From Proteobacteria bacterium UBA1148 (GTDB lineage: Bacteria; Pseudomonadota; Gammaproteobacteria; Steroidobacterales; Rariloculaceae): a stretch of 64,000 bases of DNA. The stretch spans positions 49,964-113,963 of the forward strand of contig DBZY01000049.1 of assembly GCA_002311835.1 (NCBI GenBank). The letters run 5' to 3'. Made by a program: the position numbers and the translations under genes. Positions within the stretch are counted from its first letter, which is position 1; every line of letters starts with the position of its first letter. The notes beneath the pieces are model-generated. The model was not told where the DNA came from. It saw only the letters and a program-made list of their open reading frames with translations, and made no database searches. Below are positions 1-64,000 of this stretch, one piece after another.

Positions 1-2
1 AC

Positions 3-209
3 GATTTCTACAGTTTTCAAGTCTTGCCAAGACTCGGGCGCCTGATCGTGGGTGACGCCGACAGCTACCGCTATCTAGCAGAATCTATCCGCGTTCATCC
101 TGATCAAGATACGTTAAAGACGATGATGGGTACTCAGGGATTTGAGCGATGCGAGTATTACAACCTGTCCGGTGGAATTGTTTCCCTGCACATCGGATTT
201 AAGTTTTAG
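3..209 (+). CDS. ubiE: Ubiquinone/menaquinone C-methyltransferase UbiE, C-terminal fragment (5' end lies outside the window)
   Basis: The open frame from nt 3 reads [68 protein letters not shown]. This closely parallels the conserved UbiE C-terminus (..[40 protein letters not shown]). It is followed by ubiJ-ubiB, as in E. coli. Confidence 0.85.
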
Positions 210-216
210 TCAAATT

Positions 217-855
217 ATGACAAAACGATCAATAGTTGCGATAGAGCACTTGCTGAACCAACACATTCAGGAATCTTCAACTGCACAGGATCGCTTGTTT
301 GCGCTGGTAGGGCGAAGCTTAGCTATAAATATTCAGAATTTTGGCACCAATTTACGGTTGGATGCCGAACAAACCCGTCTCGGGGTTAGCATGATTAGTG
401 ACGATTCAATTGTCGCCACGACCGCCACAATCTCCGGAACGCCTTTAACATTGCTGAATCTCCTGAACGTATCAACTTTGGCAGATTTCAGAGCAGCAGG
501 TGTTGAGTTCAGTGGTGATATCCAAACTGCTGAAGCATTCGCTGAGTTATTGCGCCTTGCGCGACCAGATTTAGAAGAAGAGCTGTCCCATCTAGTAGGG
601 GACATTGTGGCTCATAAAATGGCGCGATCTGTACGACGCGTGAAAGGATGGGGTACCCGCGCCATAGATGCACTCACCATGGATACATCGGAATTTCTCC
701 AGGAGGAAATCCGTCAATTACCACCGCGAGTCGAGGTTGAAAGCTTTAGCCGAGAGGTCGAACGTCTTCGGGAGGATACTGACAGGACAGCTCAACGGGT
801 GGATAAGTTTCTCAAGGGAACCAACGGCGGGGCAACATGGGACGGCTCAGACTAG
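217..855 (+). CDS. ubiJ: Ubiquinone biosynthesis accessory factor UbiJ (SCP2-like), assigned mainly by position
   Basis: A 212-aa ORF starts at the ATG at 217, 8 nt after the ubiE stop. It sits between ubiE and ubiB, the conserved ubiE-ubiJ-ubiB order. Its C-terminal half is charged and helical, and its 3' end overlaps the ubiB start by 19 nt. Confidence 0.6.
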   Translation: MTKRSIVAIEHLLNQHIQESSTAQDRLFALVGRSLAINIQNFGTNLRLDAEQTRLGVSMISDDSIVATTATISGTPLTLLNLLNVSTLADFRAAGVEFSGDIQTAEAFAELLRLARPDLEEELSHLVGDIVAHKMARSVRRVKGWGTRAIDALTMDTSEFLQEEIRQLPPRVEVESFSREVERLREDTDRTAQRVDKFLKGTNGGATWDGSD

Positions 856-2459
856 TCTTAAGGCTGCTTGCTATTCAGCGAACGCTAATCCGGTACGGTC
901 TCGAAGAGATTGTTTGGGAGACGCATTTATTTCGTCCTGTTGGTTGGGTTTTTAAACTGATTCGCAGTCGATCACGACGTGACCCCTTAGGCACAAGAAT
1001 TCGTGAAGCATTAGAAGAACTCGGACCTATTTTCGTGAAGTTCGGTCAGGCCGTTTCAACGCGACGGGATCTTTTACCGACGGATATTGCTGACGAGCTA
1101 GCTAAGTTGCAGGATCAGGTACCACCCTTTTCTTCCGAAGAGGCGCTAAAAATCCTTGCTGACGCGTTTGGTAAAAAAGCAAATGAACTTTTTGCCGACT
1201 TCCAGCAAGAGCCTTTGGCCGCCGCGTCAGTCGCGCAGGTTCACTGTGCAACACTCCACAGCGGAGAAAGTGTGGTTGTAAAGATTCTGAGGCCGCGAGT
1301 TCGAGAATTGATTGAGCGGGATCTGACCGTGCTCTATGCTATCGCGAAACTCGCCGCACGGTACTGGTCCGACGGGCAACGCCTGAGGCCGGTAGAGGTT
1401 GTTAGTGAATTTGAGAAAACACTTCTAAAAGAGCTTGACCTAACACGTGAAGCCGCTAACGCAGCTCAGCTAAAACGCAATTTTGAAGGCTCGGACATGC
1501 TCTACGTGCCCGAGGTGTATTGGGATTACTGTCGATCCAACGTTCTTACCATGGAGCGTATATCCGCAGTCCCCATCAGTGATATCGAGGGGTTGAAGTC
1601 TGCTGGGACCGACATCCGGCGTCTTGCTGAGAATGGAGTTGTAATTTTCTTTACGCAGGTTTTTCGACACAACCTTTTTCATGCTGATATGCATCCTGGA
1701 AACATTTTCGTGGACGTGTCGAATCCAAAAAAACCTCGATATGTAGCAGTAGATTTTGGAATTGTAGGTAGCCTAAGTTCGCGAGATCAGCATTATCTTG
1801 CTGGAAATTTTCTCGCGTTTTTCAAACGAGACTATCATCGTGTCGCACGGCTTCATTTGGATTCTGGTTGGGTGCCCGCAGATACGCAGATAACAGAACT
1901 GGAAGCTGCAATTCGCGCTGTGTGTGAGCCTATCTTCAACAAGCCGTTGAAAGATATTTCATTTGGTTTGGTGTTGCTAAGGCTCTTTGATACGGCTCGT
2001 CAGTTTGACATGGAGGTACAACCACAACTCGTGTTACTACAGAAAACCCTACTAAATATCGAGGGGCTCGGGAGGCAGCTGTATCCAGATCTTGATCTGT
2101 GGGCAACTGCGCAGCCCGTTCTCCAGGAGTGGATGCAGCAACGGACCGACCCACGAGAACATCTGAAGCGGTTGCTAAATAACTGGCCTCAGATAAGTGA
2201 AGATCTCATGTTGTTGCCAGACGCGCTCTACCAGTTCGTACGTAAGGTACTCGAGGAAGTGTACGAAGAAAAGGCCCTCAAGTCCGAACTTAAAAATTTG
2301 CCAATCCGTAAAGCTTTTACTCTGAGTGGTGGACTCTTAGCCGGCGCCGTGCTTCTACTGGCTGGAGTGTTGTGGATCGGGCTTGAAGCGACACCTACCT
2401 GGTTTGGCTGGGGCCCTGTCGCGGCTGGCCTAGCTTTGACGTTTCGAGCTGGTCGCTGA
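837..2459 (+). CDS. ubiB: Ubiquinone biosynthesis regulatory protein kinase UbiB (ABC1 family)
   Basis: 540 aa. It carries the ABC1 signature LGPIFVKFGQAVSTRRDLLPTDIADELAKLQDQVPPF and the kinase-like motif HADMHPGNIF. Two hydrophobic helices lie at the C-terminus. Confidence 0.9.
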   Translation: MGRLRLVLRLLAIQRTLIRYGLEEIVWETHLFRPVGWVFKLIRSRSRRDPLGTRIREALEELGPIFVKFGQAVSTRRDLLPTDIADELAKLQDQVPPFSSEEALKILADAFGKKANELFADFQQEPLAAASVAQVHCATLHSGESVVVKILRPRVRELIERDLTVLYAIAKLAARYWSDGQRLRPVEVVSEFEKTLLKELDLTREAANAAQLKRNFEGSDMLYVPEVYWDYCRSNVLTMERISAVPISDIEGLKSAGTDIRRLAENGVVIFFTQVFRHNLFHADMHPGNIFVDVSNPKKPRYVAVDFGIVGSLSSRDQHYLAGNFLAFFKRDYHRVARLHLDSGWVPADTQITELEAAIRAVCEPIFNKPLKDISFGLVLLRLFDTARQFDMEVQPQLVLLQKTLLNIEGLGRQLYPDLDLWATAQPVLQEWMQQRTDPREHLKRLLNNWPQISEDLMLLPDALYQFVRKVLEEVYEEKALKSELKNLPIRKAFTLSGGLLAGAVLLLAGVLWIGLEATPTWFGWGPVAAGLALTFRAGR

Positions 2460-2469
2460 AGCGGATTCA

Positions 2470-3675
2470 GTGAACGATCACAAAGAATTGCCCTTAGGCG
2501 AGTTCGTCTCGCTTATGGCCATGCTTACGTCTCTGGTTGCGTTGTCAATCGATGCCATGCTTCCAGCATTGTCCGATATTGGCAGGGAACTTGGTGTGCA
2601 GCGACAGAACGATAACCAGTTAATCATCTCTGCATTGTTTCTGGGTGTTGCGTTAGGGCAATTAGTTTATGGCCCTCTATCTGATCGAATTGGCCGCAAA
2701 CCTGGAATCTATGCGGGTCTCACCCTATTCATTTTAGGCTGCCTTCTCTCGGTTATTTCCTGGAATTACTCCGTCATGCTTTGTGGTCGTTTTCTTCAGG
2801 GATTCGGTGCCGCTGGGCCTCGTATCGTAACCATGGCGCTGATACGAGATCGTTGTAAGGGGCGCGAGATGGCTAGAATCACGTCATTCGTGATTACCAT
2901 TTTTGTGATTGTTCCAACAGTTGCGCCGGCCCTGGGGCAAGCAGTTTTGTTGGTTGCAAACTGGCGGATGATTTTTGGCCTCCTGCTTGTGCTTTCGATA
3001 ATTGCATTCATTTGGTTCGGCATACGTCAACCCGAGAGCCTACCACCTAGTCGTCGCACCCAACTCGCACTAGGGACAATGGCTAAGGCTGTAAAAGAGG
3101 TATGTTTAAATCGCACCGCTTTGGGATACGCTTTGGCTGCTGGGCTCGTCTTCGGGGCATTCCTGGGCTACTTGAATTCAGCGCAGCAGATATTTCAGAT
3201 CCAGTTTGACCTAGGGGGGCTGTTCCCCGTTTATTTTGGTGTACTTTCAGTCTCTTTTGGGGCTGCCTCCTATACAAATGCACGCTTGGTCATGCGATAT
3301 GGCATGCGCACTCTTTCGTGGCGAAGTCTGCAAGCGTTGTGCGTTCTGTCTGCGGTCTTTTTTGCATTTTCAGTAATGATTCAAGGTCAACCACCGCTTT
3401 GGACAGTGATGGCATGGGGTGCCACCACTTTTTTCTGTGTAGGTATGGTATTTGGGAACTTCAATGCGATGGCCATGGAGCCGTTCGGTCAACGGACGGG
3501 GCTAGCCGCCGCTATCATCGGGTCGTTTACGACCCTAATTGCGGGGGTGCTCGGGGGACTTATTGGTCAGCTGTACAATGGCACAGTACTCCCGCTGATT
3601 GGAGGTTTCGCTGTCCTTGGGGCAGGGGCGCTTGGTGCTATGTACTGGACTGAATTGGCTTCTCAAGGACGTTAG
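2470..3675 (+). CDS. MFS transporter, Bcr/CflA-type drug resistance family
   Basis: 401 aa and about 12 hydrophobic segments. The MFS motif GPLSDRIGRKP follows TM2, and the N-terminal pattern (SIDAMLPALSDIGRELGV) is typical of Bcr/CflA. It uses a GTG start. Confidence 0.75.
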   Translation: MNDHKELPLGEFVSLMAMLTSLVALSIDAMLPALSDIGRELGVQRQNDNQLIISALFLGVALGQLVYGPLSDRIGRKPGIYAGLTLFILGCLLSVISWNYSVMLCGRFLQGFGAAGPRIVTMALIRDRCKGREMARITSFVITIFVIVPTVAPALGQAVLLVANWRMIFGLLLVLSIIAFIWFGIRQPESLPPSRRTQLALGTMAKAVKEVCLNRTALGYALAAGLVFGAFLGYLNSAQQIFQIQFDLGGLFPVYFGVLSVSFGAASYTNARLVMRYGMRTLSWRSLQALCVLSAVFFAFSVMIQGQPPLWTVMAWGATTFFCVGMVFGNFNAMAMEPFGQRTGLAAAIIGSFTTLIAGVLGGLIGQLYNGTVLPLIGGFAVLGAGALGAMYWTELASQGR

Positions 3676-4424
3676 CTGGGTTCGCCAACACTCGACTCAT
3701 CACCCAGATTTCTCATAGTAGCTACAACAAGTCTAATTACTTTTTCGACAACAGACTCATCCATACCGCGCACGACTAGATTAGCCCCATAGCAGCCATC
3801 TCGAAAGAAAGGATAGCTGCCTATTTCGACTGTCGAGTATTTCAGAGCAAGGTCTTCTAAGGGTTGCGCGATGTCCCCCTCGGGCAAGAATACGTCGACG
3901 TTTCGGGAGTAAATGGATCCGCCAACCCCTAGGTCGTCTGCAAAGGTGGAGAACATAGCTCGTGCTACGCTTGGGACTCCTGCCAGGACGAACACATTTT
4001 CAACCCTAAATCCTGGGGCATTACTTAAAGAATTGTCGATTAGACTAGCTCCCTCTGGTACATGAGCCATCTTAAGCCTTGCCGGGTTGAGGGCGCGCCC
4101 ACTGCGACTCAGACATGTAACCGCATCCTCGTCAAGTACTAGATGGCGATTAAAGGCTGTGGCGATACACTCCGCTGTGATGTCATCATGAGTGGGACCA
4201 ATGCCGCCCGTGGTGATCACGTAGGTATATTTGGCCCTACATTCATTGAGTGCGTTGATAATCTCGGTTTTGTCATCAGGCAATACACGTGCTTCTGCCA
4301 GGCGAACACCACGCTGTGCGAGTTCAGAGCCAAGAAATCGAAGGTTCGTATCTTGCGTCTTACCGGACAATATTTCGTTGCCGATGATTAGAACACACGC
4401 TGTATTTGGTGAATCATTACTCAT
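3672..4424 (-). CDS. CinA-like / MoCF-biosynthesis (molybdopterin-binding) domain protein
   Basis: 250 aa. It contains IIGNEILSGKTQDTN and TTGGIGPTHDDIT, the hallmark of the MoaB/MogA/CinA N-terminal fold. No C-terminal PncC deamidase domain is present. Confidence 0.65.
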   Translation of the reverse strand: MSNDSPNTACVLIIGNEILSGKTQDTNLRFLGSELAQRGVRLAEARVLPDDKTEIINALNECRAKYTYVITTGGIGPTHDDITAECIATAFNRHLVLDEDAVTCLSRSGRALNPARLKMAHVPEGASLIDNSLSNAPGFRVENVFVLAGVPSVARAMFSTFADDLGVGGSIYSRNVDVFLPEGDIAQPLEDLALKYSTVEIGSYPFFRDGCYGANLVVRGMDESVVEKVIRLVVATMRNLGDESSVGEPS

Positions 4425-4462
4425 AGGGACTCATTTATGGTTGTCCGTTGAAAAGGTGATCC

Positions 4463-4780
4463 TCACCCGACCGGGATGTCGGCACCACCGCACTGCCAGC
4501 AGAGGGCAAACTGCCCCTCATTACTTTCTCCACACAGAGTACACCGCCATTCTTCACATTCCGCTGGGGCATTTTTTACAGCCCCTAGCACAGCCTCGGC
4601 GCGTGCTAGATCTTCATCTCGTGTCACCCATAGTTCTGGTAGACAGTCGAGAAAGGGGATTTCACCCAACCCTCCGGAAAGCTGATCATTTCTTATGAAA
4701 CAGGTAATCGCAGATTGCTCAAGAAGATTTTTCAAATGCCCAACATAAGCCAGTGACTCATGCGTGACTAGTCTCTTCAT
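4463..4780 (-). CDS. DUF2007-type (PII-like fold) small protein with a C-terminal CxxC...CxxC zinc ribbon
   Basis: 105 aa. The N-terminus (MKRLVTHESLAYVGHLKNLLEQSAITCFIRND...ELWVTRDEDLARAEAVL) fits the DUF2007 pattern. The C-terminus is WRCTLCGESNEGQFALCWQCG. The gene starts 16 nt after the trpA stop. Confidence 0.5.
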   Translation of the reverse strand: MKRLVTHESLAYVGHLKNLLEQSAITCFIRNDQLSGGLGEIPFLDCLPELWVTRDEDLARAEAVLGAVKNAPAECEEWRCTLCGESNEGQFALCWQCGGADIPVG

Positions 4781-4796
4781 AGGGAGTTAGCTCGTT

Positions 4797-5558
4797 TCAC
4801 AGACGCAATTCTTTAAGAAAAGCTGCCGCACTCTCGCCCCTCTCTAAGGCTTCGATCAATGCTGAACCAACGATAACGCCGTCGGTGTACTGGTTGATCA
4901 GTTTTACCTGTTCGCGCTCTCTAACCCCGAAGCCAGCACACACCGGTACTTGGGCTGCTGCTTTTACAGTGCCCAAATATTCTGCTAGCTCAAGAGGTAA
5001 CTCAGTTTTCCCACCGGTAATGCCGGTGCGTGTTACGGCATATACAAATCCTTGGCTCATTTTACACAGTTGTGTAAGGCGCCCAGACGGTGTCGCTGGT
5101 GTGACGAGCTGCACGAGAGCCAGGCCATGTGTATCCAGACAGTCTTTCAAAGGAGCGCTTTCCTCGTAGGGTAGGTCGGGAACGATAAAACCGCTCACGC
5201 GGACCTCGTTTGCCCGTGCCGCTAATTTATCGAAGCCAAACGCAAGCAATGGGTTCAAATAACTCATCAACAAAATCGGTGCCGCGGGTTTAGTCTTTCT
5301 GGCAGCAAGCTGATCCAATATCCAGCGCAAGCTGATACCTTTCTTAATCGCTGCTTGACTTGAACGCTGGATCGTTACTCCATCCGCCATGGGATCTGTG
5401 AAGGGGACGCCTATTTCTACCGCATCAGCGACGCCCTCAACCTCCTCGAGGATCTGAAGAAAGCGTTCGGGTTCTGGATAGCCCGCAGTTAAAAATGCTA
5501 CGAGTGCCGATCCGTTTGCTTGCTCCAAGGCGTGGCGAAGTACTTCATGCGGCTGCAT
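4797..5558 (-). CDS. trpA: Tryptophan synthase alpha chain
   Basis: It contains VAFLTAGYP...EIGVPFTDPMADG and ...YAVTRTGITG. I chose the ATG at 5558 because GAGGAGG lies 7 nt upstream and the N-terminal length then matches E. coli TrpA. This start overlaps the trpB 3' end by 14 nt. Confidence 0.9.
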   Translation of the reverse strand: MQPHEVLRHALEQANGSALVAFLTAGYPEPERFLQILEEVEGVADAVEIGVPFTDPMADGVTIQRSSQAAIKKGISLRWILDQLAARKTKPAAPILLMSYLNPLLAFGFDKLAARANEVRVSGFIVPDLPYEESAPLKDCLDTHGLALVQLVTPATPSGRLTQLCKMSQGFVYAVTRTGITGGKTELPLELAEYLGTVKAAAQVPVCAGFGVREREQVKLINQYTDGVIVGSALIEALERGESAAAFLKELRL

Positions 5559-6813
5559 TAACAGCCTCCTCACCATTTCTGCGGTTTCCAACGGGATATT
5601 GGCTCAGGATTGGCATGTCCTTGTCGCCACGGCCAGAAAGCCCTATGAGAATCCTGGTGCCCTGATTCGATGCAGCCCAACGACGAGCCCCAGCAATAGC
5701 GTGCGCGGTTTCGAGTGCGGGCAAAATTCCCTCCAATGCGCAGCACTCAGCCAGAGCGTCCAACGCTTCCGAGTCGCTGGCAGTGACATACTCGACTCTG
5801 CCTATCATTTTTAACAGAGAATGCTCAGGACCGACCCCTGGGTAATCCAACCCTGCGGAGACTGAGTGTGTTTCCTGTATCTGGCCGTCATCATCGTAGA
5901 GCAACATACTATGTGCGCCGTGTAACACACCGGGCCGTCCCGCGCTCAAAGTGGCGGAGTGATCACCCAGCGTTTCTCCTCGGCCACCGGCCTCAACACC
6001 GAAAAGTTGCACGTTTTCATCTGCCAGAAACGCATAAAATAAGCCGATAGCGTTTGATCCACCACCAACGCATGCGAAAGCTGCGTCTGGGAGATCAGCA
6101 TATTTTCTGATCTGTGCTCTCGCCTCGTGACCGATCACTGCTTGAAGCTCGCGAACCAAATATGGATAGGGATGAGGGCCAACGGCGGAGCCCAATAGAT
6201 AGTAGGTTTCGATCGGGTCGGAGACCCAATCTCGGATGGCTTCATCAATAGCTGCTCGCAGCGTGCAGTCGCCAGAGGTTACGGGGATCACAGTGGCCCC
6301 CAGCCGTTCCATACGATCGACATTTGGTGATTGGCGAGCGACATCAATTTCACCCATATAGACAACACATGGTAGGCCCACGCGCGCGCATGCCGCAGCG
6401 GACGCAACACCATGTTGACCCGCACCTGTCTCGGCGACGATTCGAGTTGCGCCGAGGGCTTCGGCTAGTAGAGCCTGACCAATGGCGTTGTTGATTTTGT
6501 GAGCACCAGTATGGGCTAGGTCCTCGCGCTTGAACCAAACTTCAGCACCCCACTCTTTGGAAAGTCTGGGTGCTGGTGTTAGGGAAGTTGGTCGTCCAAC
6601 CCAGTCTCTCAACTCCGATCCTAGGCGGTTTTTGAACGCCTTTTCAGGAAGTAATCGATACACCCCTTCAGTGAGACGATTGATTGCCGGCATCAATGTC
6701 TCTGGAACATAGCGTCCTCCAAAAGGTCCAAATCGGCCTTCAGCATCAGGAAGTTTACCGTTCAGAAGTGCCTGGAGAAGTGTTTCGTGCTGGGCTGCTT
6801 CATCTGGCGCCAT
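5545..6813 (-). CDS. trpB: Tryptophan synthase beta chain
   Basis: It shows GRFGPFGGRYVPETL, the PLP-lysine context HTGAHKINN, and GGGSNAIG. I chose the start at 6813 (GGAGA 6 nt upstream). The longer ORF-track N-terminus has no homology pattern. Confidence 0.92.
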   Translation of the reverse strand: MAPDEAAQHETLLQALLNGKLPDAEGRFGPFGGRYVPETLMPAINRLTEGVYRLLPEKAFKNRLGSELRDWVGRPTSLTPAPRLSKEWGAEVWFKREDLAHTGAHKINNAIGQALLAEALGATRIVAETGAGQHGVASAAACARVGLPCVVYMGEIDVARQSPNVDRMERLGATVIPVTSGDCTLRAAIDEAIRDWVSDPIETYYLLGSAVGPHPYPYLVRELQAVIGHEARAQIRKYADLPDAAFACVGGGSNAIGLFYAFLADENVQLFGVEAGGRGETLGDHSATLSAGRPGVLHGAHSMLLYDDDGQIQETHSVSAGLDYPGVGPEHSLLKMIGRVEYVTASDSEALDALAECCALEGILPALETAHAIAGARRWAASNQGTRILIGLSGRGDKDMPILSQYPVGNRRNGEEAVNAAA

Positions 6814-7399
6814 CGTTATTCTCCATTGACCGGATGCGGGCAATAAATCCTCTGATTTTCTTTTGATCCTTGATGCCTCTGGCAGACTCCACGCCACTGG
6901 ATACATCAACACCCCAAGGTTTCACAGATTGAACCGCTGTCACTATGTTGCTGCTATTCAAACCGCCTGCGAGGATGACTCGCGTTTTCATTGCCATCCA
7001 TGCGGCTTCCTGCCAGTCGGCTTTCTCGCCACTTCCACTACGGGGGCTTTCAAATAGCATACGCGCTGGCCATTTATCTACACTAGGATTCAAGCGCGCT
7101 CGAAACACTGGTAAGGGTTTGCAATCTTCCAGATCAAGTTCGTCGAAATCCTCGGTATCGGTCTGCAACCAGTCAGGCGCAAACACGGTTCTGACCCTGG
7201 TCCATTCCTCCACGGTTGGATGGTGCATAACAGCAACCCTAATGATGTCATCTCGCACATTACGACAAAGGGCGTGTGCTAAGTCCGAGCTCACCTGTCT
7301 CGGTGAGGGCGCGAACACAAACCCCAACGCGTCGGCGCCTGCTGCAACGGATGTCTCTACTGCTTCCGAGGTGCTTAGACCACAAATCTTTACGAACAC
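6800..7399 (-). CDS. trpF: Phosphoribosylanthranilate isomerase
   Basis: The N-terminus reads (M)FVKICGLSTSEAVETSVAAGADALGFVF.PSPRQV and the C-terminus has VDVSSGVE. It uses a GTG start that overlaps the trpC stop. Confidence 0.85.
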   Translation of the reverse strand: MFVKICGLSTSEAVETSVAAGADALGFVFAPSPRQVSSDLAHALCRNVRDDIIRVAVMHHPTVEEWTRVRTVFAPDWLQTDTEDFDELDLEDCKPLPVFRARLNPSVDKWPARMLFESPRSGSGEKADWQEAAWMAMKTRVILAGGLNSSNIVTAVQSVKPWGVDVSSGVESARGIKDQKKIRGFIARIRSMENNDGAR

Positions 7400-8253
7400 G
7401 ATACTTCCCTCACCGTCTCTACACCGGCGTTCTTAAGAGAAACTAGTTCGCGAGCCGCGTCGGTCGAGCGCATCAGTGCTGATCCGATTAAAGCGGCGCG
7501 GTAACCTAACTTTGCAACGGTTATTACGTCAGCTGGTTCTTTGATGCCACTCTCCGCAACTGCTGGGAGGTCTGGCGGCAAATGGGTTGCGAGCTTTTGG
7601 AAACGATCAAAGTTGATTTCGAGATTTTTTAGATCTCTGCAGTTAACGCCGCATAGGATTGGGGCGGGAGAATGATCTGAGATTTTGAGTGAGCATATTC
7701 GCTCTAAATCTCGCTCATCAAAACCCTCCAGTAGAACGAACATTCCATATTCCATAGCGCTGTCAAGCAGTGCGGTGATTTGAGAATCACTCAACATGGT
7801 GATGATCACTAGAACCCCACTGGCACCTGCGATTCGTGCCTCAAGGACCTGGTAAGGATCAGTCAAAAAATCTTTGCGCATTACTGGAATTCTGTGGTCC
7901 ATGAGAGAAGCCGTTACTTCGCTTAGGTCCCTTAGACTGCCGCTGAATTCATCCGGCTCCGTCAACACAGAGACCGCGTTGGCGCCACCTGATGCATATG
8001 CGGCGATTTGAGTGTCGCGGTCAAACTGTTTGCCCGTCAGTGCGCCTCCAGCTGGCGAGCGCATCTTAAGTTCCGCGATAATGTTGAAGTCATCTAGAAC
8101 AAGTGGCGGCGGCGTTGGTGCTGTCAACGCTCGTTGCACGAGTTGACCCTCCGAATTCCGGGCACGTGCTTCCTTGACGCGCTTGTGGCTGGCCTGGGCC
8201 ATACGATCTAGGAAATAGCTGGTACTCATTTTGTCCGTACCACCATACTTCAT
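7390..8253 (-). CDS. trpC: Indole-3-glycerol-phosphate synthase
   Basis: It contains IIAELKMRSPAGG, AVSVLTEPDEF.GS, RKDFL.DPYQV.EAR..GA and LLE. Its start forms a TAATG overlap with the trpD stop. Confidence 0.88.
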   Translation of the reverse strand: MKYGGTDKMSTSYFLDRMAQASHKRVKEARARNSEGQLVQRALTAPTPPPLVLDDFNIIAELKMRSPAGGALTGKQFDRDTQIAAYASGGANAVSVLTEPDEFSGSLRDLSEVTASLMDHRIPVMRKDFLTDPYQVLEARIAGASGVLVIITMLSDSQITALLDSAMEYGMFVLLEGFDERDLERICSLKISDHSPAPILCGVNCRDLKNLEINFDRFQKLATHLPPDLPAVAESGIKEPADVITVAKLGYRAALIGSALMRSTDAARELVSLKNAGVETVREVSCS

Positions 8254-9284
8254 TACGCCAGCCCCATCCCGACAGACTCGAGCTGTTTGATGAACCGTGC
8301 GCCTATGCCATCATTCAATATCTCGCGCGCGCGCGTTACACCACTCTGTGGGTTTGTAACTTCTCCAGTAACCTCCAATGCGAGTGCTGCTCCGAGAATT
8401 AATGCTTCACGGTGAGCAAGGGTATCTCCGCCGCACAAGGCGTTGCGTAACCGAACAGCATTCTCCTCTGGCTCGCCGCCTTCAAGGTCTTCGGCTGAGC
8501 AGCGGGTGAGCCCATAGTCTGCTGGATCGCGGACTGTTCTCTCAACTGAACCGGGGCGAACATCGAAACACAGAAAAGGGCCAACCGGCGTTGGCTCATC
8601 CCACCCCGGTGCTCCGTGGATGACTAGGCTACGCTCGGCATTCATACCTGATAGCGTGTGTGCCATTAGTTCTGCCATCGATTCGCTAAAAGCTCCAATG
8701 ACATGAAAAGCAGGTCGCGCCGGGTTTGTTAATGGTCCCAGGATGTTGAAGACTGTCCGAACACCTAATGCCGTACGTACCGGTGCAATAGCCTTCATTG
8801 CGGGGTGATAGTAAGGGGCGAAAAGAAATGTGAAGCCCAACGCCTCCAAACAAGCCGCGGTTTGTTGATTGTCTAACGGTATGGGTAGCCCTAGCGCTTG
8901 TAGCACGTCAGCGCTGCCGGAGCGACTCGAGATCGAACGGTTTCCGTGTTTCAGTACCTTTGCACCACAGGCGGCTGCTAACAGGGCGCTGCCCGTTGAG
9001 AGGTTCAGACTCCCCGAGCTATCTCCTCCGGTGCCAACAATATCCACATAAGATTCACCCTCGGGGATAGGAGGTTGAACTGCCAGTTCTCGCATGGCTA
9101 GAGCAAATCCCCTAATTTCAGCGGCTACCTCCCCTTTTGAGCGCAACGCGATGAGTAATCCCCCGACCAATGGAGCGGGCAAATCTCCGCTAGCCATCTC
9201 GCGCAATATGGAAGCGGATTCTTCCTCGGTAAGGTTGGTTCCCGCTAAAATTTTTTCAAGCATTTTGACAGCTTGTGAACTCAT
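8253..9284 (-). CDS. trpD: Anthranilate phosphoribosyltransferase
   Basis: It carries [23 protein letters not shown] and [10 protein letters not shown]. An ATGA overlap joins it to the trpG stop. Confidence 0.9.
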
Positions 9285-9889
9285 TTTTGTCCCCCACCGG
9301 CTTTCACCGCGTTCCGTTCCGGGTAGAGAAAATTTTCAAGTAATGTTGGTCCATCCGGTGTCAGGATACTCTCCGGATGGAACTGTACGCCTTCCACGGG
9401 CAACACTTTATGGCGGACGCCCATGATTTCACCCTCCTCTGTTCTGGCGGTTACTTGTAAAACGTCAGGTATTTGTTCCCGGTGCGCCGCAAGGGAGTGA
9501 TAGCGTCCGGCATTGAAAGGATTGGGGAGTGTTCTATATAAAGTTTCGCCATCGTGGTCTACTCGGGAAGTTTTTCCGTGCATCAGCATGCCTGCTGCCA
9601 CAATCTCCCCGCCGAAGTGCTCGACTATACATTGGTGTCCAAGACAGACACCGAGCACGGGGATTTCCCCTGCAAAGTTGTCAATCATCGCGAGCGACAC
9701 CCCAGCATCGGATGGGCGGCCTGGACCAGGAGAGATCACTAAGTGGGTTGGGTCTATTTTTGTGGCTGCAGTTATGCCTATCGCGTCGTTACGGTGTACT
9801 GATACCCTCGCTTCAAGAATCAGAAAGGCCTGCACCAGGTTGTAGGTGAAGGAATCATAGTTATCTATCAAAAGAAGCCGTGCGCTCAC
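9281..9889 (-). CDS. trpG: Anthranilate synthase component II (glutamine amidotransferase)
   Basis: It contains [13 protein letters not shown], the catalytic GVCLGHQ, and FHPES. A GTGA overlap joins it to the trpE stop. Confidence 0.9.
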
Positions 9890-11316
9890 AGTCCCTTCTC
9901 CACAATTTCCAGTGCTTGCTTCAGAATAGCGCTCTTTGAGAGCACCTCCTGGTACTCATGTTCTGGGTTGCTGTCGGCAACGATGCCAGCGCCCGCTTGG
10001 AAGCTATACTCGTTACCATTGAAGACCATTGTGCGGATGGTAATGGCTTGGTCCATATTGCCGTTCTTTGACAGGTAGCCAACAGTGCCGCCATAGAGAC
10101 CTCTACTAATCGGTTCCATCTCCGAGATCAATTCCATTGCTCGCACCTTTGGTGCGCCGACCAGCGTTCCGGCAGGAAAAGCTGCTGCGAATAAATCTAG
10201 AGCGTCATATTCTTCCGCCAGTTTGCCTCGTACGCCGCTTACGATGTGCATGACATGGCTGTAGCGCTCGATTTTCTTATAGGGTTCGACGTGAATAGAA
10301 CCCGCTTTGGCAACCCTGCCTAGATCATTTCTCGCCAGGTCGACCAGCATGACATGCTCAGCATTTTCCTTTGGATCTGCGAGCAATTCGGTCTCAAGCG
10401 CAGCGTCCAATTTTGAGGTCTCTCCCCGGGGCCGAGTTCCAGCGATTGGTCTGAGCGACGCTTCCTGCTGATCCAGTCGTACTAGCGCTTCGGGAGAGGA
10501 CCCTGCGATCTTAAGATCACCGAGTTCGAAAAAATACATGTAAGGCGATGGATTCAAGAGACGCATCGCTCGGTAACACTGGAAGGGGTCTAGATCTGTC
10601 TTTCCCGAAAAACGGATAGAAAGAACAATTTGGTAGATGTCTCCGGCGGCGATGTGAGCTTTGCAGCGTTCGACTCTAGCTATGAACTCCGATTTATCCA
10701 AGCTACCCGACGCCTTTGAAAATCCCCGTTTTTTCGGCTGATCTGAGCGCTGAGAATGGGTACGGTGATCAATACTTTGATGCAGTGCGTGGACAACCCG
10801 AGAGCGCAATTGTTGACGTTCGTTTTCGGTTCCCGAGTGGAGTAGCGCTACTCTCCGCGTGAGATGGTCAAATACGAGTAAAGATGCTGGTGCGACCAAC
10901 GCTGCTTGCTGTAATCCACTGAGCTCTGCCTGGTTTGGAGGGAGCCTCTCGAAATAACGTACGACGTCATAACCATAAGCTCCGACCAGACCACCAGAGA
11001 AGGGAACGCTATCGATCCTAGGATATAACGCGGGGGATCGGTCCAGCGTTTCGCGCAACACGGAGAGCCACTCTGACCCACTTTCTGGCCGTTGTGTTTT
11101 CTGACCATCCACCACGAGTCGGTCTGCGTAAAGTTCCAGGGTTGGCCCGGGGCCTAGTCCCAGGAACGAATAACGCGCTAGGCGTTCGCCGCCCTCAACA
11201 CTTTCCAGAAGGAACCGTGGTTCAAGAGCGGAAACGTGGCAGGCTTCCTGTTTAAGCTTTAGATACGCCGATACCGGCGTGTCCAGATCTGCGGCGATGT
11301 CAAATGGTGCTTGCAT
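9886..11316 (-). CDS. trpE: Anthranilate synthase component I
   Basis: It shows [14 protein letters not shown] (the Trp-feedback region) and the chorismate-binding C-terminus ([37 protein letters not shown]). The ATG is at 11316, and an in-frame TTG at 11319 is an alternative start. Confidence 0.9.
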
Positions 11317-11343
11317 CAAAGTGATTCTCTAGCCTCTATAAAT

Positions 11344-11377
11344 AAAAAAACCCATCTCCGGAGGTACGGAGACGGGC
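11344..11377 (-). terminator. Intrinsic terminator forming the trp attenuator, 25 nt upstream of trpE
   Basis: The minus strand reads GCCCGUCUCCG-UACCUC-CGGAGAUGGG followed by UUUUUUU. That gives a 10-bp stem with one G-U pair, a 6-nt loop and a U7 tract. Confidence 0.75.
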
Positions 11378-11408
11378 TTGCATGATCGAAACGGACTCTT
11401 AGGTCAGA

Positions 11409-11489
11409 TTACGTGCGCAGTACCCTCTCCGCTGGCGAGCCTCGCCACCAGCGCTGTACCCGGGAATGAATGCTTGCAGGTCCGCTCAT
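11409..11489 (-). CDS. trpL: trp operon leader peptide (26 aa, tandem Trp codons)
   Basis: The minus-strand ORF is ATG AGC GGA CCT GCA AGC ATT CAT TCC CGG GTA CAG CGC TGG TGG CGA GGC TCG CCA GCG GAG AGG GTA CTG CGC ACG TAA, giving MSGPASIHSRVQRWWRGSPAERVLRT. It ends 31 nt before the terminator stem. It is below the 60-aa cutoff of the supplied ORF track. Confidence 0.7.
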   Translation of the reverse strand: MSGPASIHSRVQRWWRGSPAERVLRT

Positions 11490-11496
11490 GGCGGGG

Positions 11497-11526
11497 AGTA
11501 TGTCCCCAGGCGCTCTTGAGGGTCAA
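11497..11526 (-). promoter_or_regulatory. Candidate sigma70 promoter for the trp leader and operon
   Basis: The minus strand has TTGACC, an 18-nt spacer, then CATACT, ending 7 nt before the leader ATG. It is a weak match called by eye only. Confidence 0.3.
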
Positions 11527-11549
11527 GCTCGCAGAGGCTCTGTTACGCC

Positions 11550-13364
11550 CTACAGCTCATACAGGAGGGGCAGAACGACCGAGAAACCAAGCCACATGAT
11601 GAGAGCCAAAGGCAACCCGACCCTGAGAAAATCGGTAGCTTTGTAACCGCCTGCCGATAGCAGGAGCAAGTTAGTCTGATAGCCAAAAGGGGTTGCGTAA
11701 CTCATGTTGGCCCCAAAGATTACCGCAAGGATGAACGGCTCCGGCGAGACTCCGAGTTGATCTGCAATCTGTATAGCAACTGGCGCGCCAATCACGCCGG
11801 TGGCGTTGTTAGAGACGATATTGGTAAAAATTGCCATGACCAACATCAAAATACTGAGAATCACTGGTATTGGTAATCCTCCCACGCCGGCAACCAGCGA
11901 TTGGGCGAGATAAAGTGCGCCACCTGTTTCGATCATCGCTACGCCCAACGCCATGCTTGCAACGATGACCATAATTACCTGTGGTGACAAAGCGCCTGAT
12001 GCGTCACTCCAGCGGAGGCAGCGAGTCGCCAACATCAAACCGACGCCCGTCACGGCAGCACCAGAGATCGGCATGATGCCCAGCGCAGCCGCTAGAATCA
12101 CGATTGCCATGATCGCTACGGCACGTGGTGCGCGATGGGTGTAGGGGAGGTTAGTAGTACCGTCAAGCACTAGAGTAGTGTTTGAGCGTTTTAGTTGTTC
12201 TAGCTGGGGACCGGTTCCCTGCACCAGTACGATATCCCCAGCGTGTAGGGAAGTTGCGCCAATATCGCTGGAGATTTCCTCTAGGTCGGAGCCATAGGCG
12301 CGATGAAGTGCCAGTGGTAAGAGTCCCGTTCGTTGCGCGAACCTGCTGCCTAAAAGGCTTGCGCGGTACAGCATGGAATCACGTGTAACAACAATTTCTG
12401 CTAAGTGTTGAGGTTCTTCATCGTCCTGTTCCGCTCCATGCTCGCTATGCAAAGTGGCTCCTATTTGCTTCTCGAAACGCTTGAGGCGCTCTGGCATATC
12501 CCGAACCGCAAGCCGGTCACCTTCGCGTATCGTTACTGATGGGAGCCTGGTAACCGACAGATCTTCGCCTCGATCGATCCGATCAACACGCATCTCGTTA
12601 TCGGTAAGGGCCAAACACTCGGCAAAGCTTTTTCCACAAATCGCACTGTCTGCGTTGACGTAAAAAAGCGCACTGAAAACCCTTGGTGCGGTGTCAGACA
12701 AAGGGGCCTTCCGTTCAGGTAGAAGCCGGGGTGCTACCAGCCAGAGGTACGCTAAGCCAATGCTACCGACGATCAGGACGGGGAGAGCAAAATCGAACAT
12801 CTCCAGTTGTGTAACGCCTTGGTCTGCGGCAATGGAGACAACGATTAGATTCGTTGAAGTGCCGATGGTGGTAGCCATGCCTCCCACCAGAGTTGCTAGC
12901 CCGACGGGCATCAGTATGGAGGATGGCGCGAGCTGGGTTCGCACTGCGACGCCGATAAGCATCGGTAACAACATGATGACAATAGGGGTGTTATTTAAAA
13001 ATGCACTTAAAACGGCGCTAATGACTATTGTGCCAAGGCTCGCCAAACGAGGTCGTACCATCCAGGTTCTGGCAAGAAAAATTGCTAGGGGTTGCAGTGC
13101 CCCGGTGGTTTCGAGTCCCTTACCCATGATCATCAATGCGCAGACAGCAATGAGTGCTTCATGACCGAATCCAGCAAGAAATATGGTCGGTGCCAGTACC
13201 CCACCATCAGCTTCGTATGGGTACAGTTGGAAGCTCGTGATCAGGATGACGAGTATCGCCAGTCCCGATGCCTCCAGAGGCAGCCTGTCTCGGGTAAACA
13301 GATACAGCGTAAATCCGGTCAGTAGTAGTACGAAGATGCCATGGTTGTCGGGAAGGTTGGGCAC
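11550..13364 (-). CDS. SLC13/DASS-family anion permease with central tandem TrkA-C (RCK C-terminal) domains
   Basis: 604 aa. Hydrophobic N- and C-terminal halves flank a soluble insert of about 170 aa (..VTIREGDRLAVRD.. and ..LHAGDIVLVQGT..), which is typical of TrkA-C pairs in CitT/SLC13-like permeases. Confidence 0.8.
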   Translation of the reverse strand: MPNLPDNHGIFVLLLTGFTLYLFTRDRLPLEASGLAILVILITSFQLYPYEADGGVLAPTIFLAGFGHEALIAVCALMIMGKGLETTGALQPLAIFLARTWMVRPRLASLGTIVISAVLSAFLNNTPIVIMLLPMLIGVAVRTQLAPSSILMPVGLATLVGGMATTIGTSTNLIVVSIAADQGVTQLEMFDFALPVLIVGSIGLAYLWLVAPRLLPERKAPLSDTAPRVFSALFYVNADSAICGKSFAECLALTDNEMRVDRIDRGEDLSVTRLPSVTIREGDRLAVRDMPERLKRFEKQIGATLHSEHGAEQDDEEPQHLAEIVVTRDSMLYRASLLGSRFAQRTGLLPLALHRAYGSDLEEISSDIGATSLHAGDIVLVQGTGPQLEQLKRSNTTLVLDGTTNLPYTHRAPRAVAIMAIVILAAALGIMPISGAAVTGVGLMLATRCLRWSDASGALSPQVIMVIVASMALGVAMIETGGALYLAQSLVAGVGGLPIPVILSILMLVMAIFTNIVSNNATGVIGAPVAIQIADQLGVSPEPFILAVIFGANMSYATPFGYQTNLLLLSAGGYKATDFLRVGLPLALIMWLGFSVVLPLLYEL

Positions 13365-13492
13365 TGGCGGTTCTTTTTTGCTTGCTTATTCCTCTAATAA
13401 CATGGCTTAAAGATCATCGCCATACTTGACACCCAGCAACCGAGCCTAGAGGCTAGCGCGGCTTTGTCCAACGTTCCCAAAATGACCCGCGA

Positions 13493-15328
13493 ATGCTGAG
13501 AGATCCCGCAAATCAGGATATCTCGTTTGAGAGCTATTTAGGGGTCTTTCGATACGGCCAGAGAGCTATACGGCTGGTCTGGTCTACTCACAAAGGGCTC
13601 ACAATAGCTCTTGCGATATTCACATTAACCGCCGGCGTGCTTCCGGCAGGTGTTGCCTATGTGGGAAAGCTCATAGTTGATGCCGTTGTCGCTCAGATCG
13701 GTGTCATTAATATCGGAGGTGAGGCGGAATATTCCACAGCCCTCTTCTGGGTCGTTGTGGAAGGCATTATTGTTGCGGGCTTGGTTGGTGTTCAACGCGC
13801 CATTGGGTTCTGTCAAGCGCTACTTCGAGTTTTGCTCAGTCAACGGGTCAATGTTCTCATTCTGGAAAAGGCATTGACACTGGAGTTGGCGCAGTTCGAG
13901 GATTCAGAGTTCTATGACAAGCTCAACAGAGCTCGGCAAGAGGCTTCTAGCCGACCGCTCAGTCTGGTTAATCGAACCTTCGGTCTTGCACAATACGGCA
14001 TAGCACTGGTGAGTTTCGGAGGTTTGCTACTGCAGTTTTCCCCCTGGGCGGTGTTAATACTCGTTGCCGCGGGCTTTCCTGCATTTGCTGCGGAAACAAC
14101 TTTTTCTGGTGAACGATTTCGCATTTTCAAGCGCCGCTCCACGGAGCGCCGAATGCTGATGTACTTGGAAATGGTATTGGCACGTGAGGATCACGCGAAG
14201 GAGGTTAAGTTATTCGCGCTTGGGAGCGAATTCTTGAGTCGCTACCGGAAGATTTTTAACCGCCTCTACGAAGAGGACCGGAAGCTTGCCATCCGGCGCG
14301 ATGGATGGGGATTTGCATTGGGACTTTTCGGTAATGTCGCTTTCTACGGCACCTATGCTTGGATCGCCATCTCGACCATTGAGGGTGCAATATCCATTGG
14401 AGAAATGACAATGTACCTGTTGGTTTTCAAGCAGGGTCAGGCGGCAGTTTCTTCGATGTTGACTTCTATCGGCGGTATGTACGAAGACAATCTGTACTTA
14501 TCCAATCTTTATGAGTACCTAGAGCAGGACACTCCTAAATTGGGTGGAACAGTCAGCATTGGTTCTGACCCTGAGGCTGGCCTCGTGTTTGAGGATGTGA
14601 CCTTCACCTATCCCGGGGCAGACTATCCGGCTGTCCGGAATGTAAATCTTAAAATACGTCCTGGTCAGAGTGTGGCGATTGTTGGTTTGAATGGCTCGGG
14701 GAAGACTACGCTCATCAAGCTCATGGCGGGGCTCTATGCCCCAGATACCGGCACCATTTATTATCAGGGCACGGATCTAGCCGATTGGGATTCGCTAAAG
14801 CTACGAAATTCCGTTGGGATTATTTTCCAGGACTTTAATCGGTATCAGCTTCAGGTAGGTGAAAATATAGGAGCCGGTGACGTTCGTCATATGTGGGAGG
14901 ATGAACGCTGGGTCGATGCTGCAACGAAAGGTAAAGCAGCGAGCTTTATCGAGAAATTGCCAGAGAAATATCACACGCAGTTGGGGCGTTGGTTTAATAA
15001 AGGTCAGGAGCTTTCTGGTGGTGAATGGCAGCGAGTCGCATTGTCTCGGGCCTTCATGCGCACGGGGGCGGACATTCTCGTTCTTGATGAGCCTACCGCG
15101 GCTATGGACTCCCAGACAGAGGCAGAAATCTTCGATCACTTCCAATCTCTGACCGCGGATAAGATTGCAATCCTGATTTCTCATCGATTTTCGACCGTTC
15201 GCAGAGCAGAGTTAATTTTAGTCATGGACGAAGGTGAGATTATCGAGCGAGGCAGTCACGAAGAGTTGCTGGTGCTGGAGGGGCAATACGCTCGACTCTT
15301 TGAGCTTCAAGCACGAGGTTATAGATAA
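13493..15328 (+). CDS. ABC transporter, fused permease/ATP-binding protein (exporter type)
   Basis: 611 aa. An N-terminal six-helix transmembrane domain is followed by Walker A GLNGSGKTT, the signature LSGGEWQR, and Walker B ILVLDEPT. Confidence 0.85.
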   Translation: MLRDPANQDISFESYLGVFRYGQRAIRLVWSTHKGLTIALAIFTLTAGVLPAGVAYVGKLIVDAVVAQIGVINIGGEAEYSTALFWVVVEGIIVAGLVGVQRAIGFCQALLRVLLSQRVNVLILEKALTLELAQFEDSEFYDKLNRARQEASSRPLSLVNRTFGLAQYGIALVSFGGLLLQFSPWAVLILVAAGFPAFAAETTFSGERFRIFKRRSTERRMLMYLEMVLAREDHAKEVKLFALGSEFLSRYRKIFNRLYEEDRKLAIRRDGWGFALGLFGNVAFYGTYAWIAISTIEGAISIGEMTMYLLVFKQGQAAVSSMLTSIGGMYEDNLYLSNLYEYLEQDTPKLGGTVSIGSDPEAGLVFEDVTFTYPGADYPAVRNVNLKIRPGQSVAIVGLNGSGKTTLIKLMAGLYAPDTGTIYYQGTDLADWDSLKLRNSVGIIFQDFNRYQLQVGENIGAGDVRHMWEDERWVDAATKGKAASFIEKLPEKYHTQLGRWFNKGQELSGGEWQRVALSRAFMRTGADILVLDEPTAAMDSQTEAEIFDHFQSLTADKIAILISHRFSTVRRAELILVMDEGEIIERGSHEELLVLEGQYARLFELQARGYR

Positions 15329-15365
15329 GATCCTAGGGTACAATTCGCCGCTTCAAGAGCTTCTT

Positions 15366-18107
15366 ATGCCTATACCCTCATCAGAAACTGTCCGTCGCGC
15401 TGATATCTTTTTCGCGGGAAAGGATCAAGCACTGAAAAGAGACGTTCGACGCCTAGGGGAAATGGTCGGCGAATTGGTCAAGGAACAGGGAGGCGAAGCT
15501 CTGTTTGACTTAGTTGAAGCAGCACGTAGGGCTTCAATTGCGCACAGGGAAGGGAACATTGGTGCGCTTGAGGAGTTGCAAACGCTGCTTTCCGCTTTGG
15601 CACCAAGTATCGCGAGAGATTTTATCCGCGCCTTCTCTACCTATTTCCAAATGGTCAACATGGCTGAGAAGGTACACCGTATTCGGCGTCGTCGCGCTTA
15701 TCTCATAGACGTTAAAACCCCCCAACCTCTGGGCTTCATTGATACTCTAAACAAGCTGAAAGATGCTGGTGTGGGGGCTTCGGAGGTTGAGGAAGCGTTC
15801 GGCAAGGTTTCTGTGGAACCCGTTTTCACTGCCCACCCAACTGAGGCGAGTCGCAGGACTCTCCTGAGAAAGCAACAGAATATCGCACGTCACCTTGTGG
15901 AGATGCTTGATCCTTATCTAACCCCCCAAGAAGAGCGGGCCACTCTGGGCAGGATACGCCAGGAGATGACCTCTGGGTGGCAGACCGAAGAACACCCTCA
16001 AGCACATATGCGCGTTGCAGACGAAGCCGAACACGCGTTGTTTTTCTTGACCGACGTTTTATACCAGATAATCCCCTCATTTTACGAGGGTCTCGAGGAG
16101 GCGATTGGTACGGTTTTCTCCAATAATGCTATACAGATTCGCCCGGGGACGTTGGTCAAATTTGCATCGTGGGTGGGTGGGGATATGGACGGCAATCCGA
16201 ATGTGACTGCCAAAAACATTCGTGAAACTCTTGCACGTCAAAGGGCGCTGGTACTGGATCTCTACTATAACGAGTGTTTGACTCTCGCCAAGCAATTGAG
16301 TCAAAGTGAGAGTCGTGTAGATGTTAGCTCAGAGCTTAGGAATCAAAGCGAAGTCTACGCAGGGCATTTTCCGAAGGCCGCTCGCTCTATTCCAGCTAGG
16401 CACCGGGAAATGCCTTATCGAGTCTTTCTGCGTCTTGTGGCAGCGCGTTTGCAGGCGACATATGACGATAGCGCCTTCCCGTACGAATCGCCGGATGACT
16501 TCATCCAGGATATTGAGATCATTGAAGATAGTTTGCGGGCTAATAAGGGACGTAATGCGGGGTTATTTTCCCTTCATAGACTGCGTACGCGAGCAGAAAC
16601 TTTTGGGTTCCACATTGCAACCCTTGACGTGCGTCAGAATGCTCTAGTTCACCGGCGAGTCATCGGCGAAGGTCTTCAGGAGGATGGATGGCTCGATCGA
16701 ACTCCCGAAGCTCGTACGGTTCGATTGAAAGAGGCGCTCGAACGTCGGGAGTCACCTGCAAGCTCTTTATCATCTGAGGGGCGACGAACACTTTCAGTGT
16801 TTCAGACGATTGCCCATTGCCGACGAAAATATGGCATCAACGCGATCGGACCGTATATCGTCAGTATGGCTCACGGTCCCGATGATGTGCTTTCAGTACT
16901 ACTGTTGGCAAAGTGGGGGGATCTGGGATCTAAAGGCGCCCCTGTTCCTTTGGATGTAGTACCGCTATTCGAGACGTTGGAAGACCTGGAGAATTCTCCT
17001 ACCATCATGGAAGGGCTGCTTACGGACGAAATTTACCGTTCACATCTTGATCATCGAGATTCCCACCAAATGATCATGATTGGCTATTCCGACAGCAATA
17101 AAGATGGTGGTTTGGCAGCGGCTCGCTGGACTCTACACAACGCACAGCGTGACTTGGTGGACGCGGTTGAAAAATTTGATGTGAAGCTGACACTGTTTCA
17201 CGGTCGCGGCGGCACAGTGAGTCGGGGCGGTGGACGGTTACATGAGGCAATTTTCGCTGCGCCCAGCGGGGTTGTAACAGGCCGGCTCCGCATGACGGAA
17301 CAGGGCGAGATGATAAATGCGAAGTATGGGCTACACACCATTGCTTTGCGATCGCTTGAGCAGACGGTGAGTTCGGTATTAGCCGTAACGGTTAAACCCC
17401 ACGAGCATCCAAAGGCAGCATCAAGTTGGCGGAAAATTATGAGTGAGATTGCAACTGCAAGCCGCGCAGCCTATGGAGGCATGATTTACGATCGGTCCGA
17501 ATTCCCAGCTTATTTTCGTAACGCAACGCCTATCGATGTTATCGAGCGACTGGGCATAGGTTCTCGACCGACTTCACGCGGCGATCTCGGTAGTTTGGAA
17601 GAATTACGTGCTATTCCATGGGTATTTGCTTGGACTCAGAGCCGACTCATATTGCCAGGTTGGTTTGGACTGGGTACGGGACTCGAACACGCGCTGGCGA
17701 AGTTTGGCGAAGAGACCCTTCGGGACATGCAAGCAGAATGGTATTTTTTCAGGGTGCTCCTTTCGGATGTAGAGGTGGTGTTGGGAAAAGTCGACCTGGA
17801 AATTGCGGAGTTATATTCAAAACTTGCGGGGCCACTTCACGATATGTTCTTTCCAGCGATACATTCTGAGCACGACCGCTGCGTCGAGTTGGTGCTACAA
17901 ATAACAGGTCAGACAAAACTGCTTGAGAAAGAAGATACCTTGCGCAGGGCGATTCGACTTCGAAATCCCTACGTTGATCCAATGAGTTTGCTTCAGGTGG
18001 ATCTTCTAAAACGTTGGCGTGAGGGTGACCGCACTGACGATTCTGTTTTGCAAGCACTCATGGTGAGCATCAATGGTATAGCACATGGGATGCAGAACAC
18101 TGGCTAG
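15366..18107 (+). CDS. ppc: Phosphoenolpyruvate carboxylase
   Basis: It contains VFTAHPTE, GYSDSNKDGG, FHGRGG.VSRGGG, and the C-terminal ..GMQNTG. I chose the ATG at 15366 because upstream in-frame codons overlap the ABC gene and lack homology. Confidence 0.92.
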   Translation: MPIPSSETVRRADIFFAGKDQALKRDVRRLGEMVGELVKEQGGEALFDLVEAARRASIAHREGNIGALEELQTLLSALAPSIARDFIRAFSTYFQMVNMAEKVHRIRRRRAYLIDVKTPQPLGFIDTLNKLKDAGVGASEVEEAFGKVSVEPVFTAHPTEASRRTLLRKQQNIARHLVEMLDPYLTPQEERATLGRIRQEMTSGWQTEEHPQAHMRVADEAEHALFFLTDVLYQIIPSFYEGLEEAIGTVFSNNAIQIRPGTLVKFASWVGGDMDGNPNVTAKNIRETLARQRALVLDLYYNECLTLAKQLSQSESRVDVSSELRNQSEVYAGHFPKAARSIPARHREMPYRVFLRLVAARLQATYDDSAFPYESPDDFIQDIEIIEDSLRANKGRNAGLFSLHRLRTRAETFGFHIATLDVRQNALVHRRVIGEGLQEDGWLDRTPEARTVRLKEALERRESPASSLSSEGRRTLSVFQTIAHCRRKYGINAIGPYIVSMAHGPDDVLSVLLLAKWGDLGSKGAPVPLDVVPLFETLEDLENSPTIMEGLLTDEIYRSHLDHRDSHQMIMIGYSDSNKDGGLAAARWTLHNAQRDLVDAVEKFDVKLTLFHGRGGTVSRGGGRLHEAIFAAPSGVVTGRLRMTEQGEMINAKYGLHTIALRSLEQTVSSVLAVTVKPHEHPKAASSWRKIMSEIATASRAAYGGMIYDRSEFPAYFRNATPIDVIERLGIGSRPTSRGDLGSLEELRAIPWVFAWTQSRLILPGWFGLGTGLEHALAKFGEETLRDMQAEWYFFRVLLSDVEVVLGKVDLEIAELYSKLAGPLHDMFFPAIHSEHDRCVELVLQITGQTKLLEKEDTLRRAIRLRNPYVDPMSLLQVDLLKRWREGDRTDDSVLQALMVSINGIAHGMQNTG

Positions 18108-18167
18108 ACAAGTTGTCAAATGTGTTTGCGGGGTGATTTGAGCCAGTGAATTATTCTTTCTTCAATC

Positions 18168-18608
18168 TCATCCCCAGCAATCTCGGTTTCGGAGATACAC
18201 TGTCCTCGGACCGAAATCCCCGCGCGATGCACACTTTAGTGAGTCGCCGGGAACGAGAGGATGCCATGAGGCGAGTCCTCTGCCTTCCATGAGTCGCCGA
18301 TAAGCACACGTAGTAGGCATCCATTTCAGGTCCTCCAAAGTTTCATGGCTCAGCACGACGCAGTCCACAACATGTTCTAGTCGAGTTGGGTACTGTGTAC
18401 AGCGGCATTCCGAAATGTTCAATAAGCGGCAGGCGACGTCGGTATACAGTACTTCCCCTGTGTCCTCGTTTTCGAGTTTGTGCAAACAGCAGCGACCGCA
18501 CCCATCACACAGCGACTCCCATTCTGATTTGCTCATCTCAGATAAGGATTTAGACTCCCAGAAAGGCTTGGACTTTGTTTGTTTTTGCTTACGGGATAAT
18601 TTGGCCAT
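18168..18608 (-). CDS. ycgN: YcgN-like UPF0260 cysteine-cluster protein
   Basis: The stretch [50 protein letters not shown]...C.C..Y parallels E. coli YcgN ([35 protein letters not shown]). I took the start at the ATG at 18608. Confidence 0.7.
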
Positions 18609-18646
18609 AGATGAATAGTGTAAGCTCCCCGATCGTGTCGAGTAAG

Positions 18647-19603
18647 ATGAAAGCCGCGTTTCTTGATTTTGCAACCCTAGGACCGGGAGTAAATACTGCT
18701 TCCTTGGATAAACTGCTCCAGGTGAGTTACCACACGAACTCTAATCATGCAGAGATCCTCGAGAGACTTCACGACAAAGAAGTCGCGCTGCTAAACAAAG
18801 CAGTTCTCGATCGGGATATCATTACAACAAGCGGAGAGCTAAAACTCATCGTACTGGCGGCGACCGGAACAGATAATGTTGATTTGTCAGCGACCGAGAA
18901 GTGTGGAATCGCTGTTTCCAATATTCGCAACTACTGTACGGATGCTGTAGCGCAACATGTCATGGCCTTGATTTTGGGACTCACTCGACAGGTTGGAGGT
19001 TACCGGGCTCTCGTCTCGGCCGGGGCCTGGCAGCGCAGCGAGGCGTTCGCTCTATTTGAGTATCCGATTAGGGAGCTAACGGGTAAGACCCTCGGAATTG
19101 TGGGCTATGGGATCCTAGGACGTGCCGTGGCAAAGGCCGCTCGTTGCTTCGGTATGGAGGTGTTGATTGCCGAGCGTATCGATGCGGAGAAAGACACTAT
19201 TCGAGAAGACCGGATTCCACTCCGCAGTCTGCTCCAGCAGGCAGACGTAGTCAGTCTTCATTGCCCACTTACGAACTCGAATCATCACATGATCAGCACC
19301 AGAGAGCTTCGTCTCATGAAAAAAGATTCCTTGTTAATCAACACGGCACGCGGAGCTTTGATTGACAGCCAGGCGTTGGTGGAAGCGCTTGATGCGGGGA
19401 TCATTGCCGGGGCCGGGATTGACGTGCTGGCGAAGGAGCCGCCAACGGATGACGAACCGCTACTTAGACCCGGTATTCCGAATTTAATACTGACCCCTCA
19501 TATCGCTTGGACTGCAAAGGAATCTCGGCAGCGCGCGTTGGACCAGATGGTAGAAAATATAACGGATTTCTTAGGTGGTGGGCGACTCAGAAGAATTGTC
19601 TAA
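18647..19603 (+). CDS. D-isomer-specific 2-hydroxyacid dehydrogenase (glycerate/hydroxypyruvate reductase-like)
   Basis: It has the NAD-binding motif [14 protein letters not shown], the catalytic-region motifs NTARG.LID..AL and DV...EP, and HIAW. The start is uncertain (18611 or 18647). Confidence 0.8.
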
Positions 19604-19638
19604 AGGGCGGTGCGCCAGACACTCATAAACTTCTGGTC

Positions 19639-19666
19639 ATTCGTTCGAATCCAATCGGAACCACCA
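19639..19666 (+). other. tRNA 3'-end-like fragment (T-arm, acceptor 3' strand, discriminator and CCA); not a complete tRNA
   Basis: The sequence is attcg-TTCGAAT-ccaat-cggaacc-a-cca. That comprises a canonical T-loop, 4 of 5 T-stem pairs, a 7-nt acceptor 3' strand, a discriminator A and CCA. Upstream there is no matching 5' acceptor strand (GGTTCCG), D-arm or canonical anticodon arm. Confidence 0.45.
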
Positions 19667-19981
19667 CCCATAAACGACTGATACCAACGCTTTCAGCGCT
19701 TGGTGTCGATGTGCGCGCCTTTCGTGACATTGCTCTGGTGATCTTCTGGTGACCACCTAATTTGCTCATTCATCTGCGCTTGGTCTGTGTCTATTGGCAC
19801 GTTTACCCCTTAATTCTCTCCTTCATACCCATGTTTGTCTCCAAAGGGGCAGGGCAGGATGCCGCCCCCACCCCATACCCATATTAACTACTGCTCACAC
19901 ATTTCTAGCCAAATCGGCAAAATGTCTACAATATAATAAAAAAACCGCCATATTCTTGCATTATCTTTGTATCTGCCCCAA

Positions 19982-19995
19982 TATTGTCGACAATA
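19982..19995. promoter_or_regulatory. Perfect 14-bp palindrome TATTGTCGACAATA, a candidate operator for the GntR-family regulator encoded in the prp module
   Basis: The palindrome lies 18 nt upstream of the prpD ATG. Its core tGTcgACa fits the generic GntR/FadR-type operator pattern (GT-Nx-AC inside an A/T-rich palindrome). Confidence 0.4.
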
Positions 19996-20012
19996 ATACG
20001 CGTGCCCCACTC

Positions 20013-21461
20013 ATGACAGCATTTCTCGGGACGAGAGAGAGTCTACGGCCATCTGCCGACAAGCTCTTTGTAGACATTGCGGAATACGTACTGGCGCGAG
20101 AACCGGGGAGCGCTGAAGCCCGAACCACCGCCTTTCACTGTCTGCTCGACACGCTGGGTTGCGGCATCCTCGCACTCAACTATCCCGCTTGTCGGAGCGT
20201 ACTCGGTCCCCTCGTTCCTGGTGCGGATTTCGCTGGAGGTGCGAGAGTTCCGGGTACAGCGTTCAAGCTCGACCCAGTAACGGCAGCTTTCAATATTGGA
20301 GCCATGATTCGCTGGCTCGACTTCAATGACACGTGGCTTGCAGCCGAATGGGGACATCCGTCCGACAACCTTGGCGGCATCCTTGCAGTCGCGGACTATC
20401 TCGATCGTCAGGAAGAAGAACCGGCACTAGCTGTCGGCGACGTCCTTACCGCCATGATCCAAGCGCACGAGATCCAGGGTGTACTAGCGCTCAACCATGC
20501 TTTCAATCGTGTCGGTCTGGACCACGTTCTGCTCGTTCGGATTGCAACCACGGCCGTCGTTACGCGCATGCTCGGCGGCACTCGCGAGCAGATCACCGAC
20601 GCTGTCTCAAACGCGTGGATTGACGGCGGCGCACTCAGAACCTATCGCCACGCTCCGAATACGGGATCGCGAAAAAGCTGGGCCGCAGGCGACGCGACAA
20701 GCCGCGGCGTCCGCCTCGCTTTGATGGTGCTACGCGGCGAAATGGGTTACCCCTCTGCATTGTCCGCTCAGACGTGGGGATTTCAGGACGTGTTGTTTGA
20801 CGGGACAGCGATCGAGCTCGAGCGACCACTCGGCTCCTACGTCATGGAAAATATACTGTTCAAGCTATCTTTCCCAGCCGAGTTCCATGCACAGACAGCT
20901 GTTGAAGCCGCGATGACCCTTCATCCCGAAGTATCGGACCGACTCGACGCTATTGCCGAAATCGAAATCGAGACGCAGGAGGCTGGAGTGCGCATCATCG
21001 ATAAATCAGGACCTCTCGCAAATCCAGCAGATCGCGATCATTGCATTCAATACATGGTAGCGGTGCCGCTGATATTCGGCCGGCTCACGGCCGATGACTA
21101 CGAGGAAGATATAGCGCAAGATCCCCGTATCGATGCACTGCGCGAGAAGATGATTGTGCGAGAGAACCGACAGTTCAGTGCCGACTATCTCGACCCCGAC
21201 AAACGCGCGATCGGCAACGCAATAACGATCAGGTTCGAAGATGGCACGTCGACAGACCGTGTCGCCGTCGATTATCCGATCGGTCATCAGCGGCGGCGTG
21301 CGGAGGGTATCCCCGTACTGCGAGAAAAGTTTGAACGAAATCTTCGCAGTTACTACGGCGGCGATCAGACTGACACGATTCTAGCGGCATGTTCCGATCT
21401 TTCCGGATTGCAGGAAATGAGTTTCTGTAACTTTATGGACTTGTGGGTAACAGTCGAATGA
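20013..21461 (+). CDS. prpD: 2-methylcitrate dehydratase (MmgE/PrpD family)
   Basis: 482 aa from the ATG at 20013. It contains [41 protein letters not shown] and [11 protein letters not shown], which match the PrpD pattern. The longer ORF-track N-terminus runs through non-coding-looking sequence. Confidence 0.88.
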
Positions 21462-22135
21462 TAGCGGAACTTCACAAACACCCGACGACGATTGCTTCGC
21501 GACTCACGGAGGAGTTAACGGACGCAATCGTTACAGGCGAGATCGCCGCCGGCGAGAAGATTAGCGAGCCGAACCTAGCTAACCGTTACGATGTCAGTCG
21601 TGGACCACTTCGTGAAGCCATCCGACGCCTCGAAGGACGCGGCCTCGTAAGACATGTGCCTCACGCCGGGGTCCGCGTCGTGACACTCGAACTCGACGAA
21701 GTTGTCGAGCTTTATGCAATTCGAGAAGCCCTAGAAGGTATGGCCGCCAGGCTTGCGGCCGATCACATGAGTGACACGGAGATCGAAGCTGTTCGCGAAC
21801 TACTCGATGAGCATGAGGTGGCGGTCCAGAAAAGCGAAGGCCGCGAGTACTTCCAGCAGGAGGGCGATCTGGATTTCCACTACCGAATAGTGATGGCGAG
21901 CGGCAATCAAAAGCTTATAGCGCTTCTCTGTGGTGAGCTTTATCACCTCGTGAGAATGCATCGCTACCGATCGAGCCGCACGGCGTCCCGACCTCAGCGG
22001 GCTCTGACCGAGCATCGTCGTATTCTCGACGCTGTTGCCGAACGCGACGGAGAACTTGCCGAACTCCTCATGCGCCGCCATCTTGGTGGAGCGCGCCAGA
22101 GTATCGCGACGCAACTGGAGAAGCCGAATGACTGA
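21458..22135 (+). CDS. GntR-family transcriptional regulator with FCD ligand domain (probable propionate/2-methylcitrate regulator)
   Basis: The N-terminal winged helix-turn-helix ([53 protein letters not shown]) is followed by an FCD-type helical C-terminus with H residues (..DLDFHYRIV.., ..EHRRILDAV..). An ATGA overlap joins it to prpD. Confidence 0.85.
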
Positions 22136-23015
22136 ACGGTCTCGTCAGACTCTCCAGGACGCTCTCAAGGCTCAAACGCCCCTGCAGATCGCAGGCGCCA
22201 TCAATGCGTACTCTGCCTTGCTCGCGGAACGCGCTGGATTCCGAGCGATTTATCTTTCTGGCGCAGGAGTCGCCAACGCCTCATTCGGTATGCCCGATTT
22301 GGCGATGACCACACTTAACGACGTCCTAGAAGATACTCGCCGAATCACTGGCGTTACCCGTTTGCCGTTACTCGTTGACGCGGATACGGGCTGGGGCACG
22401 GCATTCAATATCGCCCGTACGACTCGCGAGCTCATCAGAGCAGGTGCCGCGGGTATGCATATCGAAGATCAAGAGCAGGCGAAGCGCTGTGGGCATCGTC
22501 CCAACAAGGAAACGGTATCGACTGAAGAGATGTGTGATCGCATCAGAGCGGCTGTCGATGCCCGGATAGATGATCAATTCGTCGTCATGGCGCGCACTGA
22601 TGCGTTCGCCCATGAGGGTGAGGAAGCTTCCCTAGATCGCGTGTGCGCCTATATCGAAGCCGGCGCAGACATGATCTTTGCGGAGGCTCTGTACACACTC
22701 GACGACTACCGAGAGTTCACCAGCACGATCAACGTACCCGTACTTGCCAACCTTACGGAGTTCGGACTGACGCCGTGTTTCTCGACCAACGAGCTCGCCG
22801 ATGTCGGCGTGGCGATGGCGCTCTATCCGCTTTCGGCATTCCGCGCGATGAGCAAAGCCGCACTTACGATCTACGAGACGATACTCCGCGAAGGAACACA
22901 GAAGCCGGTTCTGGATTCTATGCAGACGCGAGAAGAGCTGTATGAGGTACTCGGCTATCACGACTACGAACGAAAGCTCGACGAACTTTTCGCAGCGCGT
23001 GAGAAGAAAGAATGA
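22128..23015 (+). CDS. prpB: Methylisocitrate lyase
   Basis: It contains [30 protein letters not shown], the active-site loop EDQ...KRCGHRPNK, and ARTDA. An ATGACTGA overlap joins it to the regulator gene. Confidence 0.9.
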
Positions 23016-24142
23016 ACAGTAAAAAGACCGACCAGGCCAGTCTGCGTGGCGTGTCTGCCGGCGAGACGGCCATCGCAACCGTTGGAAAAGAAGGCCACGG
23101 GCTCACCTACCGAGGTTACGACATCCTAGAGTTGTCCGATTCTGCAACGTTTGAGGAGGTAGCGTGGTTACTGCTGTACGGCGAGCTGCCCAGCACTGCT
23201 GAGCTGACTGCATACCTGAGTGAGCTGCGATCACTTCGCGAGCTACCGGCTTCGCTCTGTGAAGTTCTCGAGCGGATTCCAGCCGAAACGCACCCGATGG
23301 ACGTGCTACGGACGGGCTGCTCCATGCTCGGCACGCTCGAGCCCGAGCGCGATTTCTCGCAGCAGCTCGATTCGGCCAATCGGCTGATCGCGACATTTCC
23401 CGGCATGCTCCTGTATTGGCATCACTTCGCAACGAATGGCGCACAAATCGCAACTCAGTCGAACGAGGAAACGCTGGCGGGACATTTCCTGCATCTGCTA
23501 CATGGCGAGGTGCCCAGCGAACTGCATCGTCGCGCGATGGACGTGTCATTAATTCTTTATGCGGAACACGAGTTCAACGCCTCTACGTTCACGGCCAGAG
23601 TATGCGCGGCAACGCTCTCTGATCTTCACTCGGCCGTAACGGGCGCTATCGGGACCTTGCGTGGACCGCTGCACGGTGGCGCGAATGAGGCTGCGATGGA
23701 ATTGATCGAACAGTTCGACTCGGCGGGCGCTGCTCGCGTCGGCGTCAAGGAGATGCTCGAGCGAAAAGCCAAGATTATGGGATTCGGCCACGCGGTTTAT
23801 AAAGAATCCGACCCGCGCAATCAGGTTATCAAGGCATGGTCGCAGAAGCTGGCCGAGGATGCCGGCGACACCGTGCTCTACCCTGTGTCAGAAGCCATCG
23901 ACACGGTGATGTGGGAGGAGAAACGCCTTTTCCCGAATCTCGACTTTTATAGCGCGTCGGCCTACCACTTCATGGGCATTCCGACCTATCTCTTTACACC
24001 CATTTTCGTGTGTTCCCGGATAATTGGCTGGGCAACGCACATCATGGAGCAGCGCGCGAACAACAAGCTGATCCGACCCGCCGCAGACTACACGGGTCCC
24101 GAGACGAGACCATACGTCGCGATGGCAGAGCGAGCTTCATGA
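23012..24142 (+). CDS. prpC: 2-methylcitrate synthase
   Basis: 376 aa of the short (type I-like) citrate synthase family. It contains [43 protein letters not shown] and DFYSA. An ATGA overlap joins it to prpB. Confidence 0.88.
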
Positions 24143-24213
24143 CGCAGAAATTCCAGACACTCTACCGGGAGTCGCTCGACGATCTCGAAAGTCTATGGGC
24201 CGAGGGTAACTAG
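24139..24213 (+). pseudogene. prpE: Remnant of a propionate--CoA ligase (prpE/acs family) gene: N-terminal 24 codons only
   Basis: An ATG overlaps the prpC stop (ATGA) and opens [24 protein letters not shown]. This parallels the PrpE/Acs N-terminus (..F/Y.RS...PE.FWAEQA..). The frame ends at the TAG at 24211-24213, which shares bases with the stop of the convergent ybbA-like gene. Confidence 0.5.
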
Positions 24214-24908
24214 TCAGCGCTATGCGATCTTGATTTGATGATGCGGCCGGCAGCCATCTCGAACATTAGATCACAGCGGCCGGCAGCTGTAAGGTCGTGG
24301 GTGACCAACACCAGCGTTGTATTGGCCGCTGCATTAAGCTCAAAGAGTAGATTTAGAATCCGTCCACCCGTTTTATTATCCAAATTTCCAGTAGGTTCAT
24401 CGGCGAACAGAAGTGAAGGGCTTGTTACAAAGGCTCGAGCGATGGCAACTCGCTGTTTCTCGCCGCCGGAAAGTTGTCGTGGATAATGATATAAGCGAGA
24501 GTCGAGGCCAACCTGGTTCAATGCTTCTCGGGCATGATCGGTGGGGTTCTCAGCGCCACTCAACTCTAGGGGTAGGAGTACATTCTCGAGCGCGGTCAGG
24601 GAGGGAAGGAGGTGAAACGACTGAAAGATAAATCCAACCTGCTGATTTCGTAGCTGCGCTCTACCATCTTCGTTCAGCGCCGTGAGTTCTACACCGGCTA
24701 ACCAGACCTCGCCGGATGTTGCCTCGTCTAAGCCTGCCAACAGCGCCAACAACGTTGATTTCCCGGCTCCGGAAGTTCCAACAATCGCAGCCGTTTCTCC
24801 GCTATTTACACTAAGGCTGGCGTCATCCAGGATGGTCAACTCCCCTTCTGGGCTGGTAACCTTCTTAGTTAAGGCGCGCGCCACAAGTAAAGAGCTAGGT
24901 TTGGTCAT
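24210..24908 (-). CDS. ybbA: ABC transporter ATP-binding protein, YbbA/LolD-like
   Basis: It carries Walker A GTSGAGKSTLL, LSGGEKQRVAIARA, and Walker B LLFADEPTGNLD. It is divergent from tesA, as in E. coli. The start could be 24908 or 24923. Confidence 0.8.
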   Translation of the reverse strand: MTKPSSLLVARALTKKVTSPEGELTILDDASLSVNSGETAAIVGTSGAGKSTLLALLAGLDEATSGEVWLAGVELTALNEDGRAQLRNQQVGFIFQSFHLLPSLTALENVLLPLELSGAENPTDHAREALNQVGLDSRLYHYPRQLSGGEKQRVAIARAFVTSPSLLFADEPTGNLDNKTGGRILNLLFELNAAANTTLVLVTHDLTAAGRCDLMFEMAAGRIIKSRSHSAD

Positions 24909-25548
24909 GTTATCCAGAGGCATTATTTCTGCTCGTTTTTTTGTTACCGCTACCATCGCAGCAGTGGTTATCCTTCTGTGGACTATCCCCGCTAATCCAG
25001 CCGGACAGACCATAGTCGTAGTAGGCGATTCGCTCAGCAGCGGCTATGGGCTGCGTATCGAACAATCCTGGGTTGCAATGCTACAGGATCGACTGCATGC
25101 AGAAGGTTACGGTTATGAAATTATCAATGCCAGTGTTCCGGGTGATACAAGTTCGGGAGGACTGGCGCGGTTACCAAGGCTTTTAGAGGCACACCAGCCA
25201 ACCCTGGTGATCATTGAGCTTGGTGGGAATGATGGGTTACGGGGACAATCTATAGAGAGGCTTCGCGAAAATCTGCGAACCATGATTGAGTTGGCTCAGG
25301 GGAGCGGTGCAACGCCTATTCTCACAGGGATCAGAATTCCGCCCAATTACGGTTCGGCGTACGCTGAGGCGCTAGCTGGCACGTATCCGGAACTCTCCCG
25401 ACAACTCGGTGTACCGTTGGTTACGTTCCTGATGGAAGGAGTAGCCTTAGACAAAAACTTGATGCAACCTGACGGGATTCATCCAAATGCTGACGGTAAT
25501 GCAGTCATGCTAGAGAATGTCTGGATGGTGCTGGCGGAACTCTTGTGA
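24907..25548 (+). CDS. tesA: SGNH/GDSL arylesterase / acyl-CoA thioesterase I
   Basis: A signal-like N-terminus is followed by block I VVVGDSLSSGYG, block III ELGGNDGLRG, and block V DGIHPN. I chose the ATG at 24907; upstream in-frame codons are antisense to ybbA. Confidence 0.8.
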   Translation: MLSRGIISARFFVTATIAAVVILLWTIPANPAGQTIVVVGDSLSSGYGLRIEQSWVAMLQDRLHAEGYGYEIINASVPGDTSSGGLARLPRLLEAHQPTLVIIELGGNDGLRGQSIERLRENLRTMIELAQGSGATPILTGIRIPPNYGSAYAEALAGTYPELSRQLGVPLVTFLMEGVALDKNLMQPDGIHPNADGNAVMLENVWMVLAELL

Positions 25549-25605
25549 TGTGTTGGAGTTTGTTCAATAAGAGTTCAATTTTGATCACTCCGCACGAGAG
25601 TAACG

Positions 25606-27279
25606 ATGGTCCTCATAGATAAGATGCGACCCTGGCTGAGCTCGTATCCGAAAGGAGTGCCTGCTGAAATAAACCCTAGTCAGTATCCATCCTTAAAGGA
25701 ACTACTAGAACATAGTTTTCGGGAGTTTGCGGAGTTACCTGCGTTTTCTAATCTAGGTACGACGATGAATTTTGCACAGGTAGAGCAGTTCAGTCGTTAT
25801 TTCGCTGCCTACCTTCAAGCAGCAACAGGCCTAGAATCCGGGGACCGCGTCGCCATTATGATGCCCAACCTTCTTCAGTATCCCGTGGTTGTGTTCGGGA
25901 TTTTGCGGGCAGGGATGATAGCGGTGAACGTGAACCCGCTCTACACGGCGCGAGAGTTAGAACATCAGCTAAACGATAGTGGCGCGCGTTCAATAGTTGT
26001 TTTGGAGAATTTTGCGAGCACCTTGCAGTCCGTGTTGCCCACAACAGCGATTGAAACGGTAATTGTGACGAAAGTCGGAGATCACTTTCCATTCTTGAAG
26101 CGCGTCGCCACTAATTTTGTCGTTAAGCGCATCAAAAAGATTGTACCCCCCTGGGCTATACAAACAGCGGTGAGCTATCTACATGCACTTGTTGCTGGAA
26201 AGGACCTCTCATACCGAGAAGTTGTGCTGGGGTCTGAGGACATCGCATTCTTGCAATACACGGGCGGCACGACGGGTGTTGCGAAGGGGGCGATGCTCAC
26301 GCATCGAAACATAGTTAGCAACGTTTTGCAGGCTGCCGCGTGGGCGAGACCTTTCATTACTGAACGCGAAGGCATCGTTGTCACCCCACTTCCGCTCTAT
26401 CATGCGTTTTCCTTAACAGCCAATTTATTTTGTTTTGTAGAGCTTGGCGGACACAATATCTTGATAACCAATCCTAGGGACTTGCCTAGTCTCATTAAAG
26501 AACTCAAGCGAGGGCCGTTCACCTACATCACCGGCGTCAACACGTTGTTTGCTGCACTATTGAATTCACCAGCGTTTGCAAGCATCGATTTTAGTCAATT
26601 GAGGGTGAGCATGGGTGGTGGAATGGCTGTTCAAAGTAGCGTTTCGGATGAATGGAAAGCGCTGACGGGGCAATCACTTACTCAGGGTTACGGCCTTACC
26701 GAAACATCGCCCATCGTCTGCGCCAATCCTTTGGATGACAGAGCATTCAATGGTTCTGTGGGGCTTCCGCTGCCGTCGACTGAAGTAATAATCTGTGATG
26801 ATGATGGGACGATGCTGGGGGCAAACGAGGCTGGAGAGATTTGTGTCCGTGGCCCTCAGGTGATGAAGGGGTATTGGAACCAGCCGGAGGCGACCGCGGA
26901 GATTCTCTCTGACAATGGTTGGCTCAAGACAGGTGATATCGGTCGGATGGATGCCCAGGGCTTCATTTACATTGAGGATCGTAAGAAAGACCTCATATTG
27001 GTGTCCGGGTTTAATGTTTATCCCAACGAGATCGAAAATGTTGTTGTTGGCCATCCAGATGTGTTGGAAGCGGCCGTTATAGGGGTCCCGGATCAGCGGA
27101 CGGGAGAAGCCGTGAAGTTGTTTGCTGTCAAAAAAAATCCTGCGCTGACTGAGGCACAGCTCATCGAACATTGCCGTGAAAATCTGACAGGCTATAAGAT
27201 ACCGCGAGAGGTAATTTTTCGAGATGAATTACCAAAAACAAATGTTGGGAAGGTGCTCAGGCGAGCACTCAGAGAGTAA
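25606..27279 (+). CDS. fadD: Long-chain-fatty-acid--CoA ligase
   Basis: The N-terminus WLSSYPKGVPAEINPSQYPSL resembles E. coli FadD. It also has the AMP-binding motif LQYTGGTTGVAKGAMLTHRN, plus GYGLTE, TGD and GKVLRR. Confidence 0.88.
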   Translation: MVLIDKMRPWLSSYPKGVPAEINPSQYPSLKELLEHSFREFAELPAFSNLGTTMNFAQVEQFSRYFAAYLQAATGLESGDRVAIMMPNLLQYPVVVFGILRAGMIAVNVNPLYTARELEHQLNDSGARSIVVLENFASTLQSVLPTTAIETVIVTKVGDHFPFLKRVATNFVVKRIKKIVPPWAIQTAVSYLHALVAGKDLSYREVVLGSEDIAFLQYTGGTTGVAKGAMLTHRNIVSNVLQAAAWARPFITEREGIVVTPLPLYHAFSLTANLFCFVELGGHNILITNPRDLPSLIKELKRGPFTYITGVNTLFAALLNSPAFASIDFSQLRVSMGGGMAVQSSVSDEWKALTGQSLTQGYGLTETSPIVCANPLDDRAFNGSVGLPLPSTEVIICDDDGTMLGANEAGEICVRGPQVMKGYWNQPEATAEILSDNGWLKTGDIGRMDAQGFIYIEDRKKDLILVSGFNVYPNEIENVVVGHPDVLEAAVIGVPDQRTGEAVKLFAVKKNPALTEAQLIEHCRENLTGYKIPREVIFRDELPKTNVGKVLRRALRE

Positions 27280-27650
27280 TGGACCGATCAGTTAACGTAT
27301 TAGGAGAGCCTCTGGAAAGCTGTAGTGAAAATCCTATGACAGGGTTTTTTCGCGACGGGTGTTGTAACACTAGTGAGGATGATGTGGGCTCTCACACGAT
27401 ATGTGTGAAGGTAACTAAGGAATTCCTGGAGTTCTCGCGATTTAAAGGTAACGATTTATCAACTCCCCTCCCGGAATTTGGATTTCCCGGACTTAAGTCG
27501 GGGGATCAATGGTGTCTTTGCGCGGCACGTTGGTTGGAGGCACAACAGCACGGGATGGCACCTCGTGTGATGCTGAGGGGGACTCACTCAGGAGCTCTAG
27601 AAATTGTACCGCTGGATCTTTTAAAGGAGTATGCGGCCGATCTTAACTAA
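27279..27650 (+). CDS. DUF2237 family protein
   Basis: 123 aa. The stretch LGEPLESCSENPMTGFFRDGCC....D.G.HT.C and the later WCLCAARW match my memory of the DUF2237 pattern. A TAATG overlap joins it to fadD. Confidence 0.7.
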   Translation: MDRSVNVLGEPLESCSENPMTGFFRDGCCNTSEDDVGSHTICVKVTKEFLEFSRFKGNDLSTPLPEFGFPGLKSGDQWCLCAARWLEAQQHGMAPRVMLRGTHSGALEIVPLDLLKEYAADLN

Positions 27651-27700
27651 CGTGACCTAACCCAATAGATCACAATGTCGCTGAGATGTTCTGGTGGGGC

Positions 27701-28426
27701 TTATTGCAAGGCGGAGGCAATTTCCGCTTGGATAGTCTCGGCTATCTGGCGGGGATTTGGTGCGTTGCGTATTGGTCGGCCGACGACAATATAGCTTGCT
27801 CCATTTTCAAAAGCTTGGCTCGGAGTGACAATACGCTTCTGGTCGTCTCTAGATCTTTTGCTGGCGGGACGAATCCCTGGTGTCACGATGACCGGGCCCA
27901 GCCCCAGCGTTTCACGAAGCGAGGCGGCTTCCAGCCCAGACGCGATAACACCGTCGCAGCCCACGGCCATTGCAAGCTTTGCTCGCTCCAGCACCAGACT
28001 CTGTACATCTAACTCAATACCCATCTGTCTTAGATCTTTACTGTCCATGCTGGTTAGTACTGTCACTGCGAGAATTTGTAAGCGACTCTTTTCAGAAACA
28101 GCTGCTTCCATGATGGATTTATCACCATGTACAGTTAGAAAAGAAGCGCCTCTACCACTGATCTGACGAACGGCTGCGGCTACTGTGGCAGGCACATCGT
28201 AAAATTTTAGGTCGGCGAAGACGCGTTTGTCCCGATTTATCAGCCAGTCTAGAAGCTCGAAGTAGCCTCCGGATGCGGAGAGTTCCAGGCCGATCTTATA
28301 AAATTCTACAACGTTCCCTAGTTCCTCAACCAAAGTTCGTGCCGCATCAGCATCGGGCACGTCCAGTGCAACTATTAGGCGCTGGCTCGGCGGGATATCG
28401 GGGTGGGGAACAGACTCTATTGACAC
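27701..28426 (-). CDS. pyrF: Orotidine 5'-phosphate decarboxylase
   Basis: It contains LIVALDV, FYKIG.EL, FADLKFYDVP, TVHG, and the C-terminal VVGRPI. Confidence 0.88.
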   Translation of the reverse strand: MSIESVPHPDIPPSQRLIVALDVPDADAARTLVEELGNVVEFYKIGLELSASGGYFELLDWLINRDKRVFADLKFYDVPATVAAAVRQISGRGASFLTVHGDKSIMEAAVSEKSRLQILAVTVLTSMDSKDLRQMGIELDVQSLVLERAKLAMAVGCDGVIASGLEAASLRETLGLGPVIVTPGIRPASKRSRDDQKRIVTPSQAFENGASYIVVGRPIRNAPNPRQIAETIQAEIASALQ

Positions 28427-28474
28427 GCTATGTATTCTAGCAGAGGACTGGTCATAGCGGATGACGTGTTGCAG

Positions 28475-29632
28475 TTACGATCCCGTAGTTATGTTCTTTC
28501 CCAATGCTTCGTGAGCTTGCAATGCAAAACGATCGGTCATGCCCGCGATGTAATCCGATACTACACGTGCCGCAGCAGCCGTGCCGGACTTGTCACAAGC
28601 TTGTTGAGCACGCTGCGCATGTTCTGGAGGCATGCATTCGTAGTCACTCTGAAAAGTTTCGAACAGTACCGATATGATCTCGTGTGCTTTCTCGGTCATG
28701 CTGTGTACTTTTGGGTGTCGATAAAGTTGTTCTCTTAAGAATTGCTTCAGTGTTTTTTGGGTTTCCAAAAAGGCATTGCTGAAACTGATCAGTGGTTTAT
28801 TGTGATCGCGGATCGCATCAATACTGTCCGGTGCGAAATTTTCGATGCGATGTTGGCTTGTATTTATCAAGTCCGCGACCAGTTCACCGATCATTGCTCG
28901 CACGACTTCATGAATTCTCTGACGTTCGTCGATACCGGGATAAAGACGTTTGACGGCATTGAGTTGTTGGGTGAAGAAGCTAATATCAGTCAGGTCACGT
29001 AGTTTAATCAAGCCGGATCTTAAGCCGTCGTCGACATCGTGGTTATTGTAGGCAATCTCATCGGCAACATTGCTGAGCTGAGCCTCCAGTCCAGGCTGTT
29101 GTCGTTCAACGAAGCGTTTCCCGAGTTCGCCAAGTTCGCGGGCGTTAGTCAGAGAACAGTGTTTCAGTATGCCCTCACGTGTTTCGAAGGTCAGATTGAG
29201 ACCGGGGAAACTTGCATAACATTTCTCAAGCTGATCCACGACGCGCAGCGACTGTAAGTTGTGCTCGAAACCCCCGAATTTCTTCATACATTTATTTAGA
29301 GCATCTTGGCCAGCATGCCCGAAAGGTGTATGCCCTAAATCATGAGCAAGACTGATCGCTTCCACCAGGTCTTCGTTGAGTCGCATGGCTCTGGCTACCG
29401 TGCGGGCGATCTGCGCGACCTCAAGCGAGTGAGTCAGCCGGGTTCGGTAAAGGTCCCCTTCATGATTAACGAAAACTTGAGTTTTGTATACCAGACGACG
29501 AAATGCACTCGAATGAATAATGCGGTCGCGGTCGCGCTGAAATTCAGTCCGATGGCTCGGCGGAGCCTCCGGATAAATGCGCCCGCGGGAGTTGTCAGGG
29601 GTCGCAGCGTAAAGAGCTAACTCTTCCGGCAT
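28475..29632 (-). CDS. Deoxyguanosinetriphosphate triphosphohydrolase-like protein (HD domain)
   Basis: It shows F.RDRDRIIHS.AFRRL..KTQVF, the HD motif RLTHSLEV..IAR...HDLGHTPFGH, and the C-terminal VSDYIAGMTD. Confidence 0.85.
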   Translation of the reverse strand: MPEELALYAATPDNSRGRIYPEAPPSHRTEFQRDRDRIIHSSAFRRLVYKTQVFVNHEGDLYRTRLTHSLEVAQIARTVARAMRLNEDLVEAISLAHDLGHTPFGHAGQDALNKCMKKFGGFEHNLQSLRVVDQLEKCYASFPGLNLTFETREGILKHCSLTNARELGELGKRFVERQQPGLEAQLSNVADEIAYNNHDVDDGLRSGLIKLRDLTDISFFTQQLNAVKRLYPGIDERQRIHEVVRAMIGELVADLINTSQHRIENFAPDSIDAIRDHNKPLISFSNAFLETQKTLKQFLREQLYRHPKVHSMTEKAHEIISVLFETFQSDYECMPPEHAQRAQQACDKSGTAAAARVVSDYIAGMTDRFALQAHEALGKNITTGS

Positions 29633-29644
29633 GACAACATCCGA

Positions 29645-30724
29645 TCAACCCGTGAGTTGAGCTTGGATGGCATTTCTAAGTATCGATTCATCCGGGGCGT
29701 TATGCAGGATACCTTTGCCAACTCCCTCAAGGAGCACCATCTTGAGCCCTTGAGCTCTCGCTTTTTTGTCTATGTGCATGAGCTCTATAAGAGCATCCGG
29801 CTCTATTCCAGATGCGGTTACCGGTAATCCAGCCTGTATGATCAGTGATTGAATGCGGTCGCAGTCAACAGACTTGATCATTCCGAGTTCCATGGAAGTT
29901 CTCGCCGCCATTGCAATGCCTATAGCAACGGCTTCACCGTGCAACCACTTCCCATAGCCGCTTAGTGACTCGAGCGCATGACCAAAGGTATGACCGAGAT
30001 TTAACAGCGCACGACGACCTTTTTCGAGTTCATCCTCCGCGACGATAGCCGCTTTTATCTCGCAACTTCGGCGAATTAGGTACGTTAACGCATCGGGTTT
30101 TTGCGTCAGGACATCTGCTATATGATCCTCAAGCCAGCAAAAGAAAGCATCTTCCAGGATGAGGCCGTGTTTGATGACTTCGGCTAATCCGGCTGAGAAC
30201 TCGCGTTCCGGTAATGTCGCTAACGTATCTGTATCGGCGAGCACGCAAAGCGGTTGGTGGAAAGCCCCAATCATATTTTTAGCTTTTGGGTGGTTGACAG
30301 CGGTTTTCCCACCAACAGAGGAATCAACCTGTGCGAGCAGCGTGGTGGGGACCTGTACGTAATCGATGCCGCGCTGATAACATGCTGCCGCAAAGCCTGT
30401 GAGATCGCCAATCACCCCGCCGCCGAGGGCCACTAGACAGGCATCGCGGTGAAATCCTGCCGCAACAAGTTCGTCAACGATCTTTGACAAAGTGCTTAGA
30501 CTTTTTTCTTCTTCTCCATCCGGCAGAATTAGCACGCGTTTTTGCTTTGAAGCTAGCGCTTGCTCTAGTTTGCTGAGATACAGTGGCGCGACTGTTTCAT
30601 TTGATACGACCAATACTTGAGCTGCTGGAATAGAATCTACAAGTAGGTCACTATCGCCGAGGAGCCCCGGTCCGATAAGAATCGGATAGCTTCTTTCGCC
30701 AAGTGAGACTTGAAGTTTTTCCAT
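29645..30724 (-). CDS. aroB: 3-dehydroquinate synthase
   Basis: It contains ALGGGVIGDLTGFAAA.YQRG, VPTTLLAQVDSSVGGKT.VN, and GHT.GHA.E...Y..WLHGEAV. Confidence 0.92.
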   Translation of the reverse strand: MEKLQVSLGERSYPILIGPGLLGDSDLLVDSIPAAQVLVVSNETVAPLYLSKLEQALASKQKRVLILPDGEEEKSLSTLSKIVDELVAAGFHRDACLVALGGGVIGDLTGFAAACYQRGIDYVQVPTTLLAQVDSSVGGKTAVNHPKAKNMIGAFHQPLCVLADTDTLATLPEREFSAGLAEVIKHGLILEDAFFCWLEDHIADVLTQKPDALTYLIRRSCEIKAAIVAEDELEKGRRALLNLGHTFGHALESLSGYGKWLHGEAVAIGIAMAARTSMELGMIKSVDCDRIQSLIIQAGLPVTASGIEPDALIELMHIDKKARAQGLKMVLLEGVGKGILHNAPDESILRNAIQAQLTG

Positions 30725-30747
30725 GTGTGTAGGTTCGCAGGGAGTCG

Positions 30748-31287
30748 TTATTTTTTCAACGGTGAAAAGCTGTGTTCCAGTAACCGCTTTTTAATGTTTG
30801 CGACAGTACTCTTTACTCGTTGCCCCCCAGTATCTACGATGATATTCGCTAGCTCTTCGTAATATGGTTTGCGAACTTCCATTAGTCGTGTCAGAACATC
30901 AGTGGGGGTATCTGTCAGAAGAAGCGGGCGCTTCTTCGTATGCTGAGTGCGTTCGAGTTGCTGTTTCACGCTGGTCTTGAGATATACGATGATACCGTTC
31001 GCGCTTAGTAATTCACGGTTTTCAGCCTCCAAAATAGTGCCGCCCCCTGTTGCGAGAATTATATTTTTCCGCTGCGTAAGATCGGCAATTACTATCTTCT
31101 CCCGCTCTCGAAATCGAGGTTCGCCCTCTTTGTCAAATATGAAAGCGATGTCCACGCCAGCTCGCTGCTCAATCTCAGCGTCGCTATCTACGAACTCTAT
31201 TTCTAAGTCTCTGGCGAGATGCCGTCCTACAGCCGTTTTTCCAGACCCCATCGGACCAATAAGAAATACGTTGTCTAGCTTACTCAT
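30748..31287 (-). CDS. aroK: Shikimate kinase
   Basis: It has the P-loop LIGPMGSGKT.VGR.LA and FRE.E. The aroK-aroB order is conserved. Confidence 0.9.
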   Translation of the reverse strand: MSKLDNVFLIGPMGSGKTAVGRHLARDLEIEFVDSDAEIEQRAGVDIAFIFDKEGEPRFREREKIVIADLTQRKNIILATGGGTILEAENRELLSANGIIVYLKTSVKQQLERTQHTKKRPLLLTDTPTDVLTRLMEVRKPYYEELANIIVDTGGQRVKSTVANIKKRLLEHSFSPLKK

Positions 31288-31639
31288 TAAAAATGGACCG
31301 AATGGATTTCTAAACTTAGAGTCTAGTTGACGGAAAAGAAAAGACCAGCCTGAAAGATAGTTACGACAGCCAAATTTTAGTCCGATTTTTGCTGTTTGTA
31401 GGGAGGTGGCTGGATCGAGTAGGTTTCACCGATATTAAAGGGTTCTTTTGCCGGCGTAAAAACATAAATTTTCCTTTCCAATTCCACAGGTTGGGTTAGA
31501 ATCTTGTAATTAGTATGAATACCCAATTTAACTATGTGGCACTTGCTATTGATGTCACTATGATGAGGTTCACTTCACTGGGAACCAATGGTATGCCCAC
31601 AAGGTCCCAACCACGACGAGGAAGTACAATACGCCTTTA

Positions 31640-34294
31640 GTGATGAGTAAGTACGTCAGAATTTTTATAATTTTTGGAACATGGGCAGTCGTTGGCTGCA
31701 TTTGTATCGGTGCCCTAATTTCAGGGGGGTATTATTACGTAGCGCCAGATCTGCCCCTGGCAGAGGAACTGCGGGACGTGCGCCCGCAAATCCCCTTATC
31801 CATCTACAGCCGAGACGGTCGGCTAATTGCGCAGTTCGGCAATAGGCGTTCGCCAGTTCCTTACGAAGACATTCCACCGATGATGGTACAGGCGGTCCTC
31901 GCCGCAGAGGATGATCGATTCTTTGAGCACCCGGGCATCGATTATCAGGGGATCCTGCGGGCACTGTGGTATTTTGTGATCAATGCGGGAGATAGCGCCC
32001 AGGGTGGTAGCACTATTACGCAGCAGATTGCCCGGCAGGAATTCCTTACGCGCGACAGAACTCTGGCGCGAAAGTTCAAGGAGTGGATACTCGCTGTTCG
32101 CATCGAAAGGGAGTTCAGTAAAGATGAGATTCTGGATATTTACCTCAATACGACGTTTCTTGGGCAGCGTTCCTGGGGTGTAGCAGCGGCAGCACAGACC
32201 TACTTTGGTAAGGACCTGAGCGAGATTAGTCTTTCGGACGCCGCGATTATCGCTGGAATACCTCGGGGACCGTCAATCAATAACCCGTTCAATTCTCCAG
32301 TCAACGCCACACAACAGCGCGCCTACGTTTTGCGTCGCATGCGCGAGCTGAATTTTATTTCTGATGATGAATCTAGGGTGGCGCTAGCCACGCCGATCGA
32401 AGGAAAGCGATTTGCCCCCGAGCAAGAACTCAAAGCGCCTTATGTTGCAGAAATGGTGCGCGCCGAGGTCCTCGACCGGTTTGGACCAGATGCCTACATT
32501 ACAACAGGCCTAAAAGTGACAACAACTATCGACTCGCGTCTGCAGATGGCTGCGGATGAAGCGCTGTGGCAGTCGCTGATTAATTATGATGAGCGTCATG
32601 GCTATCGCGGTCCCTTGACCCGCATCACCCTCCCCGAGCCCTTGTCTGCAGATCATGATGTGGATGAGATCAGTGCGGCTCTTACGGAAGACCAACAAAG
32701 GGAAATGATCAACTCAAGCTATCCAGACGCTAAAAAGGCTGAGTGGAGAGCTTTACTGGAACAATACGCGGCTGTGTCAGGTTTCCGAACTGGATTAGTG
32801 GTTGATGTCCAGGAAATACTGTCCATTGAAAAACAACTGGATTTGCTGGCTATCGAGGCAGCGCGGACAGAGTTCTTAGATGAAGCCGTAGCAGAAGAGG
32901 AAGCTACAGAGATAGAAGAGCCAGTGCCGGTCTTTCAGGCACAAGTCTATTTTGGTGACCTCGGGATTGTGCTGGTAGATATTGATGCCGTTGCATGGGC
33001 GGCCCCTTACGTTAATGAGAATCGTAGAGGAGCTGCTCCAAAAACTGTAGCAGACGTCCTTCGTCCAGGGGACATTGTCCGATTTAGGCTATCCGAATCT
33101 GGGGAATTACGTCTTGGGCAGGTGCCAGAAGTACAGGGAGCTCTAGCTTCTCTGGACCCGCTTGACGGTGCGATCTCCGCGCTGTCTGGCGGGTTTGATT
33201 TCTCACTGAGCAAATACAATCGAGCAACTCAATCTAAGCGCCAGCCGGGCTCCGCCTTCAAGCCGTTTGTTTACTCTGCCGCTTTGGAGAAAGGGTTTAC
33301 CGCGGCTAGCATTTTTAATGATGTGCACGTCGTAGTGTCTAGCCAGGCGCTCGAAGGTGTTTGGCGTCCGGAGAATTATTCGGGTCGGGTTAGCGGTCCG
33401 ACTCGTCTCAGGGAAGCCCTGGTTAAATCTTTGAATCTTGTCTCGATCAGGATTGTACAGAGGGCAGGCATGGACCATACAGTCCAGCATGTGAAGGGGT
33501 TTGGGTTTGATGACGCGGCATCGCCAAGGAACCTAACCTTGGCGCTGGGATCCGGTGGGGTAGCCCCACTAGACCTCGTCCGCGGCTACGCAGCATTCGC
33601 TAATGGAGGCTTTCTTATTGAGCCGTACATCATAGAGAAAATCGAAGATGTGGACGGCACCGAGCTGTACGCGGCTTCTCCAAAACTTGCCTGTATGAAT
33701 TGCGATGAACCTGAGGAGAGTGAACCACTGCTGATACAGAGATTTTCGGATATCTACGCTGGTGAGCGTTACGCTCCCCGTGCCATCAATGCCCAAAATG
33801 CCTATCTCATGAACGATATGATGCAAGATGTAGTACGACGGGGGACAGGGGCGAGAGCATATCGCGAGCTTGGACGCACTGATCTCAGGGGGAAGACAGG
33901 CACAACTAATAATCAGCGCGATGCATGGTTTGCTGGCTTTAACGGGGATGTAGTTGCAGCAACGTGGGTTGGGTTTGATGAGGATAACTCGTTAGGAAAC
34001 CTGGAACAGGGAGCACGTACTGCTCTACCAATGTGGATTAGTTTTATGCGCGAGGCTCTTGATGGTATGCCTTCCCATGCGATGGAGCGCCCACCTGGAA
34101 TCGTAGATGTGCGGATCAATCCAGAGAATGGTCTTGCCACAAGTACTCGTGGCAGGAGTATTTTTGAAAAATTCAGAATGGAACATATTCCAAAGTTGGA
34201 ACAGACGCGCCCCGAATTGCTACAAGGGGTGATCACGGGCGATTCTTCGGAGTCTGATAGACCAGAGACGGCGGGGCCAGGATCAATCTTTTAA
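31640..34294 (+). CDS. mrcA: Penicillin-binding protein 1A (bifunctional glycosyltransferase/transpeptidase)
   Basis: An N-terminal transmembrane anchor is followed by GT51 motifs (EDDRFFEHPGID, GGSTITQQ, RKFKE). A central insertion resembling the PBP1A ODD region follows. The transpeptidase motifs are SAFKP, SLN-like and KTGTTN. Confidence 0.9.
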   Translation: MMSKYVRIFIIFGTWAVVGCICIGALISGGYYYVAPDLPLAEELRDVRPQIPLSIYSRDGRLIAQFGNRRSPVPYEDIPPMMVQAVLAAEDDRFFEHPGIDYQGILRALWYFVINAGDSAQGGSTITQQIARQEFLTRDRTLARKFKEWILAVRIEREFSKDEILDIYLNTTFLGQRSWGVAAAAQTYFGKDLSEISLSDAAIIAGIPRGPSINNPFNSPVNATQQRAYVLRRMRELNFISDDESRVALATPIEGKRFAPEQELKAPYVAEMVRAEVLDRFGPDAYITTGLKVTTTIDSRLQMAADEALWQSLINYDERHGYRGPLTRITLPEPLSADHDVDEISAALTEDQQREMINSSYPDAKKAEWRALLEQYAAVSGFRTGLVVDVQEILSIEKQLDLLAIEAARTEFLDEAVAEEEATEIEEPVPVFQAQVYFGDLGIVLVDIDAVAWAAPYVNENRRGAAPKTVADVLRPGDIVRFRLSESGELRLGQVPEVQGALASLDPLDGAISALSGGFDFSLSKYNRATQSKRQPGSAFKPFVYSAALEKGFTAASIFNDVHVVVSSQALEGVWRPENYSGRVSGPTRLREALVKSLNLVSIRIVQRAGMDHTVQHVKGFGFDDAASPRNLTLALGSGGVAPLDLVRGYAAFANGGFLIEPYIIEKIEDVDGTELYAASPKLACMNCDEPEESEPLLIQRFSDIYAGERYAPRAINAQNAYLMNDMMQDVVRRGTGARAYRELGRTDLRGKTGTTNNQRDAWFAGFNGDVVAATWVGFDEDNSLGNLEQGARTALPMWISFMREALDGMPSHAMERPPGIVDVRINPENGLATSTRGRSIFEKFRMEHIPKLEQTRPELLQGVITGDSSESDRPETAGPGSIF

Positions 34295-34304
34295 AGACTA
34301 AGTC

Positions 34305-34323
34305 CCTGCCGCGGGCAGGTTTC
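34305..34323 (+). terminator. Weak hairpin after mrcA (possible terminator or attenuating structure)
   Basis: CCTGCC-GCG-GGCAGG is followed by TTTC and sits immediately before the next ATG. The short U tract makes function uncertain. Confidence 0.25.
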
Positions 34324-34953
34324 ATGAGGAGAAGTACTGCTATGGCTTGGCGTGGGCTTGGTAGTGCTGAACTGCGGGGGCGCTTAGCACAGGAGGCGGC
34401 CCGGATTATTAGTGAACAAGGTGTACAGGACTATGGCCTTGCTAAACGGAAGGCGGCCCAACGTCTAGGGGTCCGAGAAGCGGGCGCACTCCCCAGTAAC
34501 TCAGAAATAGAGACGTGCGTGACGGAGTGGCAGCGGATTTTTGAACCCGAAAGCCACCGGAATCGACTCAAAGAACTGCGGTGCTTGGCCGTCGATATAA
34601 TGACGTTTTTATCTCCATTTGAGCCAAGGTTGACGGGATCGGTCCTGACCGGAGCCATCACGGCGAATTTCCCAATTGAGATACATCTTTTTACGGATGC
34701 ACCGGAGGAGGTTATCTTGAAGCTTGAGGAAAGTGGTATTCACTACAGGGATTGTGAACGGCGCCACCGATACAGTGATCAACGTATCTCGATTATTCCA
34801 GGTTATCGGTTCACGTTTCAGGGTGAGCGGGTCGCCGCATTAGTTTTTCCCGAGAAGGGACTGAGGCAGGCGCCCATGAGCCTAGTCGACCGACGTCCTA
34901 TGCCGCGGGCACACAGGGCCCGGGTACTTGCTATATTGCAAGATACGGCCTGA
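34324..34953 (+). CDS. Hypothetical protein (209 aa), no family recognised with confidence
   Basis: The ORF fills the whole gap between mrcA and the convergent gltA. Its composition looks protein-like. It has a helical, basic N-terminus (AKRKAAQRLGV) and a central GSVLTGAITANFPIEIHLFTD segment. Confidence 0.45.
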   Translation: MRRSTAMAWRGLGSAELRGRLAQEAARIISEQGVQDYGLAKRKAAQRLGVREAGALPSNSEIETCVTEWQRIFEPESHRNRLKELRCLAVDIMTFLSPFEPRLTGSVLTGAITANFPIEIHLFTDAPEEVILKLEESGIHYRDCERRHRYSDQRISIIPGYRFTFQGERVAALVFPEKGLRQAPMSLVDRRPMPRAHRARVLAILQDTA

Positions 34954-34972
34954 TCGTATGCCGTCAGAGCGC

Positions 34973-36277
34973 CTAGCGATCGGCAATGGGTTGATAGTCT
35001 CTTTGGGCTCGACCGATATAGAGTTGCCGTGGTCGGCCAATGCGTGACTCGGGATCTCTAACCATTTCTCTCCACTGAGCCGCCCATCCGACGGTTCGAG
35101 CAATGGCAAACATCACGGTGAACATGGCTTTCGGGATGCCAAGGGCTTGGTAGATGATGCCCGAATAAAAGTCGACATTAGGGTAAAGATTTTTTTCTAT
35201 GAAGTATGAATCCTTCAAGGCGATTTGTTCCAGCTCCAGCGCCAGCTCGAATAGTGGTGTGTCCTCTCCTTGATCGAGTTTTTCCAATACGCGGTGGCAC
35301 ATCTGCCGAATGATCGTCGCACGTGGGTCATGATTCTTGTAGACCCTATGTCCAAATCCCATCAACCGAAAAGAATCATTCTTGTCTTTGGCTCTTGCAA
35401 TGTATTTATTTATGTTCTTGGCGTTGCCAATCTCTTCAAGCATGTTGATGACCGCCTCGTTGGCACCACCGTGAGCGGGCCCCCAAAGCGCTGAAATGCC
35501 TGCTGAAATAGCTGAGTAAGGATTCGTGCCTGAACTACCAGCTAGCCTAACGGTCGAAGTACTGCAGTTTTGCTCATGGTCGGCATGTAGGACGAATAAA
35601 AGATTGAGAGCCTCTGCTGAGACGGGATCAACCTCGTAGGATCCTGATTGCGCTGGAACAGAAAAAAACATGTTCAATAGATTGCTGCAGTAATCGAGTT
35701 CGTTCTTTGGGTAAACGAACGGTTGTCCAAGTGAGTGTTTATAGGCAGCAGCAGCAATTGTGGGGATCTTAGCCATGATGCGGTGTGAAAATACATCACG
35801 ATCCGCCGAATCCTGTATATCGGTTGTGTCGTGGTAAAACGCGGACATACACGCGACAACGCCGGAAACCATAGCCATTGGGTGCGCATCATGGTGGAAA
35901 CCATTGAAGAACCGCAGGAACGATTCATGTAACATGGTGTGAGTTCGGATCGATTCGTCAAAGGCATTAAGCTCGCTTTCAGTCGGAAGCTCGCCATATA
36001 GCAATAGGAAAGCTACCTCAATGAAGGTGGATTGCTCAGCCAGTTGTTCGATAGGGTAACCTCTGTACATGAGCACACCCTGTTCGCCATCAATGTAGGT
36101 AATGGCACTGGAACAGCCGGCTGTGGAGCCGAAGCCGAGATCGTAGGTGAACACACCCTGTTTGCCGTACAGCGATGAGATGTCAAGCACACTAGGACCA
36201 ACGGTTCCTGTACGACGCTGGAGTTCAAACTCCGCTCCAGATTCTGTGTTTTTTAGGCTGTAAGGCTTGTCGCTCAT
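34973..36277 (-). CDS. gltA: Citrate synthase (type II, large form)
   Basis: It contains [49 protein letters not shown] and [12 protein letters not shown] chose the ATG at 36277 because AGGTG lies 6 nt upstream. Confidence 0.92.
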
Positions 36278-36454
36278 TACGCGCACCTAGCTCCTTCAGA
36301 ATTTTTATAACCGTTCTTGGCCAAGGACAGGCTCAAAGAATACGGCGCGCGCGTTTCAGACCGGCTTGAGGCCATCAATCACGACATAGACAAAGTATTA
36401 TAGCAGAGGGCTCGTACGCTCGGTTGTGCGCAATGGGTGATTGCGTTGGCAGAC

Positions 36455-36679
36455 CTAATTTTCTTTCTTCGAGCTAGACGAGAGTCCGTAACGACGGCGA
36501 AATTTGTCGACCCGTCCGCCGCTGTCAATAATTTTTTGTTTTCCGGTATAGAAAGGATGACAGGCGGAACAGACTTCTACCTGCAAATCTTTCCTGAGGG
36601 TCGACCGGGTAGTGAATTCGTTGCCACAGCTACAGGCTACCTTGGTCTCGCCATACTCTGGGTGAATATCGGGTTTCAT
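36455..36679 (-). CDS. rpmE: 50S ribosomal protein L31 (Zn-ribbon type A)
   Basis: The protein reads [28 protein letters not shown]...[16 protein letters not shown] with all four Cys present. The ORF-track N-terminal extension is discarded. Confidence 0.92.
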
Positions 36680-36811
36680 GCCGCGGTCTTCTAAAAAAGG
36701 GCGCGTGAGCATACTGCCCTGATCGCTAGAAGACAAGATTAAAAGGAAACGAGGGCAGAGTAGATTATTGAAATAACGCCTAAGATTCAGATCTGAAACA
36801 AAAAAGAACCC

Positions 36812-37024
36812 TTATCCACAGATCCTGTGAATAACTCTGTGGAGGACATCAAACATTTTGTCTGAACTCTGCTACTTGCGGTGGTTTTCATAGATTGGTG
36901 AAAAAACGATCATTATGTATATATTCTTAAAAAACAATAAGTTATACATATAAGATAAATCTTTTTTGGAGAATAAGGTCGCAACGAGATTGTTTATGAG
37001 GCCTGCTCCCAAAGTTGTGTATAA
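36812..37024. promoter_or_regulatory. Cluster of DnaA-box matches flanking an AT-rich tract
   Basis: Five box matches are present: TTATCCACA (36812-36820, +), TTATTCACA (36827-36835, -), TCCTCCACA (36838-36846, -), TTATACATA (36942-36950, +) and TTATACACA (37016-37024, -). Three of them fit TTATNCACA exactly. GATC sites lie at 36790, 36821 and 36908. The region 36900-36965 is very AT-rich. Confidence 0.55.
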
Positions 37025-37046
37025 AAAGCTGCGTGTGCCTCACTAA

Positions 37047-37664
37047 CTATGGTTTTCTGGGGAGGGTCGCTAAGGCGAACTGAATCTCGGATAGCGCACG
37101 ACCTCGGTGACTGACCCGATTTTTAACTTCAGAGGGAAGCTCGGCCGCCGTGGCCTTTAGCTCGGGATCGAAGAATACTGGGTCGTAGCCGAAACCTAAC
37201 TCCCCACGGGGCTTCCGGGTGATAAGACCTGGCCATATACCTGAACCAATTAAAGGAAAGGGATTCTGAGGGGCTACTAAAGCTACTATCACACAATAGA
37301 ATTGTGCGCTCCGTTTTTCGTCCGCCACATCCTCCAAAAGTGCCAGCAACTTCGTAACATTGTCGCAATCCTGGTTATCTGGGCCAGCGAAACGAGCAGA
37401 ATTAATGCCTGGAGCACCTGCGAGTGCGTCCACCACAAGACCAGAATCATCGGCGATTGTTGGGAGGCTAGTTGCTGCGGCCACATGGCGAGCCTTCAGA
37501 AGCGCGTTTTCTACGAAGGTGTTGCTAGTTTCCTCTATTGACTCCACGCCGAACTCGCTTTGGGGTAACACCTCTATACTGGAGGGCGCAAGCAACGCCT
37601 GAATTTCTGAGAGTTTGCCAGAATTCCCACTAGCGAGAACCCAGCGACGCGGAGTGTTGGTCAC
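37047..37664 (-). CDS. rdgB: dITP/XTP pyrophosphatase (RdgB/HAM1 family)
   Basis: It contains [35 protein letters not shown], and the S..K...SHR..A C-terminus. Its start overlaps the rph stop. Confidence 0.88.
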
Positions 37665-38377
37665 CGACCCAGAGCCTCGGCCTGTTTCGTCAGCAGCAGC
37701 CGTATGCCTTTTGTTGCGAGATCCAGTAACTGGTCTAGTTCCCCTCGTTGGAAAGCATGTCCCTCGGCTGTCCCTTGCACCTCAACGAATCCGCTCGCCT
37801 CGTTCATCACAATATTCATATCTGTTTCCGCTTCAGCATCCTCGGCATAGTCGAGATCAAGTATTGGCATGCCTTTGTAAATGCCGACGGATACAGCGGC
37901 TATCTGGCCATGTAGAGGGTTGCTTTTAAGCTCGCCTTCTTTCATCAATTTGGCGATTGCGAGGGCAAGAGCCACATAACCACCGGTAATCGCAGCGGTG
38001 CGTGTGCCGCCATCAGCCTGTAGGACATCGCAGTCAACAGTGATTGTACGTTCTCCCAGTGCTACACGATCCACAGCTGCCCTTAAGCTACGACCGATGA
38101 GCCGCTGAATCTCCAATGTTCGCCCGCCCTGTTTACCCCTTACAGCCTCGCGAGGATTTCGAGTATGGGTAGCGCGGGGCAGCATGCCGTACTCTGCTGT
38201 GACCCATCCCTCACCCCGGCCTTTGAGGAAATGTGGGACCTTATGCTCAAGACTCGCGGTAGCCAGCACTCTCGTCTTTCCAAACTCCATCAATACCGAT
38301 CCTTCGGCGTAGCTCGCGAAATTCGTGGAGAATTGAACGAGCCGCATTTCCTCTGTACTGCGTCCACTTGGGCGCAT
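37661..38377 (-). CDS. rph: Ribonuclease PH
   Basis: It reads MRPSGRS..E.R...F.....YAEGSVL.EFG.T.VL and contains [32 protein letters not shown] chose the ATG at 38377 to match the canonical N-terminus. Confidence 0.92.
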
Positions 38378-38721
38378 GGTTAACTCCTCAAATATACAGT
38401 CAAAGTAGTACCGCGACGCTTGTGAGAGGGACAAGAGGGTCTTTCCCAACGTCTTCACGGTGTTTCTTGGCACAACGCCCCATTACATCGATTGCTACGA
38501 GCAGAGAACTCTTTGCATCCGTAATGATATGCACCTGACTCGGGGGTTTCTGGTAGTTATCCGCCAAACTTTGCTCTGTGGGGTCTATTTTCATGCCGAG
38601 GCTCGTGCCAGTCTTGCGTATATCTTAGACTTTAAGGACCTTGTGTGCCTCAATTTATTTAAAACTTAGTTCTTAACTGATCCATAGCTATGATTCATAG
38701 ACAATGAAGGTGGTGTCCACT

Positions 38722-39588
38722 ATGCCGAACAGCATGACAGGTTTTGCTAATGTCGAAGTGACGGTGGAGCCATTCCAGCTTATCTGGGAGCTTCGTAGTG
38801 TCAATCATCGCTTTTTAGAGATTGGCATTCGCTTGCCCGAGGACTTGCGGCGACTGGAGCACATTTGCCGGGAGCGTATAAATGAGGCTCTCGGGCGCGG
38901 TAAAGTGGATTGCACCTTAAAGGTTAAGCTGACCAAAGGTCACGCTCAGGAGATTAGGTTGCAACATGATGTCCTCATGCGCTTGCAAGCGGCGCAGAAT
39001 CGGGCGCAAGAGAGCCTTCCTGGCGCTCAATCGCTGACGGTTGGTGAGCTTCTTCGTTGGCCGGGCGTACTTGAAGAAACAACTTATGAACCGGCGTCTT
39101 TAGAGGTTCCTATAATGCGTGCACTTGATAATGCTCTCCAGTCTTTGGGGGGCGCCCGGCAGCGAGAGGGGGAGCATATATACACGCTGTTGGAACTGCG
39201 GTGTAATAAAATATTGCGCATCATTTCGCAAATTCGGCCCCGTATTGGGCGTGTCGAGAAGCGCTATCGTGAGAAGCTCCAGGAACGGTGTGGTCGATTG
39301 GATATTGAGGTGAATCCCGAGAGACTGGAGCAGGAAATAGCGTTGCTTACGCAACGTTTAGATATCTCTGAAGAGATAGATCGTCTCGAGGGGCATGTTA
39401 AAGAGGCGCTCGTTGTATTGGTTCGAGAAGACCCCATAGGAAGACGGCTGGATTTTCTTATCCAGGAACTCAACCGTGAGGCCAACACATTGGCTTCGAA
39501 ATCACAAGATGTGGACTTAACGCGTGACGCCGTAGAGATAAAGGTTTTGATCGAACAAATGCGTGAACAAGCACAGAATCTGGAGTAG
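38722..39588 (+). CDS. yicC: YicC-family stress-induced protein
   Basis: MPNSMTGFA parallels E. coli MIRSMTGYA, and the C-terminus carries the DUF1732 motif RRLDFL.QE.NRE.NT..SK. It is divergent from rph, as in E. coli. Confidence 0.85.
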   Translation: MPNSMTGFANVEVTVEPFQLIWELRSVNHRFLEIGIRLPEDLRRLEHICRERINEALGRGKVDCTLKVKLTKGHAQEIRLQHDVLMRLQAAQNRAQESLPGAQSLTVGELLRWPGVLEETTYEPASLEVPIMRALDNALQSLGGARQREGEHIYTLLELRCNKILRIISQIRPRIGRVEKRYREKLQERCGRLDIEVNPERLEQEIALLTQRLDISEEIDRLEGHVKEALVVLVREDPIGRRLDFLIQELNREANTLASKSQDVDLTRDAVEIKVLIEQMREQAQNLE

Positions 39589-39592
39589 TTGA

Positions 39593-40225
39593 GTGCTCTC
39601 CGGTAAGCATGGTCGTCTAGTCGTTGTTTCGGCACCATCTGGCGCGGGTAAAACCACACTCGTTCACGAGATAATTCGACGCCATCCAGAAATTAGGCTT
39701 TCAATCTCCTACACGACCAGACCCCCTAGAAAATCAGAAACAAATGGTAGGGATTATTTCTTCGTAAATGAGAATAAATTCCACGCGATGCTTTTAAGCG
39801 ATGCATTTTTGGAGTCAGCTCGCGTATTTGGTCACTGGTACGGCACCAGCTGGGAGTATGTGAGTGGCTTTCTGAAACAAGGTAATACAGTCTTACTTGA
39901 AATAGACTGGCAGGGCGCTAACCAGGTTTGCTTGCGCATGCCAGAAGCGATAGGGATATTCATCCTACCTCCCAACCGACAAGAGCTGGAGCGACGGCTT
40001 AGAGGTCGAGGTACGGATTCAGATGGGGCCATAAGCAGGCGATTGCGGGATGCGCTCACAGATATGTTGCACTGGAAAGAGTTTGATTACGTTCTGGTTA
40101 GCGATGATGTTGGGAAGTGTGCTGATGCATTTGAAGGCATACTCGATGGTCAGGGTGAGCTGAATCGCGTGAATTCACTGCCCACCCAAGAGAGAGTCGC
40201 ACAGATTCTAGATTCTGATACGTAA
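39593..40225 (+). CDS. gmk: Guanylate kinase
   Basis: It has the P-loop SAPSGAGKTTL, then SISYTTR.PR..E..G.DYFF and the LE.RL..RG lid region. It uses a GTG start. Confidence 0.9.
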   Translation: MLSGKHGRLVVVSAPSGAGKTTLVHEIIRRHPEIRLSISYTTRPPRKSETNGRDYFFVNENKFHAMLLSDAFLESARVFGHWYGTSWEYVSGFLKQGNTVLLEIDWQGANQVCLRMPEAIGIFILPPNRQELERRLRGRGTDSDGAISRRLRDALTDMLHWKEFDYVLVSDDVGKCADAFEGILDGQGELNRVNSLPTQERVAQILDSDT

Positions 40226-40334
40226 GTCTGTTCCGGTACGCTTCGCGTACACCCTGGCTGTTGAAACGTTGTGGCGACCGTCAGGGCTATTGCAGTAAAC
40301 TGGCGGTAAGAACTAAATTTAAGGAGGGTGCATA

Positions 40335-40628
40335 GTGGCCCGAATAACTGTAGAAGATTGCGTCGAAAAAGTAGAGAACATGTTTCAGTTGGTTCTAGTG
40401 ACCGCAAAGCGTGCTCGCCAGCTGGCTAATGGAGCCGAGCCTAAGGTGGCTTGGGAAAACGACAAGCCCACGGTCGTCGCACTCCGTGAAGTCGCAGAGG
40501 GCCATATCACCGAGAGTATCCTCGAAGAGCGGGATGAGCCCGTTGAGAATTTACTCGAGGTAGGACAGGAAGAGTCCAGTCTTACAGACGATTTACTTCA
40601 TGCTCGACCGATTTCTATCGGCGGCTGA
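40335..40628 (+). CDS. rpoZ: DNA-directed RNA polymerase omega subunit
   Basis: (M)[29 protein letters not shown] matches the RpoZ N-terminus. The gmk-rpoZ-spoT order is conserved. Confidence 0.9.
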
Positions 40629-40683
40629 CGAGTGAGACTTGCGTGCCCGGCACGCCGATCTGGGCGACGTTTGGGAGCTCACC

Positions 40684-42837
40684 ATGGATTATGCTGCTGC
40701 CATCCGAGAACGGTTACCTGCAACCTGGCGAGGAGATGACTTCGGGCAACTGGTTGCTGTTCTTGAAAGCTATCTACCTAAAGAGGATCTCGAAGGCATC
40801 TTCAATGCCTACGAACTTAGCGCAAAAGCTCATGAGGGACAGCAGCGGCTCAGCGGGCAAGCTTACATTTCACATCCCATTGCAGTCGCCAAAATTCTTG
40901 CTGAACTCCATCTTGATGTAAGCACAATAAAAGCCGCTCTGCTCCACGACGTACTGGAAGACACGTCCTGCACATTGGAGGATATTCAGAAGAATTTTGG
41001 CGAAGACGTTGCCGTATTGGTAGATGGCGTCAGCAAGCTAGATAAGCTTCATTTTCACAGCGCAGCGGAGGCTCAGGCAGAGAGCTTCCGTAAGATGTTG
41101 TTGGCCATGGTTAGGGACCTACGAGTTATCCTGGTTAAGCTCGCGGATCGGATGCACAACATGCGAACCATTGATGCGCTGTCAGCTGAGAAAAGGCGTC
41201 GTATTGCGAAAGAGACGCTGGAGATTTATGCGCCAATTGCAAATCGGCTTGGGATCTACAGTTTGAAAGTTGAACTTGAAGATCTGGGTTTCAAGGCGTT
41301 CATGCCGTTTCGTTACCGTGTAATAGAGCATGCTCTTAGTAAAGCAAGCGGTAGTCAACGGCAGTTTCTGCGGAAGATTGAGGCGAAACTGAAAAAAAAT
41401 ATCAGAGATCATCAAATCAATGGACGTCTGGTTACTCGCGAGAAACATCTATACAGCATCTACTCGAAGATGCGGAGGAAACATATCCATCTGTCAGAAA
41501 TTGTAGATGTCTTTGGTATTAGGATTGTGGTTCCCGACATAGACACATGCTATCGCGTGCTTGGTTTAGTACATCAGATCTACAAGCCAATGCCCGGTCG
41601 TTTCAAGGATTACATATCTATTCCGCGCGTAAATGGGTATCAATCTTTGCATACAACGTTATTTGGTCCCAAAGGAATGCCGCTCGAGGTACAAATTCGG
41701 ACCGAAGAAATGGATCAAGTAGCTGAGCGTGGGATTGCTGCGCCTTGGAAATATAAAGCAGTAGAAAAGCATACCTATAGTGCGGAGGCTAGGGCTCGTG
41801 ATTGGTTGCAAGGACTCATGGAGATGCAACAGACGGGCAACTCTGAGGAGTTTCTGGAGGCAGTCAAGGTAGACCTGTTTCCGGACAAGGTATACATGTT
41901 CACCCCAAAGGGAGACATTCTGCGTCTCCCGCGTGGCGCAACCGCGGTCGATTTTGCATATGCGGTGCATACGGATGTTGGGAATCGGTGTGTTGCCGCA
42001 AAAATAGACCGTCGGCCTGTGCCGCTGAAAACTACCCTGAGCAATGGTGATACGGTAGAGATTATCACTGCCCGTTCCGCAAAACCTAATCCCAGCTGGG
42101 TGAATTTTGTTACAACCGCGAAGGCACTTAATGCAATACGCGGGTTTCTTAAAGGCCTCAAAAAAGACGAAGCTCGAGAGCTTGGGAAACGTCTTTTGAG
42201 CCAGTCTCTTAGACCCTATTCGCTTAATCTTCGCCGGTTACGAAAAACACAAACGAGCAGTTTGCTTAAAGAGCTTGGGGGTTTGGACATAGGTGAGTTA
42301 TACGAGCAGCTGGGACTCGGAAAGCGTCTAGCCCCGGTCATCGCCGGGATGCTTGCGCAGCAGGTAGATAATGAAGGAGACGTTGCTACTGAGCTTCGGC
42401 CACTCGATATCGCTGGTACTGAGGGTCTATTAATATCATATGCTGGGTGTTGCCATCCAATACCGGGCGATGACATCGTTGGTTTTATGTCAACTGGTCG
42501 CGGTGTTGTGATTCATAGAAGTAACTGTCATCACGTTGCCGAGTACCGTAAGCATCCTGCGAAGTGGATTCCTGTGGATTGGCGCCGCGGCGTCAAGGGG
42601 GAATTCCAGTCGGAGATTCAAGTTAAAACATTAAACCGGGTTGGATTGCTTGCGGAGGTTGCAGGGCGAATTTCAGCAACACTGAGTAATATAGACCACG
42701 TGAATGTTGAAACTGATGATGACGAGTCAACGCTGCTGTTCAGGCTTAACGTACGTGACCGCCGTCATCTTGCACACGTTATTCGCAGTATTCGAACAAA
42801 TCCTGGTGTGGTTCGTGTGAATCGTGCCACGGGGTAA
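40684..42837 (+). CDS. spoT: Bifunctional (p)ppGpp synthetase/hydrolase SpoT
   Basis: It has the HD hydrolase motif ([13 protein letters not shown]...D..T..AALLHDV.EDT) and synthetase motifs (YSIY.KM, GYQSLHT). TGS and ACT-like C-terminal domains are present. The start could be the ATG at 40684 or the TTG at 40639. Confidence 0.88.
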
Positions 42838-42845
42838 CGATCGGG

Positions 42846-43229
42846 ATGTCTGAGAAACGATACATTCACACGGAAGCTGCGCCAGCCGCTATAGGGACCT
42901 ACAGTCAGGCGGTTCGCACCGGTCATACGGTTTATTTATCAGGGCAGATCCCGTTAGACCCGTCGACTATGGAGTTGATTGGTGGGGATATAGACGCTCA
43001 AATACGTCAAGTGTTCGATAATCTTAGCGCCGTGGCGGGAGCCGCTGGTGGGAGCCTTTTCGATGTAGTAAAGCTTACCGTTTATCTTGTCGATATCGGA
43101 GACTTTCCACGTGTGAATGAAATAATGTCAGAGTACTTCAAAAAACCTTACCCTGCTCGTGCTGCTGTTGGAGTATCTGCACTGCCAAAGGCAGCGCTGG
43201 TTGAAATGGACGCGATTCTGGTTGCCTGA
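42846..43229 (+). CDS. ridA: RidA/YjgF-family reactive enamine/imine deaminase
   Basis: 127 aa. It contains [23 protein letters not shown] and the ..PAR..V.V..LPK.ALVE.D.I C-terminus. Confidence 0.85.
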
Positions 43230-43275
43230 ATCCCTCCCCAGCCCGAGCCACGCACTCGAAAGACCAACCACTGCT

Positions 43276-45312
43276 ATGAAAGGGGTCGGGCCTAAGCTTG
43301 CAGAGAATCTTCTACGGATGGGTGTGGAACGAATCGGTGACCTTTTGTGCCTCTTACCAATTCGCTACGAGGATCGCACGGAAATCAGACCTTTGGGGGG
43401 ATTAAAGCCGGGGGAAAAAGTGTTAGTGGAAGGGGAGTTAGAGCTTGCCGAAGTCGTCTTTCGCCATCGTCGCTCACTTCTCTGTCGGATTTCTGATGGA
43501 ACCGGAGCGATCGTACTGCGTTTCTTTCACTTCAGGAAAGCGCAGCAGCAAACCCTCTCTCGTGGAGTCCGACTTCGATGCTTCGGTAATGTTCGTGCTG
43601 GACCAACAGGGTTAGAGATGATTCATCCAGAATATAAGATTTTGACGGCTGGTTCGGAACCTTTGACTAATGTGATGACTCCTATTTACCCAACCACTGA
43701 GGGTCTTCAACAGCAACGCTTGCGAAGGCTGACGCAGCAAGCTGTGGACATTCTCGAGCACGTTCCGCTAACGGATTATTTAAGGGACCAGTTGCCTGAG
43801 GATTGGCCTACGCTTAATCAGGCGCTGAGGTTTCTGCATGGCCCACCCCAGGGTAGCGAGCTGGACTTACTACTCCACGGCACTCATCCGTGCCAGCGAC
43901 GAATGGCATTAGAGGAGCTTGTGGCACAGCGCCTCAGCCTTCGCCAGTTGAATATACGCAGAATGCGCTCGCGTGCTACGCCACTTAAAGATGTCAACAA
44001 ACTGGTCCCGCAACTTAGATCTCAATTGCCATTCGTCCTCACCAGTGCTCAGGAGACGGCCCTTGACGATATTCTCTCTGATATTGCTACCGTGGTGCCG
44101 ATGCACCGGCTTCTGCAGGGCGATGTTGGCTCAGGAAAAACAATCGTCGCAGCAATAGCTGCATTAGTTTCAGCTTCTGCGGGGAGTCAAACTGGTTTCA
44201 TGGCACCTACTGAGCTACTTGTCGAGCAGCACTTTAGCAATCTATGTGATTGGCTTCGTCCGCTGGGAATTGAAGTAGTGCGTCTAACAGGCGCTGTTAT
44301 GGGGCCTGCCCGCTCCAAGGTACTCAGTAGCATTGCTGCAGGTCAGGCACAGGTTGTCGTTGGTACCCATGCACTCTTTCAACAAGGAGTCCAATTCAGG
44401 AAGCTTGCGTTGATGATAGTAGACGAACAGCATCGATTTGGCGTGCACCAGAGGCTAAAACTCAAGCAAAAGGGTCAAAAGGGAGTTCTATCTCCGCACC
44501 AACTGGTGATGACCGCGACGCCGATTCCACGCACCTTGGCAATGATCGCTTATGCTGACCTTGACTGTTCAATCATCGATGAATTACCTCCCGGTCGCCA
44601 GCCCGTTCAAACTGCGGTGGTGCCCGAGAGTCGACGCCCGCAGCTGGTTCAGCGAGTGTTAGCGCACTGTCGGGCTGGGCGACAGGCGTATTGGGTGTGT
44701 CCGTTGATTGAAGAATCGGAAGTTGTGGATTCACAGGCAGCCGCTGAAGTTGGGCGGGAACTTGAACTAGCCTTGCCAGAATTGGCCGTAGGGTTGATAC
44801 ACGGCCGGATGAGGTCTCAAGAGAAGGACACTATTATGCGTCGGTTTAAGGAGGGAGGTCTGGACCTACTCGTCGCAACGACGGTGATTGAAGTGGGAGT
44901 TGACGCCACCAACGCTAGCCTAATGATCATCGAAAACTCCGAGCGGATGGGACTTTCCCAGTTACATCAATTGCGTGGGAGGGTTGGTCGTGGTAGCGAG
45001 GTTTCTAGCTGCGTGTTGCTCTATAAATCCCCGCTGTCCGAAGTGGCTCAACAACGTCTACGTGTGATAAGAGAAACGTCCGATGGTTTTCTCGTTGCAC
45101 AAAAAGACTTGGAGCTTCGGGGTCCTGGTGAGGTTCTCGGTACTCGCCAGGCCGGGATCATGCACTTAAAAGTGGCCGATCTAGTAAGGGATTCAGATTT
45201 ACTACCACAGGTCATTAAGCTGTCTGATGAGCTGTTAGAGAAATATCCACAGAGAGTATCGCCTTTGATTCGGCGATGGACTAGTGGGGCAACTGAGTAT
45301 GCAAAGGTATAA
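43276..45312 (+). CDS. recG: ATP-dependent DNA helicase RecG
   Basis: It shows an N-terminal wedge region (GVGPKLAENL...DLLCLLPIRYEDRT), helicase motif I GDVGSGKT, DEQHRFGV, TATPIPRTL, and QLHQLRGRVGRG. The start is uncertain: the ATG at 43276, or the TTG at 43222 overlapping the ridA stop. Confidence 0.9.
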   Translation: MKGVGPKLAENLLRMGVERIGDLLCLLPIRYEDRTEIRPLGGLKPGEKVLVEGELELAEVVFRHRRSLLCRISDGTGAIVLRFFHFRKAQQQTLSRGVRLRCFGNVRAGPTGLEMIHPEYKILTAGSEPLTNVMTPIYPTTEGLQQQRLRRLTQQAVDILEHVPLTDYLRDQLPEDWPTLNQALRFLHGPPQGSELDLLLHGTHPCQRRMALEELVAQRLSLRQLNIRRMRSRATPLKDVNKLVPQLRSQLPFVLTSAQETALDDILSDIATVVPMHRLLQGDVGSGKTIVAAIAALVSASAGSQTGFMAPTELLVEQHFSNLCDWLRPLGIEVVRLTGAVMGPARSKVLSSIAAGQAQVVVGTHALFQQGVQFRKLALMIVDEQHRFGVHQRLKLKQKGQKGVLSPHQLVMTATPIPRTLAMIAYADLDCSIIDELPPGRQPVQTAVVPESRRPQLVQRVLAHCRAGRQAYWVCPLIEESEVVDSQAAAEVGRELELALPELAVGLIHGRMRSQEKDTIMRRFKEGGLDLLVATTVIEVGVDATNASLMIIENSERMGLSQLHQLRGRVGRGSEVSSCVLLYKSPLSEVAQQRLRVIRETSDGFLVAQKDLELRGPGEVLGTRQAGIMHLKVADLVRDSDLLPQVIKLSDELLEKYPQRVSPLIRRWTSGATEYAKV

Positions 45313-45351
45313 ATTAGGCGAATTTAGAAAGGCCTATAAAATGCAATACTG

Positions 45352-46302
45352 ATGAATCTTTCCTTCGATATAGAAACACTTCGCATATTCACTAGTCGAT
45401 TGAATCAACGGGGACGATGGTTCGGCAAATATCTAGGCATTGTGCTCCAACACTATATGGCTTACGTACGATTGGTACGACTACATGAGCCAGTTGGGAT
45501 ATGGCTTTTGCTATGGCCAACTCTGTGGGCGCTGTGGATTGCTGGTGAAGGACGTCCTGACCAGCGAGTATTCATTGTATTCGTTTTTGGAACCATGGTA
45601 CTGCGTGCGGCCGGGTGCATCATGAACGATTACGCTGATCGAAAGATAGACCTTCATATCAGGCGGACGCGAGACCGGCCCTTGGCTACCGGAGAGGTTA
45701 CTATTTCAGAAGCGGCCATACTATTTGTGGGATTGATGTTGATTGGATTTGGTCTCGTATTGACGATGAACAGGCTAACTCAAGGTCTGGCAATCATCGG
45801 TGCGCTTATTACTATCATCTATCCGTTCAGCAAGAGATTCATTTCTTTCCCGCAATTTGTACTGGGGATCGCTTTTGCTTGGGGGGTCCCTATGGCGTTT
45901 GCGGCTCAGTTGGGCACCGTACCAAGGATAGGGTGGTTGTTATTCATTACAACTATCATCTGGGGGGTTATATATGATACTGAGTACGCTATGGCAGACC
46001 GAGAAGACGACCTTAAGATTGGGGTCAGATCGACAGCAATACTTTTTGGTGATTTAGATCGGGTGTTTGTCGGTGTGCTGCAATTGATGTTTCTTGGCGC
46101 ACTGATTCTAGTACGCCGAAGTGCCGAGCTTGGGGCGTGGTCTATAGTTGGCATCGCCTTAGCCGCAATTTTCTTCCTGTATCAGCAATATCTTATCCGA
46201 GACCGTGACTCCAAGCTCTGCTTTATCGCATTCAGGAACAACGCCACTTTGGGTATGTGCGTGTTCGTCAGTATTCTCTTGGATTACATCTTTAGCGGGT
46301 AG
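45352..46302 (+). CDS. ubiA: 4-hydroxybenzoate polyprenyltransferase
   Basis: It contains LLLWPTLWALWIA, the Asp-rich motif NDYADRKID and a second motif YDTEYAMADREDDLKIG. The N-terminal start is uncertain (45352 or an internal Met). Confidence 0.88.
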   Translation: MNLSFDIETLRIFTSRLNQRGRWFGKYLGIVLQHYMAYVRLVRLHEPVGIWLLLWPTLWALWIAGEGRPDQRVFIVFVFGTMVLRAAGCIMNDYADRKIDLHIRRTRDRPLATGEVTISEAAILFVGLMLIGFGLVLTMNRLTQGLAIIGALITIIYPFSKRFISFPQFVLGIAFAWGVPMAFAAQLGTVPRIGWLLFITTIIWGVIYDTEYAMADREDDLKIGVRSTAILFGDLDRVFVGVLQLMFLGALILVRRSAELGAWSIVGIALAAIFFLYQQYLIRDRDSKLCFIAFRNNATLGMCVFVSILLDYIFSG

Positions 46303-46365
46303 TTAGGGGATAGTGATGATTCAGTAGTAAAGCTGGTAGCAGTTATTTGTAAACTTCTTATGTTA

Positions 46366-46398
46366 TTAAAAGTTGACAGATTCTAGATTCGTTTCCAA
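46366..46398 (+). promoter_or_regulatory. Imperfect BirA-operator-like inverted repeat overlapping a TTGACA -35 element upstream of bioB
   Basis: The site is TTGTAAACT-N15-AGTTGACAG, against my memory of the E. coli-type bioO half-sites TTGTAAACC / GGTTTACAA. The left half matches 8 of 9 positions and the right half 6 of 9. Confidence 0.3.
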
Positions 46399-46452
46399 TA
46401 TTCTTTTTTCAGACGAATCATTTTTTGAGAGCAATAGATAGGAGCATCTCGT

Positions 46453-47475
46453 ATGTCTGCAGAAGCTACGCAAACGAGATCAACGGGATTAAAAGTTGGG
46501 GCGGTTCTGGTTACTGCCGATGTCCGGACCGACTGGACGGTGGGGGAAGTTGCCGCTGTATTTGATTTGCCGTTTAACGATCTTCTTTACGCTGCTCAAT
46601 GGGTGCATAGGCAACATTTCGAGTCCAATACTGTACAGGTTTCAACACTGTTATCCATTAAAACGGGTGCTTGCCCAGAGGATTGCGCGTATTGCCCTCA
46701 GAGCATCCGATACCAGACAGGTGTTGAGGCTCAGGAGATTATATCGCTTGAGGCGGTGAAACAGTCTGCCCAGGAGGCTAAAAACGCGGGAGCCACCCGA
46801 TTCTGTATGGGGGCTGCTTTCAGGGGGCCTAAAGACACCCAAATTGAGCAAATCTCTGAGATGATTTGCGAGGTTCGAGCGCTTGGGATGGAGACTTGCG
46901 CGACGCTAGGGTTGCTTACAGCATCCCAAGCAAAAAGCCTGGCGCAGGCTGGTCTTGATTACTACAATCATAACCTGGACACTTCTGAGTCCTTCTATCC
47001 GAAAATAATTACCACGCGTACCTACGCAGATAGACTTCGTACACTAGAGCATGTGCGTGCTGCAGGAATGAAAGTATGTTGTGGCGGCATTATGGGAATG
47101 GGAGAAAGTCGGAGTGATTGGGTGGATCTCTTGCACGCACTTGCTACCCTTGAGCCCCAACCCGAGAGTGTACCGATCAATCAACTGGTGCCCGTTCCAG
47201 GGACGCCGCTAGAGGACAAAAAAATTCTTGATGGATTGGAATTTGCTCGTACCGTAGCTGTCGCGCGTATATTAATGCCTTGTGCCCACGTACGTTTGTC
47301 TGCCGGTCGGGCAGAATTTACTGACGAGTTACAGGCACTGTGTTTTGTAGCAGGGGCAAATTCTATTTTTTATGGGGATACGTTGTTAACCACCGAGAAT
47401 CCGGAACGAGAGGCAGACCAAGTGTTATTTTCGAAACTTGGGCTCAAACCAGAACCTGTGCAACACCTTACTTGA
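46453..47475 (+). CDS. bioB: Biotin synthase (radical SAM)
   Basis: It has the radical-SAM cluster motif [11 protein letters not shown], then YNHNLDTS, and overall length and pattern typical of BioB. Confidence 0.92.
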
Positions 47476-47521
47476 TGGCAGCCTCTCGAAGGGAGGAGGC
47501 ACCCATGGTGGAATCCAATCC

Positions 47522-48439
47522 ATGACTAACAATCCAGCCCTAAGAATTGGTTTTCCAGAGAGGTGTGCTGCACTAAAACGCCTAGCAAAAGCTAGCACCA
47601 CCTTTGATGATTCGGATACCGTGCACACGGAGGCGCGGGACCGGATGTTGGAGAGGTTAAAATTTTTCAGGTTAGCTCCCCGGTGTGTACTCGATCTTGG
47701 CTCGGCAACTGGTAAGGGCACTACTGAACTTGCAGCGCTCTATCCAGAAGCACAGATCATAGCGGCTGAATTGTCACATCCAATGGCTGCACAAACGCAA
47801 AAACGCTGCGTAGATCTTAATTTAACGCACACTGTGATAGGTAACGCAGAGCAACTTCCGTTCCTGGAAAATAGTATCGATTTAGTTTTTGCAAACCTCC
47901 TACTACCTTGGTGCGATCCCCAGGCTGTGTTTGGTGAAGTCTCGAGAGTTCTTTGCGATGGTGGTCTAGCTCTCTTTACAACCGTCGGACCGGATACTCT
48001 ACAAGAGGTGCGCAAGGCTTGGGCCGCCGTGGACGAGAAGGTGCATGTTCACGGTTTCGTTGATATGCATGACCTAGGTGACTTGGCGGCCAGAGCAGGT
48101 TTAATAGAGCCCGTAATGGATATAGATCGCCTGCAGGTGGATTATGGAAAATTTGAGCAGCTCGTGTCTGACCTAAGGGCATGCGGAGCTACGAATGTAG
48201 CCTTTGGAAGACGGACTCAGCTCACTGGTCCTCGCCGTTGGCGCGCTTTCTGCGAGAGGCTGGAAGCCTACCGGAGTAGAGGAACGCTTTCGATTAGTGT
48301 GGAATTGATATTTGGTCAAGCCTGGGGAATGACCCGCTCAGCTGTGACGGGTGATAGCGTTGTGCAAGTGTCCGTTGACGAGTTGACTCGAAGTTTGCGT
48401 CGTGGTGATGGTGAGTCGGGTGCGAATGGGGTCAGGTAA
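47522..48439 (+). CDS. bioC: Class I SAM-dependent methyltransferase, BioC-like (malonyl-ACP O-methyltransferase candidate)
   Basis: SAM motif I is VLDLGSATGKGT and the N-terminal layout resembles BioC. The gene lies directly after bioB. The call is context-based, and the roughly 40-aa C-terminal extension is atypical. Confidence 0.55.
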   Translation: MTNNPALRIGFPERCAALKRLAKASTTFDDSDTVHTEARDRMLERLKFFRLAPRCVLDLGSATGKGTTELAALYPEAQIIAAELSHPMAAQTQKRCVDLNLTHTVIGNAEQLPFLENSIDLVFANLLLPWCDPQAVFGEVSRVLCDGGLALFTTVGPDTLQEVRKAWAAVDEKVHVHGFVDMHDLGDLAARAGLIEPVMDIDRLQVDYGKFEQLVSDLRACGATNVAFGRRTQLTGPRRWRAFCERLEAYRSRGTLSISVELIFGQAWGMTRSAVTGDSVVQVSVDELTRSLRRGDGESGANGVR

Positions 48440-48528
48440 CGGGTTAGTTCTGTTACAATTTCCCTCACGGCAGCGTAGCCGTTCCCACCGTGAGAAAGCA
48501 CCTCGAATAAATTCTAAGGTCGGTTGAC

Positions 48529-49515
48529 TTGAAAACCTATTTTCTTCGGTTAGCACGTGTTGGCCTTTTTCTCGCCTTCTTAGTCGTGATAGTTGGTGCC
48601 TGGGTTCGGCTGACGGACGCAGGACTCGGTTGCCCTGACTGGCCAGGTTGCTACGGGCAGTTGGTTGTTCCCGGAAGTGCGTCTGAACAGGCTGACGCGG
48701 CCACAGCCTTTCCTGAACGACCTCTAGACGTCGGAAAGGCGTGGCGCGAGATGATCCATCGCTACCTTGCGACTGGACTTGGTTTGATATGCATGCTCCT
48801 GGCAGGACTGGCATGGTTGAATAGGGCTGATCCGGCTCAGCCCAGGAGAATGCCTGCCGTGCTGTTCGGTGTAGTGGTTTTGCAGGGGCTTCTAGGGATG
48901 TGGACGGTAACATTGCTTTTGAAGCCCGTTATCGTCGTGGCTCATTTGTTGGGGGGGCTGACAACATTGGGGCTTTTGTTCTGGCTTGGCGAGTGGCACC
49001 GTGAAGATTTATTGAGCATTACACCCGCACCATTGTTAAAACTACTGGCTCCCATCGCCGTGATTGTGTTGACGCTACAGATTTCCCTGGGTGGTTGGAC
49101 GAGCGCCAACTATGCTGCGCTGGCCTGCCCGGATTTTCCAACTTGTCAGACGCGTTGGTGGCCGCCGACGGCAGATTTCCAGGAGGGATTCGTAATTTGG
49201 AGGGGTCTGGGCGTAGACTACGAAGGCGGTGTACTAGACAATCCAGCCCGCGTCTCGATTCATTTCGCACATAGACTTGGCGCCATTTTGACTACAGCCA
49301 TCTTAGGTTTCCTAGGATGGCTGATGGCGAGGAGAATTCAATTCAGGCTGGATGGAGTCGTATTGCTCGTGACGCTCATGCTACAGCTGATTATAGGTGT
49401 GAGTATTGTGCTTTACAGCGCTCCACTAGTTATCGCGGTTGCCCACAATGGGGTGGCAGCCTTGTTATTACTGACAGTTTTAAATGCTAACCAAAGAATT
49501 CGACACAATAAATGA
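48529..49515 (+). CDS. ctaA: Haem A synthase (COX15/CtaA)
   Basis: It contains GAWVRLTDAGLGCPDWPGCYG and H-containing helices (HR..A, AHL, HR.GA), with about 8 transmembrane segments. It uses a TTG start. Confidence 0.85.
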   Translation: MKTYFLRLARVGLFLAFLVVIVGAWVRLTDAGLGCPDWPGCYGQLVVPGSASEQADAATAFPERPLDVGKAWREMIHRYLATGLGLICMLLAGLAWLNRADPAQPRRMPAVLFGVVVLQGLLGMWTVTLLLKPVIVVAHLLGGLTTLGLLFWLGEWHREDLLSITPAPLLKLLAPIAVIVLTLQISLGGWTSANYAALACPDFPTCQTRWWPPTADFQEGFVIWRGLGVDYEGGVLDNPARVSIHFAHRLGAILTTAILGFLGWLMARRIQFRLDGVVLLVTLMLQLIIGVSIVLYSAPLVIAVAHNGVAALLLLTVLNANQRIRHNK

Positions 49516-50398
49516 GCCCGTAATCGCCCGCTGGCGAGACTACTACTCTCTCACGAAACCTAGGGTGGTGCAGTTATTGGTTTTTACTGCGATCGTAGGG
49601 ATGTTTCTCGCGGCGCCTGGCATGGTGCCCTGGGACATTCTCTTGTTTGGCAGCTTGGGCATCGGATTTTCGGCAGCATCTGGAGCCGCAGTCAACCACA
49701 TTCTAGATCAGCGTCTGGATGCGGAGATGGTGCGGACGCGCGATCGACCCTTACCCACAGGGCGGATTAACGAAAAAGATGCCCTGACCTTTGCGATATG
49801 CCTAGGCTTTGTGGGTATAGCAGTACTGGTACTGTTGGTGAATCTGCTGACGGCGATGCTGACTTTTCTATCGCTCATCGGGTATGCGGTGGTTTATACC
49901 GTGTACCTGAAGCGAGCGACGCCTCAAAACATTGTTATTGGTGGTGCTGCGGGAGCCTCGCCCCCAGTTTTGGGTTGGACAGCCGTAACTAATGATGTCA
50001 CAGGATACGCGCTACTACTTTTCCTGATCATATTTACTTGGACGCCACCGCATTTCTGGGCGCTGGCGGTAGCGCGTAGAGATGACTATGCAAAAGCTGG
50101 TGTGCCAATGCTACCGGTTACCCATGGGTTAGAGGTCACAAAATCTTTCGTTTTGTACTATACGATTCTCCTGCTTCTTGTCTCGTTGCTCCCCTATCTA
50201 ACGGGTGTGGCGGGAGTTCTTTATTTTTTCGGTGCACTGCTCCTCGGTGTGGGGTTTCTCTACTATGCGATCCTGCTGAAGTACGGTAGGGCTGAAAACA
50301 TTGCCATGAGGACCTTTGCATATTCAATCAGCTATCTGATCGCGCTCTTTACCTTCTTGTTAGCCGATCACTATATTCCTACTTTTTGGCCCGAGTAG
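49484..50398 (+). CDS. cyoE: Protohaem IX farnesyltransferase (haem O synthase)
   Basis: It contains YYSLTKPRVV.LL.FT, the motif N...D...D..M.RT..RPLP.GR, and TPPHFWALA. It overlaps the ctaA 3' end by 32 nt. Confidence 0.88.
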   Translation: MLTKEFDTINEPVIARWRDYYSLTKPRVVQLLVFTAIVGMFLAAPGMVPWDILLFGSLGIGFSAASGAAVNHILDQRLDAEMVRTRDRPLPTGRINEKDALTFAICLGFVGIAVLVLLVNLLTAMLTFLSLIGYAVVYTVYLKRATPQNIVIGGAAGASPPVLGWTAVTNDVTGYALLLFLIIFTWTPPHFWALAVARRDDYAKAGVPMLPVTHGLEVTKSFVLYYTILLLLVSLLPYLTGVAGVLYFFGALLLGVGFLYYAILLKYGRAENIAMRTFAYSISYLIALFTFLLADHYIPTFWPE

Positions 50399-50428
50399 TT
50401 TTTCGACTCAAGAGGGCCTTCTTACATC

Positions 50429-52579
50429 ATGGACGTCACCGCGATCGTCGATCCACTGAATGATGCGCAGAGGGAAGCAGTAACTGCTCCGAAGCGCCCC
50501 ACGCTAGTGCTCGCAGGTGCCGGCAGCGGCAAGACTCGGGTGCTCGTACACCGTATTGCGTGGCTTATCTGCGTTGAGGGCCTTTCACCGCAACAGCTTC
50601 TTGCGGTCACGTTTACGAATAAAGCAGCCTCGGAAATGCGCCGAAGAATTGAAGCCCTTTTGGGATTTCCTACGAGACACTTTTGGATCGGAACATTTCA
50701 CGGTCTGGCTCACCGCTTGCTGAGAATCCACTGGCACGAGGCAGGTCTGGCAGAAGGGTTTCAGATAATGGATTCGGAGGATCAACTGCGTATGGTTCGC
50801 CGCTTACTAAAGAGGCTGGAACTAGACGAAAATGAGTGGATACCCCGGGAAATGCAGTGGTTTATAAACGCTCAAAAGGATGAGGGGCTCCGACCGGATC
50901 GGGTTAATGATGATGGGGACCTAAAGCGCGGCCAGATGATCGAATTTTATAAGCGTTACGAGAAAATGTGCGTAGATTCATCCATTGTTGATTTCGGCGA
51001 GCTTCTGTTGCGCGCGCTAGAATTGCTCAAGAAAAAGTCTGACATTCTCGGACAGTATCGTGCGCGATTCCATCATCTGCTAGTGGATGAGTTTCAGGAC
51101 ACCAACACGATTCAGTATCAATGGCTAAAGCTACTGGCAGGCACTGAGGGGACGCCTTTTGTCGTGGGAGATGATGACCAATCCATTTATCGTTGGCGTG
51201 GTGCGCGAGTCGAGAATCTTCATCTTTTTGAGAAGGATTTCAAAGGAACTCATATTGTAAGACTGGAGCAGAATTATCGTTCAACCGCCAATATCTTAAA
51301 TGCCGCAAACGCCATTATTACAAACAATAGTTCTCGATTAGGAAAAAAACTCTGGACTGAGGGAGATTCTGGAGAGCCTATCATGTTGTATCGCGCGTTT
51401 AATGAGCGAGATGAAGCAGAGTTCGTCATCAACCGTATTACAGATCACATTGAGCAGGGATACAAACGAAGTGAGATCGCAGTACTCTATCGATCCAATG
51501 CCCAATCTAGGGTTTTTGAAGAGGCTCTTCTTGCGGCTGGAATTCCGTACCGTGTCTACGGAGGACAAAGGTTTTTTGAGCGCGCCGAGATCAAAAATGC
51601 ACTAGCTTATTTGCGGCTCATCGCAAATCGGGATGATGATCCCTCATTCGAACGCGTCGTTAACACCCCTTCTCGCGGTGTTGGGGCTAGGACAATAGAG
51701 GCGGTACGAGCACATGCGGTACGACAAGATTCGAGCCTGTGGCGTGCGGCTGTTGCGATCATCAGTGACGACGAGCTTCCAAAGCGCTCTAGACGAGCGC
51801 TCTCGAAGTTTCTGCAGTTGGTGAATAGCTTGGACTCTGACACTGGTGAAATGCCTTTACACGATCAAGTTCGGTACATTACAGAGGCAAGTGGCCTGAT
51901 TGCGCATCATGGCCGTGATGGGCAGATGAGCGGAGAAGCTCGAATTGAGAATCTTGAGGAGCTTGTGAGCGCTGCGCGTGGGCTCATTCGTGATGATGAT
52001 TCTGAGTTACCTCCTCTGGCAGAATTTCTCTCCTACGCAGTGCTGGAGTCGGGAGAGGGACAAGCCGAGGCCTATGAGGATGGAGTCCAACTGATGACTC
52101 TCCATTCAGCAAAAGGCTTAGAATTTCCGCTGGTTTTTTTGTGTGGTTTGGAAGATGGTTTGTTTCCTCATCAGCGGTCTTTAAACGACATGGGCGGATT
52201 AGAGGAGGAACGGCGGCTGTGCTATGTGGGTCTAACCCGAGCTCAGAAGCGGGTTTTTCTGACTTATGCTGAGCAGAGACGCCTGTACGGAACCGATAAT
52301 TTTGGCCTGCCTTCCCGCTTTATTGGCGAGATCCCCCAGGAGCTTCTTGAGGAAGTGAGGCCTGCTCTTTCTGTATCCCGTCCTATTTACAGGCCGAAAA
52401 ATCCTCTCGAAGCTGCTGTAGCTATTGATCTCGGGCAGCGGGTTCGACACCAAAAGTTCGGTGATGGAGTCGTACTCAACTGTGAGGGCAGCGGATCTCA
52501 TGCCCGCGTTCAGGTTAATTTCGAGCGAGTCGGGACAAAATGGCTAGTGATTGCGTATGCCAACCTAGAACTGATGTAA
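50429..52579 (+). CDS. uvrD: DNA helicase II
   Basis: It reads LNDAQREAV......LVLAGAGSGKTRVL and has VDEFQDTN and NYRST. The C-terminal block G.RV.H.KFG.G.V.......GS.ARV.VNF...G.KWL...YA.L is characteristic of UvrD rather than Rep. Confidence 0.88.
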   Translation: MDVTAIVDPLNDAQREAVTAPKRPTLVLAGAGSGKTRVLVHRIAWLICVEGLSPQQLLAVTFTNKAASEMRRRIEALLGFPTRHFWIGTFHGLAHRLLRIHWHEAGLAEGFQIMDSEDQLRMVRRLLKRLELDENEWIPREMQWFINAQKDEGLRPDRVNDDGDLKRGQMIEFYKRYEKMCVDSSIVDFGELLLRALELLKKKSDILGQYRARFHHLLVDEFQDTNTIQYQWLKLLAGTEGTPFVVGDDDQSIYRWRGARVENLHLFEKDFKGTHIVRLEQNYRSTANILNAANAIITNNSSRLGKKLWTEGDSGEPIMLYRAFNERDEAEFVINRITDHIEQGYKRSEIAVLYRSNAQSRVFEEALLAAGIPYRVYGGQRFFERAEIKNALAYLRLIANRDDDPSFERVVNTPSRGVGARTIEAVRAHAVRQDSSLWRAAVAIISDDELPKRSRRALSKFLQLVNSLDSDTGEMPLHDQVRYITEASGLIAHHGRDGQMSGEARIENLEELVSAARGLIRDDDSELPPLAEFLSYAVLESGEGQAEAYEDGVQLMTLHSAKGLEFPLVFLCGLEDGLFPHQRSLNDMGGLEEERRLCYVGLTRAQKRVFLTYAEQRRLYGTDNFGLPSRFIGEIPQELLEEVRPALSVSRPIYRPKNPLEAAVAIDLGQRVRHQKFGDGVVLNCEGSGSHARVQVNFERVGTKWLVIAYANLELM

Positions 52580-52610
52580 ACTACGCGCCGATTTTGCGCA
52601 ACATCCCATC

Positions 52611-53972
52611 ATGAATATTCTAATTTTGGGTGCAGGACAAGTTGGTACCACGGTTGCCTATAGTTTGGCCCGTGAGGAAGCCAACGAGGTCACTATTGTT
52701 GATCGCGACCCCGAGGTATTGCGTGAGCTACAGGATCGTCTGGATGTACGTACCGTTCTAGGGCACGTGGCACACCCCGAAGTGCTCGAAAGGGCGGGTG
52801 CTGGGGACGCCGATATGATCATCGCGCTTACGAATAGCGATGAGGTCAACATAGTGGCCTGTCAGGTAGCGTATGCTCTTTTCCAAACCCCGAGGAAAAT
52901 TGCCAGAATCAGGGCGGCGGAATACACCAAGCATCAAATATTTTTTAAGGGCGAAGGTTTGCCGGTCGACTTCATTATAAGCCCGGAAGAGTTAGTGACC
53001 GAACACATTGAGGAGCTTATCCATTTCCCCGGAGCTCTCCAGGTTCTAGAGTTCGCGGAAGGTAGGGTGAGACTGGTGGCTGCGCGGGCTCATGAGGGCG
53101 GTGCATTGATTGGGCACCCTCTCAGGGAGCTATCAGATCACATCCCGAACGTAGAGTGCCGTGTTGTGGCTATCTATCGGGACGGAGAAGGGATCATCCC
53201 GGACGGGGATACCGTCGTAGAGGAAGATGACGAAGTTTTTTTTGTTGTCGCTCGCAAAGATATTCGATCTGTACTCAGCGAAATGCGTAAGCTCGATGAG
53301 CCAGTCAAACGTGTCGTCATCGCGGGCGGTGGGAACATTGGCATTCGCCTTGCAAAGGCGCTGGAGAATACCACCCAAGTTAAAGTTATTGAACGTAACC
53401 GCGACCGTGTTATAGCAGTGTCGGAGAGCCTCGACAAAGCTATTGTGTTACACGGTGATGCATCCAATGAGGAATTGTTGCTGGAGGAGAATATCGATAG
53501 TGCGGACGTGTTTGTATCCGTCACCAACTCGGAAGAGGGGAACATTCTTTCTGCCATGTTGGCAAAGCGTCTCGGTGCTCATAAAGTCATGGCGCTGATA
53601 AATAAACCAGTCTATGAGGAGCTATTGGCGGCAGGAACCGTAGATATTGCAATATCTCCGCAACAGATCACCTTGGGCGCACTGCTTGCTCATGTTCGGA
53701 GGGGGGACGTTGTTAAAGTCCATGCGCTCAGGCACGGTGCTGCTGAAGCGATCGAAGCGGTTGCACACGGGGATGAGAGTAAGTCACGAGTGGTGGGCAG
53801 AGCTATAGAAGACGTCCACCTGCCCAATGGTGCAACCATTAGCGCCATCGTTCGGGGGGATGATGTGCTTATGGCTCACCACGATACAGTGATAGAAGAA
53901 GATGATCACCTTATTCTATTCATGTCTGATCGTCGGCAAATCGATCAAGTCGAGCAATTGTTCGAGATTTAA
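52611..53972 (+). CDS. trkA: Trk potassium uptake system NAD-binding protein TrkA
   Basis: It contains two Rossmann repeats (MNILILGAGQVG and VVIAGGGNIG), each followed by a TrkA-C domain. Length is 453 aa. Confidence 0.92.
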   Translation: MNILILGAGQVGTTVAYSLAREEANEVTIVDRDPEVLRELQDRLDVRTVLGHVAHPEVLERAGAGDADMIIALTNSDEVNIVACQVAYALFQTPRKIARIRAAEYTKHQIFFKGEGLPVDFIISPEELVTEHIEELIHFPGALQVLEFAEGRVRLVAARAHEGGALIGHPLRELSDHIPNVECRVVAIYRDGEGIIPDGDTVVEEDDEVFFVVARKDIRSVLSEMRKLDEPVKRVVIAGGGNIGIRLAKALENTTQVKVIERNRDRVIAVSESLDKAIVLHGDASNEELLLEENIDSADVFVSVTNSEEGNILSAMLAKRLGAHKVMALINKPVYEELLAAGTVDIAISPQQITLGALLAHVRRGDVVKVHALRHGAAEAIEAVAHGDESKSRVVGRAIEDVHLPNGATISAIVRGDDVLMAHHDTVIEEDDHLILFMSDRRQIDQVEQLFEI

Positions 53973-54012
53973 GTGAGCTTCTCTTGAGTACGGGGACTCA
54001 CTCCTTCTACCT

Positions 54013-55464
54013 ATGACAAGATCTTCTGTCCAACGCATCATTGGTTTATTGCTGGCCATGTTCAGCGCCACGATGCTGATCCCCATAGTTGTGTCGCTCA
54101 TCTTTGCTGATGGTGTCTGGCGGGCTTTCGCCGGGTCCTTCTTAATTATTCTGGGATGCGGAATAGTTATATGGTGGCCGGTGCGCGGCGAGAGGCGCGA
54201 GTTGCGATTACGAGACGGTTTTCTAGTGGTAGCGCTCTTCTGGGCTGTGCTGGGGATGTTTGGGGCTACGCCTTTTCTGCTAGTGGATAATCCTCAGATG
54301 AGCTTCACTGATGCGGTCTTTGAGTCGGTATCGGGGCTCACGACCACCGGTGCCACGGTTTTGTCTGGCCTCGACGTGCTGCCCAAATCGATCCTCTATT
54401 ACCGACAACAGCTTCAATGGTTTGGGGGCTTGGGGATCATCGTTCTTGCAGTTGCAGTGCTACCGATGCTCGGGGTTGGAGGCATGCAGTTGTATCGAGC
54501 AGAGACTCCAGGCCCTGTAAAGGATACGAAGCTGACTCCACGTATCATGGAAACGGCGAAGGCTCTTTGGTACGTTTACCTTGGTATCACTGTTGTATGC
54601 GGATTTGCCTACTGGGCAGCGGGCATGAGTATTTTTGATGCGATTTGCCACGCCTTTAGCACGGTAGCTATCGGGGGATTCTCGACCTATGACGCGAGTA
54701 TCGGGCACTTCAACAGTCCGTTAATCGATATGCTCGCAGTTATCTTCATGTTTATCGCAGGGGTTAATTTTTCTCTACATTTTTTGGCATGGCGCCACAG
54801 ATCAGTGGGACACTATTTGATAGATCCGGAGTTTCGCACTTACCTAAAGTTTTTAGTTTGGCTTACGCTTTTAGTTCTTCTTTATCTCTACTGGACCGGA
54901 CACTATTCCACTTTCTTAGAGACGGTTACGAAGGGACTATTCCAGGTTATATCTATTGGTACGACGACAGGCTTCACTACCACTGATTTCACTGTCTGGC
55001 CAGGAGCTCTTCCAGTTATTTTAATTCTTTCCAGCTTTATTGGAGGTTGTGCGGGATCAACCGCCGGAGGCATAAAAGTCATTCGCTGGTTACTCATGTA
55101 CAGACAAGGAATTAGAGAGGTTCAAAGATTAGTTCACCCTAGCGCCGAGATCCCGGTGAAGTTGGGCTCGAAGGTTGTTCATCATCGCGTCGTCGAAGCT
55201 GTGTGGGGATTTTTTGCGGTTTATATTGTGGTTTTCGGGGTGTTGCTCATCGTTCAGTTGGCGAGTGGCTTGGATCAAGTTTCTTCTTTCGCCGCCGTTG
55301 CAGCAACATTGAACAATCTAGGGCCTGGCTTAGGTGAGGTTGCTTCAGGATTTGCTGGTGTGAGCATCGTGGGCAAATGGTCCGCGGTTTGCGGAATGCT
55401 GCTCGGAAGATTAGAAATCTTTACCTTCCTGGTATTGATTACGCCCACATTCTGGAGGCCTTGA
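54013..55464 (+). CDS. trkH: Trk system potassium uptake protein TrkH
   Basis: 483 aa and polytopic. Pore-loop-like motifs are present (SGLTTTGATV, GGFST, TTTGFTT, NNLGPGLG). Confidence 0.9.
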   Translation: MTRSSVQRIIGLLLAMFSATMLIPIVVSLIFADGVWRAFAGSFLIILGCGIVIWWPVRGERRELRLRDGFLVVALFWAVLGMFGATPFLLVDNPQMSFTDAVFESVSGLTTTGATVLSGLDVLPKSILYYRQQLQWFGGLGIIVLAVAVLPMLGVGGMQLYRAETPGPVKDTKLTPRIMETAKALWYVYLGITVVCGFAYWAAGMSIFDAICHAFSTVAIGGFSTYDASIGHFNSPLIDMLAVIFMFIAGVNFSLHFLAWRHRSVGHYLIDPEFRTYLKFLVWLTLLVLLYLYWTGHYSTFLETVTKGLFQVISIGTTTGFTTTDFTVWPGALPVILILSSFIGGCAGSTAGGIKVIRWLLMYRQGIREVQRLVHPSAEIPVKLGSKVVHHRVVEAVWGFFAVYIVVFGVLLIVQLASGLDQVSSFAAVAATLNNLGPGLGEVASGFAGVSIVGKWSAVCGMLLGRLEIFTFLVLITPTFWRP

Positions 55465-55465
55465 T

Positions 55466-55831
55466 GTGAGTACTGTGGAGAGATTCGAGGCTATATTGAA
55501 GGATGGTGCTGACAGTGCAAGCTTGCGGTTCGCACTTGGAACCGAATACATGAAGCTTGCTGACTTTGAAACAGAGGCCTCGCCACAATCAATAACAGCG
55601 CGGGCTCTACTTCGGACTCGCGCTATTGAACACCTGCGGGCAGCGGTAGTAATGGATTCGGAGTATTCAGCTGCGTGGAAGTCTCTGGGTAGAGCAGAGA
55701 CAGATGCAGGTCTGCAAAAAGATGCCGTTAAGAGCTATCAAAAAGGTATTCATGCGGCCACCCAGCATGGTGACGTACAAGCCGCACGAGAAATGAAAGT
55801 TTTTCTCAAGCGCTTACAACGGCATGGTTGA
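55466..55831 (+). CDS. Small cytoplasmic TPR-like protein (121 aa)
   Basis: Two TPR-like units are visible (ASLRFALGTEYMKLADFE...AIEHLRAAVVMDSEY and AAWKSLGRAETDAGLQKDAVKSYQKGI). There is no hydrophobic signal sequence. It uses a GTG start 2 nt after the trkH stop. Confidence 0.5.
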   Translation: MSTVERFEAILKDGADSASLRFALGTEYMKLADFETEASPQSITARALLRTRAIEHLRAAVVMDSEYSAAWKSLGRAETDAGLQKDAVKSYQKGIHAATQHGDVQAAREMKVFLKRLQRHG

Positions 55832-55869
55832 GCATGCTGCGTGTTTCTAGCGTTAGGGGAAGGAGTGTG

Positions 55870-56418
55870 ATGCTGGGGCTGAAAGAAGCTCTTGAGCGGC
55901 TTAGCGAACTCACCGGGGCAGTCGTGGCCTGGCTTACTGTTTTGATGGTGGGTGGCACCTTTGTCATCGTTGTACTCCGCTATGCTTTCGATCTCGGCTG
56001 GATTGCTATGCAAGAAAGTATTACTTGGATGCATGCGGCGGTTTTTATGCTCGGAGCGGCCTACACCCTGAAACGGGATGGGCATGTCCGAGTCGATATC
56101 TTCTATCGCAATATGTCGGACCATAACAAGGCTTTAGTAGATCTGGTAGGGACGGCGATTTTGCTCTTGCCAATGACCATATTTTTAACCGTCTCAAGCT
56201 GGGATTATGTGTCAACGTCTTGGGCTATCGGGGAGGCTTCCCGTGAAGCTGGGGGATTACCATATCCGTTTGTCCCAATACTAAAAAGTATCATCCCCGC
56301 CACTGCAATTATGCTGATTTTGCAAGGTATCGCGAACTCCATTGCTGCCATCATGATTTTGGCGAATCAAATGCCATCGACGCCAGAAAGCGATGCTCCT
56401 CAGAGTGACGTGATCTAA
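55870..56418 (+). CDS. TRAP transporter small permease (DctQ family)
   Basis: 182 aa with four hydrophobic helices. AAGGAG lies 5-6 nt upstream of the ATG at 55870. A TAATG overlap leads into the DctM gene. Confidence 0.75.
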   Translation: MLGLKEALERLSELTGAVVAWLTVLMVGGTFVIVVLRYAFDLGWIAMQESITWMHAAVFMLGAAYTLKRDGHVRVDIFYRNMSDHNKALVDLVGTAILLLPMTIFLTVSSWDYVSTSWAIGEASREAGGLPYPFVPILKSIIPATAIMLILQGIANSIAAIMILANQMPSTPESDAPQSDVI

Positions 56419-57791
56419 TGGAGTGGATAGCCCTTTTAATGTTTGTCGTGGTAGTGATTGTGCTGCTCGCAGGATTTCCTGTCGCATTTTCTCTTGGTGG
56501 AATTGCGCTGATATTCGCTTGGGTTGGGGCATTACTTGGGATTTTCGATGCCGCTTTTCTTGGCACCATGCCCAACCGGGTGTTTGGAATCATGAGTAAC
56601 CAGACATTGATGGCTGTGCCACTGTTCGTTTTCATGGGCATCACGCTGGAGCGTGCCAAAATTGCCGAAAACCTCCTAGACAGTCTCAGCCGTTTGTTTG
56701 GCCAGTTGCGTGGTGGACTTGGCATCTCGGTCACTATTGTGGGGATGCTGCTCGCGGCGAGCACTGGAATTGTAGGAGCAACGGTGGTCACCATGGGGCT
56801 CCTCTCACTACCAACCATGCTACGTCGTGGCTACGATCCAGCAATAGCGACCGGCATCATTTGTGCATCGGGCACCCTCGGTCAGATAATTCCACCATCG
56901 ATTATTCTGGTACTGCTAGGGGACGTGTTGTCGTCTGCCTATAGCCAGTCGCAGCTCAATCAGGGTATTTTTTCTCCAGACACGGTGTCTGTCGGAGATT
57001 TATTCCTCGGCGCTCTGGTTCCCGGGCTCGCGCTCGTCGGACTTTATATTATTTATCTAATTGGGATCGCCATTGTAAGGCCTGAGACTATGCCTCCTCA
57101 TGAGAGTTCGGAATCCGAGAAGGCTGGTTTGAGAGAAGTGGTATCCGCTCTTTTCCCTCCTTTGATATTGATTCTTGCGGTACTGGGATCAATCATCGCC
57201 GGACTGGCAACCCCCACGGAAGCTGCCGCTGTTGGCGCTATGGGGGCCCTTCTATTGGCTCTGGTGAAAGGTCGGTTTTCCATGGGACGCTTAGTCGAGG
57301 TCATGGAGAGCACAGTTCGTATCAGTAGCATGGTTTTTCTAATCTTAATCGGTGCGTCGATATTCTCATTAGTTTTTAGAGGCTACGGTGGCGACAGTTT
57401 GGTCCATGAACTGCTCTTGAATTTACCGGGCGGTGTCGTTGGCGCCATGCTTACTGTAATGCTCTTGATGTTCCTACTAGGCTTTGTGCTCGATTTTATT
57501 GAGATAACTTTTGTTGTGGTACCCATCGTTGGCCCCATCCTATTAACAATGGGGATTGATCCCATTTGGTTGGGCGTGATGATTGCTATCAATTTGCAAA
57601 CATCCTTTTTGACGCCTCCCTTCGGATTTGCGTTGTTCTATTTGCGTGGAGTAGCTCCGGAAAGCGTTGAGACAAGGGACATTTATCGCGGCGTGATGCC
57701 CTTCGTCGCCATACAATTATTAGCTTTGGCGGCTCTGGCTCTTTTTCCGGGGCTTGCCACGTGGTTGCCCTCGGTGGTCTATGGACGCTAA
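56418..57791 (+). CDS. TRAP transporter large permease (DctM family)
   Basis: 457 aa with about 12-13 transmembrane segments and a typical DctM pattern (..MPLFVFMG..., ...FGFALFYLRGVAP...). Confidence 0.88.
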   Translation: MEWIALLMFVVVVIVLLAGFPVAFSLGGIALIFAWVGALLGIFDAAFLGTMPNRVFGIMSNQTLMAVPLFVFMGITLERAKIAENLLDSLSRLFGQLRGGLGISVTIVGMLLAASTGIVGATVVTMGLLSLPTMLRRGYDPAIATGIICASGTLGQIIPPSIILVLLGDVLSSAYSQSQLNQGIFSPDTVSVGDLFLGALVPGLALVGLYIIYLIGIAIVRPETMPPHESSESEKAGLREVVSALFPPLILILAVLGSIIAGLATPTEAAAVGAMGALLLALVKGRFSMGRLVEVMESTVRISSMVFLILIGASIFSLVFRGYGGDSLVHELLLNLPGGVVGAMLTVMLLMFLLGFVLDFIEITFVVVPIVGPILLTMGIDPIWLGVMIAINLQTSFLTPPFGFALFYLRGVAPESVETRDIYRGVMPFVAIQLLALAALALFPGLATWLPSVVYGR

Positions 57792-57813
57792 GGCGTTATC
57801 CGGAGTAGCAGTT

Positions 57814-58074
57814 CTAGTCGGTTTTTTTCTTGACGTCTAGTAACCACCATGCCAGAAAGCCGTAAATCATCAGCACGGTTGCAATGGTGATGAATGGCAG
57901 GGGGGGCAACCAGATAGGTATATCGGCAATGCTTTCATACGGTCCCAGAGCGGGCGCTATAGCTGCGCCGGCGAACAGTCCGATGAAAATACCGATGGCT
58001 AGCTTTGGCTGGTTTCGCCAGGCCAATCCCCACAGAATTAGAAAGATAACAAAGATGATTATTGCCCAAGGCAT
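57814..58074 (-). CDS. Small 3-TM membrane protein at the distal end of the oxidase cluster (unknown family)
   Basis: 86 aa from the ATG at 58074 (MPWAIIIFVIFLILWGLAW...). It has three hydrophobic segments and starts 7 nt after the stop of the subunit IV-like gene. Longer starts at 58104 or 58134 are possible. Confidence 0.4.
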   Translation of the reverse strand: MPWAIIIFVIFLILWGLAWRNQPKLAIGIFIGLFAGAAIAPALGPYESIADIPIWLPPLPFITIATVLMIYGFLAWWLLDVKKKTD

Positions 58075-58081
58075 TTCTAGC

Positions 58082-58441
58082 CTAGTGTCCTTCCTCAGTG
58101 GCATGTTCTTGTGCCACGAAGTTTGTCTCACCAAAGAAGTTCAGCCGGGTAAGTAAAGTATAGTCACCTTCCACGGCCATAAGCCCAATCAGGAAGAGAA
58201 GCAAAACTGGTGGTCCTAAAATTGCATAGATTAAGGCAACACGTTCCCATGCCATATGCATGAAGATCGCAATGATAAAGCCTGCCTTCGCAAGCATGAA
58301 GATAAGGATTAATGACCATCTCAGGTAGCTTTCAAATCCCAGGTAATCTACAAGATATGAAAGTGTGCTGAGTACGAACAGCAGTAGCCATACCCAGAGA
58401 TAGATGCTGAGAGAGTGTTCTTGGTGTCCTTCCGCTGCCAT
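58082..58441 (-). CDS. Prokaryotic cytochrome c oxidase subunit IV-family membrane protein
   Basis: About 119 aa with three transmembrane segments. The N-terminal H-rich segment followed by SIYLWVWLLLFVLSTLSYLV resembles the bacterial COX4_pro pattern. Its position after the subunit III genes supports this. The start is ambiguous (ATG 58441 or TTG 58456). Confidence 0.55.
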   Translation of the reverse strand: MAAEGHQEHSLSIYLWVWLLLFVLSTLSYLVDYLGFESYLRWSLILIFMLAKAGFIIAIFMHMAWERVALIYAILGPPVLLLFLIGLMAVEGDYTLLTRLNFFGETNFVAQEHATEEGH

Positions 58442-58449
58442 ATGGTTTT

Positions 58450-59142
58450 CTACCAAAGATAAAAGAATGCAAAAATGAATACCCAGACAAGGTCAACAAA
58501 ATGCCAGTAAAGCCCGGTAATCTCCACGATTTCGTAATTGCCCGAGGCCTCATAATCTCCTTTGAGTACTTTTAATGCGACGACGCTTAGATAGATGACC
58601 CCAATAGAGACATGTGCGCCATGGAAGCCAGTGATCATAAAAAAACTCGAGCCGAACTGAGCAGCTCCCATAGGATTTCCCCAGGGGCGTACGCCCTCTT
58701 CCACAATTAGCTTCACCCACTCAAAGGCCTGCATGCCCACAAAAGTCGCCCCGAATGCGGCGGTAATGAACATTAGAGCCGCGGTCTTAGCCCGATCTTG
58801 CCGGTAACCGTAGTTAACAGCCAACGCCATCGTGCCGCTGCTGGTAATCAAGATAAAGGTCATGATAGCGATTAGGATCAGTGGGATGGGGTCCCCTCCA
58901 AAACTCAGAGCAAAAACTTCGCTCGGATTTGGCCAAGGCACTCGTGTTGACATCCGCACGTTCATGTAGGAGGTCAGAAAGCAAGCGAAAATGAAAGTGT
59001 CGCTCAGGAGGAAAATCCACATCATGGCTTTTCCCCATGGAACCTGAAACGTTTGTTTGTCGGCACTCCAGTCGCGTGTAAAGTCTTGGAAGCCTTCGGG
59101 CAGTGCGAAAGTCGCTCCTGATTCAGACGAGTTAGATCCCAT
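58450..59142 (-). CDS. Haem-copper oxidase subunit III
   Basis: 230 aa and polytopic. It has the typical subunit III C-terminal motifs (TGFHGAHV.IG, YWHFVD.VW.F.F...Y). Confidence 0.85.
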   Translation of the reverse strand: MGSNSSESGATFALPEGFQDFTRDWSADKQTFQVPWGKAMMWIFLLSDTFIFACFLTSYMNVRMSTRVPWPNPSEVFALSFGGDPIPLILIAIMTFILITSSGTMALAVNYGYRQDRAKTAALMFITAAFGATFVGMQAFEWVKLIVEEGVRPWGNPMGAAQFGSSFFMITGFHGAHVSIGVIYLSVVALKVLKGDYEASGNYEIVEITGLYWHFVDLVWVFIFAFFYLW

Positions 59143-59156
59143 ACGACCTTAACTCT

Positions 59157-59831
59157 TTATGTAGACAGCAAGAGTCCAAACAGGATCAGCCAAATCAAAA
59201 GCAAGTAGTGCCAATAGACCGAGCATAGCTCAACGCGCAGACGTACATTAGTAATTTCCATCACGGGACTCGTTTCCAGCTTTCTCCAGACAGACAAACA
59301 GGCCCGTGCCCAGAACCAGAGTCCGCCGAGCATATGTAGACCATGTAATCCTGTCAGAATATAGAAGAACGCATCTGCGGGATTGGTAGTTACAAAGTAA
59401 CCGGCGTCGGTTAATTGTTGCCACGCGACTAATTGGCCGATTAGAAAAGCGATGGTAAGAGCACCACCCGTCGTGAGGCTTAGTCTTAGGCTGTCCAAAT
59501 TCTCCCTTCGGGCTGCTCCGCGTGCGAGTTGTAACGCGATGCTGCCCAGCACTAAAAGACCGGTGTTGAACCAAAGTAAGCTGGGATCTTGTAGCGGACG
59601 CCAGTCCGGAAACTGAGAACGCATGTTATAGACTGTTGTGAAGAGTCCAAACAAACTCGTAACTACGGCGAGAAACACCCATAGGCCAACCCGGGGGGCT
59701 GGGACCTTAGTTGTACCACCCTCTTCGATAATCCCTTGTTCAAGCCAGGGCTTTGTTTTTAGGTGCTGCAGTAGGAAGCACCAAACTAAAATGGCAACTG
59801 TGAGAGCAGCAAAAAGGAGTGAGATATTCAT
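59157..59831 (-). CDS. Second haem-copper oxidase subunit III-family protein (CoxO-like)
   Basis: 224 aa. It contains LTGLHGLHMLGG and YWHYLLLIWL.LF, which are subunit III hallmark motifs. Its start overlaps the subunit I stop by 4 nt. Confidence 0.7.
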   Translation of the reverse strand: MNISLLFAALTVAILVWCFLLQHLKTKPWLEQGIIEEGGTTKVPAPRVGLWVFLAVVTSLFGLFTTVYNMRSQFPDWRPLQDPSLLWFNTGLLVLGSIALQLARGAARRENLDSLRLSLTTGGALTIAFLIGQLVAWQQLTDAGYFVTTNPADAFFYILTGLHGLHMLGGLWFWARACLSVWRKLETSPVMEITNVRLRVELCSVYWHYLLLIWLILFGLLLST

Positions 59832-61594
59832 TTGGTGGAATGCGCGTGCTCGCGGTTTGGAATAGCGCTCATCCGAGCTGGCTCTGTTTGTGGAATAAAG
59901 TCTTCTTTTTCTCCAGGCACGCTGTAGTCATAAGGCCAGCGGTGAACCTCTGGCAGGTTATGGCCCCAGTTACCATGCTTCGGAGGCGTATCTGGTGTTT
60001 GCCACTCAAGAGTCGTGGCACCCCAGGGGTTGTGACCGGCTTTTTTGCCCTTAAAGAGACTCCAAATCATGTTAATGAAGAAGAGGCTTTGGGCTGCGGC
60101 GACTAGCAATGCAGCAACAGTGATGCCTGCGTTCATGACGTGTGCTGATTCTGGAATAAAGTCCGTGTCTCCGTAGGCGTAATATCGACGTGGAAGGCCC
60201 AAAATGCCCAGATAATGCATCGGAAGGTAGATAGAGTATGTTCCCAGCAGCGTCAACCAGAAGTGGAGTTTCCCGAGTCCTTCATGAAACATGCGCCCCG
60301 TTATTTTGGGGAACCAGTGATAAATTGCAGCAAATATAACTAGAACTGGTGACACGCCCATCACCATATGAAAGTGACCAACAACGAAATAAGTATCAGA
60401 AAGAGGCAGATCCACAGTGACATTGCCTAAGAACAGTCCCGTCAAGCCACCATGGATGAAGGTAAAAAGAAATCCGATAGCGAATAACATCGGCACTCTG
60501 AGATGAATATCTCCCCGCCATAGCGTCAATATCCAGTTGTAAACTTTCAATGCCGTTGGGACGGCGATAATGAGTGTTGTGGTTGCAAAGAAAAAACCAA
60601 AGTAAGGATTCATGCCACTGACATACATGTGATGCGCCCAGACTACAAAGCTGAGAGCACCAATGGCAACGATAGCCCAGACCATCATTCGGTAGCCAAA
60701 GATACTTTTTCTGGCGTGGACGCTCAGAATGTCAGATACGATACCGAATGCTGGTAGCGCGACGATATACACTTCCGGGTGACCAAAGAACCAAAAAAGG
60801 TGCTGAAACAGGATTGGGCTACCACCCCCATAATCAATATTCGCGCCCATGGACAGCATCTCTGGCATGAAGAAGCTGGTTCCAATTACTCGATCCAGCA
60901 GTAACATTACGCTAGCTACCAAAAGTGCTGGAAAGGCTAGCAGCCCTAGAATAGTGGCGACGAAAATACCCCACACGGACAGTGGCATTCGCATCAGTGT
61001 CATGCCACGAGTACGCGCCTGTAAAACGGTCGTTACATAGTTCAGACCCCCCATGGTAAAAGCAGCAATAAATATGATGAGCGAAAGCAGCATCAATACG
61101 ATGCCAGCGCTAGCCCCTGGCGTCCCTTCACTGATCGATTGAGGTGGGTACAGTGTCCAACCCGCTCCAGTAGGTCCACCGGGTACAAAGAAACTCGCCA
61201 ATAGCACGATGACACTCAACAAATATACCCAGAAGCTCAGCATGTTCATGTACGGGAAGACCATGTCACGGGCACCACACATCAGCGGGATCAGATAGTT
61301 GCCAAATCCTCCTAGGAACAGAGCTGTGAGGAGATAGATAACCATGATCATCCCGTGCATGGTTACGTACTGGTAGTACTCGTTCGGAGCAACCAGCGAG
61401 AAGGAATCTGGAAAACCGAGTTGTAGTCGAAACAGAAGTGATAGCACTAATGCGATCACACCAACGAAAATAGCTGTAATCGCATATTGTATTGCGATCA
61501 CCTTATGGTCCTGGCTCCAGATGTACTTTGTTATAAAAGTGTCCGGATTATGGGGATGCGTGTCGCGATCTGCGATTGCAACGTATGCCATCAA
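59828..61594 (-). CDS. ctaD: Cytochrome c oxidase subunit I (A-type)
   Basis: It contains GGGSPILFQHLFWFFGHPEVYI (with the D-channel Glu and cross-link Tyr context), WAHHMYVSGM, and HFHMV. Length is 588 aa. Confidence 0.93.
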   Translation of the reverse strand: MMAYVAIADRDTHPHNPDTFITKYIWSQDHKVIAIQYAITAIFVGVIALVLSLLFRLQLGFPDSFSLVAPNEYYQYVTMHGMIMVIYLLTALFLGGFGNYLIPLMCGARDMVFPYMNMLSFWVYLLSVIVLLASFFVPGGPTGAGWTLYPPQSISEGTPGASAGIVLMLLSLIIFIAAFTMGGLNYVTTVLQARTRGMTLMRMPLSVWGIFVATILGLLAFPALLVASVMLLLDRVIGTSFFMPEMLSMGANIDYGGGSPILFQHLFWFFGHPEVYIVALPAFGIVSDILSVHARKSIFGYRMMVWAIVAIGALSFVVWAHHMYVSGMNPYFGFFFATTTLIIAVPTALKVYNWILTLWRGDIHLRVPMLFAIGFLFTFIHGGLTGLFLGNVTVDLPLSDTYFVVGHFHMVMGVSPVLVIFAAIYHWFPKITGRMFHEGLGKLHFWLTLLGTYSIYLPMHYLGILGLPRRYYAYGDTDFIPESAHVMNAGITVAALLVAAAQSLFFINMIWSLFKGKKAGHNPWGATTLEWQTPDTPPKHGNWGHNLPEVHRWPYDYSVPGEKEDFIPQTEPARMSAIPNREHAHSTK

Positions 61595-61670
61595 AACTCC
61601 CTTCGGTGGTTGGATTAAGTGCTAACCTGCTTGCTAATTTTTGGTTAGTGTTTGAAGTTTCTAGCTTTAT

Positions 61671-63050
61671 TTATCTAAAAGTGTTCAGGTACGCGACAAC
61701 ATTATCAATATCTTGATCGTCTGAGAGGATATCAGCCATCATCATCATCTGATCTCCGTAGAGATCCAAGCGGTGTGCGCCGCGGATCTCATCCTTGAAA
61801 TTTTTTAATTGAGTGACTAGGTACCAGTCACTTTGTCCCGCCAGTGCGGGAGCGTTTAGCGCCCAAATGCCCTGTCCCTCAGCTCCATGACAGGCGGCGC
61901 AATTGATATACAGGTCCTCGCCTCGTTCAATGTCTCCCAAAACTGTTATGGGCTGAGGTTCAGCCGGCATAGTCTCAATATAGGCAGCTACATTTTTGAT
62001 TGCATCATCGCCCGCTAGTGCAATTAGTATGGGTCGCATCAAGGCGCCCGCGGTGTCCAGCTCATGAGCCCCCCGAATACCATCCCTATAGTAGCGAAGT
62101 TGGCGTTCGACATAGCGGGTGTCAAGCCCAGCTATCCGCGGCGCATTTAAAATCTGCATGCCTTGTCCCTGTTGACCGTGACAGGCGGCACACAACGCAA
62201 AACTGGCTTGGCCGAGCCCTAAGTCCGGTTCTGTTTGGGACAGCATGGCGTAGGTTGGTTGCTCATCAAGCCAAGCTTCAAAGTCAGCCTGTTCATCAAC
62301 GACGATTCGGCCTCTCATGGCGAAGTGGGCTAAACCGCAGAGCTCTTCACAGAGAATCTCGTACTCTCCCACAATGGTGGGCGTAAACCAGGTATAGGTC
62401 ACATGGCCGGGTACGAGATCCATCTTGGTTCGGAATTGAGGCACCGCAAAATCATGGAGAACGTCTTTGGATCTAAGCCACACGCGGACTGGCTGATTAA
62501 CCGGTAGGTGTACTATGGGACTTTCAATTAGGATGTCGTCTTGACCAACGGGGTCCTCTGGGTCCATGCCGAACGCGTTGTCTTTAGTGATGTGCCGAAT
62601 GTCCACATTACCAAGTTCGCCATCCTCGCCCGGGAAGCGGAAGCTCCAGTGCCATTGTTGTCCCACTGCCTCAAATTCGGATGCTTCATCCGGAACCGTG
62701 ATGAACATCGCCCAGACCACAAGACCCGGTGCCAACATCGCGATGATACCCACAGAGGTGATAATGGTGAGCCACCACTCCAGCCTGGTATTTTCTGGGT
62801 TGTAGTCGGCCTTGTGTCCATTTTCGGTGGACAGGGCTGGGTCTACTTTTTTATACCTGTACCGGAAAATGCAATAAGCAAGGAAGAGATTGGTTGTGAC
62901 GAATACAATGCCCGTGATGACAAATGTAATGTTTACCGTAAGGTCAATAAGTCCCCAGTTCGAAGCCAGTGGCGTAAAGTACCAGGGACTCAGGAAATGA
63001 AAGAGTACGCTCCCTAGCACCAACAAGACGAGCGCGACTGCTAGGGCCAT
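61671..63050 (-). CDS. ctaC: Cytochrome c oxidase subunit II fused to a C-terminal di-haem cytochrome c
   Basis: Two N-terminal transmembrane helices are followed by the CuA site (VLHDF...CEELCGLAHFAM). Two CxxCH motifs follow (CAACHGQQGQG and CAACHGAEGQG). Confidence 0.88.
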   Translation of the reverse strand: MALAVALVLLVLGSVLFHFLSPWYFTPLASNWGLIDLTVNITFVITGIVFVTTNLFLAYCIFRYRYKKVDPALSTENGHKADYNPENTRLEWWLTIITSVGIIAMLAPGLVVWAMFITVPDEASEFEAVGQQWHWSFRFPGEDGELGNVDIRHITKDNAFGMDPEDPVGQDDILIESPIVHLPVNQPVRVWLRSKDVLHDFAVPQFRTKMDLVPGHVTYTWFTPTIVGEYEILCEELCGLAHFAMRGRIVVDEQADFEAWLDEQPTYAMLSQTEPDLGLGQASFALCAACHGQQGQGMQILNAPRIAGLDTRYVERQLRYYRDGIRGAHELDTAGALMRPILIALAGDDAIKNVAAYIETMPAEPQPITVLGDIERGEDLYINCAACHGAEGQGIWALNAPALAGQSDWYLVTQLKNFKDEIRGAHRLDLYGDQMMMMADILSDDQDIDNVVAYLNTFR

Positions 63051-63134
63051 GTAATACAGGTCCTTTTATCGTCCGGCTTTATCAAGACGCGCAAATCCTG
63101 ATAGGAGGCATGGCTGTATTCTTCATGTGGCAAA

Positions 63135-63584
63135 TTACTCTACGATGAATTTTCCATTCATGAGAACATAATGGCCAGGAAAGGAGCAAAAATACGTGTA
63201 GTCACCTCCCGCCTCAAGTTCAGAAGTGTCAAAGGTAACGGTTACCTCATCACCGCCACCGATCATGCTTGTGGCGCCGATAATTCTAGGGTCACCGTTC
63301 GGCAAGTACTGGGGTGGCCCCACTGCCTGAGCCGCAGCAGCTACCGCCATGTAATCTTCAGTTCTTGTTAGTACCCAGTTATGACCCATCACATTTGCGG
63401 GTAGCTGGCCCACGTGCCTCAGATTAACTGTAAACTCTCCACAATCCGCGCTGACACGAATTTCCGCCAAGTTGTACTGAATGAGGTCGTTGCCCTCAAT
63501 GGTTTGTGAGCATTCTTGTCCCCACGCAGCTCCATAGAGAGCAGCCCAGGCCAGAAAGGCCGTCGCCGCAAGTTTCTTTCTCAT
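63135..63584 (-). CDS. azu: Azurin (type 1 blue copper protein) precursor
   Basis: A signal peptide (..AAWG/QE) precedes ECS..I.GND..Q.N...I.V...C..FTVNL.H.G.LP.NVMGHNWVL. The copper ligands are present in FCSFPGHYVLM (C-x4-H-x3-M). AGGAG lies 8 nt upstream of the ATG. Confidence 0.9.
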   Translation of the reverse strand: MRKKLAATAFLAWAALYGAAWGQECSQTIEGNDLIQYNLAEIRVSADCGEFTVNLRHVGQLPANVMGHNWVLTRTEDYMAVAAAAQAVGPPQYLPNGDPRIIGATSMIGGGDEVTVTFDTSELEAGGDYTYFCSFPGHYVLMNGKFIVE

Positions 63585-63745
63585 AGAAGACTACTCCTAT
63601 CCCAGGGTCCTGGGATCTTGGCCACGCATGTTATCAGAGCCGCGGCTAGTCGGTAATGGGGACCTAGATCAATTAGAGAATCACGATATGATTTGCAGGG
63701 AAGTACGAAAAAACCAACCCTGGGACCTTTCTGGCATAGTATAGA

Positions 63746-63870
63746 AAAAATCCCACTTAACGTGTAAATAATTCAATTTTTATAATAATTTTCCCACTTT
63801 TACATTATATTTAATAAAGTGGTGAATTAAATCTATTTTTATTGAAAAAAATGTTAAAAGTGGGAATATT
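63746..63870. repeat. Three copies of an AT-rich unit of about 30-35 nt with core TCCCACTT (two direct, one inverted), plus a degenerate inverted core
   Basis: Copy 1 is aaaaTCCCACTTaacgtgtaaataattcaa (63747-). Copy 2 is aattTTCCCACTTTTAcattatatttaataaa (63787-63819). Copy 3, reverse-complemented from 63836-63870, is aataTTCCCACTTTTAacatttttttcaataaa. A degenerate core, aaagtggtga, lies at 63816-63826. Confidence 0.5.
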
Positions 63871-64000
63871 TTGACTTTTTCCAGTAGGGTTAGCATATTT
63901 ATAATATTCACGCTCTACTCTGCCCCTTGATTAAGTGTTTTTGTAATTACGCACGTAGGCCTGGAACTTCCTCCAGCTAAGGTTGCTTCCCCATGCTGGG

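Follow-up and report, generated by a model that had tools for sequence, protein, structure and literature searches.

The spacer between the genes for a 2-hydroxyacid dehydrogenase and YbbA most probably (estimated probability about 0.8) holds an inserted 4.56-kb piece of foreign chromosomal DNA that was acquired horizontally and in which prpE was cut at or before entry. The window analysed here, a stretch of 64,000 nt, belongs to an uncultured gammaproteobacterium of marine origin that is close to “Ca. Rariloculaceae”. The insert extends from position 19624 to about 24185 and lies in a target of roughly 50 bp between the two convergent genes. It starts with the 3′ half of a tRNA(CAU) gene and donor spacer DNA, continues with a self-contained 2-methylcitrate-cycle module, and finishes with the first 46 nt of prpE (Table 1). 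The module has, in this order, a control region with two predicted operators, prpD, the gene for a PmiR-type repressor, prpB, and prpC. The prp insert is a clean yet ordinary case of horizontal gene transfer, and neither a new kind of system nor a decaying one.

Table 1 Features of the insert and its borders (positions in the window).
Feature	Position	Strand	Remarks
Native spacer, left	19604–19623		After the 2-hydroxyacid dehydrogenase stop; junction 19623/19624
3′ half of tRNA-Met/Ile2(CAU) gene	19622–19666	+	Position-by-position reading of the sequence
Donor-derived non-coding DNA (about 240 bp)	19667–19907		Absent from empty-site relatives
Module control region	19908–20012	+	Conserved; two operator-like palindromes
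prpD, 2-methylcitrate dehydratase (482 aa)	20013–21461	+	NCBIfam NF006943, 808 bits (cut-off 575); dN/dS 0.09–0.14
GntR/FCD regulator gene (225 aa)	21458–22135	+	PDB 7XP0 match
prpB, 2-methylisocitrate lyase (295 aa)	22128–23015	+	NF008455, 491 bits (cut-off 353); dN/dS 0.08–0.12
prpC, 2-methylcitrate synthase (376 aa)	23012–24142	+	NF009006, 611 bits (cut-off 550); dN/dS 0.09–0.14
prpE stump, first 15 codons + 1 nt (46 nt)	24139–24184	+	Matches the beginning of prpE in L086, where the gene is intact (634 aa)
Native spacer, right	24187–24213		Also in empty-site sequences L003 and L112

The insertion site was recognized by comparison with relatives in which it is empty. The flanks are 91–93% identical at the nucleotide level to those of the sister species L003, where both homology blocks abut (window 19623 corresponds to L003 13800, and window 24184 to L003 13799). 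Left-flank homology stops at 19623 in L003 and likewise in the empty allele of scaffold L112. Bases 24185–24186 are attributable to neither the insert nor the right spacer, and the junctions are fixed within 3 nt. The dehydrogenase gene is joined directly to ybbA in more than 20 relatives, as expected from the original prediction; two of them are close, with Ppc identities of 93% and 86% (the latter is L113). In all of the roughly 40 syntenic loci, prp genes are missing at this site. Close relatives thus lack the module at this position, as is typical of genomic islands. The empty allele of L112 is 98.9% identical to the window in its right flank; it may be recombinant rather than conspecific, because its left 96 nt are only 91.7% identical. 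The insert is not an assembly artefact, since the left junction recurs in the ENA contig L002 (99.9%) and the right junction in the Logan contig L111 (100%), which are independent assemblies. The ppc–ybbA interval is also variable within the family: the spacer is occupied by a gene for an Ig-like surface protein in L010 and by other genes in L025.

No integrase or transposase ORF was found in or beside 19624–24185, nor flanking direct repeats at a tRNA gene. The only short repeat at both junctions is CT(C), 2–3 nt long, and the native target reads CTT, not CTC. With no mobility genes, microhomology of at most 2–3 nt (CT or CTC), and no clear target duplication, integration most likely occurred by illegitimate recombination.

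The base composition of the module sets it apart. Its GC content is 0.573 versus 0.507 in the rest of the window, and per-gene GC deviates with z = 3.0–3.9 against 53 background genes. The G/C bias at third codon positions, which had been noted by eye, is an outlier as well, with a GC3 of 0.59–0.68 (z = 2.3–4.8) versus 0.505 ± 0.036 in native genes. Tetranucleotide distance in 4.5-kb windows is maximal at 20001–24500 (z = 4.8), and all of the five most deviant windows overlap the module. The GC values of 60, 56, 48, and 52% counted by hand in the original prediction were exact on recount. Its proposed composition check came out positive for GC, GC3, and tetranucleotides and negative for codon usage, the log-likelihood of which under background usage did not set the module apart (z about +0.5).

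The closest copies of the module have 87–92% nucleotide identity and lie in unrelated contexts, in genomes with flank GC of 0.55–0.66; the GC of the module is constant at 0.57–0.59 across hosts whose flanks span 0.51 to 0.66. The copy in L083 is 91.5% identical to that of the window with a dS of about 0.31, comparable to the dS of 0.16–0.28 between the window and L003, and in the flanks of a relative with 81% Ppc identity dS is already saturated. Best matches of PrpD and Ppc disagree, as anticipated: PrpD of the L083 host is 92% identical, and the 6.03-Mb contig of L083 is absent among the best 120 Ppc matches, down to 65% identity. The closest homologues thus appear, from PrpD and Ppc identities and dS, to reside in unrelated genomes, the relatedness of the L083 and L086–L088 hosts being judged from GC and absence from the Ppc match list. 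Flanking ORFs of L083, L086–L088, L098, and L100 have nothing in common with the window's family loci. On the empty site, the compositional deviation, and the nearest copies in genomes of 0.55–0.66 GC, horizontal acquisition from a higher-GC source, as originally predicted, is strongly supported. The donor would be a higher-GC relative within the same broad group; no direct donor was found among the fetched loci. Plasmids yielded only prp operons of 60–80% identity, none covering at least 80% of the insert, and a scan of viral contigs with the operator pair gave no match. A reversed direction of transfer, considered since the DNA 3′ of the L083 module resembles the 3′ end of ybbA, was rejected: the likeness is due to chance, as past the shared stump neither the proteins nor the nucleotide sequences are homologous.

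All four genes of the module (prpD, the regulator gene, prpB, and prpC) are intact, being full length, and evolve under purifying selection, with dN/dS of 0.07–0.22; the enzymes score above the curated NCBIfam cut-offs. The description of the module as decaying finds no support in these values. The housekeeping type I citrate synthase, encoded at 34973–36286, is a different protein from PrpC, and none of the large ORFs checked resembles acnD. PrpC, PrpD (in place of which AcnD and PrpF may serve), and PrpB are all encoded, and PrpE is missing from the operon; it is unnecessary for membership in the wider family, because other operons of the group also lack prpE. The order prpD-gntR-prpB-prpC(-prpE), which had been regarded as unusual, is standard in this group, including “Ca. 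Rariloculaceae”, at PrpD identities from 71% to 92%. Four stop/start overlaps are present where they had been reported (ATGA at 21458, ATGACTGA at 22128, ATGA at 23012, and ATGA at 24139). They were inherited with the module and are uninformative on origin, because such overlaps are common elsewhere in the window, where 11 of 34 other close same-strand pairs have them. The module's four genes, which are translationally coupled, are predicted to turn propionyl-CoA and oxaloacetate into pyruvate and succinate, and a housekeeping aconitase would have to provide the rehydration step. As no PrpE is encoded in the module, propionyl-CoA would have to arise by other routes, such as odd-chain or branched-chain catabolism or another acyl-CoA synthetase. 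Elsewhere in the genome there may be a second, native prp locus or a prpE or acs gene.

The regulator combines an N-terminal GntR HTH with a C-terminal FCD domain (Pfam) and matches PDB 7XP0 with E = 1e-74 over 212 residues (residues 11–222). This entry was recognized as PmiR of Pseudomonas aeruginosa by the residue numbers D143, H147, R184, H192, and H214 (PMC9728974). In the alignment, the window protein keeps the Zn ligands D, H, H, and H and the equivalents of R95 and R184, arginines that bind 2-methylisocitrate, and it has Ala at the position equivalent to Ser218 of PmiR. By this alignment, it is a clear orthologue of P. aeruginosa PmiR, the 2-methylisocitrate sensor. PmiR is a GntR-family repressor that binds two sites in its promoter (PMC9728974) and is released by 2-methylisocitrate. 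The control region contains two palindromes, AATGTCTACAATAT at 19921–19934 and ATTGTCGACAAT at 19983–19994. Across five module copies these two sites show little or no variation, whereas the surrounding DNA cannot be aligned; two of the three palindrome matches in the 64 kb lie here. The repressor would most likely sit on these two palindromes, overlapping the promoter, and by analogy with PmiR would be released by 2-methylisocitrate. Simple scans found no sigma-70 consensus promoter upstream of prpD and no useful terminator signal after prpC. A metagenome scan with the operator pair gave eight loci, which include only two close modules (L094, which equals L087, and L095).

At its left end, the insert begins with a tRNA piece, the initial 2 nt (CT) of which are common to the native site. 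It consists of the anticodon loop CTCATAA, stem, variable loop TGGTC, T-arm with TTCGAAT and one T-stem mismatch, acceptor strand, A, and CCA. The original prediction had read this left edge correctly as a tRNA 3′ end followed by about 345 bp of non-coding DNA; 346 bp separate the piece from prpD. The layout agrees with that of the real tRNA-Arg of L086, and ARAGORN gives tRNA-Met(cat) once a designed complementary 5′ half is added, a consistency check only. ARAGORN detected no tRNA gene in the 64-kb window, and an Rfam scan of 19560–20020 at E ≤ 10 returned nothing. Other module copies have no tRNA-like sequence upstream, save the tRNA-Arg of L086, and a viral-contig scan with the fragment gave no match. 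The 284-bp left segment matched no fetched locus, sister modules included, and is absent from all eight loci of the operator-pair scan.

The right end falls within prpE, where homology to the L086 gene ends at 24184. The 24-codon ORF described earlier as truncated prpE is real, but only its first 15 codons derive from prpE; the last eight codons and the stop are native spacer present in empty-site relatives. Read in frame with the stump, this spacer gives ESLWAEGN*, and its TAG (24211–24213) overlaps the minus-strand ybbA stop (24210–24212) via CTAG. A longer prpE remnant, considered from a WAE match of the ORF to PrpE, was discarded because these codons (CGG-GCC-GAG) are present in the empty allele. 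Since no native spacer is missing on either side, the right junction is the original one and, as far as these alignments tell, prpE was already cut at entry. Erosion of the distal end after acquisition, as had been proposed, is thus not supported, and the same stump recurs in most sister modules of other genomes. The breakpoints lie at +45 in the window, +46 in L088 and L100, +44 in L087, and +31 in L083. L088 and L100 have downstream DNA in common, and the other breakpoints occur in different downstream contexts. Sister-module cuts were observed within 2 nt of the position in the window. Selection does not maintain the stump, which evolves at a roughly neutral rate. In L086, and in L107 of the 82% clade, prpC is joined by the same ATGA overlap to an intact prpE downstream. 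Decay in place does happen within the module family: prpE of L095 and L098 has been degraded stepwise and contains an early stop codon.

These last four loci are what speaks for the reading of the original prediction, in which the complete prpD-gntR-prpB-prpC-prpE operon entered the site and deletions subsequently eroded prpE there. We nevertheless consider it unlikely for the window, since a later deletion would have needed an endpoint coinciding precisely with the original insertion junction, all 27 nt of native sequence as far as the ybbA stop are retained and collinear with two empty-site sequences, and stumps of equal length occur in other genomes. These recurring breakpoints in different contexts, together with the near-neutral stump, the CTC at both junctions, and contig L098, a perfect wrap-around of a 9,191-bp unit containing a module, might instead point to a discrete mobile cassette whose right end lies about 45 nt into prpE and which moves as a unit, for example as a circle integrating at its joint. 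More specifically, prpD-pmiR-prpB-prpC could be a self-regulated 4.3-kb cassette spreading among marine Gammaproteobacteria without a mobility gene of its own, with a recombination-prone right end located 44–46 nt inside what was once prpE; a circular intermediate that integrates at short microhomology might be involved. Both the general and the specific version seem improbable to us. The tree permits only two independent cuts, one of which may be shared by the L083/L087/L088/L100 clade (90% bootstrap); the left ends differ, the 284 bp and the tRNA piece of the window occurring in no other copy; neither the insert nor the adjacent DNA has a recombinase, a transposase, or terminal repeats; the native target has CTT in place of CTC; and copies are absent from viral contigs and only 60–80% identical on plasmids.

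That the module is native to the lineage and was merely relocated within the genome into this spacer would fit the same gene order elsewhere in the genomes of family-level relatives (“Ca. Rariloculaceae”, L103). It is very unlikely given the GC3 and tetranucleotide deviations from native genes, and given that PrpD of Rariloculaceae is only 71% identical whereas the copies in genomes of 0.55–0.66 GC reach 87–92%. Least credible of all is a module ancestral at the site and lost in relatives, or a chimeric contig: the variability of the ppc–ybbA interval in L010 and L025 lends it some plausibility, but ancestry would require numerous separate deletions, none of them leaving a scar, across all relatives, outgroups included, and a chimera is at odds with the recurrence of both junctions in independent assemblies.

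Horizontal acquisition of the cut module makes the window what would be a well-documented natural example of a complete metabolic trait, predicted propionate/propionyl-CoA detoxification with its own sensor-repressor, entering a genome. Its usefulness lies in filled and empty alleles both being known, in junctions within 3 nt, and in the lack of mobile-element genes; it can serve as a teaching case and as a data point on operon travel among uncultured marine bacteria. The understanding of the 2-methylcitrate cycle and of genomic islands is unchanged by it. The recurrent prpE breakpoint, if a real hot spot, would be of modest interest for research on illegitimate recombination.

Salmonella enterica and E. 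coli have a prpBCDE operon with the divergent sigma-54 activator PrpR. The window encodes the same three enzymes (PrpB, PrpC, and PrpD) and differs in gene order, in a GntR repressor instead of a sigma-54 activator, and in the loss of prpE, with which its ancestor also ended, as the stump indicates. The cluster of P. aeruginosa is arranged pmiR-prpB-prpC-acnD-prpF-prpD (PA0797–PA0792; PMC9728974). It resembles the window in the orthologous regulator, the gene of which lies directly upstream of prpB-prpC, and in the number of regulator sites in the promoter region, two, those of the window being predicted; unlike it, the window has prpD first, the promoter before prpD, and no acnD or prpF. Operons of “Ca. 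Rariloculaceae” and allied marine Gammaproteobacteria (L103, L107, and L086) have identical order and coupled junctions and form the module's own family, but the window copy is at a non-native position, in an insert of composition foreign to its host. With tRNA-associated genomic islands, the window shares the compositional deviation, the absence in sister genomes, and a tRNA 3′ fragment starting in the anticodon loop. Unlike them, it has no integrase, intact tRNA at the site, or long direct repeats; its tRNA piece lies inside the insert and arrived with it, and the whole is only 4.6 kb long and carries a single operon.

The window forms part of the 147.8-kb JGI metagenome contig PicMicro_10000039, and its gene order was established from the ORF listing and NCBIfam matches. 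The observation behind the original prediction was real, and its four hand GC counts and four start/stop overlaps were all exact on recount. Since such overlaps were also seen in 11 of the 34 other close same-strand gene pairs in the window, the tight coupling of the module genes (prpD-gntR-prpB-prpC, 2-methylcitrate cycle) is real but uninformative on origin. Downstream, the stop codon of the 24-codon ORF (TAG, 24211–24213) and that of ybbA, which converges on it (24210–24212, reading CTA on the plus strand), overlap in the palindrome CTAG.

Genes at and around the insert (window positions)
Feature	Position	Strand	Remarks
2-hydroxyacid dehydrogenase gene	18647–19603	+	
prpD	20013–21461		NCBIfam, full length, over curated equivalog cut-off
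GntR/FCD regulator gene	21458–22135		
prpB	22128–23015		NCBIfam, full length, over curated equivalog cut-off
prpC	23012–24142		NCBIfam, full length, over curated equivalog cut-off
24-codon ORF	24139–24213		
ybbA	24210–24956	-	followed by tesA and fadD

The GC content of the module was 0.573, compared with 0.507 for the remainder of the window. Against the 53 other window genes (GC3 0.505 ± 0.036), the four module genes were outliers in both GC3 (0.59, 0.59, 0.62 and 0.68; z = 2.3–4.8) and per-gene GC (z = 3.0–3.9). Tetranucleotide distance to the whole window, calculated in 4.5-kb windows, was maximal at 20001–24500 (z = 4.8), and the five most deviant windows all overlapped the module. The predicted compositional contrast was thus evident in GC, GC3 and tetranucleotides but not in synonymous-codon likelihood under background usage, which did not set the module apart (z about +0.5). 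A handy internal contrast of native and foreign genes is provided by the housekeeping type I citrate synthase GltA (34973–36286, minus strand; GC3 0.525, host-like), which lies 11 kb away from PrpC, the foreign type II enzyme (GC3 0.68).

A Ppc-anchored scan with one genome per species yielded 80 loci, the closest of which belonged to uncultured Gammaproteobacteria, several labelled Ca. Rariloculaceae. Searches with the window proteins (tblastn) revealed a conserved neighbourhood, citMHS-ABC-ppc-(CxxC)-(2-hydroxyacid dehydrogenase)-ybbA-tesA-fadD-...-pyrF-HD-aroB, in about 40 loci with Ppc identities between 93% and about 60%. In none of these syntenic loci did tblastn place prp genes within the neighbourhood. 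In the sister species L003 (Ppc 93%), both flanks were 91–93% identical to the window at the nucleotide level; the left homology block ended at window position 19623 (L003 13800) and the right began at 24184 (L003 13799), so that the flanks of the insert abut in L003. The site was likewise empty in L113 (Ppc 86%). Scaffold L112 carried a filled and an empty allele linked over a run of N; in the empty allele, the dehydrogenase end passes through GACACT directly into TGAAAGTTTACGGGCCGAGGGTAATTAG and then ybbA, without the insert, and its right flank was 98.9% identical to the window, whereas the left 96 nt were only 91.7% identical. The join is at about 1474–1485 of L112, a scaffold from ERZ23495346, and the filled and empty alleles, or two close strains, share that sample. 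The empty site expected of an acquired island was therefore found in L003, L113 and the L112 allele, and in about 20 further loci the dehydrogenase gene was directly joined to ybbA. These flank alignments delimit the insert to 19624 through 24184–24186 (4,561–4,563 bp). The filled arrangement is not a chimera, because the left and right junctions were both present in independent assemblies (L002, 99.9%, and L111, 100%, respectively).

The ppc-ybbA interval was variable across the family (L010 and L025; also L024, L026 and L075). Most other relatives share with the window a CxxCxxCC-domain gene that separates ppc from the dehydrogenase gene (18146–18579), but the closest relative, L003, lacks it (about 12756–12783), apparently through a small deletion. 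In L010, the spacer between the dehydrogenase gene and ybbA, where the window has its insert, holds the gene for an Ig-like surface protein of 439 aa (14245–15822), L025 has an MmyB-like regulator and a methyltransferase in place of the dehydrogenase (13480–15210), and in several genomes ppc directly adjoins ybbA. The spot beside the ybbA 3' end seems to have taken up new DNA repeatedly.

The best PrpD matches showed 92, 90, 89, 88, 87 and 87% identity, followed by a step down to 82% or less; for Ca. Rariloculaceae the value was 71%. All close copies (L083, L086, L087, L088/L089, L095, L098/L099 and L100–L102) shared the prpD-gntR-prpB-prpC order and its overlaps but lay in unrelated neighbourhoods, that of L083 being a 6.03-Mb circular contig with Fic and transposase genes beside the module. 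Nucleotide identities to the window over 4.1–4.3 kb were 91.5% (L083), 88.6% (L086), 88.4% (L087) and 87.2% (L088), and module GC was steady at 0.57–0.59 in flanks of 0.55–0.66. For the module, dS between the window and L083 was about 0.31 (regulator gene, 0.10), close to the 0.16–0.28 of flanking genes between the window and L003, and flank dS was already saturated against L036 (Ppc 81%). The L083 contig, despite its 92% PrpD match, and the remaining megabase contigs in that PrpD cluster were absent from the best 120 Ppc hits (down to 65%). Judged by this divergence, the modules are far more alike than their hosts. With the empty site, the outlier composition and the nearest copies in unrelated contexts, there is good support for acquisition from a donor of higher GC. 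None of the loci compared proved to be the direct donor; a home lineage of about 0.57–0.60 GC, of the L086–L088 type, is the best fit.

Individual copies had further features. In L083 (14130–21449), module GC (0.58) was lower than that of the flanks (0.60–0.66), and Fic, DDE-transposase and Mu-like transposase genes follow; the module was probably acquired in that genome too. The uneven dS between the regulator gene (21458–22135 versus L083 11446–12123; 0.10) and the three enzyme genes (about 0.31) hints at recombination inside the module. The L098 contig wraps round perfectly (1–3557 and 9192–12748; 0 mismatches over 3,557 nt), giving a 9,191-bp unit with sulfatase, formyltransferase and DUF6152 genes and a prp module of only 0.53 GC in a 0.50 GC context; this unit may represent a circular molecule, a tandem duplication or an artefact of assembly.

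At the right edge, ORF 24139–24213 was a hybrid of the prpE start and native spacer. Its first 46 nt aligned with the start of the intact 634-aa prpE of L086, which is joined to prpC by an identical ATGA overlap, and homology ended at 24184. The remaining eight codons and stop were native spacer, found in L003 and the L112 empty allele. The resemblance of 'LWAE' to PrpE is due to chance, since the window W-A-E codons occur as CGG-GCC-GAG in the L112 empty allele; just 15 codons come from prpE. No native spacer is missing on either side; the right junction is therefore original, and prpE lost its distal part during or before entry of the DNA instead of being eroded after insertion as had been proposed.

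Intact prpE was present in L086 alone among the close copies. Counted from the prpE start, breakpoints fell after +45 in the window, +46 in L088 and L100 (with about 110 nt of downstream DNA in common), +44 in L087 (the stump being fused to the start of a gene sited 75 nt further on in L100) and +31 in L083; in L095 and L098 the remnant was longer and decayed, its third codon being a stop. Neighbour-joining grouped (L083,(L087,(L088,L100))) with 90% bootstrap support and (window, L086) with 59%, so there may have been just two independent cuts, 1–2 nt apart in a 1.9-kb gene. Selection on the stump is an unlikely cause of this recurrence, since between L088 and L100 it diverged by 22%, compared with 9% for the module, about as fast as non-coding DNA. 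A site prone to recombination, a cassette-like unit and mere coincidence are all candidate causes of the recurrent breakpoint; a unit with defined ends is at odds with left ends that differ between copies and with the lack of mobility genes or terminal repeats.

ARAGORN detected no tRNA gene anywhere in the window. The insert opens with 45 nt (19622–19666, of which the initial two also belong to the native site) that read as an anticodon loop (CTCATAA, anticodon CAT), anticodon-stem 3' strand (ACTTC), variable loop (TGGTC), T-arm (ATTCG-TTCGAAT-CCAAT, one mismatch), acceptor 3' strand (CGGAACC), discriminator base (A) and CCA. Once a complementary 5' half had been designed and added, ARAGORN called tRNA-Met(cat), which serves as a consistency check only; Rfam gave no match for the half-molecule. 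The following ~240 bp (19667–19907) matched no fetched locus, and from 19908 onward the DNA was common to other module copies. Two palindromes, AATGTCTACAATAT (19921–19934) and ATTGTCGACAAT (19983–19994), were kept in five copies in otherwise unalignable DNA. L086 has a tRNA-Arg(TCG) gene (9322–9398) about 600 bp upstream of prpD and, about 145 bp after it, a 19-nt exact repeat of the tRNA 3' end (AATCTCTCCGGGCGCGCCA, about 9541–9559), just upstream of the sole close module with intact prpE. This arrangement is the signature of past integration or excision, so at least one relative has the operon next to a tRNA gene that served for integration.

The module had been described as decaying, but all four genes were full length with dN/dS of 0.07–0.22 (versus six sister copies), so it is not. 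Without PrpE, propionyl-CoA would have to derive from other pathways or another synthetase. The regulator matched PDB 7XP0 (E = 1e-74), identified from its residues as P. aeruginosa PmiR because, at an offset of 14, they match D143, H147, R184, H192 and H214 (PMC9728974). Equivalents of these five and of R95 were conserved in the regulator, and S218 was replaced by Ala. PmiR acts as a repressor of the prpB promoter from a pair of adjacent sites, and 2-methylisocitrate releases it (PMC9728974); a similar logic may apply here, with the two palindromes as putative operators. A simple scan detected no promoter consensus.

Contrary to the suggestion that it was unusual, the order prpD-gntR-prpB-prpC, whether or not prpE follows, is normal for the group and spans 71% (Ca. 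Rariloculaceae L103, without prpE) through 82% (L107, with prpE) to 92% PrpD identity. Of the original prediction, acquisition from a higher-GC donor therefore stands, whereas decay, post-insertion erosion and unusual order do not, and the insert adds one more example to a known phenomenon. Compared with Pseudomonas, the module likewise has a pmiR-prpB-prpC core but carries prpD in front and lacks acnD/prpF.

Follow-up and report, generated by a model that had tools for sequence, protein, structure and literature searches.

A candidate DARS-type DnaA-regulatory locus between rdgB and rpmE of an uncultured gammaproteobacterium

We find that the non-coding intergenic gap between rdgB and rpmE (positions 36812-37024 of the 64-kb window, the whole stretch of DNA that was analysed) carries a conserved module of DnaA boxes flanked by IHF-type and Fis-type sites. 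Judged from its sequence, this module is probably a DARS-type locus of the chromosome that regulates DnaA; its nearest counterpart is E. coli DARS2, and it would reactivate ADP-DnaA. An earlier sequence-only reading of this DNA had ranked a DARS- or datA-like DnaA-regulatory locus first among three explanations, and we observe that it is the best supported of them. Because many uncultured proteobacteria share the module, its role is probably to control replication timing and not to serve as an origin. The features of the locus and of its flanking genes are as follows.

37047-37664, minus strand: rdgB, Ham1-family dITP/XTP pyrophosphatase (Pfam PF01725, E=5e-59)
37016-37024, minus strand: lone DnaA box IV, TTATACACA, exact, 22 bp past the rdgB stop codon
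36932-36944, minus strand: IHF-type site, TAACTTATTGTTT, 1 mismatch to YAANNNNTTGATW, with an A/T-rich flank at about 36912-36965
36897-36911, minus strand: Fis-like site, GATCGTTTTTTCACC, G-N13-C with an A/T centre, 2 mismatches to GNNYANNNNNTRNNC and 1 bp off the family position
36838-36846, minus strand: DnaA box III, TCCTCCACA, 2 mismatches, 3 bp from box II and in the same orientation, a spacing equal to that of DARS1/DARS2
36826-36834, minus strand: DnaA box II, TTATTCACA, exact, head-to-head with box I at 5 bp, the spacer of E. coli DARS1/DARS2 (PMC6868365)
36812-36820, plus strand: DnaA box I, TTATCCACA, exact, inverted relative to boxes II and III, (near-)invariant in 12 related genomes and in the family consensus
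36700-36736, minus strand: predicted rpmE promoter, with -35 TTGTCT (36736-36731), a 17-bp spacer, -10 TATGCT (36713-36708) and the GC-rich discriminator CACGCGCC (36707-36700)
36455-36679, minus strand: rpmE, ribosomal protein L31 (74 aa, Zn-ribbon form; Pfam PF01197, E=1e-33, from residue 1)

The element is bounded by the 3′ end of rdgB, its upstream neighbour, and rpmE is the gene directly downstream. Both flanking genes had been named from the letters alone, and the domain matches to Ham1/RdgB and L31, each on the minus strand at the coordinates above, agree with those names. The two genes thus share one transcription direction. In public gene calls L31 appears as an 85-aa form, compared with the 74 aa observed here. 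Scans of the window with Rfam at gathering thresholds and for tRNAs returned no matches, and tblastn searches for Fis, IhfA, IhfB, Dam, SeqA and Hda found none in the window or in any of the loci. The genes priA and exbB are also absent from the 64-kb window.

The exact DnaA box TTATNCACA occurs three times in the 64-kb window, and all three copies lie in the rdgB-rpmE gap within a span of 213 bp; the number expected from shuffles for the whole window is 1.6. None of 1000 dinucleotide-preserving shuffles placed three or more exact boxes within 215 bp and 8 placed two, and the clustering proposed by the sequence-only reading therefore stands, with the correction that its second box, placed at 36827-36835, lies one base lower at 36826-36834 (minus strand). 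The core at 36812-36846 has the layout described there, TTATCCACA-GATCC-TGTGAATAA-CTC-TGTGGAGGA, that is, 9-5-9-3-9. Both near-match boxes that had been pointed out are present as well: TCCTCCACA at 36838-36846 (minus strand, 2 mismatches), which is box III and whose family consensus is nnnTCCACA, and TTATACATA at 36942-36950 (plus strand, 1 mismatch). The latter is not conserved as a DnaA box, reverse-strand boxes not being enriched at that offset in the family.

A DARS core is defined by three boxes, with box I opposite to boxes II and III and with spacers of 5 bp and 3 bp (PMC5742627, PMC6868365). The resemblance to this core, proposed by the sequence-only reading, is confirmed when the sequences are set side by side, since DARS1 and DARS2 of MG1655 share these orientations and both spacers with the locus. 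The MG1655 DARS1 core, TTATCCACT-ATTCC-TGTGGATAA-CCA-TGTGTATTA, is identical in layout to 36812-36846, and the DARS2 core, TTATTCACC-TTTTC-TGTGGATAG-AGT-TGTGAAGAA, has the same orientations and spacers. Mismatches in boxes I, II and III number 0, 0 and 2 here, 1, 0 and 1 in DARS1, and 1, 1 and 1 in DARS2. The likeness is one of architecture and not of alignable sequence, since the core region, searched with blastn in 5,426 E. coli genomes, returned matches at chance level only. Altogether, the locus combines a three-box core, an inverted box I and the DARS spacing with a non-coding, non-oriC position and with conservation across species in which the spacers drift.

The same core is found in 12 distant gammaproteobacterial GTDB genomes, including Woeseiaceae and Macondimonas, and in at least 120 metagenome contigs, answering the call of the earlier reading for a check of conservation in relatives. 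Lentisalinibacter orientalis and Woeseia are culturable organisms that carry it. The composite motif was present at the syntenic site in 12 of 80 rdgB-flank loci and nowhere else in 833 kb. An alignment of 13 sequences shows conserved boxes, IHF-type sites and Fis-type sites separated by divergent spacers, and five metagenome contigs of the same species carry 6 SNPs over 381 bp, none of them inside the motifs. The module is followed by different genes on different contigs, with rpmE in 33 cases, priA in 13, exbB in 11 and others too, and one related genome (L069) retains the module without rpmE; the module does not depend on any single neighbour gene. Its orientation relative to the downstream gene is constant in all contexts. 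We found no DARS core upstream of rpmE or priA in E. coli, Proteus, Pasteurella, A. baumannii, Legionella adelaidensis, Halomonas, N. gonorrhoeae or Aeromonas caviae, and the module is therefore clade-restricted.

In most of these loci the flank of the core also keeps three further sites at almost constant offsets. Counted from box III, the Fis-type site lies here at -66, between the core and the IHF-type site at -98, and the lone direct box lies at -178. The gap from box III to the IHF-type site is 85 bp, and a further 71 bp separates the IHF-type site from box IV, which is 80 bp upstream start-to-start; this 80-bp distance is kept in 40 of 64 loci. In the related genomes the offsets are -98 to -101 for IHF and -65 to -68 for Fis, and an exact box IV is present at -178 to -181 in 11 of the 12, L069 having only a 1-mismatch box at -187. 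Among 108 metagenome loci, 54 have an IHF site with at most 1 mismatch at -97 to -100 (background 0.32 per offset), and 36 have an exact Fis site at -65 to -67 (background 0.23 per offset). With at most 1 mismatch allowed at the canonical offsets, the same 108 loci yield 54 IHF sites, 76 Fis sites and 54 DnaA boxes, as compared with 0-2, 2-10 and 0-1, respectively, at shifted control offsets (n=105). The family sequence of the Fis site at -66, TGgtcA.aaTTTga.CA, matches the high-affinity Fis consensus. The weak points of the window copy are the 2 mismatches of box III, the 2 mismatches and 1-bp shift of the Fis-like site, and the single mismatch of the IHF-type site.

Several other features of the gap had been listed by the sequence-only reading. 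The conserved, predicted IHF-type site, together with the sequence flanking it, accounts for the AT-rich block. Also confirmed are the palindrome TTCAGATCTGAA (36786-36797), four GATC sites (36721, 36790, 36821 and 36908) and the inverted repeat formed by TATGTATA at 36914-36921 and TATACATA at 36943-36950; however, neither the palindrome, nor the repeat, nor the GATC of the core spacer is conserved beyond the species. We therefore dropped the GATC sites, the palindrome and the repeat as parts of the element, since they are species-specific.

Downstream of the core, we observe a promoter pattern of the form TTGnnn-16 to 18 bp-TAnnnT in 43 of 45 rpmE-linked loci, followed in nearly all by a GC-rich discriminator. 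With no more than 8 of 12 consensus positions matched, the window copy was missed by a consensus scan. The end of the core lies 75 bp upstream of this conserved promoter. Internal spacings of the module vary by 1-3 bp between loci, as compared with a range of 11-137 bp from the core to the rpmE -35.

This arrangement raises the question of whether the boxes serve transcription. DnaA, together with IHF and Fis, could have a purely transcriptional part here, regulating the rpmE (and rpmE-gltA) promoter without any effect of the boxes on the nucleotide state of DnaA; the boxes would then be the upstream operator or activator region of a ribosomal-protein promoter under growth-rate control. We consider this exclusive form unlikely. 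The position of the core 75 bp ahead of a conserved -35/-10/GC-discriminator promoter favours it, as does the constant orientation towards the downstream gene. Fis sites are common upstream of translation-machinery promoters, and this commonness speaks for it too. Core-to-promoter distances also fall near multiples of ~11 bp (p=0.002 on unique values); however, significance is lost after collapse to 13 clusters (p=0.145), so that the phasing is suggestive and not robust to phylogenetic collapsing. DnaA is a known transcription regulator that prefers paired boxes 2-3 bp apart, and the double-box promoters of polA, purH and nrdA (Stringer et al. 2024, PMC11317965) resemble the locus in having a direct pair, like boxes II/III, 3 bp apart and upstream of a promoter. 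However, the promoter sites of that E. coli DnaA ChIP study are direct double boxes that lack both an inverted third box at 5 bp and a fixed frame of IHF, Fis and extra-box sites (PMC11317965), and among the E. coli sites compared only the DARS1 and DARS2 cores have such an inverted box, datA being without this core as well. The identical module with identical spacing also precedes the unrelated genes priA and exbB and others, and persists without rpmE in L069; its internal geometry is fixed while the promoter distance ranges from 11 to 137 bp; and the rpmE promoters of E. coli, Proteus, Pasteurella and Acinetobacter are without such boxes. A transcription role is nevertheless compatible with DARS function, DARS1 itself lying in the uvrB upstream region, and DnaA control of the rpmE promoter, the second explanation of the sequence-only reading, may coexist with a DARS-type role.

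The remaining readings differ in what they take the boxes to be. A datA-like element, an IHF-dependent box cluster that would restrain initiation by titrating DnaA and/or stimulating DnaA-ATP hydrolysis, is likewise improbable, even though its layout is partly shared. On its predicted sites the locus resembles datA in part, with DnaA boxes around a single IHF site and an exact forward box on its far side. E. coli datA reads exact forward box, 56 bp, IHF, 84 bp, forward then inverted box; the locus reads exact forward box, 71 bp, IHF, 85 bp, forward boxes III and II, inverted box I. The IHF site is oriented alike in the two, and its centre-to-centre distance to the box is ~95-96 bp in both. However, datA lacks a 9-5-9-3-9 core, with no match even at 6 mismatches, and its inverted pair is 3 bp apart. 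Relative to the IHF site, its double box is on the opposite flank, and a conserved site of the Fis consensus is characteristic of DARS2 and has not been described for datA (PMC4245941, PMC5742627). Additionally, datA adjoins tRNA-Gly genes and does the opposite job, ATP hydrolysis. A further reading, very improbable, is that boxes I and II match the DnaA box only incidentally and that their inverted repeat serves rdgB as an intrinsic terminator, or some unrelated dimeric regulator as an operator. A terminator scan does flag 36834-36812 as a 10-pair hairpin followed by a T-rich tail, but the rdgB stop codon lies 200 bp before this hairpin, the 9-mer recurs in boxes III and IV in direct, non-palindromic form, and all four boxes fit the DnaA consensus with the DARS spacing kept in >100 loci. 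The T-tail is missing in relatives, and we rejected the terminator reading on this account. Finally, four DnaA boxes, an IHF-type site, an A/T-rich tract and GATC sites give the region a superficial likeness to a gammaproteobacterial oriC, and it could be conceived as a chromosomal replication origin or a relic of one, which is the least probable reading of all and which the earlier reading had also ranked last. The skew and context tests refute it. GC skew is positive on both sides of the locus at the 20-kb scale and over 12-58 kb of the window, and an origin-type skew inversion at the module was seen in 0 of 34 loci. The A/T tract has no direct 13-mer repeats (36690-37060) that would form a DUE, boxes with at most 2 mismatches number only four, without a dense array of low-affinity sites, and dnaA, dnaN, gidA, mioC, rpmH and parAB are all missing from the 64-kb window (Pfam, 48 ORFs). 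Both flanking genes are transcribed one way, and the module occurs in at least three different gene contexts. We conclude that the region is not an origin, since the GC skew does not switch there, 13-mer repeats are missing, and neither dnaA nor gidA is close by.

Returning to the DARS-type reading, we take E. coli as the model for protein binding at the locus and infer from it which way the nucleotide switch would run. ADP-DnaA would bind the exact boxes I and II head-to-head across the 5-bp spacer, and a third protomer would bind the weaker box III head-to-tail. The head-to-head AAA+ contact would loosen ADP, and apo-DnaA would depart and rebind ATP, raising the pool of initiation-competent DnaA. 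In E. coli DnaA, Gln208 and Leu290 are required for DARS to work. The IHF-type site, the Fis-type site and the lone box may shape or gate this complex; a U-turn by IHF centred near -92 would bring box IV, 82 bp away, beside the box III end of the core.

Experimental work on DARS loci has so far been confined to E. coli, and reviews mention similar sequences in many proteobacteria in no more detail (PMC10380432). The diagnostic DARS core is now seen in deep-branching, mostly uncultured gammaproteobacteria, and what is new here is a different but very rigid arrangement of IHF, Fis and extra-box sites together with new gene contexts. Tentatively, the window may hold one copy of a large class of DnaA-IHF-Fis switches in non-enteric proteobacteria. 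Each such switch would combine, within a rigid frame of ~215 bp, a DARS core with a Fis site (-66), an IHF site (-98) and a lone box (-178), and would be set just upstream of outward-firing promoters (rpmE with its stringent-type GC discriminator, priA, exbB); the switches might couple DnaA recharging to growth-rate-controlled transcription and the resulting negative supercoiling, and E. coli DARS2 might then be a rearranged relative of a more widespread form. This broader proposal is doubtful compared with the assignment of the locus itself. The literature reached holds no description of such a class, and searches linking DARS to rpmE, priA or exbB, whose scope did not extend to the candidate-DARS list of Fujimitsu et al. 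2009, returned nothing relevant. If the module is active, control of the DnaA nucleotide cycle by DNA sites would be widespread and no enterobacterial speciality, the >100 natural variants would reveal which spacings are constrained, and the link to a stringently controlled ribosomal-protein promoter would connect growth rate to the timing of initiation in a way that can be tested. Being short (~230 bp) and having boxes of the E. coli consensus, the fragment is directly suited to existing E. coli assays.

The comparison with the two E. coli DARS loci places the module within the class. DARS1, in the bioD-uvrB intergenic region, shares an exact box II and a degenerate box III with the locus, whereas it faces the other way with respect to its downstream gene. 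In the common frame, DARS1 shows no match to the IHF or Fis consensus; it requires no protein activators (PMC11724364) and has a ~50-bp stimulatory flank (PMC5742627). DARS2, in the rppH-mutH intergenic region, is more similar. It has an IHF site in the same orientation and on the box III side, at 74 bp as compared with 85 bp here, one helical turn apart, as well as one or more Fis-consensus sites and an extra exact DnaA box ~180 bp from box III; box I faces the start of the downstream gene, which is rppH in DARS2 and rpmE here. IHF and Fis are the activator pair of E. coli DARS2 (PMC4245941), and the published conservation of DARS2 (core, IBS1-2, FBS2-3) covers, according to the legend of Fig. 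S10 in the supplement to that paper, only 8 close E. coli relatives. Of the DARS2-subtype features, the window has the predicted IHF site on the box III side (1 mismatch) and, with 2 mismatches and a 1-bp shift from the family position, a Fis-like sequence, whereas the order, the distances and the mutH/rppH position of E. coli are not found. In DARS2, IHF is at -87/-71 and the essential Fis site (FBS2-3) at -125, beyond IHF, whereas here Fis at -66 lies inside and IHF at -98; the distal box is inverted at -185 rather than direct at -178; boxes I and II have one mismatch each rather than none; and the neighbours are mutH and rppH rather than rdgB and rpmE. Since the order and distances of core, IHF and Fis differ from those of E. 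coli, we file the locus, on its predicted sites, as DARS-type with a variant regulatory flank and not as a DARS2 orthologue.

The rdgB-rpmE intergenic region (36680-37046) contains all three exact matches to the DnaA-box consensus TTATNCACA found in the 64-kb window, in which 1.6 are expected. The sequence-only reading had picked out this cluster, and in 1,000 dinucleotide-preserving shuffles of the window three exact boxes never fell inside a 215-bp span; chance and terminator explanations were both rejected. Boxes I, II and III form a compact core, and box IV lies distally.

Features of the module and its neighbourhood (window coordinates)
36455-36679, minus strand, L31 (rpmE), Pfam
36707-36700, discriminator of the predicted rpmE promoter, CACGCGCC
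36713-36708, predicted rpmE -10 element, TATGCT
36736-36731, predicted rpmE -35 element, TTGTCT
36812-36820, plus strand, exact DnaA box (box I), TTATCCACA, sequence scan
36826-36834, minus strand, exact DnaA box (box II), TGTGAATAA, sequence scan
36838-36846, minus strand, weaker DnaA box (box III), TCCTCCACA / TGTGGAGGA, sequence scan
36897-36911, predicted Fis-type site, GATCGTTTTTTCACC, 2 mismatches, displaced 1 bp
36932-36944, predicted IHF-type site, TAACTTATTGTTT, 1 mismatch
36942-36950, plus strand, weaker box, TTATACATA, sequence scan
37016-37024, minus strand, exact DnaA box (box IV), sequence scan
37047-37664, minus strand, Ham1/RdgB, Pfam

Box II lies one base from where that reading had placed it; both weaker boxes, a perfect palindrome TTCAGATCTGAA (36786-36797), four GATC sites and an A/T-rich inverted repeat are all present. 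The palindrome is part of ~40 bp of extra DNA (about 36750-36811) between box I and the -35 element, and it is shared by the five same-species metagenome contigs but missing from all more distant relatives. In alignments with relatives and same-species contigs, three features are confined to the species: the insertion, the A/T inverted repeat and the GATC that lies between boxes I and II. Contigs of five metagenomes encode an RNase PH identical to that of the window, and their intergenic regions differ from the window at 6 of 381 positions, sparing all boxes, the IHF-type and Fis-type sites and the promoter hexamers.

Scanning with RdgB, one genome per species, yielded 80 loci with a top identity of 61%; therefore no reference genome is that of a close relative of the organism. 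Of the 80 loci, 12 carry the composite core motif (among them Woeseiaceae (Lentisalinibacter), Candidatus Macondimonas and unclassified Gammaproteobacteria), which occurs nowhere else in the 833 kb scanned. The synteny rph-rdgB(-hemW)-rpmE-gltA-mrcA is retained by exactly these loci, except L069 (Candidatus Macondimonas), and the window encodes RNase PH, citrate synthase and PBP1A near rdgB and rpmE (Pfam). When hemW intervenes, the motif remains 84-114 bp 5′ of the rpmE ATG, which links it to rpmE and not to rdgB. Conservation extends well beyond the core in an alignment of 13 sequences including the window. Counted in bp along the rpmE-sense strand from where box III begins, the conserved upstream parts are, at -178, an exact DnaA box; at -98, the IHF-type site YAANNNNTTGATW, flanked by A/T-rich DNA; and at -66, a site of the form G-N13-C whose centre is A/T. 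The core is followed, at a variable distance, by a promoter (TTGnnn, 17 bp, TAnnnT, GC-rich discriminator) and then rpmE. The box arrangement is conserved 5′ of rpmE in relatives at near-fixed offsets, which vary by at most 1-3 bp over the 13 sequences, L069 excepted, and the spacers are unalignable. L069 (7153-7187) keeps the core, IHF site and Fis-type site 3′ of hemW; its distal box is degenerate and displaced (best match at -187, 1 mismatch), and the module is followed by a putative RHH antitoxin-like ORF and, further off, a putative PIN-like ORF (by eye).

A scan of metagenome contigs with TTATCCACANNNNNTGTGNATAANNNTGTG found at least 120 loci, and we used the 108 with sufficient upstream sequence among the matches listed. 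In these, same-orientation matches to the IHF consensus (≤1 mismatch) are most frequent at -97 to -100 (54/108; background 0.32 per offset), those to the Fis consensus GNNYANNNNNTRNNC (0 mismatch) at -65 to -67 (36/108; background 0.23) and forward DnaA boxes at -175 to -180 (about 51/108). Control offsets shifted by 25-60 bp gave 0-2, 2-10 and 0-1 of 105 listed loci, respectively. Ungapped consensuses of the listed loci are cgTAA.t.aTTGAtt at -98 and TGgtcA.aaTTTga.CA at -67, the latter agreeing with the high-affinity Fis motif, and box IV and the IHF site are 80 bp apart, start to start, in 40 of the 64 loci listed. The DnaA, IHF-type and Fis-type sites form a conserved, rigidly spaced set, and the module is independent of any one neighbouring gene.

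Upstream sites by downstream gene
rpmE, at least 33 loci: all three features in 28 of 29 scorable
priA, at least 13 loci: all three in 8, IHF and Fis in 11
exbB-type, at least 11 loci: IHF and Fis in 9 of 9 scorable, -178 box in none
other genes, 50 scorable loci listed: IHF and Fis in 27, all three in 13
K/R-rich ORF, at least 7 loci: IHF/Fis sites in none; a different family

This last, separate triple-box family (CTGTCCACA-TGG-TTATGCACA-AATTC-TGTGGATAA; L095, L101, L129, L139, L140, L182, L194) has DARS spacing without IHF or Fis sites and lies immediately 5′ of the lysine/arginine-rich ORF. Two other contigs (L116 6534-6570, L119 5366-5402) carry the core pattern on both strands with a 7-bp offset, giving a symmetric four-box III-3-II-5-I-3-I′ arrangement reminiscent of the extra box III′ described beside DARS1. 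The module was not found 5′ of rpmE or priA in E. coli, Proteus, Pasteurella, Acinetobacter baumannii, Legionella adelaidensis, a Halomonas, Neisseria gonorrhoeae or Aeromonas caviae. Comparison sequence included megabase PLSDB records (NZ_CP064203.1, NZ_OL790811.1, NZ_CP119142.1, NZ_AP026896.1, NZ_CP040452.1) labelled as plasmids, of 1.8-4.9 Mb and with housekeeping genes such as priA or rpmE; these records, from A. baumannii, P. mirabilis, N. gonorrhoeae, A. caviae and Halomonas, appear to be chromosomes or large parts of them.

A replication origin, one option of the sequence-only reading, was rejected. GC skew is positive from ~12 to 58 kb of the window, unchanged at 36.8 kb and equal in sign over 20 kb on each side of the module; no origin-type inversion appears at any of 34 loci that carry the module, and the A/T tract has no direct repeats. 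Pfam annotation of 48 ORFs across the window identified the trp and prp operons, ppc, aroKB, spoT, recG, uvrD and cox genes, and no dnaA, dnaN, gidA, rpmH or parAB. GC content is 0.57 at 20001-24000 versus about 0.50 elsewhere; this segment is a methylcitrate-cycle cluster (PrpD, GntR regulator, methylisocitrate lyase, 2-methylcitrate synthase).

Some support exists for a module acting purely in transcriptional control of rpmE, whose promoter it adjoins in constant orientation. The promoter is kept in 43 of 45 rpmE-linked loci listed; a simple promoter scan missed the window copy because only 8 of 12 consensus positions match. Distances from box I to the -35 element (43 loci listed) group near 11, 22, 33, 44, 55, 66, 77 and 88 bp; the best-fitting period, ~11.3 bp, hints at helical phasing of core and promoter (p=0.002 for unique values, p=0.145 after collapsing to 13 clusters). 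Against rpmE control as the sole function, the module occurs in multi-gene contexts, L069 has it without rpmE, and the nearest promoter lies anywhere from 11 to 137 bp from the core. In public gene calls rpmE is annotated at 85 aa, with its start at an ATG inside the conserved -10 hexamer TATGCT (window 36677-36712; same-species contigs L207-L211, 3666-3923); a 74-aa form starting MKPDIHP at 36679 is favoured both by the L31 match in Pfam and by all relatives.

We scanned DARS1 and DARS2 of MG1655 with the same script as the window. The core layout is identical in all three, with the same box orientations and 9-5-9-3-9 spacing, which confirms the likeness proposed in the sequence-only reading.

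DnaA-box cores
DARS1: TTATCCACT - ATTCC - TGTGGATAA - CCA - TGTGTATTA
DARS2: TTATTCACC - TTTTC - TGTGGATAG - AGT - TGTGAAGAA
window: TTATCCACA - GATCC - TGTGAATAA - CTC - TGTGGAGGA

Three boxes with an inverted box I, a 5-bp I-II gap and spacing equal in DARS1 and DARS2 define the DARS core (PMC5742627, PMC6868365). At promoters, DnaA generically binds two direct boxes separated by 2-3 bp (PMC11317965), so what sets this layout apart is the inverted third box at 5 bp. The earlier proposal of a DARS- or datA-like DnaA-regulatory locus is supported, and the window element is probably of DARS type. We hold this no more firmly mainly because datA shares the box-IHF-box geometry: its exact forward box is followed after 56 bp by an IHF site in the window orientation and, after another 84 bp (85 bp in the window), by a forward box with an inverted box 3 bp on. 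A datA-like locus is nonetheless unlikely, as the 9-5-9-3-9 core was not found in datA. There (L212 2734-2927), a degenerate box TTGTAAACA, GAG and an exact box make up a weak-GAG-strong double box, the form that boxes III and II take in the family of the window module.

Judging from E. coli (PMC6868365, PMC4245941, PMC11724364), a DARS-type element would have ADP-DnaA form a head-to-head dimer on its boxes I and II and release ADP, with a third protomer at box III stabilising the dimer. An IHF bend, its centre 82 bp from box IV, would bring that box alongside the core at the box III end, and Fis would share the face of box III at a distance of about six helical turns. Because the predicted rpmE promoter points away from the module and has a stringent-type discriminator, negative supercoiling behind RNA polymerase could, speculatively, favour IHF binding, as reported for DARS2; if so, DnaA recharging would be tied to growth rate.

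DARS2, whose reported conservation covers eight E. coli-proximal species only (PMC4245941), shares its parts with the window module: core, IHF, Fis, distal box and a gene start past box I. Read towards rppH, it has an inverted exact box at -185, a Fis consensus at -125, IHF sites at -87 (orientation as in the window) and -71, and a weak Fis candidate at -43 before the core. However, its essential Fis site is on the opposite side of the IHF site, its distal box is inverted unlike that of the window, and its IHF-to-box III distance is 74 bp versus 85 bp, one helical turn apart. DARS1, which works without protein activators (PMC11724364), matches neither the IHF nor the Fis consensus when read in that frame. 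We therefore file the window locus, on its predicted sites, as one probably of DARS type that carries a variant regulatory flank, and not as an orthologue of DARS1 or DARS2.

Follow-up and report, generated by a model that had tools for sequence, protein, structure and literature searches.

Seven genes on the minus strand of the window (the whole 64,000-nt stretch of DNA analysed in this study) appear to form one operon, transcribed from a promoter upstream of an azurin gene and specifying both an alternative, A1-type cytochrome c oxidase of the coxMNOP/ccaa3 kind and a soluble electron carrier dedicated to it. We give this reading a probability of roughly 0.6. A quinol-oxidising complex would reduce periplasmic azurin, either directly or via c-type cytochromes, and azurin would in turn reduce the c-haems of subunit II, from which electrons would flow over CuA and haem a to the a3-CuB site, where O2 reduction and proton pumping are predicted to occur. 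That azurin feeds the oxidase is suggested by the retention of the azurin-coxII arrangement within the family (see below), and we infer a dedicated path from azurin over haem c to CuA.

Gene content of the cluster

The cluster (nt 57814–63584) comprises seven co-directional genes, each recovered as an ORF at the coordinates given below, in the order azurin, coxII, coxI, cox3a, cox3b, cox4 and orf7, with successive intergenic gaps of 84, 76, -4, 14, 8 and 7 nt. The preliminary description of this DNA had reported this tight spacing on one strand, and had recognised an azurin with all copper ligands and a signal peptide, a CoxII with a CuA motif and two C-terminal CxxCH motifs, an A-type CoxI, two subunit III proteins (224 and 230 aa), a COX4_pro-like protein with three TM segments, and an unclassifiable 86-aa protein, also with three. 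The coordinates, profile matches and motifs reported here bear these assignments out. Six of the seven proteins score above curated family cut-offs and, since the gene order also recurs in dozens of genomes, the cluster is beyond what chance would produce.

Subunit II (CoxM-like, 459 aa; nt 61671–63050, minus strand) matches Pfam COX2 (63.7 bits) and, in two stretches, Cytochrom_C (87.4 bits), and lies below the NCBIfam CoxB equivalog cut-off (130.3 vs 147.7). After the N-terminal membrane helices come a cupredoxin domain with CuA and, at the C-terminus, a dihaem domain of the cytochrome c4 kind; this last part matches the cytochromes c4 1etp and 6q2u. The CuA motif, CEELCGLAHFAM at residue 234, fits the pattern H...C-x-E-x-C-x3-H-x2-M and, together with an upstream His, aligns to the ligands of Paracoccus subunit II. 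The two CxxCH sequences (CAACH at residues 287 and 384) are putative c-haem sites. Judged by its sequence, the protein retains an intact predicted CuA site, to which a putative dihaem c4-like domain is fused.

Subunit I (CoxN-like, 588 aa; nt 59828–61594, minus strand) scores 478 bits with PF00115 and 671.7 with TIGR02891 (cut-off 670.75). It carries GHPEV(Y) at 271, WAHHM at 319 and GHFHM at 406, a TMHG motif is also visible, and GHPEV aligns to YSHPTV of the A2-type caa3 oxidase of Thermus (2yev_A). Hallmarks of type A1 are six His residues that bind the two haems (a and a3) and CuB, a cross-linked Tyr and, within GHPEV, a glutamate on helix VI. The motifs, the alignment to 2yev_A and the TIGR02891 score place subunit I in this class, with all the predicted haem a and a3-CuB ligands and the D-channel glutamate present.

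The first of two subunit III genes, cox3a (CoxO-like, 224 aa, about five helices by hydropathy; nt 59157–59831, minus strand), overlaps coxI by 4 nt, and its product matches positions 128–250 of the PF00510 profile (33 bits, cut-off 23.8). The product of cox3b (CoxP-like, 230 aa, five helices by hydropathy; nt 58450–59142, minus strand) reaches 74.9 bits with PF00510 and is CyoC/QoxC-like (106 bits with CyoC and 103 bits with QoxC, neither score reaching its cut-off); the two proteins are 26% identical over ~200 aa. The next gene, cox4 (COX4_pro, CyoD/QoxD-like; nt 58082–58441, minus strand), matches PF03626 at 49.8 bits (cut-off 28.9) and has three hydrophobic segments by hydropathy, corresponding to three helices. 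Comparison with relatives (alignment A6) indicates that its start is most likely the ATG at nt 58441, giving a predicted 119 aa; the TTG at nt 58456 would give 124 aa. With these two paralogous five-helix subunit III proteins and a subunit IV resembling CyoD, the conserved core of the oxidase is complete.

Azurin and orf7

The azurin precursor (149 aa; nt 63135–63584, minus strand) scores 147.5 bits with TIGR02695 (cut-off 105.1) and is the sole PF00127 match in the genome. Its best relative of solved structure is azurin-1 (6l1v_A, E 1.3e-37), with which the ligand motifs align. The translation contains GHNW at 67, C133-x4-H-x3-M and the pair Cys25/Cys48, which supply the putative copper ligands H68, C133, H138 and M142 and a putative disulphide. 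The hydrophobic N-terminus, a predicted signal peptide, ends at AWG and is followed by QECS. A complete predicted type-1 copper site is therefore accompanied by an export signal.

The last gene, orf7 (nt 57814–58074, minus strand), begins 7 nt after the cox4 stop and encodes a membrane protein of 86 aa with three helices, belonging to a family without a name. An alignment of 15 sequences (A1) displays 18 invariant columns and a conserved ATG at nt 58074, which is the start rather than the TTG at nt 58134, and dN/dS values of ~0.2–0.5 (4 pairs) indicate purifying selection, so that the small ORF is both conserved and evidently coding. Neither Pfam nor NCBIfam has a family that it matches, nothing of use came from the ESM Atlas, and a search returned only 44 cluster representatives at E<=1e-3 among 1.84 billion. 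In 29 of the 32 family genomes holding orf7 it lies on the oxidase contig, and it accompanies the oxidase also in two genomes without azurin (G008 and G158). We infer that orf7 serves the oxidase, not azurin, as an accessory membrane subunit or an assembly factor peculiar to this lineage. Where the preliminary description counted two extra small membrane proteins, orf7 is indeed an addition specific to the lineage, but the COX4_pro protein is part of the conserved core. A kinship of orf7 with COX4_pro was considered and rejected (hhalign of A1 vs A6, probability 0.2%).

The last two helices of orf7 weakly resemble the hairpin of an unnamed 2-helix protein (hhalign 60%, E 8.6e-5, 46 columns). 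An AF2 model of the latter (pLDDT 76.6) gave ActD of ACIII as its four best Foldseek rows, none of them at E<=1e-3, and comparison of its profile with the source genome's own ActD gave a probability of 6.8%. Both likenesses are leads only. Both orf7 and the 2-helix protein stand for a small family without annotation whose occurrence follows that of this oxidase.

Distribution of the azurin-oxidase arrangement

Distribution was assessed in 80 loci fetched with CoxII, 41 genomes of the family, 151 genomes of the order and a CoxI tree with 67 rows. The core order II-I-III-III-cox4 was found in all 60 of the 80 fetched loci that reach cox4, with cox3a in the same position in each. An azurin gene immediately precedes a co-directional coxII in 13 of the 80 loci and in 30 of the 35 family genomes holding CoxII (10 of 13 genera, gaps of ~27–170 nt), which answers for the family the question of conservation raised in the preliminary description. 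All 10 cases in the order sample fall within the Rariloculaceae, and azurin before coxII was not found in the other families sampled. The lineage-specific features are azurin before coxII and orf7, the five-gene core being a type already known. The source organism is a marine gammaproteobacterium, and a literature search on the family name returned unrelated work only. No description of an azurin-oxidase adjacency was found in the literature on azurin and oxidases, PMC3621253 included, as far as the accessible text of those sources extends.

This distribution bears on the best-surviving alternative, which we consider unlikely, namely that azurin is co-transcribed for the sake of shared regulation (copper supply, growth phase) and that its real partners are other periplasmic enzymes. 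Azurins serve several partners, and the genome offers possible ones in a CCP_MauG protein (430 aa, either MauG-like or a dihaem cytochrome c peroxidase, on contig C23) and several c-type cytochromes. The oxidase does not require azurin, occurring without it in 5 of the 35 family genomes and in all other families sampled, and three family genomes of one genus (g57) keep a 46–49% identical azurin without this CoxII. Against this alternative, family azurins at least 56% identical to that of the window all lie directly before coxII, except for one extra copy (in G154), and the adjacency holds over 10 genera in which the spacer sequences have diverged. Moreover, in a genome of the same family that lacks azurin (G076), the slot upstream of coxII is filled by two secreted dihaem c4-like cytochromes.

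Transcription

A promoter-like element, TTACCG-N17-TAACAT (nt 63628–63656, minus strand), can be read from the sequence ~45 nt upstream of the azurin ATG. The block is kept in the upstream regions of four other loci (L009, L012, L010 and L013), and such a conserved block occurs only upstream of azurin. The region 5' of azurin is a 460-nt AT-rich gap, beyond which lie the divergent dtd and tat genes. Regulation through an ANR/FNR box was discarded as a candidate, the pattern TTGATNNNNATCAA, allowing 2 mismatches at most, giving 31 matches against 31.5 expected, none of them upstream of azurin.

The azurin-coxII spacer (nt 63051–63134, minus strand) has the 84 nt originally described for it, between genes of the same orientation, and includes the Shine-Dalgarno sequence AGGA. 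A search of the spacer for a terminator-like site saw none, and it has no stable fold (z-score -0.38). Among 11 relatives its conservation is limited to the Shine-Dalgarno sequence and the start codon, and in one locus (L021) it shrinks to ~23–27 nt. Contigs from RNA libraries (four seawater/marine metatranscriptome runs from four studies) map to azu, coxII, coxI, cox3a, cox3b and cox4 and are mostly 97–100% identical to the window, although DNA may be carried over into such libraries. Two contigs of run X2 (nt 62857–63107 and 63103–63253) jointly cover the spacer, one leading from azurin into it and one from it into coxII; no single contig of the four runs bridges both genes. A contig of run X3 (record 18) extends to nt 63605 and stops there, near the promoter-like element. 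None lies on nt 63703–63900 or 57700–57906, where absence of cover is uninformative.

An alternative that we regard as improbable is that azurin and the oxidase have been separate transcription units since one insertion, their synteny being inherited without functional coupling. The 13 azurin rows of the CoxI tree form one clade (SH-aLRT 96), and with such a single origin part of the conservation of the adjacency is plain inheritance; separate units would also suit the want of a bridging RNA contig, and an 84-nt spacer could hold a weak promoter missed by a consensus scan. However, the much shorter spacer of L021, the lack of a terminator-like site or stable hairpin in that of the window, and the contigs running into the spacer from either side all count against separate units, as does the persistence of the arrangement in 30 of 35 genomes while CoxII has diverged down to 56% identity. 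Co-transcription of azurin with the oxidase genes, as the single-operon reading has it, is likely.

Assembly genes and respiratory context

As had been remarked previously, the seven-gene cluster contains no ctaG (cox11), surf1 or sco. These genes were located elsewhere in the genome: ctaG and surf1 sit on contig C88, beside the genes of a further oxidase, a canonical caa3, and there are two sco genes. The ctaA (nt 48529–49515) and ctaB (nt 49484–50398) genes, placed at about 8 kb in the preliminary description, measure 7.4 kb from the cluster. Cofactor insertion into the oxidase would be carried out by these products, i.e. those of ctaA/ctaB, of ctaG and surf1 from the canonical caa3 cluster, and of the two sco genes.

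The source genome (G000) has a full actABCDEF set adjoining the canonical caa3 genes, and cytochrome b and c1 were not found in it. Since cytochrome b is present in 32 of the 41 family genomes, including all 4 of the same genus, and G000 is smaller than its congeners (2.63 Mb vs 3.8–5.9 Mb), the missing bc1 is probably an assembly gap. ActD was found in 15 of the 41. A role of azurin as a donor specific to ACIII was dropped: the azurin-cox arrangement occurs in five genomes with cytochrome b and without ActD (G045, G142, G028, G098 and G149), so the link is not ACIII-specific.

In other lineages the slot upstream of coxII is occupied by the unnamed 2-helix protein (35 of 80 loci), by a TlpA/ResA-like thiol-disulphide oxidoreductase or by ctaB, and because these are not carriers the slot is not reserved for carriers. 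It is very improbable that azurin acts in copper handling or CuA maturation in the slot of a TlpA-like maturation factor: 7 rows of the CoxI tree do have the TlpA/ResA-like gene immediately before coxII, and the cluster itself lacks ctaG and sco, but azurin is canonical, above its equivalog cut-off and with four type-1 ligands and the disulphide, sco and ctaG are available elsewhere in the genome, and we know of no chaperone role for azurin.

The operon reading may be taken further, although only tentatively and as something rather doubtful, to make azurin the dedicated reductant of the ccaa3 oxidase in this family, in replacement of the c4 cytochromes of a sister genus, and orf7 a new subunit of the oxidase, possibly derived from the membrane hairpin of an ActD-like protein that comes first in this operon elsewhere, in other lineages. 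Azurin is a model protein, yet its physiological partner is still uncertain; by the title of their 1997 article, Vijgenboom et al. reportedly disproved an obligatory role in denitrification. If the proposal is true, azurin gains a defined respiratory job, the azurin-coxII operon pointing to the dihaem domain of the ccaa3 oxidase as its candidate acceptor. It also suggests that a copper carrier, in place of an iron one, can supply coxMNOP/Ccaa3 enzymes, a difference that might be important in seawater poor in iron.

Comparison with known systems

The SO4606–4609 cluster of Shewanella oneidensis, which we take to include cox11/coxG and a single subunit III, is unlike that of the window. Its Ccaa3 has a subunit II with two c-haems, according to PMC5492768, and the window's subunit II, with two putative c-haem sites, is similar in this respect.

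A closer match is the coxMNOP cluster of Pseudomonas pseudoalcaligenes KF707, described as having a dihaem CoxM and two subunit III homologues (Sandri et al. 2017, PMC5492768), in a paper that also refers to coxMNOP in Bradyrhizobium and further bacteria. The name 'COX operon subtype a-III' has been given to clusters in which COX3 is duplicated (10.1101/2020.03.01.968255). Compared by description, the window has the same order (II-I-III-III), the CuA motif with two C-terminal CxxCH, two subunit III homologues and no ctaG/cox11 inside, and in both organisms the cluster encodes a second oxidase beside a canonical caa3. The resemblance to coxMNOP/ccaa3 noted at the outset, in the doubled subunit III and the dihaem CoxII, thus agrees with the published account of KF707, and the predicted five-gene core is of the coxMNOP/"ccaa3" type and not new. 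The azurin and orf7 set the window apart, neither being described for KF707 in the portions of that account available. KF707 Ccaa3 is reported to have very low expression, and no role was found for it (PMC5492768).

The rus operon of Acidithiobacillus ferrooxidans (cyc2-cyc1-cup-coxBACD-rus) also has a cupredoxin gene just before COX2, within one operon with an aa3-type oxidase, COX3 and COX4, and places a dihaem cytochrome between carrier and oxidase (as outlined in 10.1101/2020.03.01.968255). Its cupredoxins are AcoP ('cup') and rusticyanin, whereas the window encodes azurin; its dihaem cytochrome is the separate Cyc1, whereas the predicted dihaem domain of the window is fused to subunit II; and it oxidises extracellular Fe(II) via an outer-membrane cytochrome, of which the window cluster has none. 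With Cyc2, a separate Cyc1 and rusticyanin/AcoP absent from the cluster, identification as a rus-type iron-oxidation operon was rejected, and the likeness is one of logic only.

The proposed role of azurin as a mobile carrier with a type-1 blue copper site has a parallel in Chloroflexus, where ACIII, a quinol-oxidising complex, reduces the cupredoxin auracyanin (PMC3150298), and the genome of the window likewise has a full ACIII. In the account given there, the auracyanin genes of Chloroflexus lie far from the operons for ACIII and cox, unlike the azurin gene of the window, which directly precedes coxII.

Gene content and predicted products of the cluster

By ORF reading, the seven co-directional ORFs of the preliminary description were recovered at nt 57814–63584 on the minus strand, in the order azurin, coxII, coxI, cox3a, cox3b, cox4 and a last, unnamed ORF (orf7), and HMM searches matched six of the seven products to curated families. 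Azurin scores 147.5 bits against TIGR02695 (cut-off 105.1), subunit II (coxII) contains Pfam COX2 and two Cytochrom_C stretches, and subunit I (coxI) matches PF00115 with 478 bits and TIGR02891 with 671.7 (cut-off 670.75). Two subunit III proteins, cox3a (224 aa) and cox3b (230 aa), match PF00510 with 33 and 74.9 bits, the latter having its top scores against CyoC and QoxC; cox4 (subunit IV) matches PF03626 (COX4_pro), and orf7 has no family match in Pfam or NCBIfam. The start of cox4 is most likely the ATG at nt 58441, while that of orf7 was placed at nt 58074, giving the 86 aa originally reported, because its relatives share an ATG 13 residues ahead of a conserved LWG motif. With these starts the successive gene gaps are 84, 76, -4, 14, 8 and 7 nt.

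A motif search of the translations found the catalytic motifs of subunit I, subunit II and azurin to be complete. Subunit II has the CuA motif CEELCGLAHFAM and the two c-haem sites ascribed to it (both CAACH), and its C-terminal 190 residues are similar to dihaem cytochromes c4 (1etp, 6q2u). The copper ligands claimed for azurin are likewise present (GHNW and C-x4-H-x3-M), along with a Cys25/Cys48 pair. Subunit I carries GHPEV, WAHHM and GHFHM, and since the first of these aligns where the A2-type caa3 enzyme of Thermus shows YSHPTV, it is of the A1 type. The two subunit III proteins, with about five hydrophobic segments apiece, are indeed paralogues over their full length (26% identity, E 2e-8). 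The sequence shows an intact A1 oxidase of the proton-pumping kind, with CuA and with two c-haems fused to it, alongside an exported azurin whose ligand set is complete.

Genomic setting and a second oxidase

The contig is 162 kb long, in an assembly of 2.63 Mb (92.5% complete). On the 5' side of azurin is a 460-nt AT-rich gap, followed by divergent dtd, tatB and tatC; beyond orf7 lies a convergent TRAP transporter gene, the end of which is 22 nt away. The ctaA and ctaB genes are near the cluster, as described, at a distance of 7.4 kb rather than about 8 kb. A second UbiA-family prenyltransferase gene, 3 kb upstream of ctaA (nt 45352–46302 of the window), is probably ubiA.

In the same genome, C88:1–5350 and C41:17000–25503 hold a second, canonical caa3 oxidase and what appears to be its continuation. 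This oxidase has genes for surf1, a monohaem coxII, coxI, ctaG and coxIII, the last split across two contig ends. Its subunit I is 40% identical to that of the window, and its genes appear to run on through a GldC-like gene into a complete actABCDEF, encoding alternative complex III (ACIII). No further PF00115 genes were found in this genome beyond these two oxidases; two sco genes lie elsewhere, and the azurin is the sole PF00127 protein found.

Distribution of the oxidase core and of the azurin gene

A scan with subunit II, using one genome per species, gave 372 relatives, of which the best 80 loci were kept. The order coxII-coxI-cox3a-cox3b-cox4 is present in all 60 of these loci where tblastn reached cox4, and the other 20 end before cox4, mostly at a contig end. 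Carriers include cultured Halomonas, Billgrantia, Rheinheimera and Pseudoalteromonas, and the five-gene core is a known and widespread type. In 13 of the best 80 loci, azurin is the same-strand gene directly 5' of coxII. A CoxI tree (quick LG+G4; 67 rows comprising the window, 65 loci and, as outgroup, the canonical CoxI of the same genome, and omitting L015, with a stop in the hit, and loci whose aligned CoxI fell short of 500 residues) places the 13 azurin rows in one clade (SH-aLRT 96), nested among clades in which the upstream gene encodes an unnamed two-helix protein.

Within the order (151 genomes, 24 families; subunit II threshold E<=1e-60), azurin was found in 37 genomes and the window-type subunit II in 53. 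The pair is adjacent in 10 genomes, every case belonging to the window's family, Rariloculaceae; where genomes of other families have both genes, these sit on separate contigs or some 30 kb from each other. The family itself was sampled with 41 genomes: subunit II is present in 35 and azurin in 33. The coordinates put azurin 27–170 nt 5' of coxII in 30 of the subunit II genomes, and these 30 represent 10 of 13 genera. G173 carries the pair twice, on different contigs (C139:2278–4139 and C33:59833–61666). The five exceptions span three genera (G008; G062 and G158; G076 and G157). This azurin-led arrangement is conserved at the family level.

One other family of the order sample, f22, has small genomes (1.1–1.5 Mb) with two azurin genes, one lying within an open frame of ~221–226 aa. 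Its subunit II is shorter (~363 aa) and matches residues 1–296 only of the window's protein. In 4 of 11 f22 genomes (G022, G071, G120, G134) one azurin is ~33–35 kb from this coxII on the same contig (e.g. G022:C5:33936–34799 and G022:C5:67441–67839); in the remainder the genes are on different contigs or separated by a similar distance.

Transcription of azurin and coxII

Neither a terminator-like site nor an unusual fold (z -0.38) was seen in the spacer between azurin and coxII. Its conservation across 11 relatives is limited to the Shine-Dalgarno sequence and the start codon, and in one locus (L021) the spacer is just ~23–27 nt long. About 45 nt 5' of the azurin ATG, a block TTACCG-N17-TAACAT is kept in four relatives. 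Six seawater or marine metatranscriptome runs contain 6–10% of the region's sampled words, and contigs from four of them, from libraries that may contain DNA, were compared with the window. Short contigs, mostly 97–100% identical, fall on every gene from azurin through cox4. Two from run X2 (nt 62857–63107 and 63103–63253) jointly span the spacer, and one from run X3 extends from within azurin to 21 nt 5' of its ATG; no single contig in the four runs bridges azurin and coxII. These contigs hint at one azurin-coxII transcript.

The last ORF

The small ORF proved to be conserved, orf7 being present in 32 of the 41 family genomes. In 29 of the 32 it lies 3.5–4.3 kb past coxII on the same contig, and in three fragmented assemblies on another contig. 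An alignment of fifteen homologues (84–95 aa) shows three hydrophobic segments and 18 invariant columns, and dN/dS is 0.20–0.48 (four pairs). Against 1.84 billion cluster representatives the profile gave only 44 matches at E<=1e-3, nearly all of 50–120 aa. A relationship to subunit IV was rejected, as profile comparison shows none; there is a weak likeness between the last two helices of orf7 and the hairpin of the two-helix protein. Since G008 and G158 lack azurin yet have orf7 with the oxidase, and since in L029 and L031 (G011) orf7 stands upstream, ahead of the two-helix protein, it tracks the oxidase and not azurin.

Azurin as a proposed electron donor

Reduced azurin would hand its electrons to the c-haems in subunit II, and from there they would continue to CuA, haem a and a3-CuB. 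ACIII was first considered as the specific reductant of azurin because neither cytochrome b nor cytochrome c1 was found in the window's genome assembly, probably an assembly gap; the idea is contradicted by the family sample, where cytochrome b occurs in 32 of 41 genomes, including all same-genus genomes, and is also opposed by several azurin-cox genomes without ActD, an ACIII subunit.

That azurin is a donor dedicated to this oxidase is weakened by the single origin of the adjacency, by the oxidase managing without azurin elsewhere and by the existence of other possible partners, such as an encoded CCP/MauG-like protein. Moreover, genes for non-carriers fill the position directly upstream of coxII in other lineages. 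The two-helix family (~188–216 aa, with a GAWEGG motif and a two-helix hairpin at its centre) does so in 35 of the best 80 loci (L077:3343–3909, L036:6425–6997, L072:6357–6929, L088:6314–6925 and others); a further 8 have it next to cox4. It matches nothing in Pfam or NCBIfam, and no member turned up in the window's genome. The four top Foldseek rows for its AF2 model (pLDDT 76.6) are ActD, none at E<=1e-3, and its profile weakly matches the ActD of the window's genome. Another clade has a TlpA/ResA-like thiol-disulphide oxidoreductase directly 5' of coxII (L057:5240–5890, L022:6186–6893, L025:6372–7004 and others), and L038 and L082 a ctaB-like prenyltransferase. 

Within the family, G008 retains the dtd-tat neighbourhood with a DctP-like gene in the position directly upstream of coxII. 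In G076, which has no azurin, that position (L090:959–3570, contig C3) is filled by two secreted dihaem c4-like cytochromes of 241 and 215 aa, sharing 46% and 43% identity with the c-domain of subunit II in the window, together with a 138-aa ORF like the membrane N-terminus only of subunit II; ACIII actA/actB are divergent from this cluster.

Comparison with known systems

The likeness to coxMNOP drawn in the preliminary description holds, in that Pseudomonas pseudoalcaligenes KF707 has the same kind of cluster, in which CoxM has two sites for c-haem, whence the name 'Ccaa3', and each of CoxO and CoxP is a homologue of subunit III; expression of this Ccaa3 was reported as very low (Sandri et al. 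2017, PMC5492768). Degli Esposti et al., in a preprint (10.1101/2020.03.01.968255), use the term 'subtype a-III' for clusters in which COX3 is duplicated. No description of a true azurin heading a coxMNOP-type operon was found in the literature searched, and such an operon gives a functional prediction open to direct test. In the rus operon, too, a cupredoxin gene stands just before COX2 (10.1101/2020.03.01.968255), and in Chloroflexus a cupredoxin carrier is described as acting after ACIII (PMC3150298).
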